Made by a program: the position numbers and the translations under genes
Notes under the pieces: generated by a model
Told to the model about the DNA's origin: nothing
Databases searched by the model: none
Seen by the model: the letters and a program-made list of their open reading frames with translations, nothing else
Part shown: in pieces, positions 1 to 64,000 of the stretch
Position numbering within the stretch: position 1 is the first letter of the stretch
Layout of the letters: the number at the start of each line of letters is the position of its first letter
Source: Dehalococcoidia bacterium
GTDB taxonomy: Bacteria; Chloroflexota; Dehalococcoidia; Lucifugimonadales; GCA-2712585
Direction of reading: 5' to 3'
NCBI GenBank assembly: GCA_963665075.1
Contig: OY762063.1
Coordinates: 502,844 to 566,843 of the forward strand
Length of the DNA: 64,000 nt

Positions 1-35
1 ATCATCATCCACCGCAGTATCCAGGTCTTGCTGGA

Positions 36-695
36 ATGAACCCCCACGCCTCCCACCCGCTGCTTGACGTCTACCGCCGCCTGCTCCACGCCTACGGCCC
101 CCAAAATTGGTGGCCCGGCGACTCCCCCTTCGAAATCATCGTCGGCGCAATCCTCACCCAGGCCACGTCGTGGACCAACGTCGAAAAGGCCATCAACAAC
201 CTCAAGCAGGCCCGCCTTCTATCCCCTCAAGGATTGAAGGACGTCCCCACCGACGAACTCGCCGCCCTCATCCGTCCCTCCGGCTACTTCAACGTCAAAG
301 CCCGCCGCCTCAAAGCCTTCATCAACCACCTCTGGGACAACCACGACGGCAACCTTGATGAAATGCTGAACACGGACGGCCCTACCCTCCGCCAAGACCT
401 GCTTTCCATCAACGGCATCGGCGAGGAAACCGCCGACGACATCCTCCTCTACGCCGCCAACAAGCCAAACTTCGTCATCGACGCCTACACCCGCCGCATC
501 CTGGAGCGGCTGGGCGCAAACGGCGACGCTTCCTCCTACTCAGACTACCAGCAACTATTCCACCAAACCCTACCCCCAGACCCCCGCCTCTTCAACGAAT
601 ATCACGCCCTGCTGGTGCAACACGGCAAAGACGTTTGCCGTCCCACGCCCCAATGCGAAAACTGCTGCCTCCGAGAGATTTGCCCCTTCCCCTAA
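36..695 (+). CDS. Endonuclease III-related HhH-GPD DNA glycosylase with a C-terminal Fe-S Cys cluster
   Basis: 219-aa ORF. It has an HhH-type segment (LLSINGIGEETADDILLYA) and a terminal four-Cys ladder (CRPTPQCENCCLREIC), as in the Nth/MutY superfamily. Confidence 0.85.
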   Translation: MNPHASHPLLDVYRRLLHAYGPQNWWPGDSPFEIIVGAILTQATSWTNVEKAINNLKQARLLSPQGLKDVPTDELAALIRPSGYFNVKARRLKAFINHLWDNHDGNLDEMLNTDGPTLRQDLLSINGIGEETADDILLYAANKPNFVIDAYTRRILERLGANGDASSYSDYQQLFHQTLPPDPRLFNEYHALLVQHGKDVCRPTPQCENCCLREICPFP

Positions 696-3007
696 GCCTG
701 GTCCGCCTCCTTCCAAATCTCCTCCAGCACCTTCCCCGGCGACATCGGCAAGCTCGTCATGCGGACGCCCACGGCGTCGTGAATGGCGTTCGCAATCGCC
801 GCCATCGGCGGAACAATCGGCACCTCGCCGACGCCTCGCACCCCGAAGGGATGTCCGGGATTCGGCACCTCCACAATCACCGTGTCGATCATCGGCAAGT
901 CCAACGACGTAGGCATCCGGTAGTCCAGGAACGTCGAATTCGTCATCCGCCCGCCCTCGTCGAAGAAATACTCCTCGTTCAGCGCCCAGCCGATTCCCTG
1001 CACCACGCCCCCCTGAATCTGCCCCTCCACGTAGCTCGGATGCACCGCCTTCCCCACGTCCTGCACCGCGGTGTACCGCAGAATCTCCACCTTCCCCGTC
1101 TCCGGGTCTACTTCCACGTCAACGATGTTGGCGGCGAAAGCCCCGCCCACGCCCCGCGGATCCACCGACGCCCGCCCCACAATCGGCCCGCCCGTGCCGT
1201 TCAGCATCCCCGCCAACTCCCTGAAGCTCATCCTCAATTCCGGGTCCTTGGCGTGAACCAGCGACCCGCCCCTCAACTCCACGTCCCCTGCGGACACGTC
1301 CCAAATCGTCGCCGCCCGCCCGATCATCTGCCGCTTGATGTCCTGCGCCGCCTCGTAGCACGCCCAGCCCGTCTTGAACGCCACGCTGCTCCCGCCCGTG
1401 CTCGACGTGTACCCGATGCTGTCCGTGTCCGCCACCTGCGGATGCACGTCCTCCACCGGAATCGTCAGCACCTCCGCCATGTGCATCGCCGCCACCACCC
1501 GCGTCCCTCCGATGTCCGGCGAACCCTCGACCAGGCTGACCGTGCCGTCGGAATTGACGCTGGCGAAGGCCGTCGAAGGCCCGGTGTTGTTCCGCCAGAA
1601 CCCCGTCGCCACACCTCTACCCCGGTTTGGCCCCGACAACGGCGCGGAATAGTGCGGATGCTCCTGCGCCGCCTTCAACGTCTCCAGATAGCCGATGCGC
1701 GGAAACGCTATGCCGCTGATCTGCCTCGTCCCCTCCTTGGCGGCGTTGCGACGCCGGAACTCCAGCGGGTCCATCCCCAGCTTCGTGCACAATTCGTCGA
1801 TGACCGTCTCCGCCGCGAAGGCCGCCGCCGGCGCCCCCGGCGCGCGGTACGCCGCCGTCTTCGGCTTGTTGACTACGACGTCGTAAGCCTCCACCCGCGC
1901 GTTCGGAAGGTTGTATGCGCCGAATATGCACTGGGATGCGCCGCCGATGGGCGCCCCCGGATACGCGCCGCCCTCGTATACGAGAAGCGCTTCCGCCGCC
2001 GTTATCTTCCCTTCCGCATCGGCGCCCATCTTTACCTTTATATAGCCCCCCGACGTTGGCCCCGTCCCCTCGAACACCTCCACCCGGTTCATCGTCATCT
2101 TCACCGGCTGCCCCGACTTTTTGGACAAGACTGCCACCACCGCTTCCAGATACGTACTCAACTTTCCCCCAAACCCGCCCCCAATCTCCAATGGAATCAC
2201 CTTCACCTGCGACACGGGAATGTCCAGAATCAACGCGGTGTTGTCCCGAATCGCGAAGTGCCCCTGCGAGCTGCACCAGATGGTCACCTCCCCGTCCCTG
2301 TTCCAAAGCGCCGTCGCGCTGTGCGGCTCGATGTATCCCTGATGCACCGTCGCCGTCCGATACTCCCGCTCCACCGTCACGTCCGCCTCAGCGAACCCTT
2401 CCGCCAAGTTGCCCTTCTCCAGCACGAAGTGATTGGAAACGTTCGACCCTTTCTCCCCATCCTCCTCCGAACGAAGTCCTCCCGGCTGAATCCCCGCGAA
2501 CGAAAACGTCTCCAGACGTTCGTGCAGCAGCGGCGAATCTTCCTCCATCGCCTCCACCACGTCCGTCACCTCCGGCAACACCTCGTACTCGACCCGAATC
2601 GCCGACAAAGCTTCCTCCGCCAGATGCGGGCTGTCCGCCGCCACCGCCGCCACCGCGTGCCCCTTGTACAGCGCCTTCTCCGCCGCCAGCACGTTGTTGC
2701 TCAGAAACTTCGGATTCGTCATCGCCCCTTCCCCCAAGTCCGCCGTCTCCCCCGAAGGCTGCGGAAAGTCGGCGGCGGTCGCCACGGCCTTCACCCCCGG
2801 AATAGCCAACGCCCCCGACGTGTCGATGGACTTTATCCGAGCGTGGGCGTGAGGACTCCGCAGCACGGCCCCGTGAAGCAGTCCCGGCAGATTCACGTCC
2901 GCGCCGTACTGCGCCCGCCCCGTAACCTTGTCCGTCCCGTCATGCCGGATAGGACGCGTCCCGACTACGTCATACTTCCCCGTCGCCAAAACCACGTTCG
3001 ATTCCAT
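692..3007 (-). CDS. Xanthine dehydrogenase / aldehyde oxidase / CO-dehydrogenase family molybdopterin-binding large subunit
   Basis: 771-aa ORF. The N-terminus (VGTRPIRHDGTDKVTGRAQYGADV...LHGAVLRSPHAHARIKSID) is typical of the a/b-hammerhead domain of Mo-hydroxylases. It overlaps the convergent upstream gene by 4 bp. Confidence 0.85.
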   Translation of the reverse strand: MESNVVLATGKYDVVGTRPIRHDGTDKVTGRAQYGADVNLPGLLHGAVLRSPHAHARIKSIDTSGALAIPGVKAVATAADFPQPSGETADLGEGAMTNPKFLSNNVLAAEKALYKGHAVAAVAADSPHLAEEALSAIRVEYEVLPEVTDVVEAMEEDSPLLHERLETFSFAGIQPGGLRSEEDGEKGSNVSNHFVLEKGNLAEGFAEADVTVEREYRTATVHQGYIEPHSATALWNRDGEVTIWCSSQGHFAIRDNTALILDIPVSQVKVIPLEIGGGFGGKLSTYLEAVVAVLSKKSGQPVKMTMNRVEVFEGTGPTSGGYIKVKMGADAEGKITAAEALLVYEGGAYPGAPIGGASQCIFGAYNLPNARVEAYDVVVNKPKTAAYRAPGAPAAAFAAETVIDELCTKLGMDPLEFRRRNAAKEGTRQISGIAFPRIGYLETLKAAQEHPHYSAPLSGPNRGRGVATGFWRNNTGPSTAFASVNSDGTVSLVEGSPDIGGTRVVAAMHMAEVLTIPVEDVHPQVADTDSIGYTSSTGGSSVAFKTGWACYEAAQDIKRQMIGRAATIWDVSAGDVELRGGSLVHAKDPELRMSFRELAGMLNGTGGPIVGRASVDPRGVGGAFAANIVDVEVDPETGKVEILRYTAVQDVGKAVHPSYVEGQIQGGVVQGIGWALNEEYFFDEGGRMTNSTFLDYRMPTSLDLPMIDTVIVEVPNPGHPFGVRGVGEVPIVPPMAAIANAIHDAVGVRMTSLPMSPGKVLEEIWKEADQA

Positions 3008-3065
3008 AACTCCACCTCCACTGCTTCAATTAACCTTCAAGGTGATTCTACCACAGCGCCACCCC

Positions 3066-3617
3066 CTACCCGTCCAACCCCCTCTGCATCCCCCGCAGAT
3101 ACCGAATATGCCCCAAATGCTGGCTCAACTCGCACAGCACGTGCCCGAACATCCGCCCGATTGTATACCCCTGCTGCCACGGATTCGCCCACGCCGGCGT
3201 CTCCGAAAGCTGCTCCGCCCTCAACCCCGCCATATACTCCAACGTCTGCGCCCGCACCTCCCGCCCGTACTCCCAAAGCTCCCCCACCGGCGGCGTGACG
3301 AAGGCCGCCAACTCCTCCTTGCCGTATCTCCATCCCGTACCCGCGTCCACCATCTCCCACTTCCGGTCCCACCCGCTCCGCTCGAAGAGGTCCGGCATCC
3401 CCTGGGCAAACCCGCTCAGCCAATGATCCTCCGCCCGTATCAGATGCCACAACGAGAACCCAATAGAATTCGCCTCGTCGCCGGGACGCCATTCCACCTC
3501 CTCCCTCGTCAGCCCCTCCAACGCCGCCTCCATGTCGGAATCAATCTCCAGCAAAGTCTCCGCCACCAGCTGCATCACGTCCATCTTGACCTCCTCGTCG
3601 CCGCCCAAAAGTGACAT
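3066..3617 (-). CDS. DinB-family (four-helix-bundle, DUF664-like) protein
   Basis: 183 aa. It has the pattern LTREEVEWRP...NSIGFSLWHLIRAEDHWL and a C-terminal HLGHIRYLRG, typical of the DinB/YfiT-like superfamily. Confidence 0.7.
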   Translation of the reverse strand: MSLLGGDEEVKMDVMQLVAETLLEIDSDMEAALEGLTREEVEWRPGDEANSIGFSLWHLIRAEDHWLSGFAQGMPDLFERSGWDRKWEMVDAGTGWRYGKEELAAFVTPPVGELWEYGREVRAQTLEYMAGLRAEQLSETPAWANPWQQGYTIGRMFGHVLCELSQHLGHIRYLRGMQRGLDG

Positions 3618-3681
3618 TTTGCGTCTTGTGCAAGTTTACCCTTGCACGTAACATTCTTCCATACGGACTCGGAGGCGCAGC

Positions 3682-5088
3682 ATGACCTCGATTGACTTGA
3701 CCGAAGCAACCATCGCCAACACAGCCAGGCTGATTCAAAACAATGAACTTTCCCCGGTGGAATTGACCGAAAAAACCCTCGAACGAATCGATACGATTGA
3801 CCACAAAATCGGCGCCTTCACCACCGTCACCGCCGACTACGCACTGACGAAAGCCCGCCAGTCCGAAAATGAAATCTCCAACTGCAACTACCGCGGCCCC
3901 CTCCACGGCATCCCCTACACCCTCAAAGACCTCATCGACACCGATGGCATCCGCACCACCTACGGATACTCCAGCCACCAGGACCACGTCCCCCGACGCA
4001 GCGCCGCCGTCCACCAACGCCTCGAACAAGCAGGCGCCGTCCTCGTCGGCAAGGTTGACTGCCACTTCCGACGCAACATCCCCGTTTCCTGCCGGAATCC
4101 GTGGGATTTGACCCGCTCTCCCGGCATCTCAAGCTCCGGCTCCGGCGCCTCCCTCGCCGCCTCCCTCTGCCTCGCCTCCATCGGCTCCGACACCGGCGGC
4201 TCCGTCCGCATCCCCGCCTCCTGGTCGGGCGTGGTCGGACTGCGCGCCACCCTCGGCCTCCTGAGCCGCCACAACGCCCTCGGCCCCTCCTGGTCCTTCG
4301 ACCAGCTTGGCCCCCTCTCCAAGACCGTCGAGGATGTGGCCCTAGTTTTCGGCGCCATAGCCGGATTCGACCCCAACGACCCCATCAGCATCAGGGGCCC
4401 CGTCCCGAATTACGCCTCCGGCCTTGCCGGAAATTTCCAGGGATTCCGCGTCGGCGTCCTTCAGGAATTTGTTTCCGCCAACTGCACCGAGGCGGTCGAG
4501 ACGGCAATTCACGAAGCGCTGTCAACCCTGGAAGACTTGGGCGCCCTGGTTCAAGACGTAGAAATTCCCCACTCGTCTGAATCCACCCGTGTCCTGACCG
4601 TCGTGTCGGAAGCGGAATCCGCCGTTGACTACCGCCAGGTCTTCCCCAAGCAGCGCCTCGACAACATCGACGACGACATTAAGGAATACCTGGAACGCGG
4701 CGATTCCTACACCATGACGGAATACCTGGACGCCCAGCGCATGGCCGCGGTACTGCGCCAGGAAGTTGCCAACGCCTTCGAGAAAGTGGACGTCATCGTC
4801 GCCCCCACCTGCCTGACCACCGCCGTCCCCATCTCCCAGGAGCGACAGCTGATCGACGTTCGCGGTGAACGGATCGACTACCTGGAGCTGCTGCTGAAAG
4901 TCACCTCCATCGCCAGCGTAACCGGACTCCCCGCCCTCTCCCTACCCTGCGGCTTCGACTCGAACGGCCTCCCCATCGGCATGCAGCTGATGGGCCCCGC
5001 ATTGTCGGAAGCGCGCCTCCTCCGCCTCGGCCACGCCTACCAACAAGCCACCCAATGGCACAACGCCCGCCCATCCCTCTCACCCTGA
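3682..5088 (+). CDS. Amidase (amidase-signature family, GatA-like)
   Basis: 468 aa. It carries the AS-family motifs GISSSGSGA and GSDTGGSVRIPASWSGVVGLRAT. Confidence 0.9.
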   Translation: MTSIDLTEATIANTARLIQNNELSPVELTEKTLERIDTIDHKIGAFTTVTADYALTKARQSENEISNCNYRGPLHGIPYTLKDLIDTDGIRTTYGYSSHQDHVPRRSAAVHQRLEQAGAVLVGKVDCHFRRNIPVSCRNPWDLTRSPGISSSGSGASLAASLCLASIGSDTGGSVRIPASWSGVVGLRATLGLLSRHNALGPSWSFDQLGPLSKTVEDVALVFGAIAGFDPNDPISIRGPVPNYASGLAGNFQGFRVGVLQEFVSANCTEAVETAIHEALSTLEDLGALVQDVEIPHSSESTRVLTVVSEAESAVDYRQVFPKQRLDNIDDDIKEYLERGDSYTMTEYLDAQRMAAVLRQEVANAFEKVDVIVAPTCLTTAVPISQERQLIDVRGERIDYLELLLKVTSIASVTGLPALSLPCGFDSNGLPIGMQLMGPALSEARLLRLGHAYQQATQWHNARPSLSP

Positions 5089-5152
5089 ACCCATCCCCTC
5101 TTCTCCCTTCCCCCTTAACGGAGACCTTTGAACAACCCTCCCAAGAGCACCA

Positions 5153-5324
5153 ATTAGCCTCTTCCCCCTCGACGAAGACCTTTGCATAACCGTCATTCCC
5201 GTGAAAACGGGAATCCAGGGGCGGGGCTGTTTAGGTACAAATACGCTACTTCTTTGACAGAATGTTGGGGTGTATAGGGAGTTACGCAAAGGTCTCCTTG
5301 ACGGGGGAAGATTGAGATGGGGGG
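5153..5324 (+). mobile_element. MITE-like ~170-bp element, copy 1. About 30-35 bp imperfect terminal inverted repeats enclose a family-A hairpin and a conserved core.
   Basis: The left end is ATTAGCCTCTTCCCCCTCGACGAAGACCTTTGCATAAC. The right end is GTTACGCAAAGGTCTCCTTGACGGGGGAAGATTGAGATGGGG, its imperfect reverse complement. It is collinear with 8061-8230 at a similar length and high identity by eye. Confidence 0.6.
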
Positions 5325-5580
5325 TGAAATCCCCCTCCCGCTCACCTTGAACCTACTCCACTCCCCCCGCTCACCCTGAGCCTGTCCTGAGCTTGTCGAA
5401 GGGCCTGTCGAAGGGTCGAGCGTCCCCCTCTTGCTCCCGCGAAAGCGGGAGCCCATCTTCCCCCGCTCACCCTGAGCTTGTCGAAGGGTACTCATCCCCT
5501 CAATCCCTCCGTAGGGGCGACCGGCCGGTCGCCCCTACCCTGTCGCGCCAAAATCCCATCGCGAACCCGCCCGACCCCTC

Positions 5581-5738
5581 CATCATTCCCGCCTACCTCC
5601 TTCGTCATTCCCGCCTACCTCCTTCGTCATTCCCGCCTACCTCCTTCGTCATTCCCGTCTACCTCCTTCGTCATTCCCGTCTACCTCCTTCGTCATTCCC
5701 GCCTACCTCCTTCGTCATTCCCGCGTAGGCGGGAATCC
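5581..5738 (+). repeat. Tandem array of six 22-bp half-hairpin units (CGTCATTCCCGCCTACCTCCTT) ending in one complete family-A hairpin (CGTCATTCCCGCGTAGGCGGGAATCC)
   Basis: Read directly. Unit starts fall at 5581, 5603, 5625, 5647, 5669 and 5691, and the terminal full hairpin is at 5713-5738. Confidence 0.9.
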
Positions 5739-5860
5739 ATCTTCTCCCCTCGCCGCTTGACTAGCAATTCCCGTTCAGATACTATCAACCACAATTGACA
5801 TAGAGTAGTGTTGGCTTACGCCAATCACACTACGATTTCGCTTTCCAAAAGGTGGTAGTT

Positions 5861-7987
5861 ATGACGCAATACGTAAAGTCATCCAAACTGAGAACACTGG
5901 CAATTGTGGCAGCGCTTCTTGCGTTGGCCCTGGTTATCTTTGCGTGTGGTGCGGACGACGAAACTCCCGAACCGGCTCCGCCGCCCACTCCGGTCGACAT
6001 AGCCGCAATCACCAGCGGGATTTCCGCCGGCATCAACGCCCAGATTGAGCAGACCATCAGGAACGAGATGGCGAACATGCAGCCGCCTCTCTCGGAAGAC
6101 CAGATTCGCTCCCTCATTGAGCAGGCCGTCGGCGAAAGCGCGCCCGAAGGCGTCGACGCCGCCGAGATACAAGCTATGGTGGACAGCGCAGTGGCCGCCG
6201 CCGCTGAGGCCGGTGTGAAACAGGAAGATGTGACCGCCGCAATCGGCGCCGCACTGGCCGCCGCAGCCGCAGCCCAGACGGAACCTCTCACAGAGGCGGA
6301 CGTGGCCCGGATTGTCAAGGCGGCCGTCGCCACGCCCGAACCCGCCCCCACGCCCGCGCCCACCGCCATGCCTACACCCGCCCCAACCGAACCGCCCGTG
6401 GCAGCAATGATGCCGGTGGAATCCCGCCTCAAAGTCGCCATGCCCAATCCCGCATACGGCGAGCGCATGGAAGCCTCGGTGCACAACGTAGTGGGTGGTT
6501 TCCTCCTTCCAAACGCCGAATCCCTGGTGGGCGACCACCACATCACCGGCGAATACTACCCCATGCTCGCCACCGAATGGTCCGTCGGCGAAAACGCCAG
6601 GTCGTGGACTTTCAAGCTGCGAGAGGGCGTGCCCTGGCACGGCATCGGCAGCGATTTCTCCGCCCAGGACGTAATCCACTCCTTCAACCGGACCCACGCC
6701 AAGGTGTCGGTCCACAGCTACCGCAGCCGCTGGCCCACTCCGGACGGCGCCGCCGGACAAGTGGTGGGAAGCATCACGGCTGTCGGAGACAACGAAGTCA
6801 TATTCGACATGGTCGGCCCCTACACCCGCCTCCACAAAGCCGTGGCCGGCAGCGAAGGGCTGTTCATGACCAGCAAGAGCTACTTCGACCTGGTTGGCGA
6901 AGACGGCTATCGCGATAATCCCGTAGGCACCGGCCCTTACCAATTCGTTGAATTACGGTCGTCTGAGTACAGCGTATGGGAAGCCGTCCCCTACGACCAC
7001 TACCGCGTGAATCCCCAGTTCCCCGAGCTTCAGTTGGTATTCTCCGACGAGGAAGCTACCAGGATTGCCATGATGGTGAACCAGGAAACTCACACCACCG
7101 TGGTGTCCAAGACCCTCACCAGCCAGGCCGAGGGCATCCCCCATCTCAAGGTTGAGACTACTACCCTTCCAACGCTGCACCTTAACATCTTCTTCGGCGG
7201 CAACTACCCCGCGGATTTCCTCACCGCTACGGGCGAGCCGGCGGTTGATGAGAATCTTCCCTGGTACGGACACAGCGAAAACGCCGTAAAGGTCAGGCGC
7301 GCCCTCTCAATGGCCATTGACCGGGACGCCATCAACAACGCCTTCTACGACGGCGACGGCGAACCCGTCATCGTGTCGCTGTTCCATCCCGGTCTGGGTC
7401 CGTGGAAGTCCGAATGGGAGGCGAGATACAACGAGCTTCACGCCTACAATCCGGAGATGGCCCGCCAGCTTCTCGCCGAAGCCGGCTATCCTGACGGCAT
7501 AACCGGTTACAAGTGGGCGCTCTACTTCATCGACATCGCCCCGGAGGGGCTGGATATCGCCGAGGCAGTGGTGGCCATGTGGAAGGAGATTGGCGTTGAG
7601 ATTGAGATAGAAACCACCGAAAGAAGCACCTGGGGCGGCGCGGGTAGAGCCAAGGAAACCGCCGGCTACGTCTACATCTGGCACTCAACCTACGCCCCCA
7701 TCGAAGCCCGGTTCGAAATCTACAGTTGGAGCGGCAGGCCCGGCGCCGGGTTCACCTCGGAGAAATTCGACGAACTCTACCTCGACCTCCAGAACACCAC
7801 AAGCGTCGAGGAGATGGATCAGAAGCTCTTGAACCTCGGCGACGTTATACAGGAAACCATTCCTTACGTCCCCCTCTTCTGGGTCTTCACCGATTACATC
7901 GTCAACACCAGAGTCATTGACGACTACACCAGCGCCGGCATCTGGCAGGTGCACGACTGGGAGTATGCGGTGCCGGTGATGCAATAG
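5861..7987 (+). CDS. ABC transporter substrate-binding protein, family 5 (peptide/nickel type), probable lipoprotein
   Basis: About 708 aa. It has an N-terminal signal with a lipobox-like LVIFACG, then an Ala/Pro-rich linker, then an SBP_bac_5-like body. ATG 5861 is preferred over GTG 5852 because of the upstream AAGGTGG. Confidence 0.85.
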   Translation: MTQYVKSSKLRTLAIVAALLALALVIFACGADDETPEPAPPPTPVDIAAITSGISAGINAQIEQTIRNEMANMQPPLSEDQIRSLIEQAVGESAPEGVDAAEIQAMVDSAVAAAAEAGVKQEDVTAAIGAALAAAAAAQTEPLTEADVARIVKAAVATPEPAPTPAPTAMPTPAPTEPPVAAMMPVESRLKVAMPNPAYGERMEASVHNVVGGFLLPNAESLVGDHHITGEYYPMLATEWSVGENARSWTFKLREGVPWHGIGSDFSAQDVIHSFNRTHAKVSVHSYRSRWPTPDGAAGQVVGSITAVGDNEVIFDMVGPYTRLHKAVAGSEGLFMTSKSYFDLVGEDGYRDNPVGTGPYQFVELRSSEYSVWEAVPYDHYRVNPQFPELQLVFSDEEATRIAMMVNQETHTTVVSKTLTSQAEGIPHLKVETTTLPTLHLNIFFGGNYPADFLTATGEPAVDENLPWYGHSENAVKVRRALSMAIDRDAINNAFYDGDGEPVIVSLFHPGLGPWKSEWEARYNELHAYNPEMARQLLAEAGYPDGITGYKWALYFIDIAPEGLDIAEAVVAMWKEIGVEIEIETTERSTWGGAGRAKETAGYVYIWHSTYAPIEARFEIYSWSGRPGAGFTSEKFDELYLDLQNTTSVEEMDQKLLNLGDVIQETIPYVPLFWVFTDYIVNTRVIDDYTSAGIWQVHDWEYAVPVMQ

Positions 7988-8060
7988 GCCGCCTATGGTA
8001 TCCTGAACCCGACAACCCAACACAATCGGATGCCGTTGCATAACCGCCGCAAGGGTTGCG

Positions 8061-8230
8061 ATTAACCTCTTCCCCCTTGATGGGGACCTTTGCATAACCC
8101 CCATTCCCGCGCAGGCGGGAATCCAGGGGTGGGCTGCTTAGGTATGAATTCGCTGCTTCTTTGACAGAATGCTCAGGCGAATAGGTAGTTACGCAAAGGT
8201 CTCCTTGATGGGGGAAGATTGAGATGGGGG
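8061..8230 (+). mobile_element. MITE-like ~170-bp element, copy 2
   Basis: It starts ATTAACCTCTTCCCCCTTGATGGGGACCTTTGCATAAC and ends GTTACGCAAAGGTCTCCTTGATGGGGGAAGATTGAGATGGGGG. It has the same architecture and internal core (GGCTG.TTAGGTA...CTTCTTTGACAGAATG) as 5153-5324. Confidence 0.6.
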
Positions 8231-8298
8231 TGACTCAAGTGGTATAGACGATGCATTTCGCGGTTACGCAGAAGTCTCAAAATCAGAGGAGGTTAGCA

Positions 8299-9375
8299 AT
8301 GAAGGTCCCCTACGGAGCCGTTGACGCCGACGGCCACATCAACGAACCCGAAACCAAGCTCATGGAATACCTGGAAGGCCCCTACGCCGACATCAAGAAC
8401 TTCCACAGCTACATCCCCGGCAGCGACGGCATAGTCGGCGGCAGCGTCGTCGCCGGCAAGGACTACATGGACTCCACCCTCGGCGGCCGCCTCGGCGCCC
8501 ACGGCGGCCCCGACTTCCCCACGCCCCAGGAGTGGCTCGACAACGCCGACGCCGGCGGCCTGGAGACCATCTTCGTCTTCCCCACAACCCTCCTCGGCTA
8601 CTCCCGCATCATCGACCCCGACTACCTCGTCGCCCTCACCAAATCCTACAACAACTACGTCTCCGAGGAGTGGCTCAAGTTCAGCCCCCGCTTCAAGTCC
8701 GTCGCCCTCATGCCCCTCATGGACGTGGACGAATCCATCAAGGAAATGCGCCGCTGCGTCACCGAATTGGGCTACAACGGCGTCTTCATCGCCGCCGTCG
8801 GATTCGGCCTCCTTGGCGAAAAGCGCCTCGACCCCTTCTACGAAGAAGCCGAAAAGCTCGGCACCTTCATCGCCGTCCACGGCGGCCACGCCACCGGCGA
8901 GTCCCAGAAGTACACCAAATTCATCCAGCGCCACACCATCGGCTTCCCCGTTTCCGCCATGATGCAGATGATGCACATGACCTACGAAGGCGTCTACGAA
9001 AAATTCCCCAACCTCAAAGTCGGATACCTGGAAGCCGGATGCACCTGGGTCCCCTACCTCCTCGACCGGATGGACGAGGAATGGGAGAAGCGGGGCTGGT
9101 TCGAGACCCCCAACTGCAAGAAGAAGCCCAGCGACTACATCAAGGGCGGCAACGTCTACATCCACGCCGAGCCCGGCGAGGAGTTGATCCCCGAAGTCAT
9201 CCGCGTCATGGGCCGGAACCGCCTCTTCTACGCCTCCGACTGGCCCCACTGGGACAACGAATACCCCGAAAGCCTCTACCACATCTACAACCGCGACGAC
9301 CTCACCGAAACCGACAAACGCGCCATCCTCCGCGACAACGCCGCCGAAATGTACGGCCTCCCCAACCCCCCCTAA
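8299..9375 (+). CDS. Amidohydrolase_2-family metal-dependent hydrolase/decarboxylase (ACMSD-like)
   Basis: It begins MKVPYGAVDADGHINEP, giving the D-x-H metal motif, and has ASDWPHWD near the C-terminus. The start at 8299 follows the SD AGAGGAGG. The ORF track starts earlier, at 8251. Confidence 0.85.
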   Translation: MKVPYGAVDADGHINEPETKLMEYLEGPYADIKNFHSYIPGSDGIVGGSVVAGKDYMDSTLGGRLGAHGGPDFPTPQEWLDNADAGGLETIFVFPTTLLGYSRIIDPDYLVALTKSYNNYVSEEWLKFSPRFKSVALMPLMDVDESIKEMRRCVTELGYNGVFIAAVGFGLLGEKRLDPFYEEAEKLGTFIAVHGGHATGESQKYTKFIQRHTIGFPVSAMMQMMHMTYEGVYEKFPNLKVGYLEAGCTWVPYLLDRMDEEWEKRGWFETPNCKKKPSDYIKGGNVYIHAEPGEELIPEVIRVMGRNRLFYASDWPHWDNEYPESLYHIYNRDDLTETDKRAILRDNAAEMYGLPNPP

Positions 9376-9388
9376 CCCCCACCCTAAC

Positions 9389-9692
9389 CGTCATTCCCGC
9401 CACCCCTCCTCGTCATTCCCGCCACCCCCTCCGTCATTCCCGCCACCCCCTCCGTCATTCCCGCGCAGGCGGGAATCCATCCCCATAACCCATAGGGGCG
9501 GGTTTCAAACCCGCCCTCTTACCCTAACCCCCTCTCCCATCCTGGGAGAGGGTTGGGGTGAGGGCACCTCCCACGCTCACACCCGTAGGGGCGACCGGCC
9601 GGTCGCCCCTAACCCATTGTCGCTCACCCTGAGCCTGTCGAAGGGTCGAGCGCCCTCTCCCTCCGTCATTCCGGCGAAAGCCGGAATCCAGA
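9389..9692 (+). repeat. Intergenic mosaic of palindromic repeats: three 22-bp half-units plus a full family-A hairpin, then families E, F, D, B and A
   Basis: Read directly:
- CGTCATTCCCGCCACCCC.TCC x3, then CGTCATTCCCGCGCAGGCGGGAATCC.
- TAGGGGCGGGTTTCAAACCCGCC.
- CCCTCTCCCATCCTGGGAGAGGGTTGGGGTGAGGGC.
- GTAGGGGCGACCGGCCGGTCGCCCCTA.
- CGCTCACCCTGAGCCTGTCGAAGGGTCGAGCG.
- GTCATTCCGGCGAAAGCCGGAATCC. Confidence 0.9.
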
Positions 9693-9712
9693 AATGCATG
9701 ACTTGGCTACTG

Positions 9713-12580
9713 CTACGACTGACGCAGGAACTCACCCCAAGCGCGGCTTAATTCCTCGCCGGCTATCAAGTTAATTCCCATGCGCCGTGCGTACCTGGTG
9801 GCCCTATTGGAGAACTTGCTTGTAGTGACGAGGTAGCTTTCTCCAACGTCGGTCTCGCCAGCTATAGCGCCGTAGAATTCACGTGCTTTGCCCACCGACA
9901 CGGTTCCTTTGTATCGCTTGCATTGTACGACGACTCGGGAAGGAGGAGGGTGAAGCCGATAGCCGTCTAAGTCGATGCCTCCATCGTCAGAGGCCTTTGT
10001 AGTGTGTAGAAGGAATCCTTTCCACCAGCGGAACAAGTCGCGTATAGCCTCTTCAAACTCGGTGGGAGATAACTCGTAGAGGTTACTTTGCCATTTCCGG
10101 TCTGGTTGGACAGGATGTGTATCTGGGGGAAATTCCAAAGGCGGGTGGTTTGCGTTTGGCCCTTCAATCAATGTTGATGGAGTCTCATTGTCTTCATCAG
10201 GCACAGGCAGTCCAAACAAGCCGTACAAGTCTTTGTCCGTGAGACTGTTCAGATCCCCGTCATCAGCTATTGGCTTCTGACCAAACAAATCATGGAATGC
10301 TGCGCGCTTTTGCTGTAGCAGGTCGAATATGCGCTCTTCAATGGTGTCGGCAGCATATAGCGAGTGGATGAACACGGGCTTTTTTTGGCCTATGCGATAT
10401 ACCCTGGCCGAGGCTTGATCTACGACGGCAGGGTTCCACCAGTGGTCGAAGTGAAAGACATGGTTTGCACGGGTGAGGGTAAGTCCCTGACCGCCTGCTC
10501 TGGCAGACATGAGCAGCACATTGTTTATATCCGATTCTTGGAAATCGGCAAGGACTTGGTCGCGCCTGCTTGTAGATAATGAGCCATCAAATTGTAACGG
10601 AGCAAACTGCTGAAGTTTGGGTTCAATTTTCTTCAGTGTTTTGCCCGGATACTGGGAAAAGACTAGTGCTTTGTCGTTGTTGTCAACAAGACTTTGAAGC
10701 TCATCCTCCAAAAAACTCAACTTACAGCTTTGGCTGGATGAATCCTCATAGTTACATATCTGCTTTAGCTTGGTGATGAGGGCAAATACGTGTATTCGTG
10801 TTGCGTCAGTTCCCATACGTCTCAAGGTTTCTACCTCTTGGTTCTCCGTCGCATCATAAACCTTGCGCTGTGATGGAAGCAGGTCCAGCCAATGGTCTTG
10901 GTGGGTGAGTTCGGGTAGTTCAATATCAACGTCTTCAATGGTGCGCCTTTTCAAGTACGGACGCATCTTGAGGCGCACTTCGTTTTTGGTATACCAGTCC
11001 GCGTTATCCTCGTAGAACAAGCCAGGTTTGATAAAGCCAAACAAGGCAACAACATCAGTCTCTTTGTTTTCCATAGGTGTACCAGTCAAGGCCCACCTAT
11101 ATTGGGGCATCAGCCGTATGACAGATCGGTGGGTCTTGGTGCCGGGATTCTTGATTTTCTGCGCCTCGTCCAGAACGCACAGGTCGAACCTGTTGGATTC
11201 AAATTCGCCAATGTCATTGCGAAGGGTCTCATAGGATACGACGTATATTTCTGCGTGGGACTTCCACGCTTCTGTCCGTACCACCCTATCGCCCTGCAAT
11301 CTGAATATTCTTAGTTCAGGTGCCCATGACCTGATTTCTCTTTCCCAAGTGTTTGTCATGCTGGCGGGGCAGACAACCAGAGTCCGCTGTAACTCCCCAC
11401 GCCGAAACAGGATTCGCATAGCAATGATGGCCTGTATGGTCTTGCCTAGACCCATCTCGTCGGCTAGGAGTGCTGACTCTCGTTCTACCAGCCACTTTAC
11501 GCCTGCAACTTGGAATGGGTATGGTGTCTTTCCATTGGGAAATATCAGAGGTTGTCCCTGGACGGGCAGAATTGGAGGTTGGAGTATATAGAATAGCTGC
11601 TCAAACACATCGACTATGTGGGGTTGACGTCCAATTGGTTGTCCGGGGGCTCTGACCCGATTATTCAGACATATAGAGCATTGGGACTTGGTGACACCAT
11701 GCCGGCACTTTCTTTCCAATCCGGGGAGTTGAGTTTGCCGACCAACTTTTTCGTCTTCTTCGGGGGCGTAGTGTGACCTGTAGTCTTTTCCAACAGTCCG
11801 AGCGGAGGTCATCAGTTTGAAAGGCGATGATATGATTTCCGGGACTTCGAGGAAATTTACGTACCTCATAATGGTGGGTTTGCTGAAGGGCAACAAGTAT
11901 TTCAAGACATCTTCTGTCTCAACAGCGGTAAAGACCAAACCGTCGCGGAGTCTGAGGACTTTCGAAGGATGCAGAAATGCGTCACCGTTTAATGCGTCGA
12001 CGACGATAGTTACGTCATCCCAACCAGGCAGATAATCCGAGACTTCAACTATCTCAACCTTGGGAAAAGCTAACCCGTCATCTAGAGCATCGCTTTTGAC
12101 TTTGGCTTGTGCAAGCAGAAAATCTTCGCTGAGAACTTTCGGCTCAATGAAGGTGAGACCATCATCTAAGGCGTCGCTGGTCGTTTCAGCGGGATCAATC
12201 AGAAAGTTGTCGGAGGGTACGTCCGCCTCAGGTATCAACGCAATCGAATCGCGTAGGGGGATCTCCAATGCCGGAATGCGAACAAGCTGAGTCTCAGCTT
12301 CCATTATTAGCAGGCCAGGAAAACTGAGTGCTTTCGGCTTCTTGAGCAAATAAATATGCTCTAGACTTATCGCTTGAGATGGGGGTAAGTGCGTAAACCT
12401 TGCCAAGCCCCCGCCTAGCCGTGAAAGGTCCACGGTTGGAGGCGCTTCTATGGACGCGAGATGGCTGCAATCCAACGCATGAGAGGCCTTAATCGGATAC
12501 AGCTTTCTGGTCAACACCTCAGGGGGTGCAATCGGGTTTAGCCTTTTGGCCAACCCAAAGGGCATTAGTTTAAGAGCCAT
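9713..12580 (-). CDS. SNF2-family helicase fused to a C-terminal Mrr-type (PD-(D/E)xK) restriction endonuclease domain, with a ~330-aa uncharacterised N-terminal region
   Basis: 955 aa.
- Helicase motif I is LLADEMGLGKT and motif II is LDEAQKIKN.
- The helicase C-terminal region reads LLMSARAGGQGLTLTRANHVFHFDHWWNPAVVDQASARVYRIGQ.
- The C-terminal Mrr_cat-like core reads DDGGIDLDGY...VVVQCKRYKG...YLVTTSKFS.
- The N-terminal region has a Cys/His cluster (CRHGVTKSQCSIC) and an internal SDALDDGL(T/A)F duplication.
- The gene is visibly AT-richer than its neighbours. Confidence 0.9.
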   Translation of the reverse strand: MALKLMPFGLAKRLNPIAPPEVLTRKLYPIKASHALDCSHLASIEAPPTVDLSRLGGGLARFTHLPPSQAISLEHIYLLKKPKALSFPGLLIMEAETQLVRIPALEIPLRDSIALIPEADVPSDNFLIDPAETTSDALDDGLTFIEPKVLSEDFLLAQAKVKSDALDDGLAFPKVEIVEVSDYLPGWDDVTIVVDALNGDAFLHPSKVLRLRDGLVFTAVETEDVLKYLLPFSKPTIMRYVNFLEVPEIISSPFKLMTSARTVGKDYRSHYAPEEDEKVGRQTQLPGLERKCRHGVTKSQCSICLNNRVRAPGQPIGRQPHIVDVFEQLFYILQPPILPVQGQPLIFPNGKTPYPFQVAGVKWLVERESALLADEMGLGKTIQAIIAMRILFRRGELQRTLVVCPASMTNTWEREIRSWAPELRIFRLQGDRVVRTEAWKSHAEIYVVSYETLRNDIGEFESNRFDLCVLDEAQKIKNPGTKTHRSVIRLMPQYRWALTGTPMENKETDVVALFGFIKPGLFYEDNADWYTKNEVRLKMRPYLKRRTIEDVDIELPELTHQDHWLDLLPSQRKVYDATENQEVETLRRMGTDATRIHVFALITKLKQICNYEDSSSQSCKLSFLEDELQSLVDNNDKALVFSQYPGKTLKKIEPKLQQFAPLQFDGSLSTSRRDQVLADFQESDINNVLLMSARAGGQGLTLTRANHVFHFDHWWNPAVVDQASARVYRIGQKKPVFIHSLYAADTIEERIFDLLQQKRAAFHDLFGQKPIADDGDLNSLTDKDLYGLFGLPVPDEDNETPSTLIEGPNANHPPLEFPPDTHPVQPDRKWQSNLYELSPTEFEEAIRDLFRWWKGFLLHTTKASDDGGIDLDGYRLHPPPSRVVVQCKRYKGTVSVGKAREFYGAIAGETDVGESYLVTTSKFSNRATRYARRMGINLIAGEELSRAWGEFLRQS

Positions 12581-12604
12581 TAACTACTCACGCCGATTCC
12601 GAGG

Positions 12605-13159
12605 CTACTTGAACCTTGAGTCTCTTTCCGACAGGACTCTAACGGCGGTGGCGATTCGTTGGAACGGCTCCAACAAATCCACCTGGTTGAAGACCTGCTC
12701 CAACGCCTCACGGACGGATTCATAGTCAGACTCATAACCATGATGGGTTGCAGCAGTTATCGGCTGAAATCCGCCTATGCCACTCTCAAGGCGATTTTGT
12801 TTTGCTGACCCTCCACCAGGGGACAAGCTTTCTCCGTATTTCTCCAAATGGATAACCGGAACGTCAACGCGTTCTCTCAATTCCAGCATCATTTTGCTCT
12901 CCACCAGGCACAAATGGGGTGGCGCTTTTAGTGCTTTCACCAAGGGCGAGCCTATCAGTTCGTTGAACAGGTATGGCCTTAGGGTGTCTCCGTAAAGCGC
13001 TTTCTGAGCGCCAGTCGGACGCGTAGGCAGAGTGCAGTGAAACTCTTGCGGCACACCCCGCCGATCTATGACCATTATGCCGCCCATGTATCCTGCATTG
13101 TCGCTGGTGCTGTGAACCGAAAAGTATGCGATGAATGTATCGTTTTCGTGATTGCTCAT
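12605..13159 (-). CDS. Hypothetical protein (no family recognised), first gene of a two-gene operon with the SNF2-Mrr fusion
   Basis: 184 aa. Its stop lies 24 bp upstream of the SNF2-Mrr start on the same strand, and an SD-like GAGAGGAAG precedes the ATG. The composition is the same AT-richer one as the downstream gene. Confidence 0.7.
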   Translation of the reverse strand: MSNHENDTFIAYFSVHSTSDNAGYMGGIMVIDRRGVPQEFHCTLPTRPTGAQKALYGDTLRPYLFNELIGSPLVKALKAPPHLCLVESKMMLELRERVDVPVIHLEKYGESLSPGGGSAKQNRLESGIGGFQPITAATHHGYESDYESVREALEQVFNQVDLLEPFQRIATAVRVLSERDSRFK

Positions 13160-13257
13160 TATGCTTCCTCTCTAAGTTGAGCGAAGGAATTGTTACTGGC
13201 GAAATCATACCATAACCGTCAAAAGACAAGCTGCGGAAATAGATGTATACTCACTTG

Positions 13258-13331
13258 GCCCCTGTAGCTCAACTGGATTGAGCGTCCTCATGCTAAGTCG
13301 AAGGTTGCGAGTTCAAGTCTCGTCAGGGACG
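13258..13331 (+). tRNA. tRNA-like sequence with a degenerate anticodon stem (possible pseudo-tRNA); identity uncertain
   Basis: A 74-nt cloverleaf can be drawn: GCCCCTG-TA-GCTC-AACTGGATT-GAGC-G-TCCTC-ATGCTAA-GTCGA-AGGTT-GCGAG-TTCAAGT-CTCGT-CAGGGAC-G. The D arm and the T arm (GTTCAAGTC) are good. The acceptor stem has one C.A mismatch and the anticodon stem has only 3 of 5 pairs. In the canonical register the anticodon reads GCU, but there is no long variable arm as expected for tRNA-Ser. Confidence 0.5.
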
Positions 13332-13416
13332 TTGACAAGATACGAAATATATTGATAGGGTGGCGAAAGCATGAGGATGCTAGCCGCTTGAGCGGTTATC
13401 CGTTGACTGGCAATAT

Positions 13417-13452
13417 GCCCACCTGATTCTTCTAGAGTAAGGGTGGGCTTTT
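13417..13452 (+). terminator. Putative Rho-independent terminator downstream of the tRNA-like gene
   Basis: GCCCACC-(18 nt loop)-GGTGGGC followed by TTTT. Confidence 0.4.
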
Positions 13453-13599
13453 GCTTTAATCGGCAATCTGCCCTTTCACCCATCCCCTCTGGATTCCCGC
13501 CTACGCGGGAATGACGGATAATTGTGCGCTCACCCTGAGCCACAACCACACCGCTCACCCTGAGCCTGTCGAAGGGTCGAGCGCCCCCCGACCCTAAAC

Positions 13600-14697
13600 C
13601 TACCCCGTCAACCCCCACGCCACCCCCACGTCCTCCCCCAACTCCCGCAACTCCTCCACCACCGCCGGCAGCAACGGAACCCCCAACCTCCGCCGCTCCT
13701 CCTCCTTCGCCGCCTCCGGATCCCCCGCCACCAACACCCGCTCCACCCCCGCCACCGGCTCCGTCCGATGCACCCGGTCAAACATATCGTCCATTTGCCC
13801 CCGAAACTCCTCCAACGGACGGAACGCGTCCACCCGAATCGCGCAGAAGAAATGCCCCACGCTCCCATAGCTTTCATAAGCGTCCAACTGAATCGACGCC
13901 CCGTGCCCCGGCAAAATCCCGCACAGCACGTCCACCAGCATCCCCAGCCCGTACCCCTTGTGGCTCCCCAACTCCGGCGTGCTCCCCAACGGCAGCAGCT
14001 TCCGCGCCTCCACCGCCTCCGACGCGCTCGACGTCGGAACCCCCTCGTCGTCCGCCGCCACTCCCAACGGTATCTCCGCCCCCAACCGCGTCGTCAATAT
14101 CAACTTCTGGAACACCATCGCGCTCGTCCCCACGTCCAGACAGAAGTCCGGCTCGCTTCCCGACGGCGCGCCCACGCTGATAGGATTCGTCCCATACACC
14201 GGCTGACGTCCCCCCGTCGGCAGCACGATCGGATTGCTGTTCGTGCTCGAAATCCCGATCATCCCGTGCGGCACCGCCATCATCGAAAAATACTGCGCCG
14301 CCCCGAAGTGATGGCTGTTCTTCACCGCCACCATGCCGATGAACGACTCCCGCGCCTTCTCGATTGCCATGTTCATCGCCCGCACCCCCGCCGATAGCCC
14401 CAACCCCAAATTCGCGTCCAGCAGCGCCGTCACCGGCGTCTCCCGCACCACCTCCAGCGGCGCGTCGGGCTTGATTTTCCCGCTCTGAATGTCCCTGACG
14501 TAGATGCGCCCCAGGTTGTTGTTGGACATCCCATGCGTCTCCACGCCCCGCAGGTCGGCGTACACCAGCACGTCCGCCGCCATCGCCGCATCCTCCGACG
14601 GAACCCCCAGCTTCGCCAGCACCTCCGTCGCAAAGACCCTGAGTCCGTCCGCGTCTACCCGAATCCGATTCTCCGATGCCTGACCTTCTCCGCTCAT
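13600..14697 (-). CDS. Ldh_2-family (malate/L-lactate/sulfolactate dehydrogenase type 2) oxidoreductase
   Basis: 365 aa. It contains VLVYADLRGVETHGMSNN...AVKNSHHFGAAQYF...GSHKGYGLGMLVD, characteristic of Ldh_2. Confidence 0.85.
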   Translation of the reverse strand: MSGEGQASENRIRVDADGLRVFATEVLAKLGVPSEDAAMAADVLVYADLRGVETHGMSNNNLGRIYVRDIQSGKIKPDAPLEVVRETPVTALLDANLGLGLSAGVRAMNMAIEKARESFIGMVAVKNSHHFGAAQYFSMMAVPHGMIGISSTNSNPIVLPTGGRQPVYGTNPISVGAPSGSEPDFCLDVGTSAMVFQKLILTTRLGAEIPLGVAADDEGVPTSSASEAVEARKLLPLGSTPELGSHKGYGLGMLVDVLCGILPGHGASIQLDAYESYGSVGHFFCAIRVDAFRPLEEFRGQMDDMFDRVHRTEPVAGVERVLVAGDPEAAKEEERRRLGVPLLPAVVEELRELGEDVGVAWGLTG

Positions 14698-14967
14698 TCC
14701 ATCGCCTCACTCTGTCATTCTGAGAATCTACACCCTGCCTACCGTCATTCGCGCACCCCTTCCATACATTCCCGCCGCCCCCTACCGTCATTCCCGCGCC
14801 CCCTCCGTCATTCCCGCGCAGGCGGGAATCCATCCCCCTTCGCCTCACTCTGTCATTCTGAGGTCTCCCGAAGAATCCCCATACCGCTCACCCTGAGCCC
14901 ATCCTGTACCACATACCCCCGCTCATCCTGAGCCTGTCGAAGGACTAAGCGCGAGCGTCCCCCAACC

Positions 14968-15972
14968 CTACAAATTAAACTGCGGGTCCACCCAATCCTT
15001 CTCCTTGCGATACACCTGAATCCGCCACCGCTGATCCTCCACCACGTAGATGTTCCCCTCCCCGTCAATCTCCACCGCCACCGGCGAGTAGAAACGCTGC
15101 TCCGGCTCCAAACTTTTCGCCCGCAGCCGCGCCCTCCGATAGTCCGGGTTGTCGTCCAGAAACTGCTGCGCCCACTTGGAAGGCTTGTCGGCGTTCCCAA
15201 TGAACGTGGTCAGATGCCCGCCGTCCCCGTCGAACACCTCCACCTTGTTGTTCCACCAGTCCGTTATGTAAACGTCCCCCTCCGAGTCCACCGCCACGTC
15301 GCTCGGAAGATTCAACTCCCCAACGCCCGTGCCCGGCGTCCCGAAGGTCATCATGTACTGACCGTCCGACGTGAATTTCTGCACCCGATGGTTGTACCAG
15401 TCGGCGACGAACACGTTGTCATATTTGTCCACCGCAATCCCCCACGGACGTATCATCTGCCCGTCATCAGTTCCCTCGGAGCCGAAGCCTCCGAGGTACT
15501 GACCGTCCGCGGTAAACCTCTGCACCCGATGATTCAAATTCTCCGTGACGAGAAGCTCCCCCCGGCTGTTGAACGCCAGTCCCGCCGGCCCGTTCAACTG
15601 CCCCGGCCCCGAACCGGCGACGCCCCACTTCGACAGGAAATTCCCCTCCTTGTCGAAAATCGTAATCCGATGCAGCCACTCGTCCGAAAGGTACAGCCGT
15701 CCCTCCGCGTCCAACGCCACCGAAGTCCCCCAGACCCATTCCCCGTCGCCTTCGCCCGCGCCGCCGAACTCCTTGATGAACTCCTCGTCCGTAGTCATAA
15801 GCGTCACCCGCTGGCACGGCTCCGCCTCCGACCCCCGGCTCAACACGTAAATCATCCCCTCGTCGCCCACCGCCAAGTCCAGCGGGTTGCGAAACCCCGC
15901 GCCCCCAGGCGTGCCCATCCCCATCGCGTGCCTGTAGTTGAACGTCCGCCCCCTAACCATTACAGTCTGCAT
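14968..15972 (-). CDS. NHL-repeat six-bladed beta-propeller protein (cassette copy 1)
   Basis: 334 aa. It has repeated blades of the type G.G.GQ(F/L)N.P.G(I/L)A(V/F)D..G..YV(A/T)D..N.R(V/I)Q.F. There is no obvious signal peptide. Confidence 0.85.
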   Translation of the reverse strand: MQTVMVRGRTFNYRHAMGMGTPGGAGFRNPLDLAVGDEGMIYVLSRGSEAEPCQRVTLMTTDEEFIKEFGGAGEGDGEWVWGTSVALDAEGRLYLSDEWLHRITIFDKEGNFLSKWGVAGSGPGQLNGPAGLAFNSRGELLVTENLNHRVQRFTADGQYLGGFGSEGTDDGQMIRPWGIAVDKYDNVFVADWYNHRVQKFTSDGQYMMTFGTPGTGVGELNLPSDVAVDSEGDVYITDWWNNKVEVFDGDGGHLTTFIGNADKPSKWAQQFLDDNPDYRRARLRAKSLEPEQRFYSPVAVEIDGEGNIYVVEDQRWRIQVYRKEKDWVDPQFNL

Positions 15973-16030
15973 TCTTTTTCCCCTTTTGCGATTGTTTGCG
16001 ATTCCAGTTGATGCGTGTTAGTCGGGAAAT

Positions 16031-17440
16031 TTAGCCGAACTGGTACTCCCTCGTCGATGCGATTATCTGCATCGTACCGACCACCCGATCCGAGAAGCTG
16101 CGCGACTCCCCGCCGCCGTTTCCGTTGCCGGATTCGCTCTTGCTCACGTGGTCGATAAGCTCCTCCCGCGTCGCATCCTCCACCTGCACAGGCCCCATCA
16201 GATCCAGGCACCCGTCAACCATCCCCGCCGCGTCCAACGCGCCACGGGTTGACATCCTCTCGATGATGTTCTGCACGCCGGGAAGCTCCTGCTTCACCAT
16301 CTGATCGGCGGCGAAGTTGATACGACGCAGCAACGCGCCGCTGTCGATCCACTCCCCGCCCGTGTGCCAGCCCTCCACGCTAGGCGGGTCCAGCAGCGCC
16401 TGCCCCTGGAAGTTGCACTCCTCCGCCAGCAGCGTAATCCCCGGCTTGGGATACTGGAAGTCGCCGATGAGACGCATCGTGCCCGCGATAAGCTCCGCCG
16501 GACTCTTCACCTTGGCGTACCACACGCTCTCATCCTTGAAGAAGTCCGAGTTGAACAGCGTCCTCAGCGTCGAGCGCATGTCGTACCCGCTGCTGATGAA
16601 GGCGTCTCCTATCAGGTTGATGGCGACGGGGTCCCTTGGCGCCACGTCCTGCCAGCTGGGCACCTGCACCTCGTCCGCCACGAAGAAGTTGTACAGATGA
16701 CGGGCGACGAATCGCGCCGTCGCCGGCTGACGAATCACGATGTCGATGATGTCCTCCCCGTTGAACCGCCCCCGATGTCCCAGGAAGTACTTCTCCGTAT
16801 CGTCGTGGTCGTCTTCCCGATACTCGAACTCCCACAGAAACCGCCCGTAGGGGTTCCTGGGCAGCTTGGTCGAAATCGTCCAGCCCGTGAACGCGCGGGC
16901 GCACTCCTTCACGTCCTCCTCCGTATAGTTCCCCTGCCCCATCGAGAAAAGCTCCAGCAGCTCCCGACCCCAGTTCTCGTTCGGCGCGTCCTTGTGATTC
17001 TCGTTGTTGTCCAGCCAGAAGATCATCGCCGGGTCCTTGGAAAGCTCCACCAGAATCTCCCGATAGTTCCCCAGCGCGCACTTCCGAAACGTCTCAATCT
17101 GGCGCAACATCTGGTTCCCGTTGTCCACCTTGGAGTAGCCCGTGGCGAAGACGTGATGCCAGAACAGCACCATCTTCTCCTCCAACGGCCTGGGATTGTT
17201 GATCATCCTGAACAGCCAGTTGCCCTGCATGTTCAACGGATTGCCAGGATTCCGAAACCCGTACATGTGACGAAACAGAATCCCCTCGTGGAAGGGCGGA
17301 ATGCCGTGAGCCTCCGGGTCCAGAAGCTCGTCCACCGTCGCCTCGTAGCCCTTGGCCGCCCTTCTCTCGAGCTCTTCCCGCGATGCGCCGAATCCCGCGC
17401 GACGCATCAGGTGCGCCATCAATCCAATATCCTTATCCAT
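16031..17440 (-). CDS. DUF1800 domain-containing protein (cassette copy 1)
   Basis: 469 aa. The N-terminus is LMAHLMRRAGFGASREELERRAAKGYEATVDELLDPE and there is an internal NENWGRELLELFSMGQGNYTEEDVKECARAFTGW, typical of DUF1800. Confidence 0.85.
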   Translation of the reverse strand: MDKDIGLMAHLMRRAGFGASREELERRAAKGYEATVDELLDPEAHGIPPFHEGILFRHMYGFRNPGNPLNMQGNWLFRMINNPRPLEEKMVLFWHHVFATGYSKVDNGNQMLRQIETFRKCALGNYREILVELSKDPAMIFWLDNNENHKDAPNENWGRELLELFSMGQGNYTEEDVKECARAFTGWTISTKLPRNPYGRFLWEFEYREDDHDDTEKYFLGHRGRFNGEDIIDIVIRQPATARFVARHLYNFFVADEVQVPSWQDVAPRDPVAINLIGDAFISSGYDMRSTLRTLFNSDFFKDESVWYAKVKSPAELIAGTMRLIGDFQYPKPGITLLAEECNFQGQALLDPPSVEGWHTGGEWIDSGALLRRINFAADQMVKQELPGVQNIIERMSTRGALDAAGMVDGCLDLMGPVQVEDATREELIDHVSKSESGNGNGGGESRSFSDRVVGTMQIIASTREYQFG

Positions 17441-17455
17441 CTCCCAACTCCTTCT

Positions 17456-17549
17456 TTGTCATTCCGACCAGACCTTGTCATTCAGCCAGACTCTATCATC
17501 CCAACCAAACCCTGTCATTCCGGCCGGACCTTGTCATTCTGAGCGAAGC
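17456..17549 (+). repeat. Stutter of ~19-bp half-units (TTGTCATTCCGACCAGACC-like) ending in a family-G element (GTCATTCTGAGCGAAGCGAAGAATC)
   Basis: Read directly. Four degenerate TGTCATTC-type half-units precede the complete element. Confidence 0.75.
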
Positions 17550-17731
17550 GAAGAATCTCATCCTCACGTCGCCACATACCACCCCTATTGTATTCATAAT
17601 TTCGCCCTATGGCTACCTCTACCCCACATCCGATTGAAATCCCACCCCTTCTTACCCCCTCTCCCATCCACACGTATCGTCATTCCCGCGAAAGCGGGAA
17701 TCCAGTCCCCTCTTATCCCCTCTCCCATCCT

Positions 17732-17873
17732 GGAGACCTTTGCATAACCCCCCTCAGCAAGCCGACAAACCTCTTCCCCCTTGATGGGGGAAGATTGAGA
17801 TGGGGGTGATTCGGGCGAGGTACATGACGTTTCTGGCAGTTACGCAAAGGTCTCCTTGACGGGGGAAGGTTAG
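17732..17873 (+). repeat. Rearranged composite of the MITE arms (family H) with family-C hairpins
   Basis: GGAGACCTTTGCATAAC ... CCTCTTCCCCCTTGATGGGGGAAGATTGAGATGGGGG ... GTTACGCAAAGGTCTCCTTGACGGGGGAAGGTTAGG. Confidence 0.8.
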
Positions 17874-18406
17874 GCCTGTCCTGAGCTTGTCGAAGGGATG
17901 GGGGTAATCCCCACCCCAAAAACTGCCACCTTTCCCTTGCCACAAACCCCCAACTCTGATACCATCTCTCTATGAAACATACATACCAATTCCGCAACTT
18001 CACAGGAGGCTCCACCAAACCCAATCCTCCTTCCGGTAAAAGCCCCCCATTCGTTCTTACCACAACAATATAACGAATGCCAAATTCCCCCCCAATCAGC
18101 TATGAAAACCCCCTTCGAATCCCACCACAGAAAAAAAGGAAGCCAAACAAAACGAATCACCTCTACTACAACAACCCCCCCTCCGTCATTCCGGCGAAAG
18201 CCGGAATCCAGTCCCCTCCCCCCTCTTCTCCCTTCCCCCTTGACGGGGGAAGGTTAGGATGGGGGTGAAATCCCTCCCCGCTCATCCTGAGCCTGTCGAA
18301 GGGCTCGTCGAAGGGTCGAGCATCCCCCAACCATCCTTTCATTCTGAGGAGGCCCCGCGACGAAGAATCTCCCGCTGGTAGATGACACCCCCCACCCTTG
18401 CATAAC

Positions 18407-18621
18407 CGTCATTCTCGCCCACCCACTCGTCATTCCCACGCACCCACTCGTCATTCCCACGCACCTACTCGTCATTCCCGCGCACCTTCTCGTCATTCCC
18501 GCGCACCTTCTCGTCATTCCCGCGCACCTTCTCGTCATTCCCGCGCACCTTCTCGTCATTCCCGCCCACCCTCTCGTCATTCCCACGCACCTTCTCGTCA
18601 TTCCCGCGTAGGCGGGAATCC
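18407..18621 (+). repeat. Tandem array of nine 21-bp half-hairpin units (CGTCATTCCCGCGCACCTTCT) ending in one complete family-A hairpin
   Basis: Unit starts fall at 18407+21k for k=0-9. The last unit is CGTCATTCCCGCGTAGGCGGGAATCC (18596-18621). Confidence 0.9.
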
Positions 18622-18717
18622 ATCGCCCCCACATAACCCCTTCCCCTCCAAACACAACCCATCTATCATAGTATCCACAACCCATCCCCCAAACTCCAAC
18701 CCAAAGGAGGCCCCCCA

Positions 18718-19074
18718 ATGCCACAACTCGTACAGGAAAAATGCGTCGCCTGCCGCCGTGACGCCCCCAAAGTCACCGAATCCGAAATCGCCGAACTCCA
18801 CCCCATCGTCGCCGATTGGGACTTGATAGAAGTGGACGGCGTCAACCGCCTCCAACGCGGCTTCCGCTTCCGCAACTTCCAGCAGGCAATGGACTTCTCC
18901 ATAGACATAGGCCGAATCGCTGAGGACGAAGGCCATCATCCCAAGCTCGTCACCGAATGGGGCCGCGTCACCATCGACTGGTGGACCCACAAAATCCGCG
19001 GCCTCCACCGCAACGACTTCATCATGGCCGCCAAAACCGACCGCGCCTTCCAGTCAACCCTTCCGGCGGATTAA
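18718..19074 (+). CDS. Pterin-4-alpha-carbinolamine dehydratase (PCD/DCoH family)
   Basis: 118 aa. It contains the EDEGHHPKL...W.TH core typical of PCD, and an SD AAAGGAGG lies upstream. Confidence 0.88.
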   Translation: MPQLVQEKCVACRRDAPKVTESEIAELHPIVADWDLIEVDGVNRLQRGFRFRNFQQAMDFSIDIGRIAEDEGHHPKLVTEWGRVTIDWWTHKIRGLHRNDFIMAAKTDRAFQSTLPAD

Positions 19075-19158
19075 CCGCCTTATCTGTTGACACTAAGTCG
19101 CATCCCCCGCTAAAGTGGCACGCGCAGCCATCGCCCAAATTCAGACCGAAAACGCCCA

Positions 19159-20187
19159 ATGCCAATCAATCTCTCCCAAAAACTCAGGAACAAGCCCAAG
19201 GACTCCGAGGTAGCCGCAGGCGTCCGCGAATACAACGAACGCTACAGGACGGGCAAGCGCGGCGAGTGGGAAGAAAAGAAGCGCGCGTCCAGGGAATTCG
19301 CCATCCTTTACTATGATCTGGTCACGGACTTCTTTGAATACGGATGGGGCCGTTCCTTCCACTTCGCGCCCAGAAAGCCCGGCGAGAGCTTCAAGGCGTC
19401 GCTGGCCCGCCACGAACGCCGCATAGCGGACACCCTCGATCTCAAACCCGGCATGGTCGCCGCCGACCTGGGTTGCGGCGTCGGCGGGCCGCTCATGGAA
19501 ATCGCCCGATACTCCGGCGCCAATATCGTCGGCGTCAACGCCAATGAGTATCAGCTCAAACGCGCCCGCAAGCTGACGAAAGAAGCCGACCTGACCCATC
19601 TCGCCGACTTTCTCCACTGCGACTTCCTCAACGTGGACGCTCCCGACGAGTCCTTCGACGCCGTATACGCCATCGAAGCCACCTGCCACGCGCCCGACAA
19701 GGTCAGCGTCTATGGCGAGGCCTTCCGTTTGCTTAAGCCGGGCGCCTGCTTCGCCAATTACGAGTGGTGCATGACCGATCGCTTCGACCCGGACAACCTC
19801 CTGCACCAAAGAATCAAGGCGGACATTGAGCTGGGCGTCGGCGTCGTCCAAATAGATGGCCGGCAAACCGTTGACGACGCTTTTGAAGCGGTGGGCTTCG
19901 AAGTGTTGGAAATCCGCGACCTGGCAATTCAGGACGGGCCGTCCATTCCCTGGCATCAACCCCTGGTTGGTTCGGGCCTGTCCTTCGCCAGCTTTCGCAG
20001 TTCCCGAATCGGTCGCTGGATTACCCAGAACATCCTGAAAATTCTTGAGACGCTGCGAATTGCGCCGAAAGGAAGCGTTCACGTCTCGGAGATGCTGAAC
20101 CTCGGCGCCGATGCCCTGGTCGAGGCCGGACGGCTCGGCATCTTCACCCCCATGTATTTCATCCACGCCCGCAAGCCCGCATCCTGA
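19159..20187 (+). CDS. Sterol C-24 methyltransferase (ERG6/SMT)-like SAM-dependent methyltransferase
   Basis: 342 aa, collinear from recall with yeast ERG6 over essentially its full length:
- YYDLVTDFFEYGWGRSFHFAPR, compared with [21 protein letters not shown].
- The SAM motif DLGCGVGGPLMEIAR.
- AVYAIEATCHAP.
- YEWCMTDRFD.
- IELG.G.
- A C-terminal IFTPMYFIHARKP, compared with LFTPMMLFVARKP (Sterol_MT_C-like). Confidence 0.8.
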   Translation: MPINLSQKLRNKPKDSEVAAGVREYNERYRTGKRGEWEEKKRASREFAILYYDLVTDFFEYGWGRSFHFAPRKPGESFKASLARHERRIADTLDLKPGMVAADLGCGVGGPLMEIARYSGANIVGVNANEYQLKRARKLTKEADLTHLADFLHCDFLNVDAPDESFDAVYAIEATCHAPDKVSVYGEAFRLLKPGACFANYEWCMTDRFDPDNLLHQRIKADIELGVGVVQIDGRQTVDDAFEAVGFEVLEIRDLAIQDGPSIPWHQPLVGSGLSFASFRSSRIGRWITQNILKILETLRIAPKGSVHVSEMLNLGADALVEAGRLGIFTPMYFIHARKPAS

Positions 20188-20219
20188 ACGTCATAGACGC
20201 TAACGTCTAGTCAATTCGG

Positions 20220-20771
20220 ATGCGTCGCGGCGATTCCTTCTCCGTTAGAGTCACCCGCGTCAAGGACGGCGACGGCATGATCGCCGTCCGCCTCGGCTGG
20301 TTCCGACGCCAACGCGAATCCCTCGAAATCCGCCTCCACGCCATCGACGCCCCCGAATACGACCAGCCCCTCGGCCCCGAATCCGCCCGCCGCCTCCGCA
20401 AAATCGCCGAAGGCAAGCGCTTCACCCTCAAAGTCTGGGAACCCCAAGACCCCTACGGACGCGTCGTCAGCGTCCTCTACCAAAACCGCCTCAACCGCTC
20501 CGTCAACCGCCAAATGGTCGAATCCGGCCTCGCCTACCGCTTCACCCGCTACGGCGAAATGCCCGGCCTCAACCTCGCCAACGCCGAAAGAAACGCCCGC
20601 CGTCGCAAGCTCGGCGTCTGGAGCCTCCCCAAAGGCGGCGTCCGCCCCTGGCATCACCGCCGCCGCCAGCGCGCCGCCGCCAGCCGCCAAAAGAACCTCC
20701 TATATCAGACCCTACGCCTCGCCTTCAAAACCCTCGCATGGCTCCTCCGCAAACTCCTCCGCCTCCGCTAA
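20220..20771 (+). CDS. Thermonuclease (staphylococcal nuclease, SNase-like) family protein with a basic amphipathic C-terminal tail
   Basis: 183 aa. It contains V.RV.DGDG...IRLHAIDAPE...G..A...L....G......DPYGR.V and E.NARRRKLGVWS, typical of the SNase fold. Confidence 0.8.
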   Translation: MRRGDSFSVRVTRVKDGDGMIAVRLGWFRRQRESLEIRLHAIDAPEYDQPLGPESARRLRKIAEGKRFTLKVWEPQDPYGRVVSVLYQNRLNRSVNRQMVESGLAYRFTRYGEMPGLNLANAERNARRRKLGVWSLPKGGVRPWHHRRRQRAAASRQKNLLYQTLRLAFKTLAWLLRKLLRLR

Positions 20772-20792
20772 CCCCCACCCCCTCTACCCGTA

Positions 20793-20930
20793 CCGTCATT
20801 CCCGCGCAGGCGGGAATCCACCCCCTCCCTTCCCCCTCGACGGTGGAAGGTTAGGATGGGGGCGACTCCCTTCGCCACTCACCCTGAGCACACTCCCCCG
20901 CTCACCCTGAGCTTGTCGAAGGGTCGAGCG
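20793..20930 (+). repeat. Intergenic cluster of palindromic repeats (families A, C, B)
   Basis: CCGTCATTCCCGCGCAGGCGGGAATCCA; CCTTCCCCCTCGACGGTGGAAGGTTAGGATGGGGGCGA; CGCTCACCCTGAGCTTGTCGAAGGGTCGAGCG. Confidence 0.9.
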
Positions 20931-21016
20931 GAGGGGGCCGGGGGGAGGCGAAGGGTAACGGCGAAGGGTCGAGCCCCCCGTTGACCCTCCCCCAAACTCC
21001 CGCTACCATCCCCCCC

Positions 21017-22003
21017 ATGCTATTCATCAACCGCAATGAAGTCGCCCAACTGCTGGACCTCGACGCCCTCATCGACGCCCTCGCCCCCGCGATGGCCGAA
21101 CTCTCCGACGGCAACATCTCCCAACCCCCACGAATCGGCGCCCAAATCAGTGAGCGCGAAGGCAACCTCCTAGTCATGCCCGCCTACCTCCCCGGCTCCC
21201 ACTCCCTGGCCGTCAAACTCGTGAGCATCTTCCCCCATAACCACGCCCTCGGAATCCCCAGCCACCAAGCCCTAATCGCCGTCTTCGACGCCCAAACCGG
21301 CGCGCCAGCCGCCATCATGGACGGCGAACACATAACCGCCATGCGCACCGCCGCCGGCTCCGCCCTCGCCACCCGCCTGCTCGCCCGCCCCGACGCCGGC
21401 GTCCTCGCCATCCTCGGCACGGGCGTCCAAGCCAAAGCCCACGCCATCGCCATCCCCCGCGTCCGTCCCATTTCGGAAATCCGAATTGCTGGACGAGACG
21501 CTGCCAAAGCCAAATCCCTTGCCCAAGAACTTTCGACTGAACTCAACATCACCGCCTCAGCCACCGACTCCTTCAAAGACGCCGTATCCGACGCCGACGT
21601 GATCTGCGCCTGCACCCACGCCGACACCCCCGTCCTGCATGGTCAATGGCTCAACCCCGGCGCCCACGTCAACTCCGTCGGCCTCAACTTCCAAGGACGC
21701 GAACTCGACGAAGAAGTTGTGCGTCGTTCAAAAGTCTTCGTTGAATCGAGAGAAGCCTCCCTCGCCGCGCCCCCCGCCGGCGCCAACGACCTCACCTGGC
21801 CCATCCGAGACGGCATTATCGACGAATCACACGTCCTCGCCGAAATCGGCGAACTCGTGACGGGCGTCCACCCCGGCCGCGCCTCGAACGACGAAATCAC
21901 CCTCTACAAATCCGTCGGCGTAGCCGCCCAGGACGCCATAGCCGCCCGCATGGTCCTCAACACCGCCATAGAAAAAGGCATCGGCCTCAACATAGAAATG
22001 TAG
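21017..22003 (+). CDS. Ornithine cyclodeaminase / mu-crystallin family protein
   Basis: It begins MLFINRNEVAQLLD and has a Rossmann motif ILGTGVQAKAHA. The ORF track allows an earlier ATG at 20981, which lies within repeat sequence. Confidence 0.85.
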   Translation: MLFINRNEVAQLLDLDALIDALAPAMAELSDGNISQPPRIGAQISEREGNLLVMPAYLPGSHSLAVKLVSIFPHNHALGIPSHQALIAVFDAQTGAPAAIMDGEHITAMRTAAGSALATRLLARPDAGVLAILGTGVQAKAHAIAIPRVRPISEIRIAGRDAAKAKSLAQELSTELNITASATDSFKDAVSDADVICACTHADTPVLHGQWLNPGAHVNSVGLNFQGRELDEEVVRRSKVFVESREASLAAPPAGANDLTWPIRDGIIDESHVLAEIGELVTGVHPGRASNDEITLYKSVGVAAQDAIAARMVLNTAIEKGIGLNIEM

Positions 22004-22021
22004 GGACGGTTCGCGAACCCC

Positions 22022-22290
22022 CTATCTCTTCTCCCTTCCCCCTTGACGAGGGAAGGCTAGGATGGGGGTGAAATCCCACCCACCAACAAATCCCGTAGGG
22101 GCGATTGGCGAATCTCCCTTCCCCCTCCGCTCACCCTTCCCTGTAGGGGCGACCGGCCGGTCGCCCCTACCCAGCTGCGCTACAATCTCATCCTCAAGAC
22201 GCAACCCCTTTCGTCATTCCGGCGAAAGCCGGAATCCATCTTCTCCTCTTATCCCCTCTCCCATCCTGGGAGAGGGTTAGGGTGAGGGCG
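22022..22290 (+). repeat. Intergenic cluster of palindromic repeats (families C, D, A, F)
   Basis: CTTCCCCCTTGACGAGGGAAGGCTAGGATGGGGGTGA; GTAGGGGCGACCGGCCGGTCGCCCCTAC; GTCATTCCGGCGAAAGCCGGAATCC; CCCTCTCCCATCCTGGGAGAGGGTTAGGGTGAGGGC. Confidence 0.9.
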
Positions 22291-22296
22291 CGCCCC

Positions 22297-23421
22297 CTAA
22301 TTCTTCCCCAACACCCGCGGCCCGTACAGCCGCACCGAATTGTCCCACAGAATCTTCCGCTTCACCTCATCGGCGATGTCATGGCCGAGGAAGCTGTCCA
22401 CCGCCCCCGGAATCGGCGCGTCCGGGTGCGGCCAGTCCGTGTTGAAAATCAGATTGTCGTTCAACTGCGACGCCGCAAACTCCAACTGCCCCTCGTCCGC
22501 GTCGCACGCCACGAAGCACTGCCTCGCGAAATACTCGCTCGGTGTCAACCGCACCTCCTCGCCGTACTGGAACCGCCCCTGACGCCCCACGGCGTGGTCG
22601 TCCATCCGACTCAACCACCACGGCACCCACCCCGCATTCGCCTCCAGAAACGACACCCGCAGGTTCGGGAACCGCTCCAGCACCTCGCCGAAAATCAACG
22701 TCCCCATCGCCAGCATCGCGTCCAGCGGAAACGACAGCGCGTGGCTCACCGACGCCAGCGTCGGCGTGGTCGTGTAGTCCTTGAACACCCTCTGCTGCGA
22801 CCCGCCCCCGTGGAACGACGCCGCCAGGCTCAACTCGTCCAGCGTCTCCCAAAGCGGATCAAACTCCGCGTCCGACCACTTCCGCGAACCGCCTGGATCC
22901 GGCAGGTTGATAGCCGTCGCCTGCGGACACGGCCCCATCCGCCGCGCCTCCTCGATGGCCTCGTTCACGTCCAACAGCGTCACCTGCGCGATGAACTGCA
23001 CCCGTCCGTCCGAGTCCCTGCAATAGTCCGTCGCCCAGTTGTTGTAGGCGCGCACCAACGCCGCCTGCAACTTCGGGTCCGTGATGCTCGACGAAGTGGC
23101 GCTGTTCCCGTTCGTGGGGAACCCCACCTGAATGTCCAGCCCCTCCTTGTCGATCTCCGTCAAACGGTCGGGCAGCGCCCACCAGTTGCGCCAGGCGTCC
23201 CCGAACCGCTCCTCGCAGTCGGCGAACACGCTCTCCGGGCGGACCGACCCGCGACCCTCCGGAAACGCCTCGCAAGGATGGTAGTTGAACAGATACCGCC
23301 CCACGTGCCCGCTCACCAGCGGACGCCGATGGTGGTACGGCTGCTCCACGTAATTGTCCCAAATATCCAGCGGCTCCTGCATATGCCCGTCCCCGTCAAT
23401 AACCCGATAACCGTTCCTCAT
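22297..23421 (-). CDS. Amidohydrolase_2-family metal-dependent hydrolase
   Basis: It begins MRNGYRVIDGDGHMQEP, giving the D-x-H motif, and has NTDWPHPD near the C-terminus. The start at 23421 follows the SD GGAGGG. The ORF track start is 23490. Confidence 0.85.
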   Translation of the reverse strand: MRNGYRVIDGDGHMQEPLDIWDNYVEQPYHHRRPLVSGHVGRYLFNYHPCEAFPEGRGSVRPESVFADCEERFGDAWRNWWALPDRLTEIDKEGLDIQVGFPTNGNSATSSSITDPKLQAALVRAYNNWATDYCRDSDGRVQFIAQVTLLDVNEAIEEARRMGPCPQATAINLPDPGGSRKWSDAEFDPLWETLDELSLAASFHGGGSQQRVFKDYTTTPTLASVSHALSFPLDAMLAMGTLIFGEVLERFPNLRVSFLEANAGWVPWWLSRMDDHAVGRQGRFQYGEEVRLTPSEYFARQCFVACDADEGQLEFAASQLNDNLIFNTDWPHPDAPIPGAVDSFLGHDIADEVKRKILWDNSVRLYGPRVLGKN

Positions 23422-23537
23422 TTCACCCTCCAAAATTCGATTTCCAACGCGCCTTCCCATCCCCCTCACCCAGGAGAATACTCCTCGCACAGCTTATTGT
23501 CTAGAAGGGAAAGCGGCTGCGGCATTCCAAATATCTG

Positions 23538-25763
23538 CTACTCCTTAGATCTAACTTGCTGGTTTAACAGAATCCTCGCTAACCTCAGCTCATCGTATTC
23601 AAATGAATCTCCCAGTCTTTCCTTCACTAAAGACAAGAGCACATCCCCATTCTCACCAAAAGCCTTCTCAATTTCCATCAGTCTATCCGCTGTTGGAGCC
23701 ATCTGACTAACGTCTACGAAAACCCCATTGGCCGCAATTCTCTCAATATGCCCCAATATGGTGGAACGAACCAGCCCCCTTTTCGCAGCTATTTCATCCA
23801 CGGTTAGACCTTCTTCCACCAGCTGCCTTGTCTTCTCATGAGTTGGGCTAAGACGATTCGCATGTACAGGCCTTCCGTCGCCATCGTCCCTCCCACTCCG
23901 TGTCGGCGGCCTAGAGATGGTTATACCGTTGGCCTCTACATATTCCCGAATCACCCCAAGAAACTGCTCGCCGTACTCTTCCAGCTTCAACCGACCCACC
24001 CCGTGTATCCTAGAAAATTCCCCTTCATCCTGGGGGTAAATCGCCGCCATCTGCCTTAAGGACACGTCCCCGAACACCACGTAAGGCGGGACGCCTCGTT
24101 CTCCGGCCAACCGCCTTCTCAAAGCCCTCAATTCTTCAAACAGCCCTTCATCAAACTGCACAGGGTCCGTCGATTGACTATACCGCCGCCGCTTGACCTC
24201 CTCCGCCGGCCTGATCAAAATAATCGCCTCACGCTTCCGTAAGAACTCCTTTCCCGCTTCTGAAAGTGACAGCGTCGGATAATCCCCCTTGTTGCGAACC
24301 AGCAGCCCCTTCGCCTGCAGCTGTCCAACCAACTCCTTCAACTGTTTCCGGCTGAAATCCCTGACGATTCCGTAGACGCTCAATCTCTCGTGCCCAGCGG
24401 CGAGAATCTTCTTGTTCCTGCTCCCCACCAACACCCTCACAACGTGGGTCACCCCGTACATTTCTCCCGTGCGCACCACCGCCGAAAGTATCTTCTGAAC
24501 TACCTCGGTAGCGTCGAACGCCTTCTCAGGCTCAAGACAAACATCGCACGCCCCGCAATTATCCTCGCCGTATTGCTCCCCAAAATATCCAAGCAAGAAC
24601 CGGCGTCGACACGTAGGACTCTGCGTATATTCCACCATCTTGTCCAGCTTCTCCCGTGCGTTGCGCCGTTCCGCCTCGTCTTCCATCCGGCTGATGAAAT
24701 ACTCCTGCTTGCTCCTGTCCCCAAGGCTGAAGAAAGCTACGCAATCGCTGGGCAGCCCGTCCCTGCCGGCGCGCCCCGTCTCCTGATAGTAGGCTTCGAT
24801 GGACTTGGGCAGACTATAGTGAACGACCAACCTCACGTCCGGCTTGTCAATCCCCATCCCGAAGGCGATGGTCGCCACAATCACCGGCGTCCTATCCTGA
24901 ATAAACTTGTCCTGAGTCTCCCTTCGCGTTACTGCGTCCAGCCCGGCGTGATAAGGCAACGCCGAAACGCCCTGGCCCCGCAACTGGCCGGCCAATTCCT
25001 CCGTGTCCTTCCTGGAGAAGCAATAGATGATTGCGGACTCACCTTTGTGCGATTCAAGAAGCCCCAGCAGTTCGTCAAATGCATTGCCGTCCCTCGGACG
25101 CACCGAATAGCTGAGGTTGGATCGGTTGAAGCTGGAAACATACATCCGGTCTTCGCCTATCCCCAGCTGGCCGATAATGTCTTCCCGCACCCTCTCCGTC
25201 GCGGTAGCCGTCAGCGCAATCACGGGCGTCGAGGGAAAGCTCCGCCTCAATTCCAACAGGTTGCGATAATCAGGACGGAACTCGTGCCCCCATTCGGAAA
25301 TGCAATGAGCTTCGTCAATCGCAATCAGACTTACTCTTATTCCCTCAAGGAACCGCCTAAATCCCGGAATTGCCAGACGCTCAGGCGCCACGTACAGCAG
25401 CTTTACGGCCCCTTTGTGCACTTCCCCCTGTATCCGCCAAGTCTCCCTGTTGGGCAGGCTGGAGTTGATGAATCGAGAAGGAATGCCGTTCGCATTGAGC
25501 GCGTCCACCTGGTCCTTCATCAACGCAATCAATGGGGAGACAACCAGCGTCACGCCTTCGAATATCAATGAAGGAAGCTGATAGCATAGCGACTTCCCGC
25601 CACCCGTTGGCATAACCGCCAGCACATCCCGATTCCCTAGTACATCGCGGATAATCTCCTCTTGCGGATGCCAAAAGCTATCGTAGCCAAACTTGTCCTT
25701 GAGGACTGAAATTGGCTCAACGGCGGTGTTCATCTGTGCAGGCGTATTCCCAACTACTACCAT
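23538..25763 (-). CDS. recQ: ATP-dependent DNA helicase RecQ with an extended C-terminus (HRDC plus an extra HTH-like module)
   Basis: 741 aa. It contains VMPTGGGKSLCYQLP, the DEAH box (AIDEAHCISEWGHEFRPDY), ATIAFGMGIDKPDVR and a Zn-binding segment CRRRFLLGYFGE...CGACDVC. An alternative start lies at 25733. Confidence 0.92.
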   Translation of the reverse strand: MVVVGNTPAQMNTAVEPISVLKDKFGYDSFWHPQEEIIRDVLGNRDVLAVMPTGGGKSLCYQLPSLIFEGVTLVVSPLIALMKDQVDALNANGIPSRFINSSLPNRETWRIQGEVHKGAVKLLYVAPERLAIPGFRRFLEGIRVSLIAIDEAHCISEWGHEFRPDYRNLLELRRSFPSTPVIALTATATERVREDIIGQLGIGEDRMYVSSFNRSNLSYSVRPRDGNAFDELLGLLESHKGESAIIYCFSRKDTEELAGQLRGQGVSALPYHAGLDAVTRRETQDKFIQDRTPVIVATIAFGMGIDKPDVRLVVHYSLPKSIEAYYQETGRAGRDGLPSDCVAFFSLGDRSKQEYFISRMEDEAERRNAREKLDKMVEYTQSPTCRRRFLLGYFGEQYGEDNCGACDVCLEPEKAFDATEVVQKILSAVVRTGEMYGVTHVVRVLVGSRNKKILAAGHERLSVYGIVRDFSRKQLKELVGQLQAKGLLVRNKGDYPTLSLSEAGKEFLRKREAIILIRPAEEVKRRRYSQSTDPVQFDEGLFEELRALRRRLAGERGVPPYVVFGDVSLRQMAAIYPQDEGEFSRIHGVGRLKLEEYGEQFLGVIREYVEANGITISRPPTRSGRDDGDGRPVHANRLSPTHEKTRQLVEEGLTVDEIAAKRGLVRSTILGHIERIAANGVFVDVSQMAPTADRLMEIEKAFGENGDVLLSLVKERLGDSFEYDELRLARILLNQQVRSKE

Positions 25764-25797
25764 TCAAAGCCCGGAAATCGGCGTACCCCTCCCTAGA

Positions 25798-27057
25798 CTA
25801 ATCCACCACCCGCTGAAACGCCCGCCGCAGCCTCGGCCCAATCTCCCGCAGATGCTCCAACGACGCGTTGCTGAACGCCAGCCGCACGTGCGTGTCCGCC
25901 ACGCCCTCCTTGTCCACGTAGAAATTCGTCCCCGGCGGAAACAACAACCCCTCGTAAGCCGCCGCTTCCGACACCTCCGTCGAAGTCGCCCCCAGACACT
26001 CGAACCAGAAGAAAAACCCGCCGCCCGGCGCATTGAACCGCACGTATGGCTCGCAATGCTCCCGCAGCGACTCCGCCAGCGTCGCGCACTTCTCCGCATA
26101 CACCGGCCTCATCCGCCGGATGTGCGGGTCCAGCCGCCCCGACCCGATGAACTCCGCCAGCATGTGTAGCAGCAACGGACTCGTCCCCATGTCGAACCGC
26201 ACCCGCCCCAGCGCGTCGATGTGCTCCTTCGACGCCTGAATCCACCCCGCCCGCAGCCCCGTCGCGATAACCTTGCTGAACGTCCCGATTTTCAACACCC
26301 CCGCGCCCTCCGCCATCGAATATATCGACCTCGGCGGCGCCTCGTTGAAGAACAACTCGCTGTACGTCGCGTCCTCCACAATCAACACCCGCTCCCGCGC
26401 GCATAAATCTATCAACGCCGCCCGTCGCGCCTCCGTAAGCGTCGTCCCCGTCGGATTCTGATAATCGGGATTCAGATAGACGAACTTGACCCGCTTCCCC
26501 TCCGACTTCGCCCTCTGAATCGCCTCCGCCACCCCGTCCACTGAGATGCCGTCGTCCTCCACCATCACCTCAATCAACTCCGCCATGTGCCCCCGAATCG
26601 CCCGCGTCGTCCCCGAATACGACGGCCCCTCGACAACCACCACGTCGCCGGGGTCGATGAACGCCTGGCACAGATTGTCCAGACACCCCGACCCTCCGTT
26701 GTGGACGATGAAATTGTCCGGCTCGAAACTCATCCCGTCCAACACGGCCTGCCGCTCCGTCATCGCCTCCCGCAGCCCCTCGAACCCCAGCACCCCGCCG
26801 TACCGCAACGCTTCATCCGGCTTGCCGTTCAGGATGCGCCCCAGCGCCGCCTCCAACTCCCCCGACGGCAGCGTCGCCGCGTCGGGAATCCCCCCTGCGG
26901 CGATAATCGGGTCCGGATGCGGCGCCGGCAGCTGCCAGCCCGCCCCCGCGTCCGTCGCCGTTCCCGCCCCAACCGTCAACGCCGAGTCCGACAAAAAGTC
27001 CCGAATGTCCGCCTTTGACCACGCCTGAACCGCGGCGCTTCCCGAATTTGTAGTCAT
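25798..27057 (-). CDS. PLP-dependent aminotransferase, class I/II fold (ARO8/LysN-like)
   Basis: 419 aa. It contains GGSGCLDNL, NPDYQNPTG and the Lys motif GTFSKVIATGLRAGW. Confidence 0.85.
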   Translation of the reverse strand: MTTNSGSAAVQAWSKADIRDFLSDSALTVGAGTATDAGAGWQLPAPHPDPIIAAGGIPDAATLPSGELEAALGRILNGKPDEALRYGGVLGFEGLREAMTERQAVLDGMSFEPDNFIVHNGGSGCLDNLCQAFIDPGDVVVVEGPSYSGTTRAIRGHMAELIEVMVEDDGISVDGVAEAIQRAKSEGKRVKFVYLNPDYQNPTGTTLTEARRAALIDLCARERVLIVEDATYSELFFNEAPPRSIYSMAEGAGVLKIGTFSKVIATGLRAGWIQASKEHIDALGRVRFDMGTSPLLLHMLAEFIGSGRLDPHIRRMRPVYAEKCATLAESLREHCEPYVRFNAPGGGFFFWFECLGATSTEVSEAAAYEGLLFPPGTNFYVDKEGVADTHVRLAFSNASLEHLREIGPRLRRAFQRVVD

Positions 27058-27318
27058 TTCTTTCTCCCTTTACTGCTTACGTCTGTTCGACGCGCAAAAG
27101 CACCCCCCAAACGCTTGCCAAAGTCTACCACATAACGCAATCCCACAAAGCAACCCCCCACCCGACCCACAATGCATCCTCGCTCACCCTGAGCCTGTCG
27201 AAGGGTCGAGCGCCGCCGCCGTCATTCCGGCGAAAGCCGGAATCCAGTCTTTTCCCTTCCCCCTCGATATAGCCCCTTGCATAACCGTCATTCCCGCAAA
27301 GGCGCGAATCCGACATCA

Positions 27319-28062
27319 TCAAGGCTCATATCCGCACACGCCCACTTCTTCGGTGTCCTCGCAGTTGACCCCTCGCTCCTCCATCAAGTCGTCAACAAAT
27401 CGGTCTACGTCATCCCTGTTATTGGTATTCAACACGTAGACCTCATACCCCTGCACATAGACAAAATCCTCTGTGTGTCTTTCAATCCGCAGAGCATGAT
27501 TTGGAATTTGCAGATAGGCAGACTTATGCAGCATATACAGTTCCACGGTATAACCTCCTGGTTCAACATCGTACCAATAGAAGAACTCCTCCGCCCCTGG
27601 GTTGTAGAGTCTGGCTTTGTAAGAAAGTTGATGGTTGTCCAGCCTCTCTAATATCCCTTCCCTGCGAAGTTCCCATTCGTCCTTCGGCTGTTCCTCGGAA
27701 AACCACCACGGAATCGACAATATCCCCAACAAGATGCCCAAAGCTAATATGCCCATTACTGAAAACGGCGCCAGCCTGTAGAAGAAGCTATCCGGTTTCT
27801 GCGGGTCGCCATTATCATCCTCGGCAGTCCCCTCCAACCACAACCGGTGCGCGTGATACACATTCCAAACCAAAAGCGGTCCAATGGCAAACACAATAGC
27901 CGCCGGTACCGGCATCATATCCAGCCTGAACAAGGCTATGAACGACGCCAGCAGTGCACATACCAAATAATGAACGGCGAACGCTCGAATGCGTCCCAAC
28001 AGCAGATATCCCAAGCCAAAACCGGGAATGAACGTAAGAAATACTGCTGCGAGATGAATCAT
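27319..28062 (-). CDS. Hypothetical membrane protein (N-terminal TM helices, C-terminal soluble domain)
   Basis: 247 aa with hydrophobic segments (FLTFIPGFGLGYLLL, LVCALLASFIALF, AIVFAIGPLLVW, VMGILALGILLGILSIPWW). It is AT-richer than its neighbours. No family recognised. Confidence 0.6.
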   Translation of the reverse strand: MIHLAAVFLTFIPGFGLGYLLLGRIRAFAVHYLVCALLASFIALFRLDMMPVPAAIVFAIGPLLVWNVYHAHRLWLEGTAEDDNGDPQKPDSFFYRLAPFSVMGILALGILLGILSIPWWFSEEQPKDEWELRREGILERLDNHQLSYKARLYNPGAEEFFYWYDVEPGGYTVELYMLHKSAYLQIPNHALRIERHTEDFVYVQGYEVYVLNTNNRDDVDRFVDDLMEERGVNCEDTEEVGVCGYEP

Positions 28063-28199
28063 GTCGTTCCAAGTCTCCTATCAACCCATCAACAATAAAT
28101 CTACCATCCGTAGCCCCCTCCCCTCCCCCAAAAACGTGCGTCTCCACCACCAAAATGTTACCATCCCCCAAACCCCCAATCCCCACCCAGGAGGCCCCC

Positions 28200-29882
28200 A
28201 TGCCCCACACCACCGGCAACCGCTACGTCGCCCAATTCCTCCAGGCCTACGGCATCGACAGCATCTTCCAGGTCCCCACCGCCTTCTTCGGCGTCATGGC
28301 CGAAATGGAAAACATGAACATCCGCCGCGTCGTCACCCACGGCGAAAAAGCCGCCGCATACATGGCCGACGGCTACGCCCGCGCCCGCAAAGGCCCCGGC
28401 GTCTGCATGGCCCAGAGCATCGGCGCCGCCAACCTCGCCGCCGGCCTCGCCGACGCCTTCATGGCCCAGTCCCCCGTCATCGCCATGACCAACGCCATCC
28501 CCGCCGAGCACCGCTACCGCCACGTCTACCAGGAATACGACCACGCCGCGCCATTCCACTCCGTCACCAAGGCTTCCTACAACGTCGACAAGGTTTCCCG
28601 CATCCCCGACTCCCTCCGGCAGACCTTCCGCGACGCCACCACCGGCTCCCCCGGCCCAGTCCACCTCCACGTCCGCGACGAAGCCCTCTACGCCGACGCC
28701 GACCTCGACCTCGTCATCGAAGACCGCCACAAGCGATACCCCGCCTTCCGTCCCGAACCGACCCTAGACCACGTCAAGGAAGCCGCCCGCCTTATCTCCG
28801 AAGCCCGCCGCCCCGTCATCATCTCCGGCTCCGGCGTCATGGCCTCCGGCGCCTGGAACGAAGTCGCCCAACTCGCCGAAATGCTCACCATCCCCGTCGC
28901 CACCACCCTCAACGGCAAGATGACCCTTGCCGCCGACCATCCCCTCAACGTCGGCGTCGTCGGTCGCTACTCCCACTGGTGCGCCAACCGCATCGTCTCC
29001 GCCGCCGACCTCGTCATCGCCGTCGGCACCCGCCTCGGCGGCATGGCCACCTGGGAATGGCGCGTCCCGCCCGCGGGCACTCCCACCGTTCAGATTGGCA
29101 TTGATCCCTCCGAGTTGGGACGAAACTACCCCGCCGCAGCCGCCGTTCAGGGCGACGCCAAAGTCTCCCTCCAGCGTCTCATCAACGTCCTCGAACCCGT
29201 AAGCCCCCGCCAGGACGTCTTGGACGAAGTGACGAAAATCGTCGGCGAATGGCGCAGCGAGTTCCAGCCCCTCATCGACTCCGACGCCTCCCCCATGCGG
29301 CCCGAGCGCATCGTCAAGGAGATTGCCGAAAACCTCCCCGACGATGCGATGGTCGTCTCCGACACCGGCCACTCCGGCATCTGGTCCGGCGTGATGATGC
29401 CCCTCACCCGCCCCGGCCACAACTACCTGAGATGCGTCGGCTCCCTCGGATGGGGACTCCCCGGCGCCATCGGCGCCAAGCTCGCCCTGCCGGACCGACC
29501 GGTGTTGTGCTTCACCGGCGACGGCGGCTTCTGGTATCACATCGGCGAACTCGAAACCGCCCGACGCCACAACGTCAACCTGGTCGTCGCCGTCAACGAC
29601 AACCGCTCCCTCAACCAGGAAAAAGGCCCCATCGACAACGCTTACGGCGGTAACGCCACCCAGCGCGCCTACGACGACCTGATGATGTTCTCCGACCTCG
29701 ACCTCGCCAAAATCGCCGACGCTATGGGCTGCTACTCCGAGCGCGTCGAACGCCCCGCCGACATCCCCGCCGCCCTCAACCGCGCCTTCGCCGCCAACAA
29801 ACCCGCCCTCCTCGACCTCGTCTCCGACATCACCGCAATGGCCCCCCAAGCCCGCCCCCAGGACTTATTCCCGCTCTCTTGA
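28200..29882 (+). CDS. Thiamine-pyrophosphate-dependent enzyme (acetolactate synthase large-subunit-like family)
   Basis: It begins MPHTTGNRYVAQFLQAYGIDSIFQVP and has the TPP-binding motif GDGGFWYHIGELETARRHNVNLVVAVNDN. The start at 28200 follows the SD AGGAGG. Confidence 0.88.
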   Translation: MPHTTGNRYVAQFLQAYGIDSIFQVPTAFFGVMAEMENMNIRRVVTHGEKAAAYMADGYARARKGPGVCMAQSIGAANLAAGLADAFMAQSPVIAMTNAIPAEHRYRHVYQEYDHAAPFHSVTKASYNVDKVSRIPDSLRQTFRDATTGSPGPVHLHVRDEALYADADLDLVIEDRHKRYPAFRPEPTLDHVKEAARLISEARRPVIISGSGVMASGAWNEVAQLAEMLTIPVATTLNGKMTLAADHPLNVGVVGRYSHWCANRIVSAADLVIAVGTRLGGMATWEWRVPPAGTPTVQIGIDPSELGRNYPAAAAVQGDAKVSLQRLINVLEPVSPRQDVLDEVTKIVGEWRSEFQPLIDSDASPMRPERIVKEIAENLPDDAMVVSDTGHSGIWSGVMMPLTRPGHNYLRCVGSLGWGLPGAIGAKLALPDRPVLCFTGDGGFWYHIGELETARRHNVNLVVAVNDNRSLNQEKGPIDNAYGGNATQRAYDDLMMFSDLDLAKIADAMGCYSERVERPADIPAALNRAFAANKPALLDLVSDITAMAPQARPQDLFPLS

Positions 29883-31208
29883 CAATCTCCATTTACGGTC
29901 ATCTTCTTTCAACAACCTAATGAAGGTACTATAGGAATTAGTGACTGCCCTTGCAGAGGAGTCCAGGCCAGGAAACAGGTTTTCCCGCGTGACGTTAAGG
30001 AGCGTCAAGTCTTCCATGATGCGATGCTTATGTTCTCCAGAAATTATCAGCTTGTAGTGGGCGTAGACCGGAATATCCTTATTCCATTTCAGTATCTCAT
30101 TACGTTCGAATCGTTCGTGGAAAGCAGAAACCAAAAAAGCCCCAGCCTGTGCTCTCAGACGCTCAGATGATTGTTGTGGCTCTACCACGAAGACTTGATA
30201 GAATTCTCTTGGGTCAATCCGCTCTTCGAAATAAGGCTTTTCTTGCCTGATTAGCTGGTATAGAAATCGCATAGCCTGCGAATGTTCATATTCACCACGA
30301 ACCTTGTGATTGCCTAGAGAGTAATGCTTTCCCAAAAGTGCGTCTTTTTCAAAGCGAGTTAACCTAGCAATATTAGATACAATGCTGATTGCATCGCTGT
30401 TGAAAGTCTTGACCAACTCTCTCGGTACTGCAAAAACATGAAGATACCCATTCACTTTGTTCTGTGCCTCATGGCTAGTCTTGTCACAAGCGTGAAACAG
30501 GCCAACCAGTGGATTCCTCGTCACATCCAAGAAACGGGTTTGTAAACCATAATGTTGGGCCAACACCCATTGAGCGAGTGCCGAGGTCATCACGCTGAAT
30601 TCTTCTGGACGATGTGAGACAAGGTCAATTAGCAAATCTCTCTCAAAAACAGCCAGTTCACTTCTCATCACTGAAGGGCGCAAATCCCACTCACATTTGG
30701 ATTCTCCTCGAAAGTATAATGCGACCGTAGAATCGTAGTAATTCTTGAGTGCCTGTATCCTCGGAAGCAACTCTGTAATACTTGTAATCGGTATTTCGTT
30801 GTCGGGATATTGTTTCGGAGACCTAATCACTGATGGAAAAAGAATTGCCTTCCAAGGTTCCGAAGCAGTTATATTGGCCCCTGTAAGATCGGCAAAATGA
30901 AGATTTGCGTTTGTAAGTTCAGCGTCCCATAGGTTAGAGTTGGCAAGTGTGGCGAGTTCTAGGTTAGCGTACGAGAGATCCGCAAGTTTCAAATCTGCCT
31001 TACTGAGATTGGCACCCCAAAGATCAACTCCAACCAATGGAATTCTTCCCTGCCCATCTAGCTTGTCGGCGTTTCTAAATATCCAGTACATTGAGGCATC
31101 TTGGAAATCTGGCCTAAAGGGATATCCTTTGCCTGGGATTTTTTGGCGCCGCTGATTCCAAGCATCTACTCCTTCAAGGAGCCAAGTGATATGTTCAGGG
31201 TTGGCCAT
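29865..31208 (-). CDS. Pentapeptide-repeat / FRG-domain fusion protein
   Basis: 447 aa. The N-terminal part has pentapeptide repeats (GANLSKADLKLADLSYANLELATLANSNLWDAELTNANLHFADLTGANI). The C-terminal part has the FRG hallmarks ALYFRGES and AQHYGLQTRFLDVTRNPLVGLFHAC. The gene is AT-rich, and its 3' end overlaps the convergent TPP gene by 18 bp. Confidence 0.8.
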   Translation of the reverse strand: MANPEHITWLLEGVDAWNQRRQKIPGKGYPFRPDFQDASMYWIFRNADKLDGQGRIPLVGVDLWGANLSKADLKLADLSYANLELATLANSNLWDAELTNANLHFADLTGANITASEPWKAILFPSVIRSPKQYPDNEIPITSITELLPRIQALKNYYDSTVALYFRGESKCEWDLRPSVMRSELAVFERDLLIDLVSHRPEEFSVMTSALAQWVLAQHYGLQTRFLDVTRNPLVGLFHACDKTSHEAQNKVNGYLHVFAVPRELVKTFNSDAISIVSNIARLTRFEKDALLGKHYSLGNHKVRGEYEHSQAMRFLYQLIRQEKPYFEERIDPREFYQVFVVEPQQSSERLRAQAGAFLVSAFHERFERNEILKWNKDIPVYAHYKLIISGEHKHRIMEDLTLLNVTRENLFPGLDSSARAVTNSYSTFIRLLKEDDRKWRLSRERE

Positions 31209-31442
31209 TATCTTGTTTCTCTATATTGTGGTTGCTCGAACCTGTCTACAGCTTTGTCTTTGACTGCAAATTCGGCACACCTTACTGATACCGAGCACTC
31301 TGACTTAAGCCAGACCTCATTATGCCACAATTAAGCAACTAACTCAGCATCTTTTTTGTAATGCAAATTATCACCTTCAAATGTTATCATGGCCTCAGGT
31401 CTTGGCATTGAGCGAAGCGAATTTAATGGCGACACAGAATAG

Positions 31443-32480
31443 ATGAAGATACTAAAGGCACTCATACTCGCGGTTGCATTCCTTTCCGTTGCTATCTCGC
31501 CTCAACCTGTTCAAGCTGACGACGGCAAAATCGCCTTCGCATCAGATCGCGATGGTGACTTTGAGATTTTCAGAATGGACTCCGGCGGATTAGACCAGAC
31601 TCAAATTACACATAACTACTTTCACGATTCAGACCCAAGTTTGGGCCCGTCAAGCCAATTCCCGCAGAGTAGCTCCACCTCAACGCAAGCACCCTTTGGA
31701 AACAGCCAGACCCCTTCCGGTACCTTCGAGGAAGAGGGCTTGGTTTTGCCTCAGCAGTGGTGGACTATTACAATCGAGTTAGTGCTGGGCAACCAGGTTG
31801 TGATCACCTACACTTCAAATGTCAAGGCGGTTGGGGGATACGCCGTATCGGAAGACGCGGTGGTAATCGGGCCGGGGGTTATTCTCAACGTGACAGATCC
31901 ACTCGGCTATTCCATATACTCCGGGGAGCAGGCGGCGGACGGCGGCACCGAGTTTACCGCGGAACTAAACGGCACTTACGAGTTGACATTCCTGAACCCT
32001 GCAGTTCGCAACCTGCAAGAAGTCAAGGTGGAGTATCAGGTAAATGCTACACCTATCCCTTCACCAACGCCTACCCGTCCGTCATTGATTCCTACACCTA
32101 GCATACCTAGACCTACATCAGCAGCCAACGACTGGTTTGCTGCACGCGCGCAGCAACTTACAGAGCGAAACGGACTTGACATGAATGGCGAGGCCGTGCA
32201 GGGCACGCCATCCCCCGGTTCGACAAATTATACTGAACGCGATCTGCAATTTGCAAAGCAACTCGGCATTGATGTGGATAGCAGTGATGTGCAGAACAAG
32301 CCATCCCCATCCCCCACCCCCGCGCCCGAACCAACCCCCGAACGCGGCTTCTTCGTCAACTCCCTCCCATCCAAGGGCAACTCCGGCGATTGGAACTTCA
32401 TGGACCCCGTAACCCTCTCCATCATCGGCATCACGCTAACCCTCTTCGGCACCCTCGTCCAGCTGTTCAGAGGCCGCTAG
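31443..32480 (+). CDS. Secreted/anchored hypothetical protein with one TolB-like PD40 repeat, Pro/Ser-rich linkers and a C-terminal hydrophobic anchor
   Basis: 345 aa. It has a signal-like N-terminus (MKILKALILAVAFLSVAISPQPVQA), a DGKIAFASDRDGDFEIFRMDSGG segment, and a C-terminal LSIIGITLTLFGTLVQLFRGR. Confidence 0.6.
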   Translation: MKILKALILAVAFLSVAISPQPVQADDGKIAFASDRDGDFEIFRMDSGGLDQTQITHNYFHDSDPSLGPSSQFPQSSSTSTQAPFGNSQTPSGTFEEEGLVLPQQWWTITIELVLGNQVVITYTSNVKAVGGYAVSEDAVVIGPGVILNVTDPLGYSIYSGEQAADGGTEFTAELNGTYELTFLNPAVRNLQEVKVEYQVNATPIPSPTPTRPSLIPTPSIPRPTSAANDWFAARAQQLTERNGLDMNGEAVQGTPSPGSTNYTERDLQFAKQLGIDVDSSDVQNKPSPSPTPAPEPTPERGFFVNSLPSKGNSGDWNFMDPVTLSIIGITLTLFGTLVQLFRGR

Positions 32481-32482
32481 CA

Positions 32483-33184
32483 ATGGCAAAAGCAAGCGAA
32501 ACACCCATACTCCCCGACCGAATAACGAAGGTCGCCGCCCGCCTCGCCACCAACGCCGCCCTCGGCCTCCCTTTCTTCCTCATAGGCGTCTTCGGCATCA
32601 CCGCCGCCAACCTCTCCGACCTCTCCCTAATCTTCCTCGCCATCCTCATCCTCGGCGCCGCCATCGTCGCCATCGGCTTCTACGGCAGTGTCCTCACCCG
32701 CCCCAGCCCAACCCTCATGCCCGACGAGCAAATCCACCAACTGCGCCATCCCTCCATGAAGCCTGCAATGGCCCGAATCGCCATGAGCGTCCCCTTCTTC
32801 CTCGCCGCCGCCTACGTCATCGCCTTCACCTACCTACCCTACGTCTACCCCTTCGCCGTCTTCCTCGCCGGCCTCTTCCTATACCTGCGCGGCGTCATCC
32901 GCTACTGGATCAACCACCACACCATCTACTACGTCACCAACCGCCGCGTCGCCCACGCCTACAAGTTCCTCTGGCTCGACACCACCGAAATCCCCGTCGG
33001 CTCCATCAACGCCATCTCCGAAACCCGAAACTTCATCGAAATGCTAACCGGACGCGGCAGCGTCCTCGTAGCCAGCGGCATCAGCGACCGCCACACCGTC
33101 CGAATGCAGGAAATCGACGACCCCGGCCCCGTCGCCCAGGCCATCCGCGCCCAAATCCCAGACCGCCGCCAACCCCCAGGCTAA
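32483..33184 (+). CDS. Membrane protein with a bacterial PH (DUF304/YdbS-like) domain
   Basis: About 233 aa with several TM segments, then YYVTNRRVAHAYKFLWLDTTEIPVGSINAISETRNFIEMLTGRGSVLV. Its start lies 2 nt after the preceding stop. Confidence 0.7.
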   Translation: MAKASETPILPDRITKVAARLATNAALGLPFFLIGVFGITAANLSDLSLIFLAILILGAAIVAIGFYGSVLTRPSPTLMPDEQIHQLRHPSMKPAMARIAMSVPFFLAAAYVIAFTYLPYVYPFAVFLAGLFLYLRGVIRYWINHHTIYYVTNRRVAHAYKFLWLDTTEIPVGSINAISETRNFIEMLTGRGSVLVASGISDRHTVRMQEIDDPGPVAQAIRAQIPDRRQPPG

Positions 33185-33230
33185 CCCTCCCCCTCTTCTC
33201 CCACCCCATACGCCGCCGCCACAACTCGAT

Positions 33231-33719
33231 TTACATCTCTCCCTCTACCCCCTCATCCACCCCATACGCCGCCGCTATCTCTCGCATCCGCGTCAGGCTC
33301 GCCGAAGCGTATTCCGTCGCCTCATACCTCTGTATCTGCTGCTCTTTCAGCCCCAGCCGTTCCGCCAATTCCCTCTGGCTCAGCCCGTTCGCGATGCGCG
33401 CCTGTATCAGCAGCCTGGGAATGTCCCCCAGCCCCTTGAGCGCACCCAGGTCGAACCCGCCGGCCTTCACCGCCTCATACTCCTTCAGTTCCCCCTCCAG
33501 GTCCGCCAATTGGCTGTTGATAGCATCTTGCTGTGCCTTCGCGATAAGCGGATGCACCGCCATATACTCAGCCCTGCTCTCCCTCACGACCCCCACGCCG
33601 GCGCGTATTCCAGCGTTCCCGCCATCCCCCATTTCACGCTCCCTCGCTTCCCCAAGCGCCCTCCTCAACCGCCCTGCCTGCGCCCTGGTAATCCTGTATT
33701 GCCTTTCGTTCTTGATCAT
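33231..33719 (-). CDS. XRE-family HTH protein, HigA-like putative antitoxin
   Basis: 162 aa. It has an N-terminal helix (IKNERQYRITRAQAGRLRRAL) and a C-terminal HTH (RIANGLSQRELAERLGLKEQQIQRYE). Its start overlaps the upstream gene's stop (ATGA). Confidence 0.75.
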   Translation of the reverse strand: MIKNERQYRITRAQAGRLRRALGEAREREMGDGGNAGIRAGVGVVRESRAEYMAVHPLIAKAQQDAINSQLADLEGELKEYEAVKAGGFDLGALKGLGDIPRLLIQARIANGLSQRELAERLGLKEQQIQRYEATEYASASLTRMREIAAAYGVDEGVEGEM

Positions 33720-34156
33720 TCGAATTCCCCCAAGTCTATAGCGATTATGCCCTTCTGCTCCCCTGTGTCTTTGTCCATCTGAAAGAATTCCAGGAAGTAG
33801 GACCCGTCGTCATCTGCGATGTAACCCGCCGGAAACATTTCCCCCAGGTATTTGGCCTTCTGCGCAGCCCTCCCATTTTCGAAGGTGAGCAGCACGGGAT
33901 CTAGTTTGTCCGGATCAACTCCTTCTACTTCCCAACAGGCGTCGAAGTCCCCCGGCATCCCTTTGCTGGTGACAAAGCTCCCATCCACGTAAACTGTCCT
34001 GCATCCCGCATTTTTCAAGTTGACGATTGCCGCTTTCAACCCCGCCAACAGCAGTTTCCTCCATACGTTTCCGCCGAACCTGTGTACAAACTCGTCCCAC
34101 GAGGCCTTGTGAATACCCGGTGGCAGGAGTTTTCCCTCATCAAATTGAGGTATCAC
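33716..34156 (-). CDS. Minimal nucleotidyltransferase-like protein (DUF6932-like), putative toxin partner
   Basis: 146 aa. It has a Pol-beta-type NTase-like signature (VYVDGSFVTSKGMPGDFDACW, i.e. GS...DxD) and is translationally coupled to the HTH gene. Confidence 0.6.
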   Translation of the reverse strand: MIPQFDEGKLLPPGIHKASWDEFVHRFGGNVWRKLLLAGLKAAIVNLKNAGCRTVYVDGSFVTSKGMPGDFDACWEVEGVDPDKLDPVLLTFENGRAAQKAKYLGEMFPAGYIADDDGSYFLEFFQMDKDTGEQKGIIAIDLGEFE

Positions 34157-34241
34157 GACACAACTTTATCATTGTCTTGCCCCCTCGTCAAGTCCTCTTG
34201 GATTCCCGTTGCTACTATCCGGTTTTTGGAAGGAAGCCACG

Positions 34242-34703
34242 CTAACTCCTCTTCCCCACAAGAAACCGCCGTCTCAACGTCACGACCCGCTCCCCCCGTT
34301 GGTTGAACCCCCTGCTCTCGACGTACACAATCCCCCTATCGCCCTTGCTGGTTTCCCGCGCTTCCAGCACCTCCGTCTCCGCATAGATAGTATCCCCGAC
34401 GAACACCGGCCCGTCGTGCGTCACCCGCTCGTACGCCAGGTTCGCCACGGCCTGCCCGCTGGTGTCGCGGACGCTCATCCCCACCACCAGGCTGAACACC
34501 AGCGTCCCATTCACCAATATCCGCCCGTGCTGGTGCGACGCCATGTAGTGAGCGTCGGAATGCAACGGGTTGTCGTTCCGCGTCAGCAGCGAGAACAGGT
34601 TGTTGTCCGACTCTGTAATCGTCTTCCCCGGCCAGTGCTTGAACACCTGACCCGGCTGAAAATCCTCAAACATTCCCCCATAGCGCGAACTCGACTCCGT
34701 CAT
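34242..34703 (-). CDS. MaoC-family (R)-specific enoyl-CoA hydratase/dehydratase (hot-dog fold)
   Basis: 153 aa. It contains FSLLTRNDNPLHSD...GRILVNGTLVFSLVVG, typical of MaoC_dehydratas. Confidence 0.85.
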   Translation of the reverse strand: MTESSSRYGGMFEDFQPGQVFKHWPGKTITESDNNLFSLLTRNDNPLHSDAHYMASHQHGRILVNGTLVFSLVVGMSVRDTSGQAVANLAYERVTHDGPVFVGDTIYAETEVLEARETSKGDRGIVYVESRGFNQRGERVVTLRRRFLVGKRS

Positions 34704-34731
34704 TGCTGCCTATCCTCCTCCGAAGCCCAGC

Positions 34732-35886
34732 CTACACTGCGTACCGACGCAGTAGGCTGCGAGCGATGATTAGCTTCTGTATCTCGTTGGTGCCTTCCCC
34801 GATAATCATAAGCGGCGCGTCCCGGTAGTAACGCTCCAACGGCAGGTCCTTGATATACCCGTATCCCCCGTGGATCCGCATGGCGTCCAGCGTCACCTGG
34901 CCGCAGACTTCGCTGGCGAACAGCTTGGCCATCCCCGCCTCCTCGTCGCACCGCTCGCCCCTGTCCTTCCTGGCCGCCGCGTCGTAGGTCAACAGCCGCG
35001 CGGCGCGAATCTTCGTCGCCATCTCCGCCAGCATCGTCTGTATCGCCTGGTGTTGCGCGATGGGCTTTCCGAAGGTCTCCCGACGCTGAGCGTACCGGAT
35101 AGCCTCCTCGAAGGCCGCTGTCGCAACCCCCACCGCCCGCGCCGCTATGTTTATCCGACCCGCCTCCAACGCCTCCATGACCTGACGAAACCCCCGTCCC
35201 TCCTCCATCCCCACCAGATTCCCCACCGGAGCTAGGCAGTTATCGAATATCAACTCGCACGTGTCCACGCCCCGATACCCCAGCTTCTCCATGTCCGGCC
35301 CCACGCCGAACCCCGGCCCTTTCTCCACCACCAGCGCACTTATCCCTCGATGCGCGGGCCGTGCGTCAATGTCCGTCTTGACCATCACCAGCGCGGCGTG
35401 ACAATTCCGCCCGTTGGTGATGAATAGCTTCCGTCCGTTGACCACATACTCGTCCCCATCCCGCACGGCAACGGTCTGAATAGCCGCCACGTCGCTCCCG
35501 GCCTCAGGCTCCGTCATCGCCAGCGCCCCCCGAATTTCCCCCGACGCCATGCGAGGAAGCCACCGACGCTTCTGCTCCTCCGTCCCGAAGTGCGACACCA
35601 CGTACGCCATGACGGAGTGAGTCCCCAACACGCCGGTTATGCTCATCCACCCCTTCGCCAACTCCTCGAATATCATCGCGAAGGTGGCGTGGTCCAGCCC
35701 CAACCCGCCGTACTCCTCCGGCACGGCAATCCCGAACAGCCCCAACTCCGCCATCTTCTCTACAAGCTCATACGGGTACGAGTCATCCCTATCGTGACGC
35801 GATGCGACGGGCACCACCTCCCGACGCACGAACTCCCGCACGACTGCCAAAATCTGGTTTCTCGTAGCTTGCGACCGTTCTTCCAT
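34732..35886 (-). CDS. Acyl-CoA dehydrogenase
   Basis: It shows ACAD hallmarks: GALAMTEPEAGSD, a C-terminal QIHGGYGY-like segment (RIHGGYGYIKDLPLERYYRDA) and IGEGTNEIQ. ATG 35886 is preferred; the ORF track start is 35925. Confidence 0.9.
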   Translation of the reverse strand: MEERSQATRNQILAVVREFVRREVVPVASRHDRDDSYPYELVEKMAELGLFGIAVPEEYGGLGLDHATFAMIFEELAKGWMSITGVLGTHSVMAYVVSHFGTEEQKRRWLPRMASGEIRGALAMTEPEAGSDVAAIQTVAVRDGDEYVVNGRKLFITNGRNCHAALVMVKTDIDARPAHRGISALVVEKGPGFGVGPDMEKLGYRGVDTCELIFDNCLAPVGNLVGMEEGRGFRQVMEALEAGRINIAARAVGVATAAFEEAIRYAQRRETFGKPIAQHQAIQTMLAEMATKIRAARLLTYDAAARKDRGERCDEEAGMAKLFASEVCGQVTLDAMRIHGGYGYIKDLPLERYYRDAPLMIIGEGTNEIQKLIIARSLLRRYAV

Positions 35887-35981
35887 CCCGCATCCCCCCT
35901 GCATAGACGTTGCCGCCGACGTCAATCGGCCCGCCCACTATATCACAGCGCCGCCAAATGCTTGAGACCATTGAACGACCG

Positions 35982-36385
35982 TCATTCCGACAAAAGCGGG
36001 AATCAATCTTCCTCCTTGAGGAGACCTTTGCATAACCCTTGCTCCCGCGCAAGCGGGAGCCTATCCCCTCCGCTCACCCTAAGCCTGTCCTGAGTCGAAG
36101 GGTCGAGCGCCCTCAAACCAATCACCAACCGCCATTCCCGCCTACCCCTCTCGTCATTCCGACACAAGCCGGAATCCAGTCGCCTCCCTCACACCATCGC
36201 CGATTCGTAGGGGCGGGTTTGAAACCCGCCTTTTCCGCTCACCCTAAGCCTGTCCTGAGCTTGTCGAAGGGTCGAGCGGGCCACGTAAACCTCTTCCCCC
36301 TTGACGGGGGAAGATTGAGATGGGGGTGATTCGTAGAGGGGAAAGGTTAGAGCCTGCCCCGTACTTGATACGGGGATGAGGGTGA
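35982..36385 (+). repeat. Intergenic mosaic of palindromic repeats (families A, H, B, A, E, B, C and a CCCCGTACTTGATACGGGG hairpin)
   Basis: Read directly. It includes GTCATTCCGACAAAAGCGGGAATC, GGAGACCTTTGCATAAC, CGCTCACCCTAAGCCTGTCCTGAG.TCGAAGGGTCGAGCG, GTAGGGGCGGGTTTGAAACCCGCC and CTTCCCCCTTGACGGGGGAAGATTGAGATGGGGGTGA. Confidence 0.85.
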
Positions 36386-36564
36386 TCCGGGTGGGGTGGA
36401 TGATGCATTCGACATTTACTAAATAGGTCTCCTGATGTGGAGGGTTTGGATAGGGATGTCTCTCCCCATCGTTGCCAAATCCCACCCTTTGAGAGTGATG
36501 CAACGGTCTCCGTACTTCGGGGTATCTTGTGGATGTTAATACGAGGACAAAAGGACGCCGCCCA

Positions 36565-36876
36565 TCAACGCCCCAGGATAATCTCATGCCGGCTGATCCT
36601 CATCACCTTGCCGCCACCAATGACCCTGCTAGACGCCTCCGCCTCCTCAACCGACGACACCACCTCGACGCCATTCTCCCTGAACACCCGCTCCCACTCC
36701 CCCGCTTCCTCCAACGCTCGAAGCTGCACCCCGACTGCCTCGTCCAAATTCTCGAACGCTTCCTCAATGGAATCCCCCGACGCAACGGTCCCCAACTCAA
36801 AGCAAGCCGCCACAAACCCGTCCCCATCCCTCTCCCCCACGTTCGTCAAGACGAAATACCCAACCCGCTCCGTCAT
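36565..36876 (-). CDS. HicB-like (UPF0150) antitoxin-fold protein, with no adjacent HicA
   Basis: 103 aa. The segment GFVAACFELGTVASGDSIEEAFENLDEAVGVQLRALEEAGE matches the HicB N-terminal domain pattern. It is the last gene of a same-strand trio with 36954-39147. Confidence 0.6.
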   Translation of the reverse strand: MTERVGYFVLTNVGERDGDGFVAACFELGTVASGDSIEEAFENLDEAVGVQLRALEEAGEWERVFRENGVEVVSSVEEAEASSRVIGGGKVMRISRHEIILGR

Positions 36877-36953
36877 CCTTTGCCGACTCTAGCCACCTGA
36901 TTGTAATCCCAAATGAAAGGAACGACGCCGCATACCGCCCGACGCCAACCCCC

Positions 36954-37913
36954 TCATCCTGTCTTCAACCACACCTTTGCGGGATCCTCACCGCAGTGTT
37001 CCAACAAGCCTATACATGAAGGAACCGATCCCACTGACCCTATCCATGTGTCAATATACAAGCCATTTGACAACGTTTTATGTTCGTAAAAAAGGGTGCC
37101 GTTCCGGCCTTCGGGTTTCACATTTACCAGATAATAATCATCTTTAAACCTTGAATGAACGGGACACACTTCCACCGTCAACTTACCTATACGAATCAGG
37201 TATTCCGCAACCTCCATAGCAAGCCGATTCCAAAACTTAACTCCCCGCTCCTCTCCATTGTCAAACAGTATAATGGGAGGTGGCTTGGTCTTCTTAATTG
37301 GCTCAAAGTCCACCAGACTCGTCCATCCTTCTCTAGGTTTACCGACGGGCGGAGTGGTTGTGGGAGGCTCAGGACCCTGAGAATGTGGTGGAGAAACTTC
37401 AACAATTGGCTTTGTGACAGTCTTAGGACTTCCAGTAGCCATATTCGCGCGCCAAAGCAACAGAAACTGTAAGGACAGTTCGGGCGTAGGATTTTGCAAA
37501 ACGGAGGCTTTCAGCATCGAGCGTTCGCTGAGAGGTTTCTGGTCGAAAACGCTATAGATTTCCCAACGATTGCCGTCCGTTAGACCGGCAAACGGAACGC
37601 CATCAATGTTGGCGTAGTTGAGCATCTGCATTCGTTCGTTCTCGGAGAGTGCAGAGTCAAGACTCTTCGCCTCCAGAACAACGATCGGTTTGCCGTCGGA
37701 TCCTAAGAGTGCGTAGTCCGCTTTCTTACCACCCACTACATACTCCAGCGTCACTACATTTGGGTCAGCCGTATCCCACCCCAACGCGCAAAGTAGTGGA
37801 TCAATCAGCGAAACACGGGTGCGGTATTCGTTAGAGGAAAGAACTTCCCGATGGGAAGCAATCCGCTCCTTCAGAGTCTCAATAACCCCCACCAATTCAT
37901 CCAACAACATCAC
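36954..37913 (-). CDS. HsdR_N-type PD-(D/E)xK nuclease-domain protein (paralogue 2) with a Pro-rich linker and an unknown C-terminal domain
   Basis: 319 aa. It begins with SNEYRTRVSLIDPLLCALGWD, followed by KADYALL...KPIVVLEAKS (D...ExK). The gene is AT-rich. Confidence 0.7.
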   Translation of the reverse strand: MMLLDELVGVIETLKERIASHREVLSSNEYRTRVSLIDPLLCALGWDTADPNVVTLEYVVGGKKADYALLGSDGKPIVVLEAKSLDSALSENERMQMLNYANIDGVPFAGLTDGNRWEIYSVFDQKPLSERSMLKASVLQNPTPELSLQFLLLWRANMATGSPKTVTKPIVEVSPPHSQGPEPPTTTPPVGKPREGWTSLVDFEPIKKTKPPPIILFDNGEERGVKFWNRLAMEVAEYLIRIGKLTVEVCPVHSRFKDDYYLVNVKPEGRNGTLFYEHKTLSNGLYIDTWIGSVGSVPSCIGLLEHCGEDPAKVWLKTG

Positions 37914-37977
37914 TAACCCCCATGATCAAATCCGTCATCATCACTTCGTATACAACTACTGTGGATAATACAACTTA

Positions 37978-39147
37978 TCAATTTTTAGGATAAGCATCGT
38001 AAGCTTTTTGGATAAGTTCGCCAATGGTTTTGCGCCGTTCTTTGTCTACCAAATCAGACTCTTTAACCCTGATGCGATAGCGTCTCCATTGCTTATCGTA
38101 AGGGAGAAGGTCGAGATTGCTCCCTTCTAACCAAGAGGAAAAATCGTCATCCTGCACAATTAGGAACCCAGCGATTAGATGTGCTTTGCGAGGCTGGAAT
38201 ATTACAAAGTTTTGTGCATTTCTGCCAGGCACAGCAAGGCCAATATAGTGCTTATTGTACTTCGGTCCTATTCCCGGAAATACCTCTTGAACCATCTCAA
38301 CCAAGCTATCAACCAGAGAAAGACTTGCAACCGATGCCTTGCGTTCCCAAAATGTCCGATTGAAGACCACACCCTCATGCACTGAATCTGTTTCATGTGC
38401 ATCATCTATTTTAGTCACTTCCGTTTGTTCCACACTGACAGCAAGGTTGGCAACAAAAAAGTCCTTCAACGCCTCTCTCACGTGTTTGGTAAAACGCACC
38501 ACGGTATCTGGCGTTATAGACCCTTCGTAAATCTTGCTCATTAACCACTCAACAAAATCCTTCTGTGGGTTCTTCAATTCCGCAGCCAGTACCTTGTGAA
38601 TTGCCGTGCGGTAGTAAAGTTCTTCACTGATTCTAGAAACATTTTCAGCATTGAAATTGCCCTTGGAAAAGGCCATCAAAGTATCCAAGTCCCCAGACGA
38701 GAGGTTTGTTATGTCAACTACAAAGAAGGGCTTGGTATCCATCGCATTCTTCTTCACGACGTCGCCATAGAACCGATACTCGGCCCCGTTCGTTAGTACG
38801 CCTACTTTAGCGGATGTAGCCCCGAAGTATCTGTAGAGTTGCGACAGGTGCTCACCCTCGTTCAAACGGACTTTCAGGCTCTTGGATTCAACCAAAATGA
38901 GTGGCTCGCCGTCTGTCAGAAGAGCATAGTCAACCTTATCGTTTGACTTGACGCCAGGAACGCCCGCCTTGTATTCAACTGTCACCAGTGCTGGATCCGC
39001 TGTGTCCCATCCCAAGACAGCCAAGAGTGGATCGATCAATGAGGCGCGAGTTTGCGACTCACTGGCCTCAAGGGTAGAGCCATGATCCCTAATCCGTGAT
39101 TTCAAAGACTCAATGACAGACGTTAGGTTGTCCAACACTCTAGCCAA
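37978..39147 (-). CDS. HsdR_N-type PD-(D/E)xK nuclease-domain protein (paralogue 1) with a distinct C-terminal extension
   Basis: 389 aa. It begins with SESQTRASLIDPLLAVLGWD, followed by KVDYALL...EPLILVESKS (D...ExK). The first ~130 aa are clearly paralogous to 36954-37913. The gene is AT-rich. Confidence 0.7.
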   Translation of the reverse strand: MARVLDNLTSVIESLKSRIRDHGSTLEASESQTRASLIDPLLAVLGWDTADPALVTVEYKAGVPGVKSNDKVDYALLTDGEPLILVESKSLKVRLNEGEHLSQLYRYFGATSAKVGVLTNGAEYRFYGDVVKKNAMDTKPFFVVDITNLSSGDLDTLMAFSKGNFNAENVSRISEELYYRTAIHKVLAAELKNPQKDFVEWLMSKIYEGSITPDTVVRFTKHVREALKDFFVANLAVSVEQTEVTKIDDAHETDSVHEGVVFNRTFWERKASVASLSLVDSLVEMVQEVFPGIGPKYNKHYIGLAVPGRNAQNFVIFQPRKAHLIAGFLIVQDDDFSSWLEGSNLDLLPYDKQWRRYRIRVKESDLVDKERRKTIGELIQKAYDAYPKN

Positions 39148-39174
39148 CTCCTCTCATTTAAATCCACTCCGACT

Positions 39175-40209
39175 CTACCCTCCCACCCACTCAAACACCT
39201 GCACCCGCGCCCGCGCCGTGTCCACCACGAACACCCGCCCCGCAGCGTCAACCTTCACCGTCGTCGGCGCCCAGAACAGCTTCTCCACCATCGCCGACTC
39301 CTGACGCAACCGATCCCCCGGCGGATACTCCGGCTCAGGCTCCATGTTCGCCTTCTCCCGCTCCGCCAACTCGTCCAAATTCGTCGTGAAATACTCGTGC
39401 GCCCACTTGGAAAGCCCCGACTCCCCCCTCAGACTGGCCAGCCGCTCCCCCTCCTGCGTCAAAACCTGCACCCGCTCATTCCCCCAATCCGCCACGTACA
39501 TCACCCCGTCGCTGTCCACCGCCAACCCCGACGGACGATTGAACGCCCCATCCTCAGCGTCGGACCCACCCCACGCCCTCAAAAACTCCCCCGACGCCGA
39601 AAACTTCTGAATCCTATCGTTCCGCCAGTCCGCCACGTACACGTTGCCGTCGGCGTCCGAAGCCAACCCCCACGGCATATTGAACTCCCCATCCCCGTCG
39701 CCCGCGCTCCCCCACTGCGACACAAACTCCCCCTCCGCCGTATACCTCTGCACCCGATGATTCAGGCTGTCCGACACCAGCAGAACCCCATCGGAATCAA
39801 ACATGATCCCCGAAGGACGGTCGAACTCCCCCTCTCCGCTCCCCCGCTTCCCCCACTTCCCCAAATACTCCCCGTCCTTGTCCCAGACCGAAATCCGATT
39901 CAGCGCCTCGTCCGACACGTACGCTCGCCCATCGGAATCCAACGCAATCGACGAAGGCCACATTATCTGCCCGTCCTCCGTCCCGCCGTAGCTGAACTCC
40001 CCCAGGTACTCCTCGTCCACCGTGCACTTCGTCACTCGCTTCGACACGTAATCGTCGAACGCGTCCGTCCCGCCCCGGCTTGGCACGTACATAATCCCGT
40101 CGCTGTCGAAGGCCAGGTCCACCGGATTGGCGAACCCCCGACCTCCTTGCAGCGACATAAACCCAACGGTATGGCTGTATTGCAGCTTGGCTGCCGTCTT
40201 CGTAATCAT
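39175..40209 (-). CDS. NHL-repeat six-bladed beta-propeller protein (cassette copy 2)
   Basis: 344 aa. It has repeated G.G.GEF..P.G...D.DG..YV(A/S)D..N.R(I/V)Q blades. Confidence 0.85.
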   Translation of the reverse strand: MITKTAAKLQYSHTVGFMSLQGGRGFANPVDLAFDSDGIMYVPSRGGTDAFDDYVSKRVTKCTVDEEYLGEFSYGGTEDGQIMWPSSIALDSDGRAYVSDEALNRISVWDKDGEYLGKWGKRGSGEGEFDRPSGIMFDSDGVLLVSDSLNHRVQRYTAEGEFVSQWGSAGDGDGEFNMPWGLASDADGNVYVADWRNDRIQKFSASGEFLRAWGGSDAEDGAFNRPSGLAVDSDGVMYVADWGNERVQVLTQEGERLASLRGESGLSKWAHEYFTTNLDELAEREKANMEPEPEYPPGDRLRQESAMVEKLFWAPTTVKVDAAGRVFVVDTARARVQVFEWVGG

Positions 40210-40216
40210 CTTCTCC

Positions 40217-41653
40217 TCACGCCAACTGATATTCTGTGGTCGCCGCTATCACCTGTAGCAGCTGCGAAATCGCCTCCGATGAAGCCTGCGCGTCCTCCGG
40301 CGCCTCGAAGCACAACACTCCCGCCGCCTCCGCGTGGGCCACCAGGTCGCCCCGCGTCTGCTCCGACACGCGAACGTGCCCCAAAAGCCCCAGACATTCG
40401 TCCACCAACGACTCCGGCGAAGCGTAAGCCCCGCTCTCCCGGATGCGCCGAATCATCGACTGAACCCCGGGCCGGTTGTAGTCCGCGAACTCACCCGCCG
40501 CGAAGTTCATCCGGCTCACCAAACTGCCCGTATTCACCCACTCCACCCCCGTATGCCACCCCTCCACGCTCGGCGGGTCCAGCAGGATCTGACCCATGTT
40601 GGACGTCTCATCCGCCAGCCGCAAATCGTCCAGTTGCGGGAAGGAATAGCCCCCCGCCAGCTTCGCCGTCCCCACCACGAACTCTGTCGGACTCTTAATC
40701 TTGGCGAAGGCCGCCTCCTTGAAGAAGTCCGAATTCAACAGCGTCCGCATCACCGTCCGCATATCGAAGCCGCTTTCGTTGAACGCCCGCGCCAGCGTCT
40801 CCACCGCTTCCGGATCCCGCGGCGGCGTCGTGTTCCACGCCGGCACCTGCGGCTCGTCAGCCACGAAGAAGTTGTACAGATGACGCCCCACGAACCGCCC
40901 CGTCGCCGGATGCTCGCAGATTATATCAATGATGTCCTCGCCGTTGAACGTGCCACGATTGCCGAGGAACTCCTTCTCATCGTCGTCATGGTCGTCGCCC
41001 CGATACTGGAAGTGCCAGTCCAGCCGCCCGTAGGGCCAGATGGAATCCCGGTCCGTCCGCGCCTGATGCAGCGTCGCGTCCGCGATAGTCCAGCCCGTGA
41101 AGGCGTGGGAAGCCTGCCGCACGTCGTCCTCCGTATAATTGCCCACGCCCATCGAAAACAGTTCCAGCAACTCCCGCCCATAGTTCTCGTTGACGGCGCC
41201 CTTGTGGTTGTCCTTGTTGTCCAGCCAGAAAATCATCGCCGGGTCCCTGGAAATCTCCACCAGTATCCGATGGAAGCTCCCCAACCCCAGACGCCGGAAC
41301 ATCTCTATCTGGTTCAGAATCGCCTTGGGATGATTCAGCTTCGTGTAGCCCGTCGCGAAGATGCTGTGATAGAAGAGCGCCAGCTTCTCCTCCAATGGCC
41401 GCCGCGTGTTGATCATCCGGTAGATCCAATAGGTCTGGCAGCTCTGAATCGCCATCAGATTGCCGCCGTCCACGTGATACCGCCTCAACAAATCCTCGTC
41501 CTCCAGCGCCGGCGGCTGCGACTCCGGATGCAGCAGCTCCTCCACCGTCGCCTCGTACCCCTTCGCCGCCCGCTCCTCAACCTCCTCCCTCGTCGCCCCG
41601 AATCCCGCCCTTCTCATCAAGTGCGCCATCAGCGCCAGATCTTTTTCCGACAT
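40217..41653 (-). CDS. DUF1800 domain-containing protein (cassette copy 2)
   Basis: It begins MSEKDLALMAHLMRRAGFGATREEVEERAAKGYEATVEELLHPE. The start at 41653 follows the SD GGAGGGGGAG; the ORF track start is 41800. It ends 7 bp before the NHL gene. Confidence 0.85.
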   Translation of the reverse strand: MSEKDLALMAHLMRRAGFGATREEVEERAAKGYEATVEELLHPESQPPALEDEDLLRRYHVDGGNLMAIQSCQTYWIYRMINTRRPLEEKLALFYHSIFATGYTKLNHPKAILNQIEMFRRLGLGSFHRILVEISRDPAMIFWLDNKDNHKGAVNENYGRELLELFSMGVGNYTEDDVRQASHAFTGWTIADATLHQARTDRDSIWPYGRLDWHFQYRGDDHDDDEKEFLGNRGTFNGEDIIDIICEHPATGRFVGRHLYNFFVADEPQVPAWNTTPPRDPEAVETLARAFNESGFDMRTVMRTLLNSDFFKEAAFAKIKSPTEFVVGTAKLAGGYSFPQLDDLRLADETSNMGQILLDPPSVEGWHTGVEWVNTGSLVSRMNFAAGEFADYNRPGVQSMIRRIRESGAYASPESLVDECLGLLGHVRVSEQTRGDLVAHAEAAGVLCFEAPEDAQASSEAISQLLQVIAATTEYQLA

Positions 41654-41818
41654 AACTCCCCCTCCGTCTACCATTGTTTTTCGACTTGAACCGTCACAAC
41701 AGAATCTATCACCCCGCAATTTAAGCGTCAATGCACACACCCAAAATCGAGGACTCCAAGACAAAGCAGAACTACACATGGTTGACGCTAGTAATGGCAA
41801 TCGTTATTATCGCTTGAA

Positions 41819-42097
41819 GTGAAGCGATTTAGGAACGACGAAGCTCAAAGGCTTTTCGCCGGCCAAAGAGCTCGCCGACTACCTCAAGACATTCAGCGAC
41901 GGGCCCGACTCAGGTTGCAGCGCGTTGTGGCTGCGGCGGCTTTAACTGACCTGCGCGTGCCGCCATCTCATCGCCTTGAGGCGTTGCGGGGTGATAGGGA
42001 AGGCCGATTTAGTATCCGCGTCAATAATCAGTGGCGGGTGTGCTTCGTGTGGACGGACCAAGGGGCGATGGAAATTGAAGTCGTCGACTACCACTAG
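41819..42097 (+). CDS. higB: HigB-type (RelE/ParE superfamily, plasmid-maintenance killer) toxin
   Basis: 92 aa with a GTG start. It contains L..L.....L.DL..PPSHRLEALRGDREGRFSIRVNNQWRVCFVW, which matches the HigB/killer-protein pattern. Confidence 0.8.
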   Translation: MKRFRNDEAQRLFAGQRARRLPQDIQRRARLRLQRVVAAAALTDLRVPPSHRLEALRGDREGRFSIRVNNQWRVCFVWTDQGAMEIEVVDYH

Positions 42098-42108
42098 GAA
42101 GGAATTTC

Positions 42109-42414
42109 ATGTCATATATTGAACCTATCCACCCAGGCGAGCACCTGCAGGAGCTTCTGGAAGAGTTGGGTATCACCCAATATCGTCTGGCAAAGACCAT
42201 CGGAGTCCCCCAGATTCGCATAAGCGACATCGTGCGCCGCCGCCGGTCTATCACTGCCGATACTGCATTGCGAATCGGACGTGCCTTAGGCACGACTCCC
42301 GACTTCTGGCTGAATCTTCAGCGCATGTACGACCTGGATGTTGCCCGCGCCAAGACCAACGTCACAGACATCAAACCCCTCGTCGCCATCTCCCACCAAC
42401 CATCCAACACGTGA
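42109..42414 (+). CDS. higA: HigA-family antitoxin (XRE HTH)
   Basis: 101 aa. It begins IHPGEHLQELLEELGITQYRLAKTIGVPQIRISDIVRRRRSITADTALRIGRALGTTPDFWLNLQ, the canonical HigA/VapI pattern. It lies 11 bp after higB. Confidence 0.85.
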   Translation: MSYIEPIHPGEHLQELLEELGITQYRLAKTIGVPQIRISDIVRRRRSITADTALRIGRALGTTPDFWLNLQRMYDLDVARAKTNVTDIKPLVAISHQPSNT

Positions 42415-42457
42415 GACGTAAATCTGGAAGACTGTCACTAGCAGGGGAGTACAGGCC

Positions 42458-42721
42458 ATGACTGAGAGAAACCCCCTCCACCCGTCAGAGACAATCAAGG
42501 ACTGCTTGGAAGCCGTAGGCTGGAGCGTAGGAGAATTCGCCGACAAGCTGGGTATTAGCCGCAACACTGCTTCCCGCCTCCTGAACGGGCATTGCGGCAT
42601 CTCTCCTGCTATGGCCTTAGCCCTTGAACGAATTGGCTGGAGCAACGCCAATTTCTGGATGAGACGCCAATCTAGGTTTGACCTCGCCGCCGCCCGCCGC
42701 GCCCTCGCCATCAAATCCTAA
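42458..42721 (+). CDS. Second HigA-like XRE-HTH antitoxin homologue
   Basis: 87 aa. It contains LHPSETIKDCLEAVGWSVGEFADKLGISRNTASRLLNGHCGISPAMALALERIGWSNANFWMRRQ, the same family pattern as the preceding gene. Confidence 0.7.
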   Translation: MTERNPLHPSETIKDCLEAVGWSVGEFADKLGISRNTASRLLNGHCGISPAMALALERIGWSNANFWMRRQSRFDLAAARRALAIKS

Positions 42722-42799
42722 CCCCCCTTGGCGAAAACCCTCCCGTGGCGTAACATTCACCCAATCCGGCGCAACAGCGCCATGCCAAGGGAGAAAAAC

Positions 42800-44221
42800 A
42801 TGGACGCCAACACACTCACCGACCTTACCGGCGCTCAGATGGCCCGGCTCATCGCCTCCAAAGACCTGTCCCCCGTCGAACTCACCAACGCCTACATTGA
42901 CCGCATCGACGAGTTGAACCCCAAGGTTAACGCCTTCGTCACCGTCTGCCAGGAAGAAGCCCTCGTCGACGCCCGACGCGCCGAGGATGCGGTCATGCGC
43001 GGCTACGAACTCCAACCCCTCCACGGCCTCCCCTTCGGCGCCAAAGACCAGTTCGACACGAAAGGCGTCGTCACCACCTCCGGCTCCCGCAGCCTCTCCG
43101 CCAACATACCGCCCGAAGACGCAACCGTCATCGCCCGCACCAAAGCTGCCGGGGCCGTCCTAATCGGCAAGACCAGCATGACCCAATTCGCCTCCGGACT
43201 CGGCGACCCCTGGCAGTTCGGCGAACCGCCCCGCAACCCGTGGGATCTGGAGCGCGATACCATCGGCTCCAGCAACGGCTCCGCCATCGCCATCGCCGCC
43301 TCCATGTGCGCCATCTCCCTCGGCGAAGACACCGGCGGCTCCATCCGCTGCCCCTCCTCCGCCACCGGCGCCGTCGGCTTCCGTCCCACCTGGGGCCGCT
43401 TGAGCCGCTACCGGATGCACGGCCTCTCCTGGTCGATGGACTCCGCCGGCCCCATCACCCGCTCCGTCGAAGACGCCGCCCTCATGCTCAACGCCGTCGC
43501 CGGATATGACCCCAAGGACGGCCTCACCACCAAGCGACCCGTACCCGACTACACCCAGTCCCTCGACGCCGATATAAAAGGAAAGCGCATCGGCCTCATC
43601 CAGGATTTCATGGACCCCGATTTCTGCGAAGCCGAAGTTGTCGAAGCAGTCACCGCCGCCGCCAACCACATCGAAAGCCTCGGAGCAACCGTCGAAGAAG
43701 TGTCCCTGCCCATGCTCCGTGACGCCCGTCTCATCGCCAGCCCCGTCACCGGCAGCGACGCCGGCCACGTCCACGAACGTAACCTCCGCGAACACCCCGA
43801 ACACTACGGACGCAACCTCCGCCTACGCCTCATCGTAGACCTCCTCCTCCCAGGCCGCGTACTCCAGGCCGCCAGCCGCGCCCGCGCCATCATGCGCCGC
43901 GAGTGGCTCAACCTCCTACGCCCCTACGACGTCTTGATCGCCCCAACCCTCATGTTCACCCTCAAGAAAATTCACTACGCCAACCCAATCACCGAGCGTG
44001 ACCAGGCCCGCGGTCGCTTCGGCACAGGCACCGGCGACGTGACCATCGTCGCCGCCTTCCTCGGCACCCCCGCCATGACGGTCCCCTGCGGCTTCGACTC
44101 CAACGGCGTCCCCATCGGCCTCATGTTCATGGCCGCCCCCTACAAGGAGGAAAATATCCTCAACGTCGGCCACGCCTACGAACAAACCACCCCCTGGCAC
44201 ACCCGCCGCCCCAACCTCTAG
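42800..44221 (+). CDS. Amidase (amidase-signature family), paralogue of 3682-5088
   Basis: It begins MDANTLTDLTGAQMARLIASKDLSPVELT and carries the motifs GSSNGSA and GEDTGGSIRCPSSATGAVGFRPT. The start at 42800 follows AGGGAGA; the ORF track start is 42728. Confidence 0.9.
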   Translation: MDANTLTDLTGAQMARLIASKDLSPVELTNAYIDRIDELNPKVNAFVTVCQEEALVDARRAEDAVMRGYELQPLHGLPFGAKDQFDTKGVVTTSGSRSLSANIPPEDATVIARTKAAGAVLIGKTSMTQFASGLGDPWQFGEPPRNPWDLERDTIGSSNGSAIAIAASMCAISLGEDTGGSIRCPSSATGAVGFRPTWGRLSRYRMHGLSWSMDSAGPITRSVEDAALMLNAVAGYDPKDGLTTKRPVPDYTQSLDADIKGKRIGLIQDFMDPDFCEAEVVEAVTAAANHIESLGATVEEVSLPMLRDARLIASPVTGSDAGHVHERNLREHPEHYGRNLRLRLIVDLLLPGRVLQAASRARAIMRREWLNLLRPYDVLIAPTLMFTLKKIHYANPITERDQARGRFGTGTGDVTIVAAFLGTPAMTVPCGFDSNGVPIGLMFMAAPYKEENILNVGHAYEQTTPWHTRRPNL

Positions 44222-44337
44222 AGCCATCGCATACGGAGACCCCACCACAACCGTCATTCCCCGTCACCGCTCATTTTCCCGCGCAGGCGGGAATCCATCT
44301 TCTTTCTTTACCCACATGACCATATAGGCTGCGGAGA

Positions 44338-45336
44338 TTGACCAAACGAGAAGCGGATGAAGAATCCCCAATGCTGACACCCCCAGATCGCGGCGTCAGG
44401 TCTCACTGGCCAGATTTGCCCCGGCGAGTCCGCAGCGAGGTCGAAGGATGGTTGGGCGCAAGGGTTGTTCGCGCCGTCACACAGCCCACCGGCTTTTCCC
44501 CCGGTGTGGCGTCCGTGCTGACCACGAATGACGGCCGCCAGGTTTTCATCAAAGCCGTCGGACCTCGTCCCAATCCCATAACCCCCACCATGCACCGGCA
44601 GGAGATTAAGGTTGTCTCCGCCATGCCGGACACTGTGTCGGTTCCGAGTCTACTCTGGTCTTACGACGAGGGTGTGGATGGCTGGGTTGCGCTGGTCTTC
44701 AAGCATGTGGCAGGTCGTCATCCGGCCCAACCTTGGCGTACCGATGAACTGGACCGCGTAGTCGCAGCTCTGGAAAACCTTGGCGCAACATTGACCCCGA
44801 CCCCACTGCGAAATTCAATTGTCGAGACTGCATCGGATAAGTTCGCATCAGAAATCTGCGGCTGGCGTCAGATGTTGGATGATCCACCATCTTCCTTTCA
44901 CCGCTTGGATGAATGGTCCCGCCGCCATTTGGAGACACTGGCGGCTATCGAAAAGACGGCCGCCGATGCTCTGATAGGAAACACCCTGCTTCACATGGAC
45001 ATCCGGGCAGACAACATGCTGCTGACGTCTGAACGAGTCTGGTTTCTGGACTGGCCCCACGCCTGCAACGGCCCTTCGTGGCTGGACGTCGTCGCGTTTG
45101 CTCCCAGCGTGACGATGCAGGGCGGGCCTCCCCCGGAGGAAGTCATCTCAAGACATCCTGCGTGCCACGCTGCCGAAAGCGATTCAATAACGTCGGCAGT
45201 GGTGTCCATAGCGGGATACTTCACCCGCCAAGCCATGCTGCCGCCCCCTCCCGGTCTGCCTACCGTACGCGCATTCCAGGCGCCCCAAGGTTTGGTCGCC
45301 AGGAAATGGGCCGCCCAGCGCACCGGCCTCTCCTAG
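44338..45336 (+). CDS. Aminoglycoside/choline-kinase-type phosphotransferase (APH) family protein
   Basis: 332 aa. The catalytic-loop-like segment LLHMDIRADNMLL (HxDxxxxN) is followed by FLDWPHA (DW). The exact start is uncertain, with an alternative at M12. Confidence 0.72.
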   Translation: MTKREADEESPMLTPPDRGVRSHWPDLPRRVRSEVEGWLGARVVRAVTQPTGFSPGVASVLTTNDGRQVFIKAVGPRPNPITPTMHRQEIKVVSAMPDTVSVPSLLWSYDEGVDGWVALVFKHVAGRHPAQPWRTDELDRVVAALENLGATLTPTPLRNSIVETASDKFASEICGWRQMLDDPPSSFHRLDEWSRRHLETLAAIEKTAADALIGNTLLHMDIRADNMLLTSERVWFLDWPHACNGPSWLDVVAFAPSVTMQGGPPPEEVISRHPACHAAESDSITSAVVSIAGYFTRQAMLPPPPGLPTVRAFQAPQGLVARKWAAQRTGLS

Positions 45337-45574
45337 CCTTTCGTAAACAATTATGGAGACCTTTGTATCAGCCCCCCAACAGTGCCGATTAACCTCTTCC
45401 CCCGTGGCCAAATGTCATTCTGAGCGGAGCGAAGCGGAGTCGAAGAATCTCGTTGTCTGCTGCTCGCCTGGCCTAACACCCGTTGACTCATTCCCCCTCC
45501 CCCATTAAACTGCCCTTGAAACACACAGGCGCAACCCCATCCGCGCCCAACTCAACCAACGAGGAGAAACCGGC

Positions 45575-46498
45575 ATGCTCGAACCTGGCCTTTCCCCCTA
45601 CGCCCCCATCGTCGACCGCCCCGTCGTCCGCTGGCCCGACAACGCCCGCGTCGCCCTATGGGTCGCGCCCAACGTCGAATACATGGACTTCATCCCCGCG
45701 CCCAACGACGGTCACGGCGGCTTCTTCCGCAACGTCTACAGCCGCACGCCCCCGCCCGACGTAGCCTCCTTCGCCAACCAGGACTACGGCAACCGCGTCT
45801 GCCTCTGGCGCATGCTGGAGGTCTTCGACCACCACAATATCCGATGCACCGTCTCCCTCAACGAGGCCATCCTGGAGCACTTCCCCTACACCAAGGAAGC
45901 CATGATAAAACGCGACTACGACTTCATGTCCCACGGCATCTACAACAACCGCTTCCTCAACCTTCTTTCCGAGGATGAGGAACGCGCCTTCTTCAAGGAC
46001 TGCGTGGACACCCTCTACGAACACACCGGCAAGAAGCTCAAGGGGATGCTCACTCCCGCCGTCTCCCCTTCCGCCCGCACCCACGACCTGATGGCCGAAG
46101 CGGGCCTCATCTACAACGCCGACTGGGGCCACGACGACCAGCCCTTCCCCATGAAAGTGAAGTCAGGCCGTCTGCTCTCCATGCCCTACAACCTGGACCT
46201 GAACGACGGCACCTACAGCCGCTTCGGCTGCACCCCAGAATACTGGGCCCAGTGCGTCAAGGACCAGTTCGACGTCATGTACGAGGAGGGCGCGGAAAAC
46301 GCCCGCCAGGTCTGCGTCTCCCTGCATCCCTCCGTCATGGGACACCCCAGCCGCATCAAGTACCTCGACGAAGTGCTCGGCTACATGATGAACCACGAAG
46401 GCGTCTGGCAGACCACCGCCGACGACATCGCCCAGTATTACATGGACAACTACTACGACGACATGGTCGCCCACCTCGAAAAAACCGAATACGCCTAA
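45575..46498 (+). CDS. Polysaccharide deacetylase family protein (PuuE/allantoinase-like), paralogue A
   Basis: 307 aa. It contains VALWVAPNVEY, DYGNRVC.WRML, SHG, ADWGHDDQPF and SLHP...GHPSR. Roughly three quarters of residues are identical by eye to 52074-52994. Confidence 0.85.
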   Translation: MLEPGLSPYAPIVDRPVVRWPDNARVALWVAPNVEYMDFIPAPNDGHGGFFRNVYSRTPPPDVASFANQDYGNRVCLWRMLEVFDHHNIRCTVSLNEAILEHFPYTKEAMIKRDYDFMSHGIYNNRFLNLLSEDEERAFFKDCVDTLYEHTGKKLKGMLTPAVSPSARTHDLMAEAGLIYNADWGHDDQPFPMKVKSGRLLSMPYNLDLNDGTYSRFGCTPEYWAQCVKDQFDVMYEEGAENARQVCVSLHPSVMGHPSRIKYLDEVLGYMMNHEGVWQTTADDIAQYYMDNYYDDMVAHLEKTEYA

Positions 46499-46541
46499 AC
46501 GATGATACCTACACAAACAATCCCTTCCCCCTCATCTCCCT

Positions 46542-47041
46542 CTCGTCATTCCCGCGCCGGCGGGAATCCACTCCCCTCTTATCCCTTCCCCCTCATACCC
46601 ATCTCGTCATTCCCGCGCCGGCGGGAATCCACTCCCCTCTTATCCCTTCCCCCTCATACCCATCTCGTCATTCCCGCGCCGGCGGGAATCCATCCCCTCT
46701 TATCCCTTCCCCCTCATACCCATCTCGTCATTCCCGCGCCGGCGGGAATCCATTCCCTCTTATCCCTTCCCCCTCATACCCACCTCGTCATTCCCGCGCC
46801 GGCGGGAATCCATCCCCTCTTATCCCTTCCCCCTCATACCCATCTCGTCATTCCCGCGCCGGCGGGAATCCATCCCCTCTTATCCCTTCCCCCTCATACC
46901 CGCCTCGTCATTCCCGCGCAGGCGGGAATCCATCCCCTCTTATCCCTTCCCCCTCATACCCGCCTCGTCATTCCCGCGCAGGCGGGAATCCATCCCCTCT
47001 TATCCCTTCCCCCTTGACGGGGGAAGGTTAGGATGGGGGTG
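46542..47041 (+). repeat. Tandem array of eight 60-61-bp units, each a complete family-A hairpin plus a constant 35-nt tail; ends in a family-C hairpin
   Basis: The unit is CTCGTCATTCCCGCGCCGGCGGGAATCCA(C/T)(T)CCCCTCTTATCCCTTCCCCCTCATACCCAT. Unit starts fall at 46542, 46603, 46664, 46724, 46784, 46844, 46904 and 46964. The last two units switch the hairpin loop from GCCG to GCAG. Confidence 0.92.
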
Positions 47042-47135
47042 ATCCCCGCGCCACACGACAATGGAACCAGCCTTCTGCAGGGGCAGGTTTGAAACCTGCC
47101 CCCGCACCCACAAACAAACCACCGGAGGACAAGAA

Positions 47136-48101
47136 ATGCCCGCAGAGCGCAAACCCGGATACGACATGCCCTACTACGACTGGTCGCCCCTGCCCGAGCG
47201 TCCGCCCCTCAAGTGGCCCAACAACGAACGGGTGGCCCTGTGCGTCATCCTCAGCATGGACCACTACCAGTGGAAACCCACCAACGACTTCACCAACGGC
47301 GGCATGCCCGGCTCCCAGCCCGACTGGGCCTACAAGGCCCCCGAAGCCCCCGGCGGCGTCAGCGGCGGCGGCCGCCCTTTCCCCGACGTCATCGGCTTCT
47401 CCATCCGGGAATACGGCCCCCGCGTCGGCATCTTCCGCGTCCTCAAAATCCTCGACAAGTACGGCATCACCCCCACCATCGCCCTCGACGCCCTCACCGC
47501 CGAGAACTACCCCTACGTCGTCCGCATCCTCAAGGAGCGCGGCTGCGAATTCATGGCCCACGGCGTCGCCGTCAACCAGATGCTCACCAGCAAGATGACC
47601 CCGGACCAGGAGCGCGACTACATCCGCCGCTCCCTCGACGCCGTGGAGAAGGCCACCGGCAGCAGGCCCCGCGGCTGGATGGGCGAGGAATTCGGCGAGT
47701 CCGCCGAGACCGCCGCCATCCTCGCCGACGAGGGACTCGATTACGTCTGCGACTGGCCCAACGACGACCAGCCCTACCCCATGAACACCCCCACCGGCGA
47801 CCTCTACTCCCTCCCCGTCAACCTCACCCTCGTCGACGTTCGCAGCCACTGGTACGGCCGCATCCACGTGGACGTTTACGCCAAGATGATTATGGACTCC
47901 TTCGACGTGGTATACCGCGAAGGCGCGCAAACGGGACGGATGCTGGTGTTGAACTTCCAACCCTGGCTCATGGGCACCGGCTTCCGCAGCAAATACCTCG
48001 ACCAGGCCCTCAGCCACATCGCCAAACACGGCGGCATCTGGAAAGCCTCCGCCGGCGAAATCGTCGACTACCACCGCTCCCTCGCGAAAACCACCACATA
48101 A
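47136..48101 (+). CDS. Polysaccharide deacetylase family protein (PuuE-like), divergent paralogue
   Basis: It begins MPAERKPGYDMPYYDWSPLPERPPLKWPNNERVALCVI and contains MAHG, CDWPNDDQP and NFQPWLMG. The start at 47136 follows the SD GGAGGA; the ORF track start 47061 lies in repeat sequence. Confidence 0.85.
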   Translation: MPAERKPGYDMPYYDWSPLPERPPLKWPNNERVALCVILSMDHYQWKPTNDFTNGGMPGSQPDWAYKAPEAPGGVSGGGRPFPDVIGFSIREYGPRVGIFRVLKILDKYGITPTIALDALTAENYPYVVRILKERGCEFMAHGVAVNQMLTSKMTPDQERDYIRRSLDAVEKATGSRPRGWMGEEFGESAETAAILADEGLDYVCDWPNDDQPYPMNTPTGDLYSLPVNLTLVDVRSHWYGRIHVDVYAKMIMDSFDVVYREGAQTGRMLVLNFQPWLMGTGFRSKYLDQALSHIAKHGGIWKASAGEIVDYHRSLAKTTT

Positions 48102-48339
48102 GAATGCTGGACCCCGCTCACCCTGAGCTTGTCGAAGGGTCGAGCGGAGTCCCCGCCTCCCATTTTTATTCCCGCGAAAGGAGACCCATGCATACCCGCC
48201 ATTCCCGCCACTCCCGCCGCCCCCTCTTTTTCCCGCGAAACCGGGAATCCATCCCCTCTTATCCCTTCCCCCTCGACGGGGGAAGGTTAGGATGGGGGTG
48301 AAATCCCCCTACCACCAACCTCCAACAAAGGAATCAACA

Positions 48340-49668
48340 ATGGAAGACTACCCCCCCGGCATAGCAGTACCCCCCCAGAGCTTCTACAAAGGCCTCGAAC
48401 GCCTCGAACCCGGCGGCTCCGTCCCCTTCGACCCCGACCGCATCAACGTCATCGAAGCTAAGTCCCTCATCGACGGCGCCGGCTCCCGCCCCATCGACCG
48501 GCCCGTAGTCATCACCAAGGGCCGCGAAATAACCGTCGTAGATCGCCAGAACCAGATAGCCCTCCCCGAAGGCCCCAACGTCCACCACTACAGCTTTCCC
48601 GACGGCTACCTCCTCCCCGGCCTCATCGACTCCCACACCCACCTCATGTTCGGCGTCGCGGGATCCAGCTACGAGGACGTTATCGACAACGACTCCGACG
48701 AAGTCATGCTCCTCCGCGCCGCCATGAACGCCATGATCCACCTCAAGGCCGGCGTCACCACCCTCCGCGAGAACGGCGCCCGCAACAAGGTCACCTTCAA
48801 TCTCCGCGAAGGCGCCCACCGCGGCTACGTCACCGCCCCGCGCCTCCTTCTCTGCGGTCGCCCCGTCACCGTCACCGGCGGCCACTTCTACTGGTGCAAC
48901 CAGCAGGCCGACGGCATCGAAGGCGTCCGCGCCGCCGTACGCGAGCTTGTCAAGGACGGCGCCGACCACATCAAAATCATGGCCTCCGGCGGCGGCACCG
49001 CCATCACCGACCTCCGCCGTCCCTCCTACACCGTCGAGGAGCTTCGCGCCATCGTCGACGAAGCCCACAACATGGGCAAGCCCACCACCGCCCACTGCCT
49101 CGCCACCGGCAGCATCGTCAACGCCCTCGACGCCGGCGTCGACATGATCGAACACGCCGGCTTCATCGAACCCGACGGCTCCTACAGGTTCGACCCCCGG
49201 GTGGCGGAGCGAATCGCCGAGCAGGGAACCTATGTAAGCCCCACCGTCCAGACCGGCTACCGCGGCATGGAAGCCCTCCTGAACAAGCAGGAACGGGAAG
49301 GCCTGACCCCCATAGAAGAAGAACGGCTGGAATGGACCAAGGCCAAGTGCGATAGCCAGATGGAATTCCTCGGCAAACTCTGGTCCGACTGGCAGATCCC
49401 CATAGTCTCAGGCACCGACGCCATCGCCGCCTTCGGCGACTACTGCATCGGCCTCGAAATCATGGCCGAGGCCGGCATGAGCAACATGGAAGTCATCCGC
49501 TCCTCCACCAGCCTCAACGCCCACGCCATCGGCGTCGGCGACTACGTCGGCTCCGTCCAGGTTGGCAAAGACGCCGACCTCATCGTCGTAGACAAAAACC
49601 CCCTCGAAGACATCAAAGCCCTCCGCACCATGAAAATGGTCATGCGCCTCGGCAAACGCATCCTCTAG
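48340..49668 (+). CDS. Amidohydrolase (metal-dependent hydrolase, imidazolonepropionase/Xaa-Pro-dipeptidase-like)
   Basis: It begins MEDYPPG and contains GLIDSHTHL (HxH), DHIKIMASGG, TAHC, IEHAG and GTDA. The start at 48340 is preferred; the ORF track start 48292 lies in repeat sequence. Confidence 0.85.
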   Translation: MEDYPPGIAVPPQSFYKGLERLEPGGSVPFDPDRINVIEAKSLIDGAGSRPIDRPVVITKGREITVVDRQNQIALPEGPNVHHYSFPDGYLLPGLIDSHTHLMFGVAGSSYEDVIDNDSDEVMLLRAAMNAMIHLKAGVTTLRENGARNKVTFNLREGAHRGYVTAPRLLLCGRPVTVTGGHFYWCNQQADGIEGVRAAVRELVKDGADHIKIMASGGGTAITDLRRPSYTVEELRAIVDEAHNMGKPTTAHCLATGSIVNALDAGVDMIEHAGFIEPDGSYRFDPRVAERIAEQGTYVSPTVQTGYRGMEALLNKQEREGLTPIEEERLEWTKAKCDSQMEFLGKLWSDWQIPIVSGTDAIAAFGDYCIGLEIMAEAGMSNMEVIRSSTSLNAHAIGVGDYVGSVQVGKDADLIVVDKNPLEDIKALRTMKMVMRLGKRIL

Positions 49669-49683
49669 GCCCATGAAACGCCA

Positions 49684-51726
49684 ATGTCCCTAACTTCCCA
49701 ACTAAGTAACTTCAATAGCGTTGTACGTCGGTTCATGCACACCCACTTTCCGAATGTCACAAAAATGGTCCGAGCCATCAACAAGGAACCTCACTACATA
49801 AGGCCAATTCTGCCCCCTGAAGGAGTTGAATTCCAAGACGGGGGATATGCTTTATCCAAGAATCCCCGAAGATATTGGGCTTACGTGCTGGGGGATATCG
49901 GTACAGCCTTGGACTACCGAATAAGATTCAACTTCCCCGAAATGAACATTAAGGAGACAATAGCGTATAGAGATTCATTGAGTAGAGAGAACCGCGTCAA
50001 ATCCAGGGCACACCGTAAATACAGATTTCGCTTCATAGGAACTGATTTCTTTAACGAAGTGGAAGAGTTCCTAGCCAGGACGCGTCCCGATCGGGGTTCA
50101 CTCATTCCAGAAGATGAGGATGTTCTTTGCCGATATTGCTACACAATGGGATTAATTGATTATGGATATCGAAATAGTTCTCCACATCAGAATATGGAAT
50201 GGTTCGATATTGACGTTAATGAACTCATAAGTAGACCTGCACAATGGATATCCGATGACATAGCAGCACAAAATACGCTATTCCGAAAATCCAAAAGAGA
50301 TTGGCTGAGTAAGCCTGCAACACTAAATCCGACTTTCACCGGAGGCGTAGACGTGGGTGGAGCGGATGCCGACCTGATAGTTGACGGATGTCTAATAGAT
50401 CTCAAATCCAGCCAGAAAAACCTTACGGGCAGACATCTTTACCAACTCATCGGATATTGTCTTCTTGATTACGAAGACGAACATGGAATTGATTCCCTTG
50501 CGATATATCGGACTAGGTATGGTGTAACCCACTGCTGGGCAGTTGAAGAAATGCTAGCCCTTTCTATGGACTTCCCTCAACCACTAAATGAGCTACGTGC
50601 CAAGTTTCGCAAAGTGTTTCAGGATGAGCTTCAATTATTGGAGGAATTCAAAACCACTCCTGATAAGTTCTCTTTCTTGGCTTCCAGCAATGGCCGCAAA
50701 TTCCTTGAACACGAATCTAGGGTTCGTTTACTTGCAAGTACTGAAAGTAATAAATTCTTGAAGAGTCCCGAAGGACGCCAATGGCTTATTTCGGATAACG
50801 GCAAGTTCTTCATGGCGACCATCCCGGGAAAGCGTTTCTTGTCTAGCGGCAATGGTAGGGATTTCCTCACCAGTCCATCTGGGCGTAAGTGGTTAAGCAC
50901 AGACGAAGGCAGATACTATCTGACAGGGAGAAAGGGGCGGGAATTCCTAAACAGCGGAAAAGGGCGCGTCTTCTTGGCTTCCGCCGCGGGTCGCGAATGG
51001 CTTTCAACAACAGCTGGCAGGAAATGGCTCGAATGTGACAAGGGTCGCTTATTTCTCACTCTTGCTGTTGGACGCAATTGGCTAACAACCAAATTTGGAC
51101 GAAAATGGTTAGTTACTCGCGCCGGCAAAATTTGGTTAACAAGTCCAGATGGTCAGGTATTTCTTATATCAAAGAATGGATGCAAATGGCTAGAAACCGC
51201 GGACGCAATAGATTGGCTTGCAAGCGCGGGCGCACGACGCTTCCTCACCAGTATCAACTGCCATAAATGGCTCGTCACTGAAGCTGGACAAAATTGGTTG
51301 GATACGCAAGGTGGGAGATCCTGGCTGGCTAGTTACAGGTCTTGGGCATTCTTGGGCAACAAACATGGAGAACAATGGCTGGAAACTATTGCCGGACGAG
51401 CTTGGATATATACTGACGATGCTAAGGATTGGTTATTTAGTGTTAGTGCCTGGGATTTTCTCATCACCCCCGCGGGTCGAGAGTGGCTAATCTCCGATGA
51501 AGGTAAAATCTTTTTGGCCGGGACAAAAGGCCACGAATTCTTGGAATACGGCAAGGGGCGTCTGTTCCTAACCCGCGCCGAAGGGCGCGAATGGCTGACA
51601 ACGGAAGATGGCCGGAAATGGTTGTCGAGCGACAAGTCACAGACATTCCTCAAACTTGCAGTCGGACGCGAATGGCTGGATACGGCTGCCGGAAAGGCAT
51701 GGCAGGCAAGCACACAGCAGGAATAA
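49684..51726 (+). CDS. Putative RecB/Cas4-like PD-(D/E)xK nuclease domain fused to a C-terminal tract of 38 nonapeptide repeats (novel architecture)
   Basis: 680 aa and AT-rich. The N-terminal region contains GGADADLIVDGCLIDLKSS (D...DxK) followed by HLYQLIGYCLL (QxxxY). From aa 329 onward there are 38 uninterrupted 9-residue units with consensus R-x-[WF]-L-x-[ST]-x-x-G. The start lies 15 bp after the preceding stop. Confidence 0.8.
   Translation: MSLTSQLSNFNSVVRRFMHTHFPNVTKMVRAINKEPHYIRPILPPEGVEFQDGGYALSKNPRRYWAYVLGDIGTALDYRIRFNFPEMNIKETIAYRDSLSRENRVKSRAHRKYRFRFIGTDFFNEVEEFLARTRPDRGSLIPEDEDVLCRYCYTMGLIDYGYRNSSPHQNMEWFDIDVNELISRPAQWISDDIAAQNTLFRKSKRDWLSKPATLNPTFTGGVDVGGADADLIVDGCLIDLKSSQKNLTGRHLYQLIGYCLLDYEDEHGIDSLAIYRTRYGVTHCWAVEEMLALSMDFPQPLNELRAKFRKVFQDELQLLEEFKTTPDKFSFLASSNGRKFLEHESRVRLLASTESNKFLKSPEGRQWLISDNGKFFMATIPGKRFLSSGNGRDFLTSPSGRKWLSTDEGRYYLTGRKGREFLNSGKGRVFLASAAGREWLSTTAGRKWLECDKGRLFLTLAVGRNWLTTKFGRKWLVTRAGKIWLTSPDGQVFLISKNGCKWLETADAIDWLASAGARRFLTSINCHKWLVTEAGQNWLDTQGGRSWLASYRSWAFLGNKHGEQWLETIAGRAWIYTDDAKDWLFSVSAWDFLITPAGREWLISDEGKIFLAGTKGHEFLEYGKGRLFLTRAEGREWLTTEDGRKWLSSDKSQTFLKLAVGREWLDTAAGKAWQASTQQE
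50668..51723 (+). repeat. Coding nonapeptide-repeat tract (38 full units plus one degenerate terminal unit) within CDS 49684-51726
   Basis: I parsed the translation into 9-mers (FSFLASSNG/RKFLEHESR/.../REWLDTAAG/KAWQASTQQE). An aromatic or Leu at position 3 and Leu/Met/Ile at position 4 occur in every full unit, and Gly at position 9 in most. There is no indel over about 350 aa. The DNA copies are diverged. Confidence 0.9.
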
Positions 51727-51801
51727 TCGAACTTCTCTAACCAAAACTCCCATGACTAACCGCCAAAACACTGATACAATTCCCTCAACATGGAGGCTGC
51801 C

Positions 51802-52071
51802 ATGATTGAATATGCCGCACTTTTAGACGGCGAAGAAGGCGCTTACGGCGTCGTATTCCCTGACATCCCCGGCGTCGGCGCAATGGGATACACCGTTGAC
51901 GATGCCCTTCTGAACGCGGAAGACTCCCTGCGCGACTACGCAATCGAAATGGAGAGGGATGGCACTAAGTTAGCTACCCCAAGCCCTTCTCATTCAATCG
52001 TAATTCCCGAAGGCAATCGACTGGTTTCAATATCCCTCCGATCGGCTAGCATCACAGTTCCGGGAGGCTAA
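51802..52071 (+). CDS. HicB-like (UPF0150) antitoxin-fold protein, with no adjacent HicA
   Basis: About 89 aa. It contains YGVVFPDIPGVGAMGYTVDDALLNAEDSLRDYAIEMERDG, typical of the HicB N-terminal domain. ATG 51802 follows GGAGG; the track start is 51790. Its 3' end contains the SD (GGGAGG) for the next gene, which starts 2 nt after the stop. Confidence 0.65.
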   Translation: MIEYAALLDGEEGAYGVVFPDIPGVGAMGYTVDDALLNAEDSLRDYAIEMERDGTKLATPSPSHSIVIPEGNRLVSISLRSASITVPGG

Positions 52072-52073
52072 AC

Positions 52074-52994
52074 GTGCTTGAACCCAACCGCTCCCCCTAC
52101 GCACCCATCATCGACCGCCCCGTCGTCCGCTGGCCCGGCAACGCCCGCGTCGCCCTCTGGGTCGCCCCCAACATCGAATTCAAAGACTTCATCCCCGAAC
52201 CCAACTACGGTCACGGCTTCTACCGCACCTCCTACGACCGCACCCCCATCCCCGACGTCATGACCTACGGCAGCCACGACTACGGCAACCGCGTCTGCTT
52301 CTGGCGCATGCTCGAAGTCTTCGACCACCACAACATAAAATGCACCGTCTCCCTCAACGAAGCCGTCCTGGACCTCTTCCCCGAAATCCGCGACGCCATG
52401 ATCAAGCGCGACTACGACTTCATGTCCCACGGCATCTTCAACAACCGCTACCTCAACCACCTATCCCTCGAAGAAGAGCGCGCCTTCTTCAAAGACTGCG
52501 TCGACTCCCTCTACAAATACACCGGCAAGCAACTCAAGGGAATGCTCACCCCCGGCGTCTCCCCCACCGCCAACACCCCCGACCTCATGGCCGAAGCCGG
52601 CCTCATCTACAACGCCGACTGGGGCCACGACGACCAGCCCTTCCCAATGAACGTCAAGTCCGGCCGCCTCGTCACCATGCCCTACAACCTCGACCTCAAC
52701 GACGGCACCTTCAACCGCTTCGGCTGCCCCCCCGACTACTGGGCCCAGTGCCTCAAAGACCAGTTCGACGTCATGTACGAAGAAGGCGCGCGCAACGCCA
52801 CCCAGATGTGCGTCTCCCTCCATCCCGCCCTCACCGGCCACCCCAGCCGCATCGACCACCTCAACGACGCCCTGGACTACATGCTCTCCCACGAAGGCGT
52901 CTGGCAAGCCACCGCCGACGAAATCGCCCAGCACTACATGGACAACTACTACGACCAAATGCTAACCCACCTAAACTCCCACCCCTACCACTAA
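52074..52994 (+). CDS. Polysaccharide deacetylase family protein (PuuE-like), paralogue B
   Basis: 306 aa with a GTG start. It is collinear with paralogue A from the first codon (MLEPNRSPYAPIIDRPVVRWPGNARVALWVAPN...). Confidence 0.85.
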   Translation: MLEPNRSPYAPIIDRPVVRWPGNARVALWVAPNIEFKDFIPEPNYGHGFYRTSYDRTPIPDVMTYGSHDYGNRVCFWRMLEVFDHHNIKCTVSLNEAVLDLFPEIRDAMIKRDYDFMSHGIFNNRYLNHLSLEEERAFFKDCVDSLYKYTGKQLKGMLTPGVSPTANTPDLMAEAGLIYNADWGHDDQPFPMNVKSGRLVTMPYNLDLNDGTFNRFGCPPDYWAQCLKDQFDVMYEEGARNATQMCVSLHPALTGHPSRIDHLNDALDYMLSHEGVWQATADEIAQHYMDNYYDQMLTHLNSHPYH

Positions 52995-53052
52995 CCCTGA
53001 GCCTGTAGAAAGGTGCCCCCACCAACGTCGCCTCTACAACGCCATCCTGCCT

Positions 53053-53097
53053 GAAAAAGAAATATCCCGCCTAACTGGACAATTCCTTCAGGCGGGA
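53053..53097 (-). terminator. Putative Rho-independent terminator downstream of tRNA-Gly
   Basis: On the minus strand it reads TCCCGCCT-(17 nt)-AGGCGGGA followed by TATTTCTTTTT. Confidence 0.45.
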
Positions 53098-53182
53098 CAT
53101 CTCCAAGGCCTAACTCGCTGGACGAGCTTGGTCACCTTGCCACGGTAAAATCAGCATATGTTATACCCATTTCTACTGTCAA

Positions 53183-53256
53183 TACCCTTGGGGAGACTCG
53201 AACTCCCGACCTTCACCGTGGCAAGATGATGCTCTACTCCACTGAGCTACAGGAGC
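53183..53256 (-). tRNA. tRNA-Gly (anticodon GCC)
   Basis: The reverse complement folds as GCTCCTG-TA-GCTC-AGTGGAGTA-GAGC-A-TCATC-TTGCCAC-GGTGA-AGGTC-GGGAG-TTCGAGT-CTCCC-CAAGGGT-A. The D, anticodon and T arms are good. The acceptor stem has one C.A mismatch and two G.U pairs. CCA is not encoded. Confidence 0.75.
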
Positions 53257-53353
53257 CAAGGAATTATACATCCCTTGGTTCCTCTTGTCTCTATGTTGGA
53301 GTTGCACTATTGATAGGGGCGGTTCGCGAACCGCCCTTCCCTCAACCCAACCC

Positions 53354-54247
53354 CTAAATCTCCGCAAAATAATTCTCGTCCAGCTTCTTGATGGCATAGG
53401 TCTGCTCAGTGATGACCCCCACGTCCCTGTCAATCATCAGCGCCGCCAATTCCTGCCCGTCTATCAGCAGAACCGTCTGGTTGCCCTGAGAAATCTTTTC
53501 AGCCGTCTCTTTCGCGGACGGAGTGAAATGCGACGTTGTGACGAAAACACCCTTTGCCGCTCCCCGCAACTGAAGACTACCGGAGAAGTTGCGAATCTCC
53601 ACAGAACCCACAGATTGCCGCCACCTCTTCGCCTGGACGTGAACCTTCTCCAGCCCCAACGCATCCTGGTTGATAATCACGTCAACCCCGTCGTCGCCGC
53701 TCCGCCCCACAACCTTGCCCTTGCCATAGCCAAGTCTTTCAAGCAACGTCAACGCCAAACGTTCAAAGCCGTCGGGAGACAGTTTAACCAAGCTGTCCAA
53801 TATCTCGCCCTCGAGATTCTCCCGAATGGCGCGATACCCATCCTCCATCTTCTTATCCGGATCTTCCTCAGATTCACTTTCGTCCGTAGATGGGGGAAGC
53901 GGCTGGACTACCCCGGTTCTCTTCTGCTTAATAAGTGCGTTCAAGATGCTAGGCCAGATTCGCCCACTGTTCGTTATAAGCAACTCCTTGCCTGCTGATG
54001 TTATTACGAATAAACCTCTTTTCGGACTATGCAGCAGCCCAGCTGTCTTCAGTTCATAGAGGGCGAAGCTAATCTTTGTCCCTAGCGTAGAAGCATTAGT
54101 GGATGTCCGTTCGTTTACGTCTTCATCAGTCAAACTTAGACGAGGAATTATCTCGTCTTTGAATTCTCGGTTAGTTACCGGCCCTGACTTGGACGCAGCA
54201 ATCTCCAATAGCGGTCGATTTAATTCACTTTGGCTTGGTACGACCAT
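53354..54247 (-). CDS. mrr: Mrr-type restriction endonuclease (Mrr_N winged-helix plus Mrr_cat PD-(D/E)xK domain)
   Basis: 297 aa. The catalytic region reads GRSGDDGVDVIINQD...KVHVQAKRW...GVFVTTSHFT, and the N-terminal region is a winged-helix-like Mrr_N. The gene is AT-richer. Confidence 0.85.
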   Translation of the reverse strand: MVVPSQSELNRPLLEIAASKSGPVTNREFKDEIIPRLSLTDEDVNERTSTNASTLGTKISFALYELKTAGLLHSPKRGLFVITSAGKELLITNSGRIWPSILNALIKQKRTGVVQPLPPSTDESESEEDPDKKMEDGYRAIRENLEGEILDSLVKLSPDGFERLALTLLERLGYGKGKVVGRSGDDGVDVIINQDALGLEKVHVQAKRWRQSVGSVEIRNFSGSLQLRGAAKGVFVTTSHFTPSAKETAEKISQGNQTVLLIDGQELAALMIDRDVGVITEQTYAIKKLDENYFAEI

Positions 54248-54386
54248 GTGTATCCACCTCTTACATTATTCCAACGCGAACCATCATAAACCCTTGCCTT
54301 CTTTGCCGCAAACGGAGCGGGTTTGTTGACTACCAACCAAATTCGCTTATATCATTAGGCAAACCCTGCACCAAGAGGAAGAAACA

Positions 54387-55802
54387 ATGCCCAACAAACA
54401 AATCGCCCTCATGGCCCACCTCATGCGACGCGCCGGCTTCGGCGCCGACCGCGACGAACTCGAACGCCGCGTCGCCAAGGGCTACGAGGCCACCGTCGAA
54501 GAACTCCTCGACCCCCAGGCCCACGGCATCCCCGAACTCGACACCGACGAACTCTTCCGCATGACCCCCGGCTTCAAAGTCCCCGCCAACCCGGAAAACA
54601 TGTCCGGCTACTGGATGTACCGCTTCATCAACACGCCGCGTCCCCTCGAAGAAAAAGTCGCCCTCCTCTGGCACCACGTCTTCGCCACCGGCAACGCCAA
54701 AGTCGCCAGCCCCCTCGAAATGACCCTCCAGATCGACCTCTTCCGCGACATCGGCATGGGCGACTACCGCACCATCCTGCTGGAGTTGTCCAGGAACCCC
54801 GCCATGATCTTCTGGCTCGACAACAACGAGAACCACAAGGACGCCCCCAACGAAAACTGGGGCCGCGAACTCCTCGAACTCTTCTCGATGGGCCAGGGCA
54901 ACTACACCGAGGAGGACGTGAAGGAATGCGCCCGCGCCTTCACCGGCTGGACCATCGGCCCCACCCTCCCCGGCGTCCTCTACAACCGCTTCCCCTGGGA
55001 GTTCAAGTACGACCCCGACGACCACGACGACGGCGAAAAGGTCTTCCTCGGCGAAACCGGCAACTTCAACGGCGAGGACATCATAGACATCATCCTCAAG
55101 CATCCCGCCACGCCCCGCTTCATCGCCCGCCACCTCTACAACTTCTTCGTCGCCGACGAAGTCCAGGTCCCCAGCTGGCTCGACGAGCCGCCCCGTGACC
55201 CGGAGGCCATCGACCTCCTCTCCGAAACCCTCGTCTCCTCCGACTACAACATCCGCGAGACCCTCCGCGTCCTCTTCAATTCCGACTTCTTCAAGGACGA
55301 AAGCGTCTGGTTCGAGAAGGTCAAGAGCCCCACGGAACTAGTCGTCGGCACCATGAGGCTCACCCAGGACTTCAAGAATTACCGCCCCGGATTCTTCGAA
55401 ATCGGCATGGAACCCTCCATCCAGGGCCAGGCCATCCTCAACCCGCCCAGCGTCGAAGGCTGGCACACCGGCCACGAGTGGATTGACAGCGGCGCCCTCC
55501 TCCAGCGCATCAACTTCGCCGCCGACAGAATCGGCGACCCCAACCTCCCCGGCGTGCAGAACATCGTCGACAGACTCTCCCACCAGGGTACCCTCTCCCC
55601 CACCGAACTCGTCGACGGCTGCCTCGACCTTCTCGGCCCCATAACCGTCGCCGAAGGCACCCGCAGCCAGCTTGTCGCCCACGCCGAAACCGAGGGAGAC
55701 CTCCACCGCGGCGATTCGGAAGAAGAGCACGTGGCCTTCGCCAACCGCGTCGCCACCATGCTCAAGCTCATCACCTCCTGCCGCGAATTCCAAATGGCCT
55801 AA
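54387..55802 (+). CDS. DUF1800 domain-containing protein (cassette copy 3)
   Basis: 471 aa. The N-terminus is MPNKQIALMAHLMRRAGFGADRDELERRVAKGYEATVEELLDPQ, and it contains NENWGRELLELFSMGQGNYTEEDVKECARAFTGW, identical to copy 1. Confidence 0.85.
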   Translation: MPNKQIALMAHLMRRAGFGADRDELERRVAKGYEATVEELLDPQAHGIPELDTDELFRMTPGFKVPANPENMSGYWMYRFINTPRPLEEKVALLWHHVFATGNAKVASPLEMTLQIDLFRDIGMGDYRTILLELSRNPAMIFWLDNNENHKDAPNENWGRELLELFSMGQGNYTEEDVKECARAFTGWTIGPTLPGVLYNRFPWEFKYDPDDHDDGEKVFLGETGNFNGEDIIDIILKHPATPRFIARHLYNFFVADEVQVPSWLDEPPRDPEAIDLLSETLVSSDYNIRETLRVLFNSDFFKDESVWFEKVKSPTELVVGTMRLTQDFKNYRPGFFEIGMEPSIQGQAILNPPSVEGWHTGHEWIDSGALLQRINFAADRIGDPNLPGVQNIVDRLSHQGTLSPTELVDGCLDLLGPITVAEGTRSQLVAHAETEGDLHRGDSEEEHVAFANRVATMLKLITSCREFQMA

Positions 55803-55965
55803 CCCCGATGACTCTAAGACCCTTCCCCCATTACCTACATCGTCATTCCGGCGAAAGCCGGAATCCATCCCCTCTTATCCCTTCCCCCCTGATGGGGGAA
55901 GGTTAGGATGGGGGTGACTCCCCGGAACATCCCACCCCACAACTCCACAAACAGGAGAAAAAACC

Positions 55966-56964
55966 TTGCAACCAACAACCGCCCGCGGCCGTAAATTCAG
56001 CTACAGCCACACCCTCGGCAACCTCACCATCTTCCGCTACCCCGTCGACGTCGGACTCGACGCCGACAACAACGTCTACGTGGTCAACCGCGGCCACGAC
56101 GGCGACTGGGTCTTCGGCGTCAACAAGATAACCATCGACGAAGACGAAATCGGTCGTTTCGGCGGCGAAGGCGACACCGACGGACGTTTCCGCTGGCCCA
56201 CCTCCATCGTCATCGACAGCCGGAATCTCGCCTACGTTGCCGACGAATGGCACAACCGCATCTCCATCTTCGACACCACCGTAGACTTCAACGGCGGCGA
56301 CGTGGAAGACGCCAATTTCCTACGAAAGTGGGGCGTCCCCGGCTCCGAACCCGGACAGCTGGACAAGCCCGCCGGCATGGTCCTCGACGCCAACGAAGAC
56401 CTCTACATCACCGAGCAGGGCAACAACCGCGTCTCCAAGTTCACCCGCGAAGGCGATTTCCTGATGACTTTCGGCGGCCCCGGCTCCGGCCCCGGTCAGT
56501 TCAACCGTCCCTGGGGCATTACCATCGACGCCGACGGCAATCTCTACGTCGCCGACTGGAACAACCACCGCATCCAGAAATTCACCGCCGAAGGCGAGTT
56601 CCTGATGACCATCGGCGAACCAGGCTCCGGTGCTGGCAAACTCCGCCGCCCCAGCGACGTTGCCGTCGACGCCGACGGCGACGTCTACGTCACCGACTGG
56701 GGCCAGAGCAAGGTTGAGGTCTATGACGCCAACGGCAGGCATTTGACCACAATCTACGGCGACCACAACAAGCTCTCCCCCCGCAGCCAGAAATACCTGG
56801 AACTGAACACCGTCGACAGCGAAAAGCGCGCCCTCGTCACCGACTTCGACCCCGAGCGCTACTTCAACACCCCCACCGCCGTCGCCATCGACCGCGACGG
56901 ACGCATCATCATCGTCGACAACATCCGCCTCCGCCTCCAAGTCTACCGCAAGGAAATGGCGTAA
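55966..56964 (+). CDS. NHL-repeat six-bladed beta-propeller protein (cassette copy 3a)
   Basis: 332 aa with a TTG start. It has repeated GSGPGQFNRPWGITIDADGNLYVADWNNHRIQKF-type blades. Confidence 0.82.
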   Translation: MQPTTARGRKFSYSHTLGNLTIFRYPVDVGLDADNNVYVVNRGHDGDWVFGVNKITIDEDEIGRFGGEGDTDGRFRWPTSIVIDSRNLAYVADEWHNRISIFDTTVDFNGGDVEDANFLRKWGVPGSEPGQLDKPAGMVLDANEDLYITEQGNNRVSKFTREGDFLMTFGGPGSGPGQFNRPWGITIDADGNLYVADWNNHRIQKFTAEGEFLMTIGEPGSGAGKLRRPSDVAVDADGDVYVTDWGQSKVEVYDANGRHLTTIYGDHNKLSPRSQKYLELNTVDSEKRALVTDFDPERYFNTPTAVAIDRDGRIIIVDNIRLRLQVYRKEMA

Positions 56965-57169
56965 CATGCCCACATCCCAATCCCTTCCCCCTTGACGGGG
57001 AAAGGTTAAAGCCTGTCCCGTGCTTGATACGGGGATGGGGGTGATTTCCCCCCACCTGTCATTCTGAGGAGGCCCCGCGACGAAGAATCCCGCCCCCATT
57101 CGCGCCCAACGCCATCCCTTGTAGAGCCGGATTCCAAACCCGCCCGCCACCCCACATAGGAGACGCACC

Positions 57170-58231
57170 CTGCAACCCATAACCGCCCGCGGCAGAGAAT
57201 TCACCTACAGCCACACCATCGGCAACGCCGCCGTCTTCAACTACCCCGTGCACCTCTGCCTCGACTCTGACAACATCCTCTACGTCGTCAACCGCGGCCA
57301 CGACGGCGAGTGGATCTTCGGCATCAACAAGATCACCGTTGACGAAACCGAAATCGGCAAGTTCGGCGGCTACGGCGAAACCGGCGGTCGCTTCATCTGG
57401 CCCACCGCCATCGCCGTCGACAGCCACGGCCTCGCCTACGTCGCCGACGAGTGGCTCCACCGAATCTCCATCTTCGACGCCACCGTAGATTTCAACGGCG
57501 CCGACATCGAAGAAAGAAACTTCCTCCGCAAGTGGGGCGTCCCCGGCCCCAAACCCGGACAGCTCGGCGCGCCCTCGGGACTTGTCCTGGACTCCAACCA
57601 GGACCTCTATATATCCGAGCAAGCCAACAACCGCGTCTCCAAATTCACCCGCGACGGTAAGCATCTTCTCACCTTCGGCGGTCCCGGCTCAGCCCCCGGC
57701 GAATTCGACAAGCCCTGGGGCATAACAGTCGATAGACACGACAACGTCTACGTCGCCGACTGGAACAACGACCGCATCCAGAAGTTCACCCCCGAAGGCG
57801 AGCACCTGCAAACCATCGGCCAACCCGGCATCGGCCCCGCCAGGCTCCACCGCCCCAGCGACGTTGCCGTAGACTCCGACGGCGACGTATACGTCTGCGA
57901 TTGGGGCCAGGACAAGGTCGAAGTCTACGACGCCGACGGCGTCCACCTCACCACCCTGTTTGGCGACTCCGAAGAACTCTCCCCCCGCGGCGTCAAATAC
58001 CTCGAACTCAACATCGCCGACCTCGAAAAGCGCCGTCTTGTAACCAACTTCGAACCCGAATACCGCTTCACCCTACCCACCGGCATCGAAGTCGACGACG
58101 AAGGCCGCGTCTACGTCGTCGACAACATCCGCTTCCGCCTCCAGGTCTACCGCAAGCAAACCATCCAATCCCTAGCCTGCTCACTCACAACATTCCCTCG
58201 CTCACCCTCAACATCCTCCCGCTCACCCTGA
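57170..58231 (+). CDS. NHL-repeat six-bladed beta-propeller protein (cassette copy 3b), probably with a non-canonical CTG start
   Basis: The ORF track gives 57248-58231. However, in-frame upstream codons (CTG CAA CCC ATA ACC GCC CGC GGC AGA GAA TTC ACC TAC AGC CAC ACC) encode LQPITARGREFTYSHT, which aligns with MQPTTARGRKFSYSHT of copy 3a. AGGAGA lies 8 nt upstream of the CTG at 57170. Confidence 0.65.
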   Translation: MQPITARGREFTYSHTIGNAAVFNYPVHLCLDSDNILYVVNRGHDGEWIFGINKITVDETEIGKFGGYGETGGRFIWPTAIAVDSHGLAYVADEWLHRISIFDATVDFNGADIEERNFLRKWGVPGPKPGQLGAPSGLVLDSNQDLYISEQANNRVSKFTRDGKHLLTFGGPGSAPGEFDKPWGITVDRHDNVYVADWNNDRIQKFTPEGEHLQTIGQPGIGPARLHRPSDVAVDSDGDVYVCDWGQDKVEVYDADGVHLTTLFGDSEELSPRGVKYLELNIADLEKRRLVTNFEPEYRFTLPTGIEVDDEGRVYVVDNIRFRLQVYRKQTIQSLACSLTTFPRSPSTSSRSP

Positions 58232-58352
58232 GCTTGTCGAAGGGTCGAGCGGGGCGGCACCCCTTCATGTCATTTCCGTAACCCCCTCCGTCATTCCCGC
58301 GAAGGCGGGAATCCAGAAAAGCCAAATAACCTAATACAGCAGGAATAACCCC

Positions 58353-59129
58353 ATGAACATCGAATTCACCAACAAAACCGCCCTCGTCACAGGCGCCGCT
58401 CACGGCATCGGTCGCGCCATCGTCGACGGCCTCGCCTCCAACGGCGCCCGCGTCTGGGCCTGCGACATACTTCCCGAAGCCCTCCAACAAACCGTCGACG
58501 CCGCCAAACCCCAAAACGGCGGCGCCGTCCACTCCTCCATCACAGACGTTTCCGACGCCGCGGCAGTCTCCGCCCTCGTCGAAAAAGCCTCCGCCCGCAC
58601 AGGACGCGTCGACATCCTCGTCCACGTCGCCGGCGGCACCGTCGGACAAGCCGGACAACCCATCGAAGCCGTCACCCAAGAGCAGTGGCAGACCATCTTC
58701 GACGTGAACCTCAAAGGCGCTTTCCTATGCTCCCAGTCCGTCGCGCCTGGCATGAAGCAAGCCGGTTCAGGAAGAATCCTCATCATCTCCAGCGGCGCCG
58801 GCCTCGGCGTCAGCTTAACAGGAATCCAGGCCTACGCCTCCGCCAAAGCCGGACAAATCGGCCTTGTCCGCCAGCTCGCCCACGAACTCGGCCCCTTCGG
58901 CATCACCGTCAACAGCGTCGCCCCCGGCTTCATCCGCTCCAACCCCACCAGCGAAAAGCAATGGCATGCAATGGGCGCGGAAGGCCAGCAGCGGCTCATG
59001 GACAGCGTCCCCATCAAACGCCCCGGACGCGCCGACGACATCGCCCACGCCGTCATGTTCCTAGTCTCCGACTACGCCGGCTGGATAAGCGGCCAGACCC
59101 TCTCCGTCAACGGCGGCCCCCGCCGCTAA
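58353..59129 (+). CDS. SDR-family oxidoreductase (FabG-like)
   Basis: 258 aa. It contains TGAAHGIGRAI (TGxxxGIG), NLKG, and the YASAKAG catalytic YxxxK. Confidence 0.9.
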   Translation: MNIEFTNKTALVTGAAHGIGRAIVDGLASNGARVWACDILPEALQQTVDAAKPQNGGAVHSSITDVSDAAAVSALVEKASARTGRVDILVHVAGGTVGQAGQPIEAVTQEQWQTIFDVNLKGAFLCSQSVAPGMKQAGSGRILIISSGAGLGVSLTGIQAYASAKAGQIGLVRQLAHELGPFGITVNSVAPGFIRSNPTSEKQWHAMGAEGQQRLMDSVPIKRPGRADDIAHAVMFLVSDYAGWISGQTLSVNGGPRR

Positions 59130-59132
59130 CCC

Positions 59133-60278
59133 CTACCCAAACAACGCCGCTATCCGCTCCCCCACCACCTTCTCCTCCCCGTCCCGTAGCCCGAACATGT
59201 GGATGGCAATGAAATCCTCCCCCTCCTTCACCCGCGTCCACACCGGCGGCTCCCCCTCCTTCAACCGCGCCACCACGTCCTCATTCGTCATCCCCGCCAC
59301 CGACGGGTCCACGTTCAACTTCACACCAAACGGCTGATGCCCGATTACATTATCCATAATCTCCGCCTCCAACCCCACAATCCCCGATAGAGGCGCCAAA
59401 ACCGTCCGGCTCATCCGCTCCGCCTTCGCCAGCCTGTCCTCGTGATTCATCGTCATCCAGTGCCGAACCGCCGCCACCGCCCCCACAATCTCCTGCCGGT
59501 CCACCTTCTGCGGACGACCCACCCCCCGAATCCGCCGTCCCTCGTACCCCACGAACGACTGCAACGACAGCTTCCGCATGAAATCCTCCGACCCCAACGC
59601 CAGCCCCACCGACTGCGACGCCCCAAGGTACTTCGCCGCGATGCACTGGAACGAAGCCCCCATCCGCACGTACTTCCCGAAATTCTCCAACGGGTAGATC
59701 TGCCCCGCCGCGTCCACCAGCACCGGCAGCCCGTGCGCCTCCGCCACCTCCACCGTCTCCTCCAGCGAAAGCTCATGCGGGTCCGGCGCCTGCTCCATCG
59801 CCACGTAATGCACCGCCGCCGTGTTCTCCCCTATCGCCCCCTCCAAGTCAGCCCTCGTCGTCCCCTCTTCAGTTCCGAAATCCACCAACTTCGCCCCCGC
59901 CAACTCCAGGCACCGGTCGTACCAGTACCGATGCCGACGCTGAATCAGAATCTCGTCCTTCATCCCCTCCGTGTTCGGAAGCATCTGAATCTTTTCGTCG
60001 TCGTCCCCCGCCAACACCGCCGCCGTTGCCAGCGTCAACGCCGAACCCGCCCCCGACGTAACATACGCCGCCGGCACGTTCGCCATCTTCGCGATAACTT
60101 CCCCCGCCTTCTCCTCCAATTCCATCAACGGAATATACGCGTCGTCCGCCCGCTCCATCGCCTCCTTCACTTCCGGAATCGGCGTCGATCCCCCCAACAG
60201 CGTCACGCTCCCGATTGCGTTGATCACCGGCCTCGCCCCAAGCTCCTTGTAGATGCTGCCCCAATCCTGCTCTGTCAT
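59133..60278 (-). CDS. SelA-like / DgaE-like PLP-dependent enzyme (fold type I)
   Basis: It begins MTEQDWGSIYKELGARPVINAIGSVTLLGGSTPIPEVKEAM and has an internal AAKYLGASQSVG. The start at 60278 follows the SD AAGGAG; the ORF track start is 60377. The family call is from recall of SelA-related sequences. Confidence 0.65.
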   Translation of the reverse strand: MTEQDWGSIYKELGARPVINAIGSVTLLGGSTPIPEVKEAMERADDAYIPLMELEEKAGEVIAKMANVPAAYVTSGAGSALTLATAAVLAGDDDEKIQMLPNTEGMKDEILIQRRHRYWYDRCLELAGAKLVDFGTEEGTTRADLEGAIGENTAAVHYVAMEQAPDPHELSLEETVEVAEAHGLPVLVDAAGQIYPLENFGKYVRMGASFQCIAAKYLGASQSVGLALGSEDFMRKLSLQSFVGYEGRRIRGVGRPQKVDRQEIVGAVAAVRHWMTMNHEDRLAKAERMSRTVLAPLSGIVGLEAEIMDNVIGHQPFGVKLNVDPSVAGMTNEDVVARLKEGEPPVWTRVKEGEDFIAIHMFGLRDGEEKVVGERIAALFG

Positions 60279-60434
60279 GCTTCGCTCCTTAACTTCCGTC
60301 TTGATACGAATGATATATCCTACCCGCCCCCAGTACAAGATTGAGCAGCGAGGCAGACCGAAGATCAAACACGCCAACCTCTATGAAGCATGGAACGACC
60401 CTATACGATATAATATCCCCATTGGTGAGAAACA

Positions 60435-60806
60435 ATGGTCACACCCGTCGTCACATATCGAGAAGCTTCCCGCCAACTATTGGCCCAGGCCCGCGCCGAA
60501 TTAGACGCCGGCGACCTGCGCCAAGCGTCCGATAAGGCCTGGGGCGCCGCCGCCCAGATAGTAAAGGCCGCCGCCCAGATTCGCGGCTGGGACCACTACT
60601 ACCACCGCGGCCTGTACGTAACCGTCGATAGATTAACGGACGAGGTGGGAGACGAGGAGATCCACGCCCTATTCTCCTACCCAAACTACCTGCACACGAA
60701 CTTCTACGAAAACAGCTTTCGAGCCCGCAGAGTCGCCCGCTACATCGCCCTCACCGAACAATTTATCTCCAAGATAGAAGCCATCCTCGACGCCCCAACC
60801 CCGTAG
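60435..60806 (+). CDS. PaREP1-like (HEPN-superfamily-related) small protein
   Basis: 123 aa. It contains ASDKAWGAAAQIVKAAAQIRGWDHYYHRGLYVTVDRL...ALFSYPNYLHTNFYEN, which resembles the PaREP1 pattern (EK.WGA...A....GW.H.SH..L...V..L......A..LH.NFYE). The call is from memory only. Confidence 0.5.
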   Translation: MVTPVVTYREASRQLLAQARAELDAGDLRQASDKAWGAAAQIVKAAAQIRGWDHYYHRGLYVTVDRLTDEVGDEEIHALFSYPNYLHTNFYENSFRARRVARYIALTEQFISKIEAILDAPTP

Positions 60807-60976
60807 TTCCCTCCCTTCCCCCTCTAACCCCCTCGTCATTCCGACGAAAGCCGGAATCCAGTCCCCGTCTCACGTAGGGACGACCCTTCTGGACGTCCGC
60901 TCACCCTCACATCCCCTCCCCGCTCACCCTGAGCCTGTCCTGAGCTTGTCGAAGGGTCGAGCGCCCGCTCCCCCAC

Positions 60977-61861
60977 CTAGCCCAGCCTCACAAACTTCTG
61001 CACCCGCTGCTCCCAGCACACCGCCATGTAAATATCCCCGTGCGAGTCCACCCAAATCTGATGCCCATAGACCGTGTCGAACCGCGCCTGCACCTCCCCC
61101 GCCTTGTCCAACACCGTAATCCGAGGAGACTCCCCATCCGTCCCGCCCTCGTGCACGAACACATTCTCATCGCCGTCCATGCAGATGTCCACCGGCTCGG
61201 TGAGGCCCTCCCACTGGCTGACGAACTCCCCCTCCGGCGAGAATATCTGCACTCGCTGGTTCTTCCTGTCGCACACGTACACCAACCCCTCCGAATCCAC
61301 CCAAAGACTGTGCGGCAGATGAAACTCCCCTGGCGCTTCCTTCCCCGGCTCGCCCCACGACGAAACCAATTCGCCCCCACTGGAAAACCGGTGCACCCGC
61401 GCGTTACGGTATCCGTCGGAAACGTAAATATCCCCCGATGGCGCACGAAACATCCGCGTCGGCATGTTGAAAGGCTCCGCCGCCCTCTTTGGGAAACCCC
61501 CGATCTCCGTCAATCCCGTATTCGAAGGATAACCCTTCCTCCCCAACTCCAACAGCCGCTCCCCGTTCAGCTTCAGCCGCAAAGCCTGGTGCGCGCCCCG
61601 GTCCACCAGATACATCGAATCGTCCGGCGCGATGGTCATTATATGCCCCTCGTTAATCTCGCCCTCCCCCCACGAGCAGATATAGTTCCCCTCCCGATCG
61701 AACACGATTATCGGCGGCTCCTGCCGCTGGTGACACACGTACACCCTGTCCCGCGAGTCCACCGCCACGCCCACCAGAATCCCGAACTGCCACCCCTCAG
61801 GCAGCTTCGCCCAATCCTCGATTATCCGATACCGGTACTCGCCGCTGCCTACCGTATTCAT
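60977..61861 (-). CDS. NHL-repeat beta-propeller protein of the peptidyl-alpha-hydroxyglycine lyase-like type (distinct from the cassette NHL genes)
   Basis: 294 aa. It contains YRIIEDWAKLPEGW.FG...GVAVDS.DRVYV and repeated F..PH...VDS.G.(V/I)YV.DR.N.R(V/I)Q.F blades. Confidence 0.8.
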   Translation of the reverse strand: MNTVGSGEYRYRIIEDWAKLPEGWQFGILVGVAVDSRDRVYVCHQRQEPPIIVFDREGNYICSWGEGEINEGHIMTIAPDDSMYLVDRGAHQALRLKLNGERLLELGRKGYPSNTGLTEIGGFPKRAAEPFNMPTRMFRAPSGDIYVSDGYRNARVHRFSSGGELVSSWGEPGKEAPGEFHLPHSLWVDSEGLVYVCDRKNQRVQIFSPEGEFVSQWEGLTEPVDICMDGDENVFVHEGGTDGESPRITVLDKAGEVQARFDTVYGHQIWVDSHGDIYMAVCWEQRVQKFVRLG

Positions 61862-61894
61862 AGACTCCGCTCCTGCTGAACTGCTGAAGGACTG

Positions 61895-62455
61895 CTATCT
61901 GGCCAAGTACGGATACCCGAACCGGCCCATGTGGGCGATAGCCGACATCGGCTTCCGCTTCCTGTTCCGACCCCTGACCGAATCCAGCCGGTATCCGAAG
62001 GGAAGCACGGTGATGAGATCGAAGTCCATCGGCACTCCCAACATCTGCTTCACCCGCAACGCCGCCCCCTGATCCCGGAAGCCCACGAAGCAGGTGCCAA
62101 GCCCCAGCGACCACGCCATTATCTCCATCTGCTGAATCGCCCTGCCCGCGTCCAGGTCCGGCCGTTCCGCGTCCCGCATGAACACCGCAATCGCCATCGG
62201 CGCGTCCGCAATGAACGGCCCGCTCGTCGCGATTTCCCCAATCTCCTTCAACATCCCTGAGTCCGTAATCACCACGAATTGCCACGGCTGACGATTCCTC
62301 GAACTCGGCGCCCCCCGGCCCGCCTGCAATATCTTCGTCGTCACGTCGATGGACACCCTGTCCGGCTTGAACTCCCTGATAGTCAATCGCGTGTCTAGAC
62401 ACTCGTTAACGTCCATGCCTGCCTCCTCCATTAAGCCCTTGACTCGATGTAGCAT
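61895..62455 (-). CDS. Nitroreductase family protein
   Basis: 186 aa. It contains TRLTIREFKPD...IL.AGR.APSSRN.QPW.FVVI, typical of the nitroreductase fold. Confidence 0.85.
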   Translation of the reverse strand: MLHRVKGLMEEAGMDVNECLDTRLTIREFKPDRVSIDVTTKILQAGRGAPSSRNRQPWQFVVITDSGMLKEIGEIATSGPFIADAPMAIAVFMRDAERPDLDAGRAIQQMEIMAWSLGLGTCFVGFRDQGAALRVKQMLGVPMDFDLITVLPFGYRLDSVRGRNRKRKPMSAIAHMGRFGYPYLAR

Positions 62456-62589
62456 CGAATCGATGTTGATTACGTTAACTATAATGCGTCATACACCCCT
62501 CGGACAATCCCAACGAATACCCCACTTTCCCCAATTTCCCACCCTGAACAACCCATACTCCCACCCCTCTCTAGCTCCCGTTTCTCTTT

Positions 62590-62885
62590 CTCTTGCTCCC
62601 GCGAAAGCGGGATCCCATTCCCTCCGCTCACCCCCAGCCTGTCCTGAGCCTGTCGAAGGGCCTGTCGAAGGGGCGAGCGTCCCCCTCTCCTCTTCTCCCT
62701 TCCCCCTCAGCCCACTCCCGTCATTCCGGCGAAAGCCGGAATCCATCCCCTCCGCTCACCCTGAGCCTGTCGAAGGGTCAAGCGTCCACTTCCGTCATTC
62801 CCGCACAGGGAATCCATTGCGTAACCCCCCAAGGGCATTGATTAGCCTCTTCTCCCTTGATGGGGGAAGATTGAGATGGGGGTGA
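62590..62885 (+). repeat. Intergenic mosaic of palindromic repeats (a CTCCCGCGAAAGCGGGA hairpin and families B, A, B, A, C)
   Basis: Read directly. It includes CGCTCACCCCCAGCCTGTCCTGAGCCTGTCGAAGGGCCTGTCGAAGGGGCGAGCG, GTCATTCCGGCGAAAGCCGGAATCC, CGCTCACCCTGAGCCTGTCGAAGGGTCAAGCG and CTTCTCCCTTGATGGGGGAAGATTGAGATGGGGGTGA. Confidence 0.9.
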
Positions 62886-62991
62886 TCCCTCCCCCCAACC
62901 AAACCCCATCCCCTCCCAGTTATGTAAAACCCCCATAGCCATCCCGTCCCCTTCTATGGTAAAGTGTCCCCAACCAAACAGGGAGGGCGTC

Positions 62992-64000
62992 ATGCAATAC
63001 AACCTCGTTTCTGGAGATTCCCACGTAGACCTCAGCTGGCTTCCGGGCGACCTCTTCGTCGAAGGCGCCCCCGAAGCCCTCAAGGACAAAGTTCCGCGAA
63101 TCCAGGAAACCGACGAAGGCCCCCGCTGGATCGCCGAAGGCAACGTCCTCGGCGTCGCCAACGCCGCCGGCCACGGCTTCAGTGCCCCCGTCCGAGGAAT
63201 GCGTAAGCGCATCGACCGCATGTGGGACGCCGGCTTCTACGAAGGCGGCCCCCATCCCACCACTCCCGAACTCCGCCTCCAGGACATGGTCATGGACGGC
63301 ATCGACGCCGAGGTCCTCTACGGCATCACCGGCACCGGCATGCGCCTCAAAGACCACGACACCATCGCCGCCACCTACCGCACCTACAACGACTGGGTCG
63401 CCGACTTCTGCGACAGCAACCCCGGACGCTGGTACGCCCTCGCCTGCATCCCCATCCACGACCCCAACCTCGCGGCGGCGGAACTCCAACGCGCCGCCGA
63501 CAAAGGCCCCATCCGAGGCGCCGACCTCATCGCCAGCGAAGTCACCTGGCCCATCTACACCCGCGACGGATTCTGGGATCCCCTATGGGACGTCGTCGCC
63601 AAAAACCGCATGTCCATATCCTTCCACGTCGGCGGCGGTCGCATTCCCGTTCCCCCGCCGCCCAACGGCGACGCCTCAAACGGCGCCGACTCCCAGAACG
63701 AACTCGCCCACCAGGGCGTCACCCAATCCCTCGGCCAGCTCTCCGGCGTCCAGTGGCTCATCGGCATCATCCTCAGCGGCACCTGCGAAAAATTCCCCGA
63801 CTTCAAGTTCGTCATGGGCGAATGCGGCGCCGGCTGGGTCCCCTTCGTCCTCGGTCGCATGGACCACATCTACCTCGACAGCGCCCTCGACAAGAAGTTC
63901 GACCCGCCCCTCAGCCTGCTCCCCAGCGAGTACTGGTTCCGACAGGGCAGCACCACCTTCCAGGAAGAATCCGACGTCGCCCAGATGGCCCACCTCATCG
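62992..64000 (+). CDS. Amidohydrolase_2-family metal-dependent hydrolase (3'-truncated by the window end)
   Basis: It is not in the ORF track because it is open at the window edge. My translation from ATG 62992 (SD GGGAGGG upstream) reads MQYNLVSGDSHVDLSWLPGDLF...YRTYNDWVADFC...ISFHVGGG...MGECGAGWVPFVLGRMDH, with no stop through 64000. Confidence 0.8.
   Translation, partial: MQYNLVSGDSHVDLSWLPGDLFVEGAPEALKDKVPRIQETDEGPRWIAEGNVLGVANAAGHGFSAPVRGMRKRIDRMWDAGFYEGGPHPTTPELRLQDMVMDGIDAEVLYGITGTGMRLKDHDTIAATYRTYNDWVADFCDSNPGRWYALACIPIHDPNLAAAELQRAADKGPIRGADLIASEVTWPIYTRDGFWDPLWDVVAKNRMSISFHVGGGRIPVPPPPNGDASNGADSQNELAHQGVTQSLGQLSGVQWLIGIILSGTCEKFPDFKFVMGECGAGWVPFVLGRMDHIYLDSALDKKFDPPLSLLPSEYWFRQGSTTFQEESDVAQMAHLI

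Follow-up and report, generated by a model that had tools for sequence, protein, structure and literature searches.

A two-gene module in a low-GC island

Within the analysed window, a 64,000-nucleotide stretch of Dehalococcoidia DNA, two genes follow one another on the minus strand: Gene 1 (12605–13159), an open reading frame for a 184-residue protein of an unnamed family, and Gene 2 (9713–12580), whose reading frame and Pfam matches reveal a 955-residue SNF2 ATPase ending in an Mrr-type nuclease. The 24-bp spacer between them (12581–12604, minus strand) shows no minus-strand terminator-like site, which makes co-transcription as an operon probable, and the spacing at homologous loci is often 0–30 bp or a 4-bp overlap. 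The overall span, the shared strand and the gap are all as given in an earlier note on this DNA.

The pair occupies a low-GC island (9700–13480) of approximately 50% GC compared with approximately 60% in the backbone. The previously remarked AT-richness of both genes is real: their GC fraction is 0.504 versus 0.596 in the remainder of the window, and when calculated over 500-bp windows it remains at 0.46–0.51 across positions 10000–13500 versus 0.57–0.68 in the flanks. The island is inserted between metabolic genes, with an Amidohydro_2 gene on one side and an Ldh_2 gene on the other, and the window flanks are purely metabolic (SBP_bac_5, Amidohydro_2, Ldh_2, NHL and DUF1800). It is bracketed by two perfectly matching 35-nt direct repeats on the plus strand (9621–9655 and 13552–13586), which are weak evidence of an insertion scar because the window contains two more near-copies of this repeat, a member of a REP-like family. 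The earlier observation on REP repeats, which concerned their absence from the intergenic spacer, requires correction, as these elements are found genome-wide (25 hits in the window) and bracket the island without marking it specifically.

The island also contains a degenerate tRNA-like sequence (13258–13331, plus strand; 74 nt, called Ser(gct) by ARAGORN), positioned 98 bp from the start of Gene 1 in divergent orientation. It scores 45.9 bits against the Rfam tRNA model (29-bit threshold), carries mismatches in both the acceptor and anticodon stems, and does not adopt a cloverleaf fold alone. Its reported position beside the module is thus genuine, but no tRNA-like element is conserved next to homologous modules and, judged by this comparison of loci, the sequence is probably not part of the module.

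Architecture of the two proteins

The 955-residue protein begins with an N-terminal tail (residues 1–289; 11714–12580, minus strand) predicted to be mostly disordered, with pLDDT below 50 over most of its length and about 80 in a segment covering residues 81–125. On the same strand, the tail carries two copies of an SDALDDGL motif detected by motif scan (residues 135–142, 12155–12178; residues 163–170, 12071–12094) and a short motif conserved in the alignment, RTVGKDY (11780–11800). A Cys/His knuckle of the form C-x-H-G-x7-C-x2-C follows (CRHGVTKSQCSIC, residues 292–304) and is modelled together with a short helix (11651–11713, minus strand) at a pLDDT of about 90; in the alignment it is kept in the multi-phylum branch of the family, to which the window belongs, and is missing from the Planctomycete branch. 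The N-terminal region has a mean pLDDT of 55 and is confident only at the knuckle (residues ~290–310) and short flanking segments, and Pfam detects no domain in residues 1–350. Of the uncharacterised N-terminal region of ~330 residues described in the earlier note, the Cys/His cluster and the repeated SDALDDGL motif therefore stand, but most of it is predicted disorder.

The SNF2 motor core, delimited by Pfam and homologue alignment, spans residues 345–790 (10211–11548, minus strand) and includes SNF2-rel_dom (residues 356–612, 10745–11515; Pfam, 173 bits) and Helicase_C (residues 620–731, 10388–10723; Pfam, 64 bits). The LLADEMGLGKT and DEAQKIKN stretches correspond to residues 371–381 and 471–478, respectively, and none of motifs I (GLGKT), II (DEAQ) and VI varies among 68 homologues (K380, D471/E472 and R726/R729). 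With both lobes and all three motifs intact, the protein belongs to the SNF2 family of ATPases, and its closest solved SNF2 relative by sequence is the Snf2/Rad54 core of Sulfolobus SSO1653 (1z63; E 3e-66, residues 354–767). The C-terminal Mrr_cat domain (residues 835–946; 9743–10078, minus strand) is detected by Pfam at 74 bits versus a 21-bit cut-off, with GGIDLDGY at residues 867–874 and VVQCKRY at residues 884–890. In 80 sequences, E843, D866, D870, C887 and K888 show at least 85% conservation and Q886 of the Q-C-K motif falls in the 60–85% band, all of which identifies the domain as a PD-(D/E)xK nuclease of the Mrr type. Both the complete SNF2 ATPase and the C-terminal Mrr-type nuclease recognised earlier, together with the motifs quoted for them, are thus present.

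The 184-residue protein, in which no family had been recognised from the sequence, indeed matches none in Pfam, NCBIfam, PADLOC or PHROG, and its own family comprises 1,678 clusters at 50% identity. The AlphaFold and Foldseek analysis that the earlier note had proposed returned a confident AF2 model (pLDDT 90.8), whose top structural matches are endonuclease V (EndoV) entries (4xpu/3ga2; E 1e-5, TMq 0.54–0.60; range of EndoV E values, 1e-5 to 3e-4), followed by the AfAgo PIWI protein and the short-Argonaute SPARDA/SPARTA complexes (TMq to PIWI proteins, 0.31–0.45). From this model, the protein is predicted to fold like RNase H, with endonuclease V and PIWI as its nearest structural neighbours. 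The globular domain bears strongly conserved surface motifs; across the family, however, there is no conserved acid on β1 or at the end of β4 and the post-β4 position is variable, and by this sequence criterion the protein is probably non-catalytic.

Neither Pfam nor a PDB profile search detects a sequence relationship to EndoV, and an hhalign comparison with E. coli Nfi, whose sequence was verified against 4xpu, yields a probability of 0.2%. Membership in the endonuclease V family was rejected, as the likeness is at the level of the fold and the catalytic D/E/D/H residues are not conserved. A prokaryotic or short Argonaute was likewise rejected: the protein is a single RNase H-like domain of 184 residues with no MID, and Pfam and PADLOC find no APAZ, SIR2 or TIR partner at the locus. 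Because it shows no sequence relationship, no catalytic acids and no MID, the small protein shares the fold while standing outside both the EndoV and the Argonaute families, and its family of ~1,700 clusters deserves a definition of its own, as a new clade of EndoV/PIWI-like proteins with the RNase H fold, whatever its function.

Conservation and genomic contexts of the pair

At 73 of 80 species-level loci, the gene next downstream of the small one encodes an SNF2 protein (four of the 73 being frameshifted or interrupted), and in the remaining seven a contig end intervenes or the small-gene match is only partial. The SNF2 pair is likewise present in nine of nine further contexts, and the pairwise identities of the small and SNF2 proteins are correlated (r = 0.81). 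The co-occurrence comparison suggested in the earlier note thus finds the two genes co-conserved and supports, at the sequence level, their being a conserved functional pair. The homologous loci share no recurrent third gene, and at some Planctomycete loci the small gene occurs as a tandem pair.

The C terminus of the SNF2 protein varies, featuring Mrr_cat, the PNP phosphorylase domain PNP_UDP_1 (in Nostoc), SLFN_AlbA_2 (in P0207) or no additional domain, and one variant carries a DNA-ligase Ia-like domain at its N terminus. Mrr_cat is found in 11 of 68 genome loci and in about two thirds of the 120 closest clusters, and the form encountered most often is the bare core pair, with no effector; on these counts, the Mrr nuclease does not belong to the core, and most family members lack it.

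The family resides almost wholly in poorly cultured lineages (Chloroflexota, Planctomycetota, Acidobacteriota, Aminicenantes, Bathyarchaeota and Nostoc) and falls into branches of different character. The branch of the window is patchily distributed over at least seven phyla, including one archaeon, and has no shared synteny; the GC content of its gene pairs has a median 7.4 points below that of the flanks, with differences down to −16.6. The Planctomycete branch, a large one, is nuclease-less, has host-like GC and is embedded in a neighbourhood of Aldedh, Fe-ADH, PQQ propeller, radical-SAM and MnmG genes whose synteny is conserved; it looks vertically inherited and housekeeping.

The nearest relative (85% identity) is found in a different context, adjoining DDE transposases. 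Mobile or restriction genes are present in about two thirds of the nine extra contexts, which include a tyrosine integrase with a type I restriction-modification (RM) system and ParE, REase-ARP/PDDEXK genes, a resolvase, IS21 and Mu transposases, PIN and Uma2 genes and, in one case, RmuC as a neighbour. The flanks of L086 and L087 are purely metabolic, as in the window, and at 17 non-Planctomycete loci most neighbouring genes are metabolic, defence hits being only sporadic. No family members were found in IMG/VR viral contigs, PLSDB plasmids or GenBank phages. The window module shows signs of horizontal acquisition.

A candidate defence module and its relation to known systems

The best reading, to which we give roughly even chances, is that the pair is a restriction-like defence module, horizontally acquired and self-contained, of a widespread and undescribed family. 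Such a module would have an invariant core composed of the small RNase H-fold protein and an SNF2 double-stranded-DNA translocase, with the C terminus of the latter serving as an exchangeable output domain, the Mrr-type nuclease in the window. The small subunit would bind the SNF2 protein, probably through short motifs in the disordered N-terminal tail, and would recognise an abnormal nucleic-acid feature, for example a base carrying a modification or damage, an end or a hybrid; recognition would license ATP-driven SNF2 translocation, which in turn would deliver or activate the Mrr domain for DNA cleavage. We infer the physical complex, sensing by the small protein, the kind of target and a protective phenotype, and the sensing role in particular is a conjecture, since the likeness to EndoV is at the fold level only.

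A defence role gains support from the AT shift of the window's branch and from the exchangeable C-terminal domains. The defence reading put forward in the earlier note accordingly retains the conserved pair, the compositional shift, the domain swaps and the mobile or restriction contexts in its favour, but has to accommodate the housekeeping synteny of the Planctomycete branch, the optional nature of the Mrr domain, the mostly metabolic surroundings of many other loci and the lack of members among the viral, plasmid and phage sequences searched. A protein of similar build, HmaA (SNF2 with a C-terminal PD-(D/E)xK nuclease), alone protects E. coli from T4 in a manner dependent on both its helicase and nuclease domains (PMC11232893).

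The main alternative, possible if rather doubtful, is that the pair serves genome maintenance as a DNA repair, recombination or roadblock-clearing machine, in which a Rad54/SSO1653-like motor would act with an EndoV/UvrC-like partner recognising lesions or branched DNA and the Mrr domain would serve, where present, as a processing nuclease. The prevalence of the effector-less core and the syntenic, compositionally host-like Planctomycete branch are consistent with such a role, as are the purely metabolic neighbours in many contexts, the ligase-like domain of one variant and the RmuC gene at one locus. Furthermore, SSO1653 is reported as a Rad54 of archaeal origin, able to stimulate strand exchange by RadA (PMC2677860), and the best structural matches of the modelled small protein are DNA-repair EndoV enzymes, although the protein itself lacks the EndoV catalytic residues. 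The branch of the window argues against this alternative through its patchy, non-syntenic spread over phyla and an archaeon, its consistent AT shift relative to its hosts and its frequent proximity to transposases, integrases or RM genes, and the C-terminal Mrr, PNP and Schlafen-AlbA_2 domains are typical of conflict systems rather than of repair.

The two roles could also be related by descent. We tentatively entertain the idea that the small protein acts as a pared-down EndoV/PIWI-like nucleic-acid reader without catalytic activity, licensing the SNF2 motor in a new, broad immune system with a swappable killing module (Mrr nuclease, PNP nucleosidase or Schlafen-like), of which an effector-less descendant or ancestor would have been fixed as a Planctomycete genome-maintenance machine. 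If true, this would represent a rare, traceable exchange between immunity and core DNA metabolism, and the existence of a mobile, AT-shifted branch versus a syntenic Planctomycete one renders the choice between immunity and housekeeping directly testable.

An improbable explanation is a toxin-antitoxin or abortive-infection arrangement, in which the SNF2–Mrr protein would be a latent toxin and the small upstream protein an inhibitor released or inactivated on infection. The position of the small gene in front, the tight coupling and the strict co-occurrence recall type II toxin-antitoxin logic, and PIN and ParE toxins lie near some loci; yet the pairing is equally strict with SNF2 proteins that lack a nuclease or any other toxic domain. 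Moreover, the small protein, a globular domain of RNase H fold with strongly conserved surface motifs, is unlike a typical labile antitoxin, and its gene is duplicated in tandem at some Planctomycete loci. Finally, it is very improbable that the pair is a detached or degenerate part of one of the named systems, as the best PADLOC matches (ZorD, 250 bits; DpdE, 248 bits; DrmD; HmaA) and the NCBIfam matches (ZorD, DrmD, DpdE) are all limited to the SNF2 core (residues ~350–780), the NCBIfam scores lie far under the curated cut-offs, the window flanks hold no partner genes of Zorya, DISARM, Dpd or Hma, no third gene recurs at homologous loci, and the truly conserved partner is a family missing from PADLOC.

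Should the defence reading be correct, standard catalogues have missed the family, and none of Pfam, NCBIfam, PADLOC and PHROG contains a model of its small partner; to our knowledge, defence discovery has hardly touched its poorly cultured host lineages. Because the same core occurs with three different C-terminal domains or none, a defence system of this kind would be a clean one in which to ask what directs an SNF2 translocase to its target and links it to different outputs.

The earlier statement that the pair fits no named system is upheld by the individual comparisons, in which PADLOC and NCBIfam matches cover the helicase core only and are far sub-threshold. ZorD of type I Zorya, the best PADLOC match, likewise joins an SNF2-type helicase to an Mrr-like nuclease domain, as described by PADLOC and in PMC11890865, but the match leaves the Mrr domain of the window protein uncovered, ZorD has no EndoV-like partner, NF041790 scores 176 bits versus a 1500-bit cut-off, and zorA, zorB and zorC are absent. 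For DISARM (DrmD), NF038317 and NF038318 score about 94 bits versus cut-offs of 610 and 950, with no drmA, drmB, drmC or methylase neighbours at the window locus, and for Dpd (DpdE), NF041062 scores 75 bits versus a 500-bit cut-off, with no flanking dpd genes. HmaA of the BREX-related Hma system shares the SNF2 ATPase and the C-terminal PD-(D/E)xK nuclease, but its nuclease is DUF3883/NOV_C rather than Mrr_cat, and it is encoded with the methyltransferase HmaB and the DUF499 ATPase HmaC and without a small RNase H-fold partner; in the window, the PADLOC match is 78 bits over residues 662–758 only, Pfam finds no DUF3883, and neither a methylase nor a DUF499 ATPase lies near the module.

Outside the named systems, endonuclease V (Nfi) and Argonaute PIWI share the predicted fold of the small protein, which differs from them in having no β1 Asp, invariant post-β4 acid or MID. 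SSO1653 of Sulfolobus solfataricus (SsoRad54) differs from the window SNF2 protein in having no Mrr domain, and a function in recombination is reported for it (PMC2677860). The Mrr_cat domain, with its D...QxK signature, likens the window protein to Mrr-type and translocating restriction enzymes; an Mrr-type Type IV enzyme was rejected, as Pfam finds no Mrr_N or other reader domain. Within this last group, the Type ISP enzyme LlaGI, reported to couple an SF2 translocase to an Mrr-family nuclease (PMC2790903), has the same logic. Type I and Type ISP enzymes differ from the window module in that the latter has no methyltransferase or specificity subunit in or beside it and, whereas their motor is a helicase-like ATPase, that of the window module is SNF2.

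A conserved gene pair in a low-GC island

The earlier note described an AT-rich module of two genes 24 bp apart on the same strand, and the ORF calls bear this out: a small gene encoding 184 amino acids (12605..13159, minus strand) is followed, after a 24-bp spacer, by an SNF2 gene encoding 955 amino acids (9713..12580, minus strand), with no minus-strand terminator-like site between them in a consensus scan. The two-gene observation is thus confirmed, and so is its base composition: GC content is 0.504 for the pair versus 0.596 for the remainder of the window, and 0.46-0.51 over ~10000-13500 versus 0.57-0.68 in both flanks. The flanking genes are metabolic, with SBP_bac_5 and Amidohydro_2 on one side and Ldh_2, an NHL-repeat protein and DUF1800 on the other.

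Conservation of the pairing in other genomes, chosen beforehand as one point on which the proposal could fail, is clear. Scanning a single genome from each GTDB species yielded 110 relatives of the small gene, from which 80 loci were kept; in 73 of these, tblastn detects an SNF2 homologue directly downstream on the same strand, and intact SNF2 reading frames typically start 0-30 bp past the small gene or overlap it by 4 bp. Seven loci lack an SNF2 match: in five a contig end truncates the locus (L039, L070, L072, L076 and L078), and the other two hold a partial small-gene match only (L022 and L061). Nine further contexts, reached via SNF2 homologues or the nearest small-protein relative and checked for homology, all carry the small gene directly upstream of the SNF2 gene (9/9), and the pairwise identities of the two proteins correlate (r = 0.81). 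The SNF2 gene is frameshifted or interrupted in 4 of the 73 loci (L001, L038, L045 and L063). One of these, from a Dehalococcoidia MAG (L001:8001-13413), is an interrupted module in which an additional ~3.1 kb separates the small gene from a truncated SNF2-Mrr ORF (565 aa, plus a 144-aa fragment).

Neighbour clustering reveals no conserved third gene beyond lineage-specific synteny in Planctomycetes, and no Rosetta-stone fusion of the two proteins occurs among 120 SNF2 homologues. Two tandem paralogues of the small gene precede the SNF2 gene in Planctomycete loci L027, L035, L057, L061, L064, L066, L068, L077 and L079 (~7000-8600 in each locus), a doubling which may mean that the partner works as a (hetero)dimer. 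Separately, in 27 Planctomycete loci a conserved ORF (150-240 aa, median 166; e.g. L024:7216-7668, minus strand) lies upstream of the small gene in divergent orientation; it has no Pfam family and may be either a third component specific to the lineage or simply part of the synteny.

Repeats and a tRNA-like sequence around the island

The low-GC island is flanked on both sides by a perfect 35-nt direct repeat, CGCTCACCCTGAGCCTGTCGAAGGGTCGAGCGCCC (9621-9655 and 13552-13586, plus strand). The two copies could conceivably be att sites or an insertion scar; two more (1-2 mismatches) occur at 27181 and 62753, which makes the repeat a dispersed family and not necessarily such a scar. The window also holds 25 copies of a full palindromic REP, nearly always on the plus strand, and short intergenic tandem arrays of 19-22 nt period (5583-5724, 9388-9464, 14738-14819, 17456-17539 and 18407-18608) composed of the half-REP motif GTCATTCC (mostly GTCATTCCCGC). 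A larger array at 46520-47014, in which a 60-bp unit that includes the palindromic REP core GTCATTCCCGCGCCGGCGGGAATC recurs 8.2 times (97% matches), is a plain tandem repeat and not a CRISPR array.

The tRNA-like sequence said to abut the module is real (13258-13331, plus strand; Rfam 45.9 bits) but atypical: it has a GCU anticodon yet lacks the long variable arm of tRNA-Ser, has mismatches in two stems, and a cloverleaf finds no support from folding energies. The module is not conserved together with this sequence, which is absent beside 17 homologous modules and from all 89 fetched loci and was rejected as a functional part of the module; ordinary tRNAs near a few homologous loci fit insertion hot spots. 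Together with its 3' flank (13258-13465) the sequence folds with unusual stability (z = -3.9, 0/200 shuffles) versus z = -0.4 for the tRNA-like part by itself, and in the longer fold the D/anticodon arm is base-paired to sequence further downstream through a 14-nt near-perfect inverted repeat (13281-13294 / 13368-13381). A sigma70-like promoter (AAGACA-17-TATACT; 13223-13251, plus strand) lies just upstream, and the tRNA-like sequence may be part of a discrete ~200-nt unit (13223-13465, plus strand). By eye, a GC-rich hairpin and U-run can be seen further along, at ~13419-13455.

Architecture of the SNF2 protein and predicted fold of its partner

Every motif that the earlier note had quoted for the 955-aa protein (SNF2, Mrr, Cys/His cluster and internal duplication) was located in its sequence, and Pfam assigns SNF2-rel_dom to aa 356-612, Helicase_C to aa 620-731, Mrr_cat to aa 835-946 and no domain to aa 1-350. 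ATPase motifs I, II and VI do not vary among 68 homologues, and among 80 sequences the Mrr signature residues E843, D866, D870, C887 and K888 are conserved in at least 85%, with Q886 of the Q-C-K triplet in the 60-85% band. Of the solved relatives, the Sulfolobus SSO1653 Snf2/Rad54 core (1z63, E 3e-66) is the nearest. The ~330-aa N-terminal region described as uncharacterised does lack a Pfam family but seems mostly disordered. An AlphaFold (AF2) model of aa 1-355, built from a 73-sequence alignment, is for the most part of low confidence (mean pLDDT 55), on which ground a structured unknown domain was rejected, and is confident only in aa 81-125 (pLDDT ~80, without regular secondary structure), the Cys/His knuckle at aa ~290-310 (pLDDT ~90) and a helix at 325-333. 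Given the low pLDDT outside these three short parts, the N-terminus is predicted to be a disordered tail with short motifs and a small, probably zinc-binding knuckle, and no unknown globular domain. Conservation within the multi-phylum branch, to which the window's module belongs, extends to the knuckle (C-x-H-G-x7-C-x2-C) and to a short R-x-x-G-K-x-Y motif; in the alignment the knuckle is absent from the Planctomycete branch.

Judging by these homologues, the Mrr nuclease is an optional part of the pair. The majority form of the SNF2 partner is core only, an N-terminal 125-300 aa plus a ~440-aa motor; a C-terminal Mrr_cat is found in 11 of 68, and two Nostoc genomes carry a 287-aa PNP_UDP_1 domain. 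Among the 120 closest SNF2 clusters in a large protein collection, about two thirds carry Mrr_cat, about one third nothing, and one SLFN_AlbA_2.

The 184-aa protein, in which no family had been recognised, has indeed none in Pfam, PADLOC, NCBIfam or PHROGs and no match in a sequence-profile search of the PDB. It nevertheless belongs to a real and sizeable family: a single-sequence search recovers 29 clusters of relatives, a profile search more than 1,000 at 90% identity, and an exhaustive HMM search of 1.84 billion representatives 1,678 at 50% identity, nearly all of them stand-alone proteins of 175-200 aa. Longer variants bear rare, odd additions only: P0123, for instance, has an extra DNA-ligase Ia-like (Nlig-Ia) segment at its N-terminus, and in P0342 the variable loop holds an insertion resembling the C-terminal part of ribosomal L7/L12.

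Its AlphaFold model is confident (pLDDT 90.8, pTM 0.88), and Foldseek ranks endonuclease V first in the PDB (4xpu, E 1e-5; 3ga2, TMq 0.60), ahead of the AfAgo PIWI domain, short-Ago SPARDA/SPARTA complexes, a DUF99 protein and RNase H1; the best viral structural match is likewise an EndoV. By this ranking the protein has an RNase H-like fold of the EndoV/PIWI clade. Kinship at the sequence level was rejected (hhalign probability 0.2% against E. coli EndoV, in a sequence checked to be identical to 4xpu), and the relationship is limited to the fold. Residues conserved among 79 members of the family are G23, G26, P37, E39, F40, C42, T43, P45, P48, Q52, L55, Y56, G57, L73, P101 and a C-terminal D161-L-x-E164-P-F-x-R168-I motif. 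No acidic residue is conserved on strand beta1, and the position after beta4 that aligns to the EndoV catalytic Asp is variable, from which we infer a non-catalytic role in nucleic-acid binding or as an adaptor; an unconventional active site using E39, D161 and E164 is a possible alternative.

Genomic setting, possible role and relation to known systems

Clustering separates the pairs into three groups: a Nostoc/PNP group, a large, core-only Planctomycete group, and the multi-phylum group with the window's module, which spans Dehalococcoidia, Anaerolineae, Acidobacteria, Aminicenantes, Ignavibacteriota, a gammaproteobacterium, one Planctomycetaceae genome and a Bathyarchaeote. Carriers of the pair include Nostoc sp. 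NIES-4103 and, among cultured Planctomycetes, Aeoliella straminimaris and the strain '10988' lineage. In the Planctomycete loci (n=53) the median GC difference between pair and flanks is +1.1, and the conserved neighbourhood (aldehyde dehydrogenase, Fe-alcohol dehydrogenase, a PQQ propeller protein, a radical-SAM enzyme and often MnmG) indicates vertical inheritance. In non-Planctomycete loci the pair has a median GC 7.4 points under its flanks (extreme -16.6), and synteny is not shared within the multi-phylum branch. The module most closely related to that of the window (85% and 70% identity) is found at a different site, adjoining DDE transposases. At L085:5403-8789 a tyrosine recombinase (integrase) gene overlaps the SNF2 stop codon by 4 bp, with a type I RM system, Uma2 and ParE coming after it; the pair may thus be carried there as cargo of an integrative element. 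Other multi-phylum contexts hold REase-ARP and PDDEXK genes; rve integrase, resolvase, IS21 and Mu transposase; PIN and Uma2 genes; or RmuC and an HsdM fragment. In two further contexts, as in the window, the pair forms a clean insertion amid metabolic genes, and 17 genome-scan loci likewise have mostly metabolic neighbours, with only sporadic defence matches. A phage or plasmid origin finds no support, there being no relatives in IMG/VR, PLSDB or GenBank phages.

The preferred reading, at about even chances, is a restriction-like defence function. The analysis itself shows the domains with their intact motifs, the fold of the small protein, the conserved pairing, the exchange of C-terminal domains and the signals of horizontal transfer; complex formation, sensing, the target and the phenotype are inferred. 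In this model the small EndoV/PIWI-like subunit would bind the SNF2 protein and recognise an abnormal nucleic-acid feature, the motor would translocate along duplex DNA, because this is an established property of the SNF2 family, and the Mrr domain would cut DNA. The candidate helicase-nuclease defence pair of the earlier note is partly supported, in that the pair is conserved and matches no named system, but its nuclease is optional and the effector-less majority, together with the Planctomycete synteny and the Rad54-like motor, would suit a genome-maintenance machine, the main rival, which we hold to be rather unlikely. A toxin-antitoxin pair is improbable and fits poorly, because the two genes persist where any toxic domain is absent.

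Membership in a named system is essentially excluded: the best PADLOC matches of the 955-aa protein (ZorD 250 bits and DpdE 248, then DrmD, BrxH and HmaA) are confined to the SNF2 core, the NCBIfam equivalogs score far under their cut-offs (ZorD, 176 bits versus 1500; DrmD, ~94 versus 610-950; DpdE, 75 versus 500; RapA, 66 versus 576), and no partner genes of the matched systems lie in the module's flanks. A description of the small protein and SNF2 pair was not found in the searched literature. The closest functional precedents are HmaA, an SNF2 protein with a C-terminal PD-(D/E)xK (DUF3883) nuclease which alone shields E. coli against T4 and requires both domains to do so (PMC11232893), and ZorD, for which a helicase joined to an Mrr-like nuclease has been described (PMC11890865). 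Unlike the window's pair, both are without a small RNase H-fold partner. The module is of a known kind, that of translocase-nuclease modules, and what is new in it is a previously unnamed partner family.

Follow-up and report, generated by a model that had tools for sequence, protein, structure and literature searches.

The DNA analysed here, hereafter the window, comprises a 64-kb stretch of a Dehalococcoidia genome and represents 2.4% of a 2.70-Mb chromosome, with the 100%-identical database protein P0001 encoded on a 2,699,242-bp contig. At its centre of interest lies an open reading frame for a protein of the sterol C-24 methyltransferase (SMT) family, found exactly where the first-pass annotation had placed it and flanked, also as described there, by genes for a pterin dehydratase and a thermonuclease, both identified by Pfam (Table 1). 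A functional linkage of the SMT with either neighbour is ruled out, the two genes adjoining the SMT in 2 and 1 of 80 related loci, respectively. The SMT gene seems to form a transcription unit of its own and has a promoter-like site, a sigma-70-like match that agrees with the consensus at 10 of 12 positions and represents the top site of the region, where five such sites were found and 1.2 expected. The short GC hairpin upstream is weak evidence, since terminator-like sites show no enrichment over shuffles. The 1.3-kb spacer upstream gives no Rfam match to a riboswitch or any other known RNA, and two tRNAs are the only Rfam matches in the whole window.

Table 1. Positions in the window of the SMT gene, its principal motifs and its immediate surroundings
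Feature	Coordinates	Strand	Remarks
Pterin-4a-carbinolamine dehydratase gene (Pterin_4a)	18718-19074	+	Pfam; context only
Short GC hairpin GGCGG-ATTAA-CCGCC	19065-19079	+	End of the pterin dehydratase gene; weak terminator-like site
Sigma-70-like promoter match TTGACA-18-TAAAGT	19087-19116	+	~43 nt upstream of the ATG; consensus match only
SMT coding sequence	19159-20187	+	342 aa plus stop; sterol C-24 methyltransferase family
Region I FEYGWGRSFHF, sterol-binding aromatic motif	19333-19365	+	Residues 59-69, equivalent to ERG6 81-91; Phe at 81
Region II DLGCGVGGP, SAM-binding	19465-19491	+	Residues 103-111, equivalent to ERG6 125-133; inside the Methyltransf_11 match (residues 103-197)
Region III AIEATCHAP	19669-19695	+	Residues 171-179; contains Glu173, equivalent to ERG6 E195
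Codon GTC for Val227	19837-19839	+	ERG6 position 249; almost all close relatives carry Gly (GGN)
Sterol_MT_C domain	19984-20178	+	Residues 276-340
Staphylococcal-nuclease-like protein gene (SNase)	20220-20771	+	Pfam; 32 bp downstream of the SMT; context only

Genes were called by codon-position GC, and the 40 largest predicted proteins of the window were scanned with Pfam. Among these 40 proteins, no (i) squalene/oxidosqualene cyclase, squalene epoxidase, P450 or CYP51, and no (ii) ERG4/24 reductase, Rieske/KshA, 3-beta-HSD or sdmAB-type protein was found, and a scan of the 64 kb in six frames revealed no OSC/SHC signature motifs, in agreement with the first-pass statement that the window holds no other sterol gene. 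A de novo sterol cluster, defined as an OSC and at least two other sterol genes adjoining the SMT, is thus absent within the 64 kb. The window encodes amidases, amidohydrolases, an ABC solute-binding protein, RecQ and an acyl-CoA dehydrogenase, together with three DUF1800/NHL-repeat pairs and Mrr-type and other restriction-related genes. Eukaryotic contamination is ruled out by a gene content and density that are bacterial over the whole stretch.

The window also displays a strand bias in base composition. The + strand contains 23,295 C and 14,536 G; at four-fold degenerate sites the + strand genes display 3,140 C and 456 G (skew -0.75), the - strand genes show the mirror image (skew +0.57), and the intergenic DNA has a skew of -0.27. 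An independent assembly of the same species shows a skew of -0.19, and the median absolute skew of the related loci is 0.03. Three low-GC islands, two of them near tRNA genes, have approximately zero skew. No account of such an extreme strand bias was found in the literature, and the bias is more surprising than the SMT itself.

Family assignment and comparison with known SMTs

Judged from its sequence, the window ORF is a genuine, intact bacterial copy of ERG6/SMT. Pfam detects both domains expected of the family, Sterol_MT_C (PF08498; E=1.6e-26; score 92.6 bits, cut-off 21.7; profile positions 1-65 of 66) and Methyltransf_11 (E=8.7e-19), both far from what chance would give, and the protein keeps the Region II pattern DxGxGxxGP and the Region I pattern (Y/F)E(Y/F)GWGxxFHF of SMTs. 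The N-terminus, MPINLSQKL, agrees with the clade consensus MPxKLSxxLKD. NCBIfam contains no equivalog for the protein and returns weak matches to the Rossmann core alone. The best PDB match is MitM, a non-SMT aligned over residues 43-198, that is, the Rossmann core only (E=2e-22), and the search of solved structures disclosed no true relative, in agreement with the statement that no SMT structure exists (Brown & Welander 2025, bioRxiv). An AlphaFold2 model built on a 25-sequence alignment reached a mean pLDDT of 39.7 and is unusable.

The collinearity with Saccharomyces cerevisiae ERG6 proposed in the first-pass annotation is borne out, with 40-43% identity over 338-341 aligned residues. The numbering of the yeast sequence is supported in two ways: 27 of 27 residue numbers in the preprint correspond to the amino acids given there, and the ERG6-based alignment reproduces three statements by Brown & Welander 2025 about other sequences, among them that LXNI01016685 displays F81 and G249 and that LXNI01006544 displays a gap at 249. 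The window motifs read DLGCGVGGP, AIEATCHAP, YEWCMTD and FTPMYFIHARKP, so that the SAM motif, AIEATCHAP, YEW.MTD and the C-terminal end stand as first quoted, whereas Region I is FEYGWGRSFHF and not YEYGWG.SFHF. This misreading is small, but its first residue, ERG6 position 81, is functionally relevant, the role of Region I and the effect of Y81F having been described by Brown & Welander 2025. ERG6 and the window SMT share IEATCHAP, YEW.MTD and FTPM....ARKP, as well as the 25 residues reported to be conserved among all functional SMTs (25/25 in the window protein); these residues are necessary but not sufficient, as 4 of 11 inactive SMTs kept them all (Brown & Welander 2025). On the other hand, the window SMT lacks ~23 N-terminal and 13 C-terminal residues of ERG6, carries F81 and V249 in place of Y81 and D249, and resides in a bacterial host, outside the context of an ergosterol pathway.

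Bacterial SMTs have been studied experimentally, with 20 of 24 enzymes alkylating desmosterol and/or 24-methylenecholesterol in vitro and three producing 24-isopropyl sterols (Brown et al. 2023, Nat Commun 14:1859). Two members of that set, Ga0209021_1000146 from A. aerophoba (locus L088, 66.3% identical to the window SMT) and LXNJ01000389 from P. ficiformis (locus L082, 65.5% identical), resemble the window protein over their full length (341-346 aa), displaying the same domain pair and the Region I-IV motifs and falling into the same clade of a neighbour-joining (NJ) tree; both differ from it in carrying Gly at position 249, where the window SMT has Val. They belong to ten sponge-symbiont SMTs, eight of which methylated desmosterol, and two A. 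aerophoba SMTs propylate, only one of them located in a sterol cluster (Brown et al. 2023). By elimination, the second propylating enzyme would be Ga0209021_1000146, whose F81 and G249 are consistent with such an activity and which shares Phe81 and an essentially solitary neighbourhood with the window SMT. LXNJ01000389, which carries P133S, may be one of the inactive enzymes. A further point of comparison is Chl_SMT, from a Chlamydiae drinking-water MAG, an active bacterial SMT with no other recognisable sterol biosynthesis genes in its genome, proposed to modify host sterols (Brown et al. 2023); it differs from the window SMT in its phylum, in carrying G249 and in its ability to propylate.

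Relatives and their genomic neighbourhoods

The view that bacterial SMT homologues are rare, put forward in the first-pass annotation, is overstated. A protein database contains more than 5,360 homologues that match at E ≤ 1e-10, and relatives occur at at least 308 loci in a pattern-limited scan that included one genome per GTDB species. The best 120 of the >5,360 homologues are all ~341 aa in length and 66-74% identical to the window SMT, many of them on Mb-scale contigs. A search of a library clustered at 50% identity gives 412 matching clusters at E ≤ 1e-30, with the own clade of the window SMT reduced to essentially one representative. The best 80 of the 308 loci comprise (i) 70 Chloroflexota, mostly labelled Dehalococcoidia, with one Caldilineaceae; (ii) four Acidimicrobiia/Acidimicrobiales; (iii) two Latescibacterota; (iv) one Gemmatimonadota; and (v) three unclassified. 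Identity to these 80 MAG loci and to the sponge-metagenome contigs is 65-74%, compared with 40-43% to ERG6. The window SMT nests in a clade with assayed bacterial SMTs, away from generic class I methyltransferases, and is sister to the SMT of the Dehalococcoidia isolate S8_365 inside a Dehalococcoidia group, in a distance-based NJ tree rooted on ERG6 as the single eukaryotic outgroup sequence. With this placement and the Sterol_MT_C match, neither of the sequence-based refutations foreseen in the first-pass annotation applies.

Many of the relatives carry isolate names that we take to belong to sponge-microbiome MAG series, and a metagenome scan gives direct evidence, its closest contigs coming from Petrosia ficiformis, Aplysina aerophoba and Sarcotragus foetidus and being those that Brown et al. 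name. On both grounds, a Dehalococcoidia species associated with a sponge is the most likely source organism. The sharing of ~65% identity across at least four phyla suggests a horizontal spread of the SMT among sponge symbionts, as has been argued for steroid genes in these bacteria (Kelly et al. 2022, Microbiome 10:164). In the same study, SMT1/ERG6 is enriched among the MAGs of sponge symbionts and often lies dispersed over the chromosome, and Brown et al. 2023 report 7,966 metagenomic SMT homologues. The window SMT adds one more species to a published clade that comprises hundreds and is carried by sponge-associated Chloroflexota, and is no rarity.

Clustering of all flanking ORFs of the 80 related loci revealed no universal SMT partner. 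A steroid-type cluster around the SMT is shared by 12 of the 80 loci, all from Dehalococcoidia/Chloroflexota, and by that of LXNJ01000389. It comprises, besides the SMT, an SDR, a FAD amine-oxidase-type enzyme, a GPP34-P450 fusion, an RND transporter matching a sterol-sensing domain, a Rieske oxygenase with a KshA C-terminal domain, an MFS transporter and an LppX/LprAFG-like lipoprotein. For the Rieske protein, the nearest solved structure is 3-ketosteroid 9-alpha-hydroxylase (E=2e-28). The GPP34-P450 family has 2,070 members; the P450 shows best PDB E-values of ~1e-16 to 1e-19, with bacterial CYP51 among the top matches, a remote similarity that leaves its assignment to CYP51 or to a catabolic family ambiguous. 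The cluster is missing around the window SMT, and the only SDR of the window lies 39 kb away, with 34% identity. The other 68 of the 80 related loci lack any steroid-type gene within 10 kb, so that a solitary SMT is the norm in the clade and not an oddity. An OSC is likewise absent within 10 kb of the SMT in all 80 closest clade loci, and the one OSC-like neighbour, a 1,230-aa ORF, adjoins a more distant SMT (49% identity) on an unassigned contig (L143). As an association seen in relatives, the combination of steroid-type and transport genes without an OSC in their cluster supports sterols as the substrate class and hints at their uptake and modification over their synthesis.

Position 249 and predicted products

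The distinctive residue of the window SMT is Val227, at the equivalent of ERG6 position 249. Among 131 locus-derived SMTs, 92 carry Gly at this position and the window sequence carries the sole Val; among the 122 close protein matches listed, Gly occurs in 115 and Val in three, all from the window species. These three sequences comprise the window SMT and two alleles at least 90% identical to it, derived from independent assemblies of the same species, one of them in a locus with the gene order of the window; the replacement of Gly249 by Val is therefore real and fixed in the species. Across the wider family, position 249 is mostly Asn or Asp and rarely Gly (3/112), which marks Gly249, on this census of residues, as a hallmark of the sponge-symbiont clade.

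The window SMT hence lacks the Gly249 of propylating SMTs and displays their other feature, a Phe at 81 and/or 83 (F81, with Y83). Gly249 is reported to be necessary for propylation, which forms 24-isopropyl sterols. In the Chlamydiae SMT, a background other than the window protein, ten further G249 substitutions, Val included, all kept C28 formation and none gave C30, with only A, S, N and T still giving C29. Because the window SMT has Val where Gly is reported necessary, its products are predicted to be 24-methyl (C28) sterols only, without propylation. A second methylation of the side chain would be unlikely, though conceivable, given that the A. aerophoba enzyme with G249D still made C29 and that the window SMT carries F81, a residue that alone favours repeated methylation (Brown & Welander 2025). 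This natural Val249 variant, in a background only ~27% diverged from Gly-bearing orthologues, would provide a clean pair for the study of the proposed gating of propylation.

Function and source of the substrate

Taken together, the window SMT is probably a functional SAM-dependent sterol C-24 methyltransferase of the sponge Dehalococcoidia/Chloroflexota clade, apparently expressed as a stand-alone unit, predicted to yield C28 products and, on the tentatively preferred reading, acting on an exogenous sterol. Following established SMT chemistry, here carried over to the window protein, Region II would bind SAM, from which a methyl cation would pass to the delta-24(25) double bond of desmosterol or another such sterol; the carbocation formed would be stabilised by the aromatic residues of Region I, and deprotonation would lead to 24-methylene or 24-methyl sterols. 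Despite F81, the V249 enzyme would stop at C28, without forming 24-ethyl or 24-isopropyl sterols.

The gene might alternatively be what remains of a horizontally acquired SMT, inactive or in decay, with the change of Gly to Val at 249 as part of the decay. Val227 is unique to the species within the clade, the existence of inactive SMTs with all conserved residues in place is compatible with such a state, and a conspecific allele (P0121) displays G127D in the SAM motif. Nevertheless, compared with the conspecific allele of locus L162, the window SMT shows a dS of 0.164, a dN of 0.016 and a dN/dS of 0.10, comparable to those of neighbouring genes, which places it under purifying selection and not among decaying relics. 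The ORF is full-length in three assemblies of the species, none of the 25 conserved residues is lost, and all position-249 mutants of the Chlamydiae SMT kept their C28 activity. The contig of the P0121 allele carries fragmented neighbour genes, including a RecQ in three pieces, suggesting that its oddities are assembly errors and not real decay. A remnant is thus improbable. Less probable still is a native substrate outside the sterols, for example squalene or another triterpenoid, as methylated by the SMT-like triterpene methyltransferases of Botryococcus. The window scan found no sterol-making genes nearby, and the in vitro activity of relatives on desmosterol is no proof of the native substrate; against this stand the Region I, III and IV sterol-binding residues of sterol-active SMTs, all kept in the window protein, its ~66% identity to enzymes of the assayed set, and orthologues encoded beside a KshA-like Rieske oxygenase and an RND transporter with a sterol-sensing domain.

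A functional sterol methyltransferase could also perform the last step of a complete de novo pathway, with squalene monooxygenase/OSC, CYP51, ERG24 and sdmAB encoded elsewhere on the 2.7-Mb chromosome. ERG24-CYP51-LSS clusters, with or without SMT1/ERG6, are present in 115 of 537 sponge MAGs, a setting that matches that of the window in ecology and taxonomy, with Dehalococcoidia among the carriers; steroid genes are often scattered (Kelly et al. 2022), so that the genome could well encode a complete pathway outside the window. In addition, an OSC occurs in the same cluster or MAG for 13 of the 24 tested SMTs (Brown et al. 2023), and the OSC-like ORF beside the more distant SMT of L143 points in the same direction. 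That the window SMT itself completes such a pathway is nevertheless doubtful: ERG24, CYP51, LSS and the other genes required are absent from the 40 Pfam-scanned proteins of the 64-kb window, the 80 closest loci lack an OSC within 10 kb of the SMT, and the cluster of the relatives is of a transport-and-modification type. An action of the enzyme on sterols from the host or the environment, as suggested in the first-pass annotation, is plausible, and a sterol taken from the host sponge or its surroundings is tentatively preferred as the substrate, at a confidence a little short of even, in view of (i) the lack of an OSC near the SMT in the 80 loci and in the window, (ii) the transport-rich cluster of the relatives, and (iii) the precedent of the Chlamydiae MAG, whose SMT is active and which lacks any further sterol gene (Brown et al. 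2023).

Bacterial SMTs matter because 24-alkylated steranes serve as biomarkers of eukaryotes and sponges, a point already made experimentally by Brown et al. 2023 and genomically by Kelly et al. 2022. The value of the window SMT is modest and lies, besides the Val249 variant, in the closed 2.7-Mb chromosome that carries it, for which it is decidable whether a sterol pathway exists. A bolder proposal, possible but unlikely as a whole, is that of a sponge Dehalococcoidia without sterol synthesis of its own, in which a solitary, maintained SMT acts on delta-24 sterols of the host and the replacement of Gly249 by Val has switched the enzyme to C28 products only, in a clade otherwise permissive for multiple alkylation. 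If true, the window SMT would represent an experiment of nature on position 249, the proposed control point of 24-isopropyl sterol formation, and would provide direct evidence for symbiont remodelling of the sponge sterol pool.

A steroid-type gene cluster in related Dehalococcoidia

A subset of sponge-associated Dehalococcoidia displays a conserved steroid-type cluster, with its genes located within approximately 10 kb of the SMT (about 10001-11020 in the extracted loci). The cluster comprises (i) an SDR, (ii) the SMT, (iii) an FAD amine-oxidase-type enzyme, (iv) a GPP34-P450 fusion, (v) an RND transporter with a sterol-sensing domain, (vi) a Rieske/KshA_C oxygenase, (vii) an MFS protein, and (viii) an LppX-like lipoprotein. 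No OSC is found within 10 kb of the SMT at these loci, and the gene content differs from that of the published OSC-CYP51-ERG24-sdmAB clusters. The GPP34-P450 fusion, as encoded in L047, has approximately 2,070 database homologues, which among the matches listed originate from Chloroflexota, Nitrospira, Deltaproteobacteria, and Rhodospirillaceae, with identities of ~65-68%; this cross-phylum pattern is the same as that of the SMT.

Three loci encode a second SMT, located within or beside the steroid-type cluster. This paralogue is divergent, sharing 36-40% identity with the window protein, and displays Met81, Phe or Trp at 83, Gln223, and Ile249 (yeast ERG6 numbering), together with the conserved-residue deviations T78S and F89L, with or without L341M.

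Location of the features in the window and in the related loci (L-numbers)
Feature	Location	Remarks
Steroid-type cluster	L016, L019, L027, L045, L046, L047, L052, L055, L061, L064, L065, L067, L082	13 loci
GPP34 (Golgi phosphoprotein 3 domain)-cytochrome P450 fusion	L047:12577-14598	~675 aa; homologues P0273-P0392 (database matches)
Second SMT copies	L045, from 11285; L064, from 15310; L085, from 4592	3 loci
Assayed P. ficiformis SMT (LXNJ01000389)	L082:9204-10226	
DUF1800 + NHL-repeat gene pairs	window 14968-17440, 39175-41800, 54387-56964	3 paralogous pairs
Further NHL-repeat genes	window 57248-58231, 60977-61861	
Polysaccharide-deacetylase-like genes	window 45575-46498, 52074-52994	closely similar; 306-307 aa; near-identical N-termini
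Third deacetylase-like paralogue	window 47061-48101	
Low-GC islands	window about 9713-13159, 29865-32480, 49684-51726	3 islands; GC 0.47-0.49 vs ~0.61
tRNA-Ser	window 13258-13331	abuts first island
tRNA-Gly	window 53183-53256	~1.5 kb past third island, beside Mrr restriction gene
Mrr restriction gene	window 53354-54247	separate from the SNF2-helicase/Mrr fusion; adjoins tRNA-Gly
Tandem repeats	window 18407-18608, 17456-17539	

SAM-motif variants in the SMTs of relatives

The assayed P. ficiformis SMT of L082 contains the SAM motif GCGIGGS, placing Ser at ERG6 position 133, and the L086 enzyme displays the same substitution; according to a preprint, P133 is kept in all tested SMTs (Brown & Welander 2025). 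A further variant, G127D, occurs in the SAM motif of the SMT allele (P0121) of L162 (ERZ21830300 ctg686483l), a conspecific strain that preserves the gene order of window 13600-29882, with a truncated nuclease gene and a RecQ divided among three ORFs. The split RecQ, the truncated nuclease, and G127D are probably assembly errors, real decay in that strain being the less likely explanation.

Composition, paralogues, and islands of the window

The plus strand of the window (1-64000) contains 23,295 C versus 14,536 G, a skew of approximately -0.23. Plus-strand genes have a coding-strand GC skew of -0.75 at their four-fold degenerate sites and minus-strand genes one of +0.57, with -0.27 in intergenic DNA, the asymmetry being monotonic along all 64 kb and independent of gene orientation. 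The independent assembly of the same species (L162) shows a skew of -0.19, and the median |skew| of related Dehalococcoidia loci is 0.03. This strand compositional asymmetry is extreme, far outside usual bacterial values.

The window also comprises several paralogous genes. Each DUF1800 protein (~470-530 aa) adjoins an NHL-repeat β-propeller (~330-345 aa), the third pair being assigned by N-terminal sequence similarity rather than by Pfam. The 1.3 kb spacer 5' of the pterin dehydratase gene contains two tandem repeats, one with a 21-bp unit (consensus CGTCATTCCCGCGCACCTTCT) present in 9.6 copies with 93% matches, the other with a 19-bp unit present in 4.5 copies. Similar short palindromic elements, 'GTCATTCC...', recur in other intergenic regions, and their translation reads 'IPAKAGIQ' or 'SFRPDLVI'.

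The low-GC islands, the third of which lies between the two closely similar deacetylase-like genes, encode a 955-aa SNF2-helicase/Mrr fusion, a pentapeptide-repeat/FRG protein, and one protein of 680 aa without an assigned family. The GC skew of all three is close to zero, and they look like recent acquisitions.

Follow-up and report, generated by a model that had tools for sequence, protein, structure and literature searches.

A tandem of solitary HsdR-N-type nuclease genes, candidate modification-dependent restriction enzymes, in a variable chromosomal slot of a sponge symbiont beside an orphan HicB-family gene

Proteins that carry the N-terminal nuclease domain of the restriction subunit HsdR on their own are common in genome annotations, usually under the mistaken label of a type I restriction subunit, and to our knowledge none has been characterized. 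What such proteins might do without a motor, methylase or specificity subunit is the question raised by a locus on the chromosome of a sponge symbiont, which we analysed within a window of 64,000 nucleotides (the whole stretch of DNA under study, to which positions refer unless stated otherwise). Two adjacent minus-strand genes, A (37978–39147, 389 aa) and B (36954–37913, 319 aa), are followed on the same strand by a small gene, C (36565–36876, 103 aa), starting 78 bp past B. The original prediction proposed that the three could form one stand-alone, nuclease-based defence or toxin-antitoxin (TA)-like module. In the reading that we favour, with slightly better than even confidence, A and B are restriction-like nucleases that stand alone in a variable defence slot and probably depend on DNA modification, and C is an orphan HicB antitoxin beside them.

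Both nuclease genes have the open reading frames and the common N-terminal module ascribed to them at the outset. The modules share 60 of 139 residues (43%, E 2e-29) and the proteins show no likeness beyond, a resemblance at the level of the family and not of a recent duplication. The predicted type I R-subunit nuclease pattern is present, quoted motifs included, and Pfam HSDR_N (PF04313; curated cut-off 25.1 bits) is matched above its cut-off by A (50.6 bits) and by B (28.6 bits), with a match to HSDR_N_2 in A as well (29.8 bits). Invariant residues across 40 aligned B-family members are E29, D66, E81-A-K83 and Q96; the D/E-x-K of B aligns with that of the HsdR structure 3h1t, and the residues of A matching the triad are D73, E87 and K89. 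Judged from these alignments, the catalytic D...ExK triad is intact and family-invariant in both proteins. The nuclease domain of B (residues 1–160; 37434–37913, minus strand) was delimited by an alignment of relatives together with the alignment to 3h1t, and its best structural matches are the nuclease domains of BpuSI, HsdR 3h1t and DrdV. In the AF2 model of B (pLDDT 88), the Pro-rich linker that had been noted earlier (residues 168–189) is modelled as disordered, between the head and an unnamed C-terminal domain; in A, the head is followed by a helical middle part, the two spanning residues 1–235, and by a further tail. Full-length relatives of B number more than 1,800.

HsdR itself (EcoR124I; Vibrio vulnificus, 3h1t) has the same N-terminal PD-(D/E)xK HSDR_N domain with the D...E-x-K aligned, but is ~800–1,000 aa long and also contains an SF2 translocase motor and a C-terminal HsdM-binding part, neither of which A or B has. 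As originally claimed, the nucleases stand apart from type I machinery: Pfam and NCBIfam scans found no helicase family in A or B, both of which are too short for one, and no N6_Mtase or Methylase_S match lies within the 64-kb window, so that neither hsdM nor hsdS is near. Matches to these two families elsewhere in the genome come no closer than ~98 kb to the locus, and the genome's type I locus (334.9–341 kb) is ~200 kb from A, B and C (539.8–542 kb on the same scale). A PADLOC search, suggested with the original prediction, returned no full-length system-protein match for A or B in PADLOC-DB 2.0; since PADLOC (REase_MTase_IIG, REase_I, PDC-M54B and CARF_PDDEXK) and NCBIfam match the nuclease domain only, no known system applies. 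Type IIG enzymes provide the best PADLOC match of A (REase_MTase_IIG, residues 11–134) and the best structural matches of the B head (BpuSI, 3s1s; DrdV, 7lvv), but methyltransferase and target-recognition domains are missing from A and B. Solitary HSDR_N proteins of ~365 aa (COG2810/COG4748), annotated as 'predicted type IV restriction endonuclease', 'type I restriction endonuclease' or 'prophage Lp2 protein 6', are 37–42% identical to residues 1–235 of A, and A-type homologues at JGI are likewise named 'predicted type IV restriction endonuclease'. Relative to these proteins, A has the usual tail swapped for a DUF5655-like one, whereas B, whose family hhalign links to their profile with 99% probability, is without the helical middle region and has a tail weakly alike to theirs in sequence (77% probability, 52 columns); in an archaeal cluster of the ~365-aa proteins, the tail has the B-tail fold (TM 0.67). 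Enrichment of the solitary restriction endonuclease COG2810 in sponge symbionts has been reported (PMC5649159).

The C-termini of A and B are completely different, as had been stated from the start, and hhalign detected no relationship between the two tails (probability 0.2%). The tail of A (residues 255–389; 37981–38385, minus strand) matches DUF5655 (PF18899) at E 2.8e-4 with 21.3 bits, below the curated cut-off of 24, and we therefore term it DUF5655-like rather than a member. A 294-aa family with a different nuclease-like head has a tail that shares 54% identity with the A tail; of 17 family members, 12 match DUF5655 weakly and no other profile, and the family's own profile found no match among PDB sequences. 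Atlas feature neighbours of the A tail carry DUF5655, and DUF5655-like tails are also joined to GmrSD_C. The tail of B (residues 192–319; 36957–37340, minus strand) has no Pfam model, and its profile likewise found no match among PDB sequences. A wide search with VIA-align detected resemblance to the DNA-binding domains SeqA-C (3sk7, 3fmt) and SLED of Scml2 (2mem), a likeness at the fold level only (6–12% identity); the B tail has no Pfam match to SeqA, and Foldseek, which misses SeqA and SLED, returned nothing at E < 0.9 against the PDB and the viral BFVD library. On the strength of its modelled fold, the B tail is predicted to be a nucleic-acid reader. At the structure level this fold is also joined to GmrSD, DUF4268 and T5orf172 nucleases, and at the sequence level the domain is found in fusions with SF2 helicase domains and with Ser/Thr kinase domains as well and in arrays of 2–4 tandem copies. 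The B tail has no sequence-level match to DUF4268, which is a predicted DNA binder (PMC5714182). The C-termini of A and B are exchangeable modules. The B-tail domain, with about 1,900 sequence clusters, is an abundant one that has no family model at all; its ligand, once known, would supply a function for about 1,900 protein clusters and shed light on a portion of the restriction repertoire that, according to reports, is characteristic of sponge symbionts.

Exchange is also evident at the chromosomal position itself. A and B lie between two conserved flanks, an NHL-repeat gene upstream (39175–40209, minus strand; Pfam NHL), 87% identical in four relatives (L004, L008, L017 and L118), and an acyl-CoA dehydrogenase gene downstream (34732–35925, minus strand; Pfam), 86–87% identical in four syntenic relatives. 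Flanking genes are overall 80–92% identical to those of relatives, against 44–61% for the nuclease alleles. The syntenic slots hold B only (L004, L008, L017), a chimera of an A-type head and a B-type tail (L118) or B+B (L009), and the alleles found at this one slot are non-orthologous. Residues 29–243 of A are 56% identical to P0002, the chimeric occupant of the slot in a relative; a recent deletion that joined A to B was rejected as the origin of P0002, its head being 56% identical to A and its tail 44% identical to B. The A+B tandem occurs in this genome only, among the loci examined, and A, B and C do not form a conserved unit. Different alleles and different head/tail combinations in one slot fit the expectation for defence genes that are swapped through recombination. 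The locus shows solitary HsdR_N proteins to be modular, with heads and tails swapped at a single chromosomal slot, and to evolve like defence genes.

Under our favoured reading, A and B would be two independent, self-contained endonucleases with no need for a motor, methylase or specificity subunit, each combining an HsdR-N-type PD-(D/E)xK cutting head with its own C-terminal nucleic-acid-reader domain. Type IV-like action, dependent on a modification or another feature of the DNA, seems most likely: the tail would locate the feature and the head would cut. The slot, which lies between conserved housekeeping genes, is hypervariable, with nuclease alleles and head/tail combinations that differ among related strains. 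GmrSD type IV enzymes follow the same logic (nuclease plus reader, no methylase), and both B-tail-like folds and DUF5655 are appended to GmrSD_C nucleases, although GmrSD is a ParB-like plus HNH nuclease whereas A and B have PD-(D/E)xK heads. A bolder version, which we offer tentatively and regard as rather doubtful, holds that the B tail is a reader, as yet undescribed, for nucleic acid that is modified or otherwise marked, that it turns an HsdR-type head into a one-protein restriction enzyme, that the result is a new type-IV-like family spread across sponge symbionts of four phyla, and that the co-oriented TA modules downstream act as a second layer of defence.

The assignment of C depends on what its homologues do. 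Its match to Pfam HicB_lk_antitox (E 0.036) is weak and below cut-off, so we call it a relative of HicB from the context of its homologues; in that form the earlier description of a HicB-like gene 78 bp downstream holds, position included. C homologues occur in 139 of 401 genomes of the class and are usually followed by a HicA_toxin gene, the pairing typical of HicAB type II TA systems, and the genome's own C paralogue (1.184 Mb) has the hicB-hicA arrangement. Among other HicB-like loci, ~25 of 29 have a 79–86-aa gene 1–18 bp downstream, with a HicA_toxin match in 9 of the 10 tested. No HicA profile match was found in the 64-kb window, and a six-frame search downstream of C detected no hicA here or in L004, L008 or L017, the same search recovering it in the positive control L019 (E 7e-31); hicA after C is absent here and in four syntenic relatives. 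C has no recognisable DNA-binding domain and carries a clade-specific tail of ~25 residues. It is most likely the remnant of a hicB-hicA pair after loss of the toxin and not the nucleases' partner, a warning that a small gene beside a nuclease does not always belong to it. Its place after B may reflect the observed tendency of the space downstream of B-family genes to collect TA modules repeatedly.

That same tendency is one argument for an alternative that we consider improbable, in which B (with A) and C form a TA-like or regulated unit, the nuclease being toxic and the HicA-less HicB restraining it or controlling its expression, or, more broadly, in which the B family works with any TA module that lies downstream. 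Various TA types do follow B at the same position, in its orientation and at a short distance (VapBC in 13–15 loci, HicB in 7 and HigBA in 4, with an Asp protease in 5 and nothing in the others), and within 8-kb loci VapB-like and PIN matches occur only there, but this count is biased because the TA profiles themselves derive from genes found in this slot. These genomes are moreover very densely packed with TA modules (at least 4 in the window), so that chance adjacency is not rare, and in about 50 of 80 B loci B is not followed by a TA gene. Retention of C beside a nuclease in five syntenic genomes, with hicA gone in all of them, fits a regulated unit, as does the fact that HicB-family genes joined B-family genes twice independently; yet C homologues pair with hicA and not with nucleases, and three loci (L018, L019 and L044) keep the toxin in the order B-hicB-hicA. 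The B-adjacent HicBs fall into two separate clades of the tree, which rules out B plus HicB as one mobile unit. Composition also sets C apart: its GC content (0.61) is that of the host (window, 0.59) whereas that of B is not, so the AT-richness originally attributed to the trio applies to A (0.47) and B (0.49) only. A complex prediction for B and C scored 0.00, neither support for nor evidence against binding. What survives of the stand-alone module first envisaged is a pair of solitary HsdR_N nucleases with the triad intact and with exchangeable C-termini; the trio as one module is not supported, given the restriction of A+B to this genome and the pairing of C homologues with hicA.

The distribution of B bears on a second alternative, to which we give only a small chance, namely that B is a resident housekeeping nuclease (acting, for example, in DNA repair, recombination or chromosome maintenance) that is inherited vertically at a fixed site and has no part in defence. 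Shared flanking metabolic genes link 48 of 80 B loci, a genome usually has one copy of B, and the SeqA-like tail could point to chromosome biology. The spread within the class is nevertheless patchy (B tail in 59 of 401 genomes and 16 of 223 genera), the family is present in four phyla with heads and tails shuffled, GC of the B gene is below that of its flanks in 56 of 75 loci, and the 44–61% identity of the non-orthologous slot alleles contrasts with ~87% for the flanks.

Least probable of all is that A and B behave as selfish genes for free-standing endonucleases of the homing type, which would spread by cutting empty intergenic target sites and being copied in. This would suit the insertion of single nuclease genes of low GC between conserved housekeeping genes, the use of the same site in many genomes across phyla, and the exact fit of A between the NHL stop codon and the start of B with the 5′ ends of A and B alike, but recent homing would give near-identical copies in close hosts rather than the divergent ones found (46–61% identity), no empty-site allele occurs among five syntenic loci, and the 15-nt direct repeat on both sides of A+B (36883–36897 and 39169–39183) is missing in relatives, including L004, and was treated as chance.

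A promoter and terminator scan gave a number of sites not above that in shuffled sequence, and no RNA run contained DNA of the locus. One sponge metatranscriptome contig is ~85% identical to the head region of B; at that identity it comes from a relative and is no proof that B is transcribed. The spacer between C and the acyl-CoA dehydrogenase gene, where hicA would lie, measures 640 bp here compared to 121–388 bp in relatives and is filled by REP-like repeat units (35980–36400) that belong to direct repeat families D1, D2 and D4 and recur at intervals of about 165–172 bp.

Two adjacent minus-strand genes of 389 aa and 319 aa, A (37978–39147) and B (36954–37913), followed on the same strand by a HicB-like ORF of 103 aa, C (36565–36876), were confirmed as originally described. 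A and B resemble each other at the N-terminus alone, over ~139 residues (E 2e-29, 43% identical), and both exceed the curated cut-off of the Pfam family HSDR_N, which bears out the proposed shared N-terminal nuclease module. The catalytic residues are intact: E29, D66, E81-A-K83 and Q96 of B do not vary when 40 B-family proteins (relatives of B) are aligned, they coincide with the D and E-x-K that form the catalytic site in the HsdR fragment structure 3h1t, and the matching positions in A are D73, E87 and K89. The AF2 model of B (pLDDT 88) has two domains separated by a disordered Pro-rich linker (residues 168–189), and its head has structural matches in the nuclease domains of BpuSI, HsdR and DrdV. 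A 635-nt contig from a sponge metatranscriptome run is ~85% identical to the nuclease-head region of B (window 37509–37832); it is a relative's gene and no proof of transcription of B.

As the original prediction held, neither A nor B contains a helicase domain and no N6_Mtase or Methylase_S gene lies inside the window; all such genes of the genome lie outside it, and the true type I locus sits at a distance of ~200 kb. Residues 1–235 of A belong to a ~365-aa solitary HSDR_N family (labelled at source as “type I restriction endonuclease”, “predicted type IV restriction endonuclease” or “prophage Lp2 protein 6”), and the B family matches the profile of this family at 99% probability, chiefly via the head. 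By kind, A and B come closest to the solitary HSDR_N predicted type IV restriction endonucleases (COG2810/COG4748-type), themselves uncharacterised. The proposal of a defence or toxin–antitoxin (TA)-like module with sensor tails is partly supported: A and B are putative free-standing nucleases whose sensor-like tails are exchangeable, but A, B and C do not form a three-gene module.

The position of these nucleases between the NHL and acyl-CoA dehydrogenase genes is variable in content. Flanking DUF1800, NHL, acyl-CoA dehydrogenase and MaoC genes are common to five related assemblies, being 80–92% identical to those of the window in L004, L008, L017 and L118 and 67–76% in the more distant L009. 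The slot holds a single B-type gene in L004 and L008 (60–61% identity to B) and in L017 (46%), a 404-aa chimera with an A-type head and a B-type tail in L118 (P0002, L118:3892-5106), and a tandem of two B-type genes without C in L009; B–B tandems also occur in locus L040 and genomes G176 and G261. Among the loci examined, A together with B was seen in the window only. Since slot content differs in each relative, the “tandem paralogues” represent one of several states of this hypervariable slot and not a conserved pair. P0002 shares 56% identity with A in its head (215 residues) and 44% with B in its tail, and is direct evidence of head/tail shuffling in this family. The exchange of alleles and domains documented for this single slot is new here.

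A (GC 0.47) and B (0.49) are AT-rich compared to the window (0.59), whereas C (0.61) is not, so that the AT-richness ascribed to the trio holds for the nuclease genes only. B-family genes have a GC of 0.56 versus 0.63 in their flanks (lower than the flanks in 56 of 75 loci), and spread of the B tail within the class is patchy (59/401 genomes, 16/223 genera). The best 80 of 438 B relatives from species-representative genomes are mainly Dehalococcoidia and also include Bryobacterales, Entotheonella, a Rhodothermaceae bin and a SAR202 bin. Low GC, patchy spread and taxonomic range are compatible with exchanged accessory or defence genes. COG2810 (solitary restriction endonuclease) is reported among the functions enriched in sponge symbionts (PMC5649159; see also PMC4453008). 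A 15-nt direct repeat (window 36883–36897 and 39169–39183, 13/15 identical) brackets the low-GC A and B segment; it is absent in L004 and is therefore probably due to chance. Overlapping DUF6932 (146 aa) and XRE-HTH (162 aa) genes at window 33231–34156 are kept in every syntenic relative (four of five) except L009, whose fetched stretch gave no match, at only 62–73% identity versus ~87% for metabolic neighbours; in its fast evolution the pair resembles TA genes.

By hhalign, the A and B tails show no relation, in agreement with the unlike C-terminal domains first proposed. No Pfam family was found in the B tail (residues 192–319) across 37 scanned members; in isolation it has a high-confidence predicted fold (pLDDT 95, pTM 0.89), for which Foldseek returned no match in the PDB or among viral models. 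In the ESM Atlas, this fold (TM 0.66–0.75) occurs on archaeal HSDR_N proteins, on GmrSD_C and DUF4268 proteins and in a T5orf172/SeqA cluster. When 1.84 billion representatives were searched with a profile, 1,912 clusters proved to contain the domain (1,151 of them with E <= 1e-10). It frequently occurs as 2–4 tandem copies per protein, and it is also fused to an SF2 helicase (P0272) or a Ser/Thr protein kinase (P0280, 573 aa). Given this cluster count, the tandem copies, the varied fusions and the lack of a Pfam family, the B tail is a widespread, promiscuous and unnamed module, new here, and its role is most likely nucleic-acid reading. Up to four tandem copies were seen in proteins of ~760–800 aa (set P0241, P0264, P0306, P0272 and P0280, which also includes an 859-aa helicase fusion).

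The A tail (residues 255–389) is DUF5655-like, scoring below the Pfam cut-off. It shares 54% identity with the C-terminal part of a 294-aa family in which another nuclease-like domain forms the head; this tail swap in A is also new. DUF5655 is found together with GmrSD_C as well. Two small co-oriented genes always precede the 294-aa family gene (L119:3277-4885, L120:3280-4885, L121:3322-4885), of 96–111 aa (weak winged-helix match) and then 81–82 aa (no family). The set, which could be a three-gene unit, adjoins IS1-like, SAVED or HsdM genes.

Directly 3′ of B and co-oriented, 80 B-family loci carry an Rv0623-like antitoxin with a PIN toxin (13–15 loci), a HicB-like gene (7; three followed by hicA, four without), HigB/HigA (4), a retropepsin-like protease (5) or no TA gene (~50). 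Shared flanks link 48 of the 80 by loose single linkage, which may exaggerate how far they belong together; even so, different TA modules have gathered at one chromosomal site. In the HicB-like tree, B-adjacent members fall into two distinct clades with good support, both lying within ordinary hicBA members, which rules out B and HicB as a co-travelling unit and indicates that HicB arrived beside B-family genes at least twice. Recurrent TA genes after B hint at a hot spot or a functional preference. They do not show C to be a nuclease partner, because these genomes are very rich in TA genes, members of the slot itself went into the TA profiles and the loci are not independent. Complex prediction for B and C gave no support, which we do not count as evidence against binding.

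C scores under the Pfam HicB cut-off and is 70–81% identical in the four syntenic relatives carrying it. Of 401 genomes in the class, 139 match a profile built from C together with its relatives; this count includes a single match from one unpublished genome, G244, on which nothing else here depends. A 79–86-aa gene on the same strand follows 1–18 bp after the C-like gene in ~25 of the 29 loci fetched, with a HicA_toxin match in 9 of 10 tested, and the genome's own C paralogue at 1.184 Mb has the hicB–hicA layout. A six-frame search 3′ of C found no hicA remnant in the window, L004, L008 or L017 (control L019, E 7e-31). With its homologues paired with hicA and no remnant behind it, C is most likely an orphan HicB. 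The space 3′ of C is occupied by REP-like repeats: two units of ~170 bp each lie at window 35980–36400, in a spacer of 640 bp versus 121–388 bp in relatives, at the position of hicA in complete hicBA loci. A third HicB-like copy in the source genome (G000:C1:917651-917893), with no HicA_toxin match nearby, may be another orphan antitoxin.
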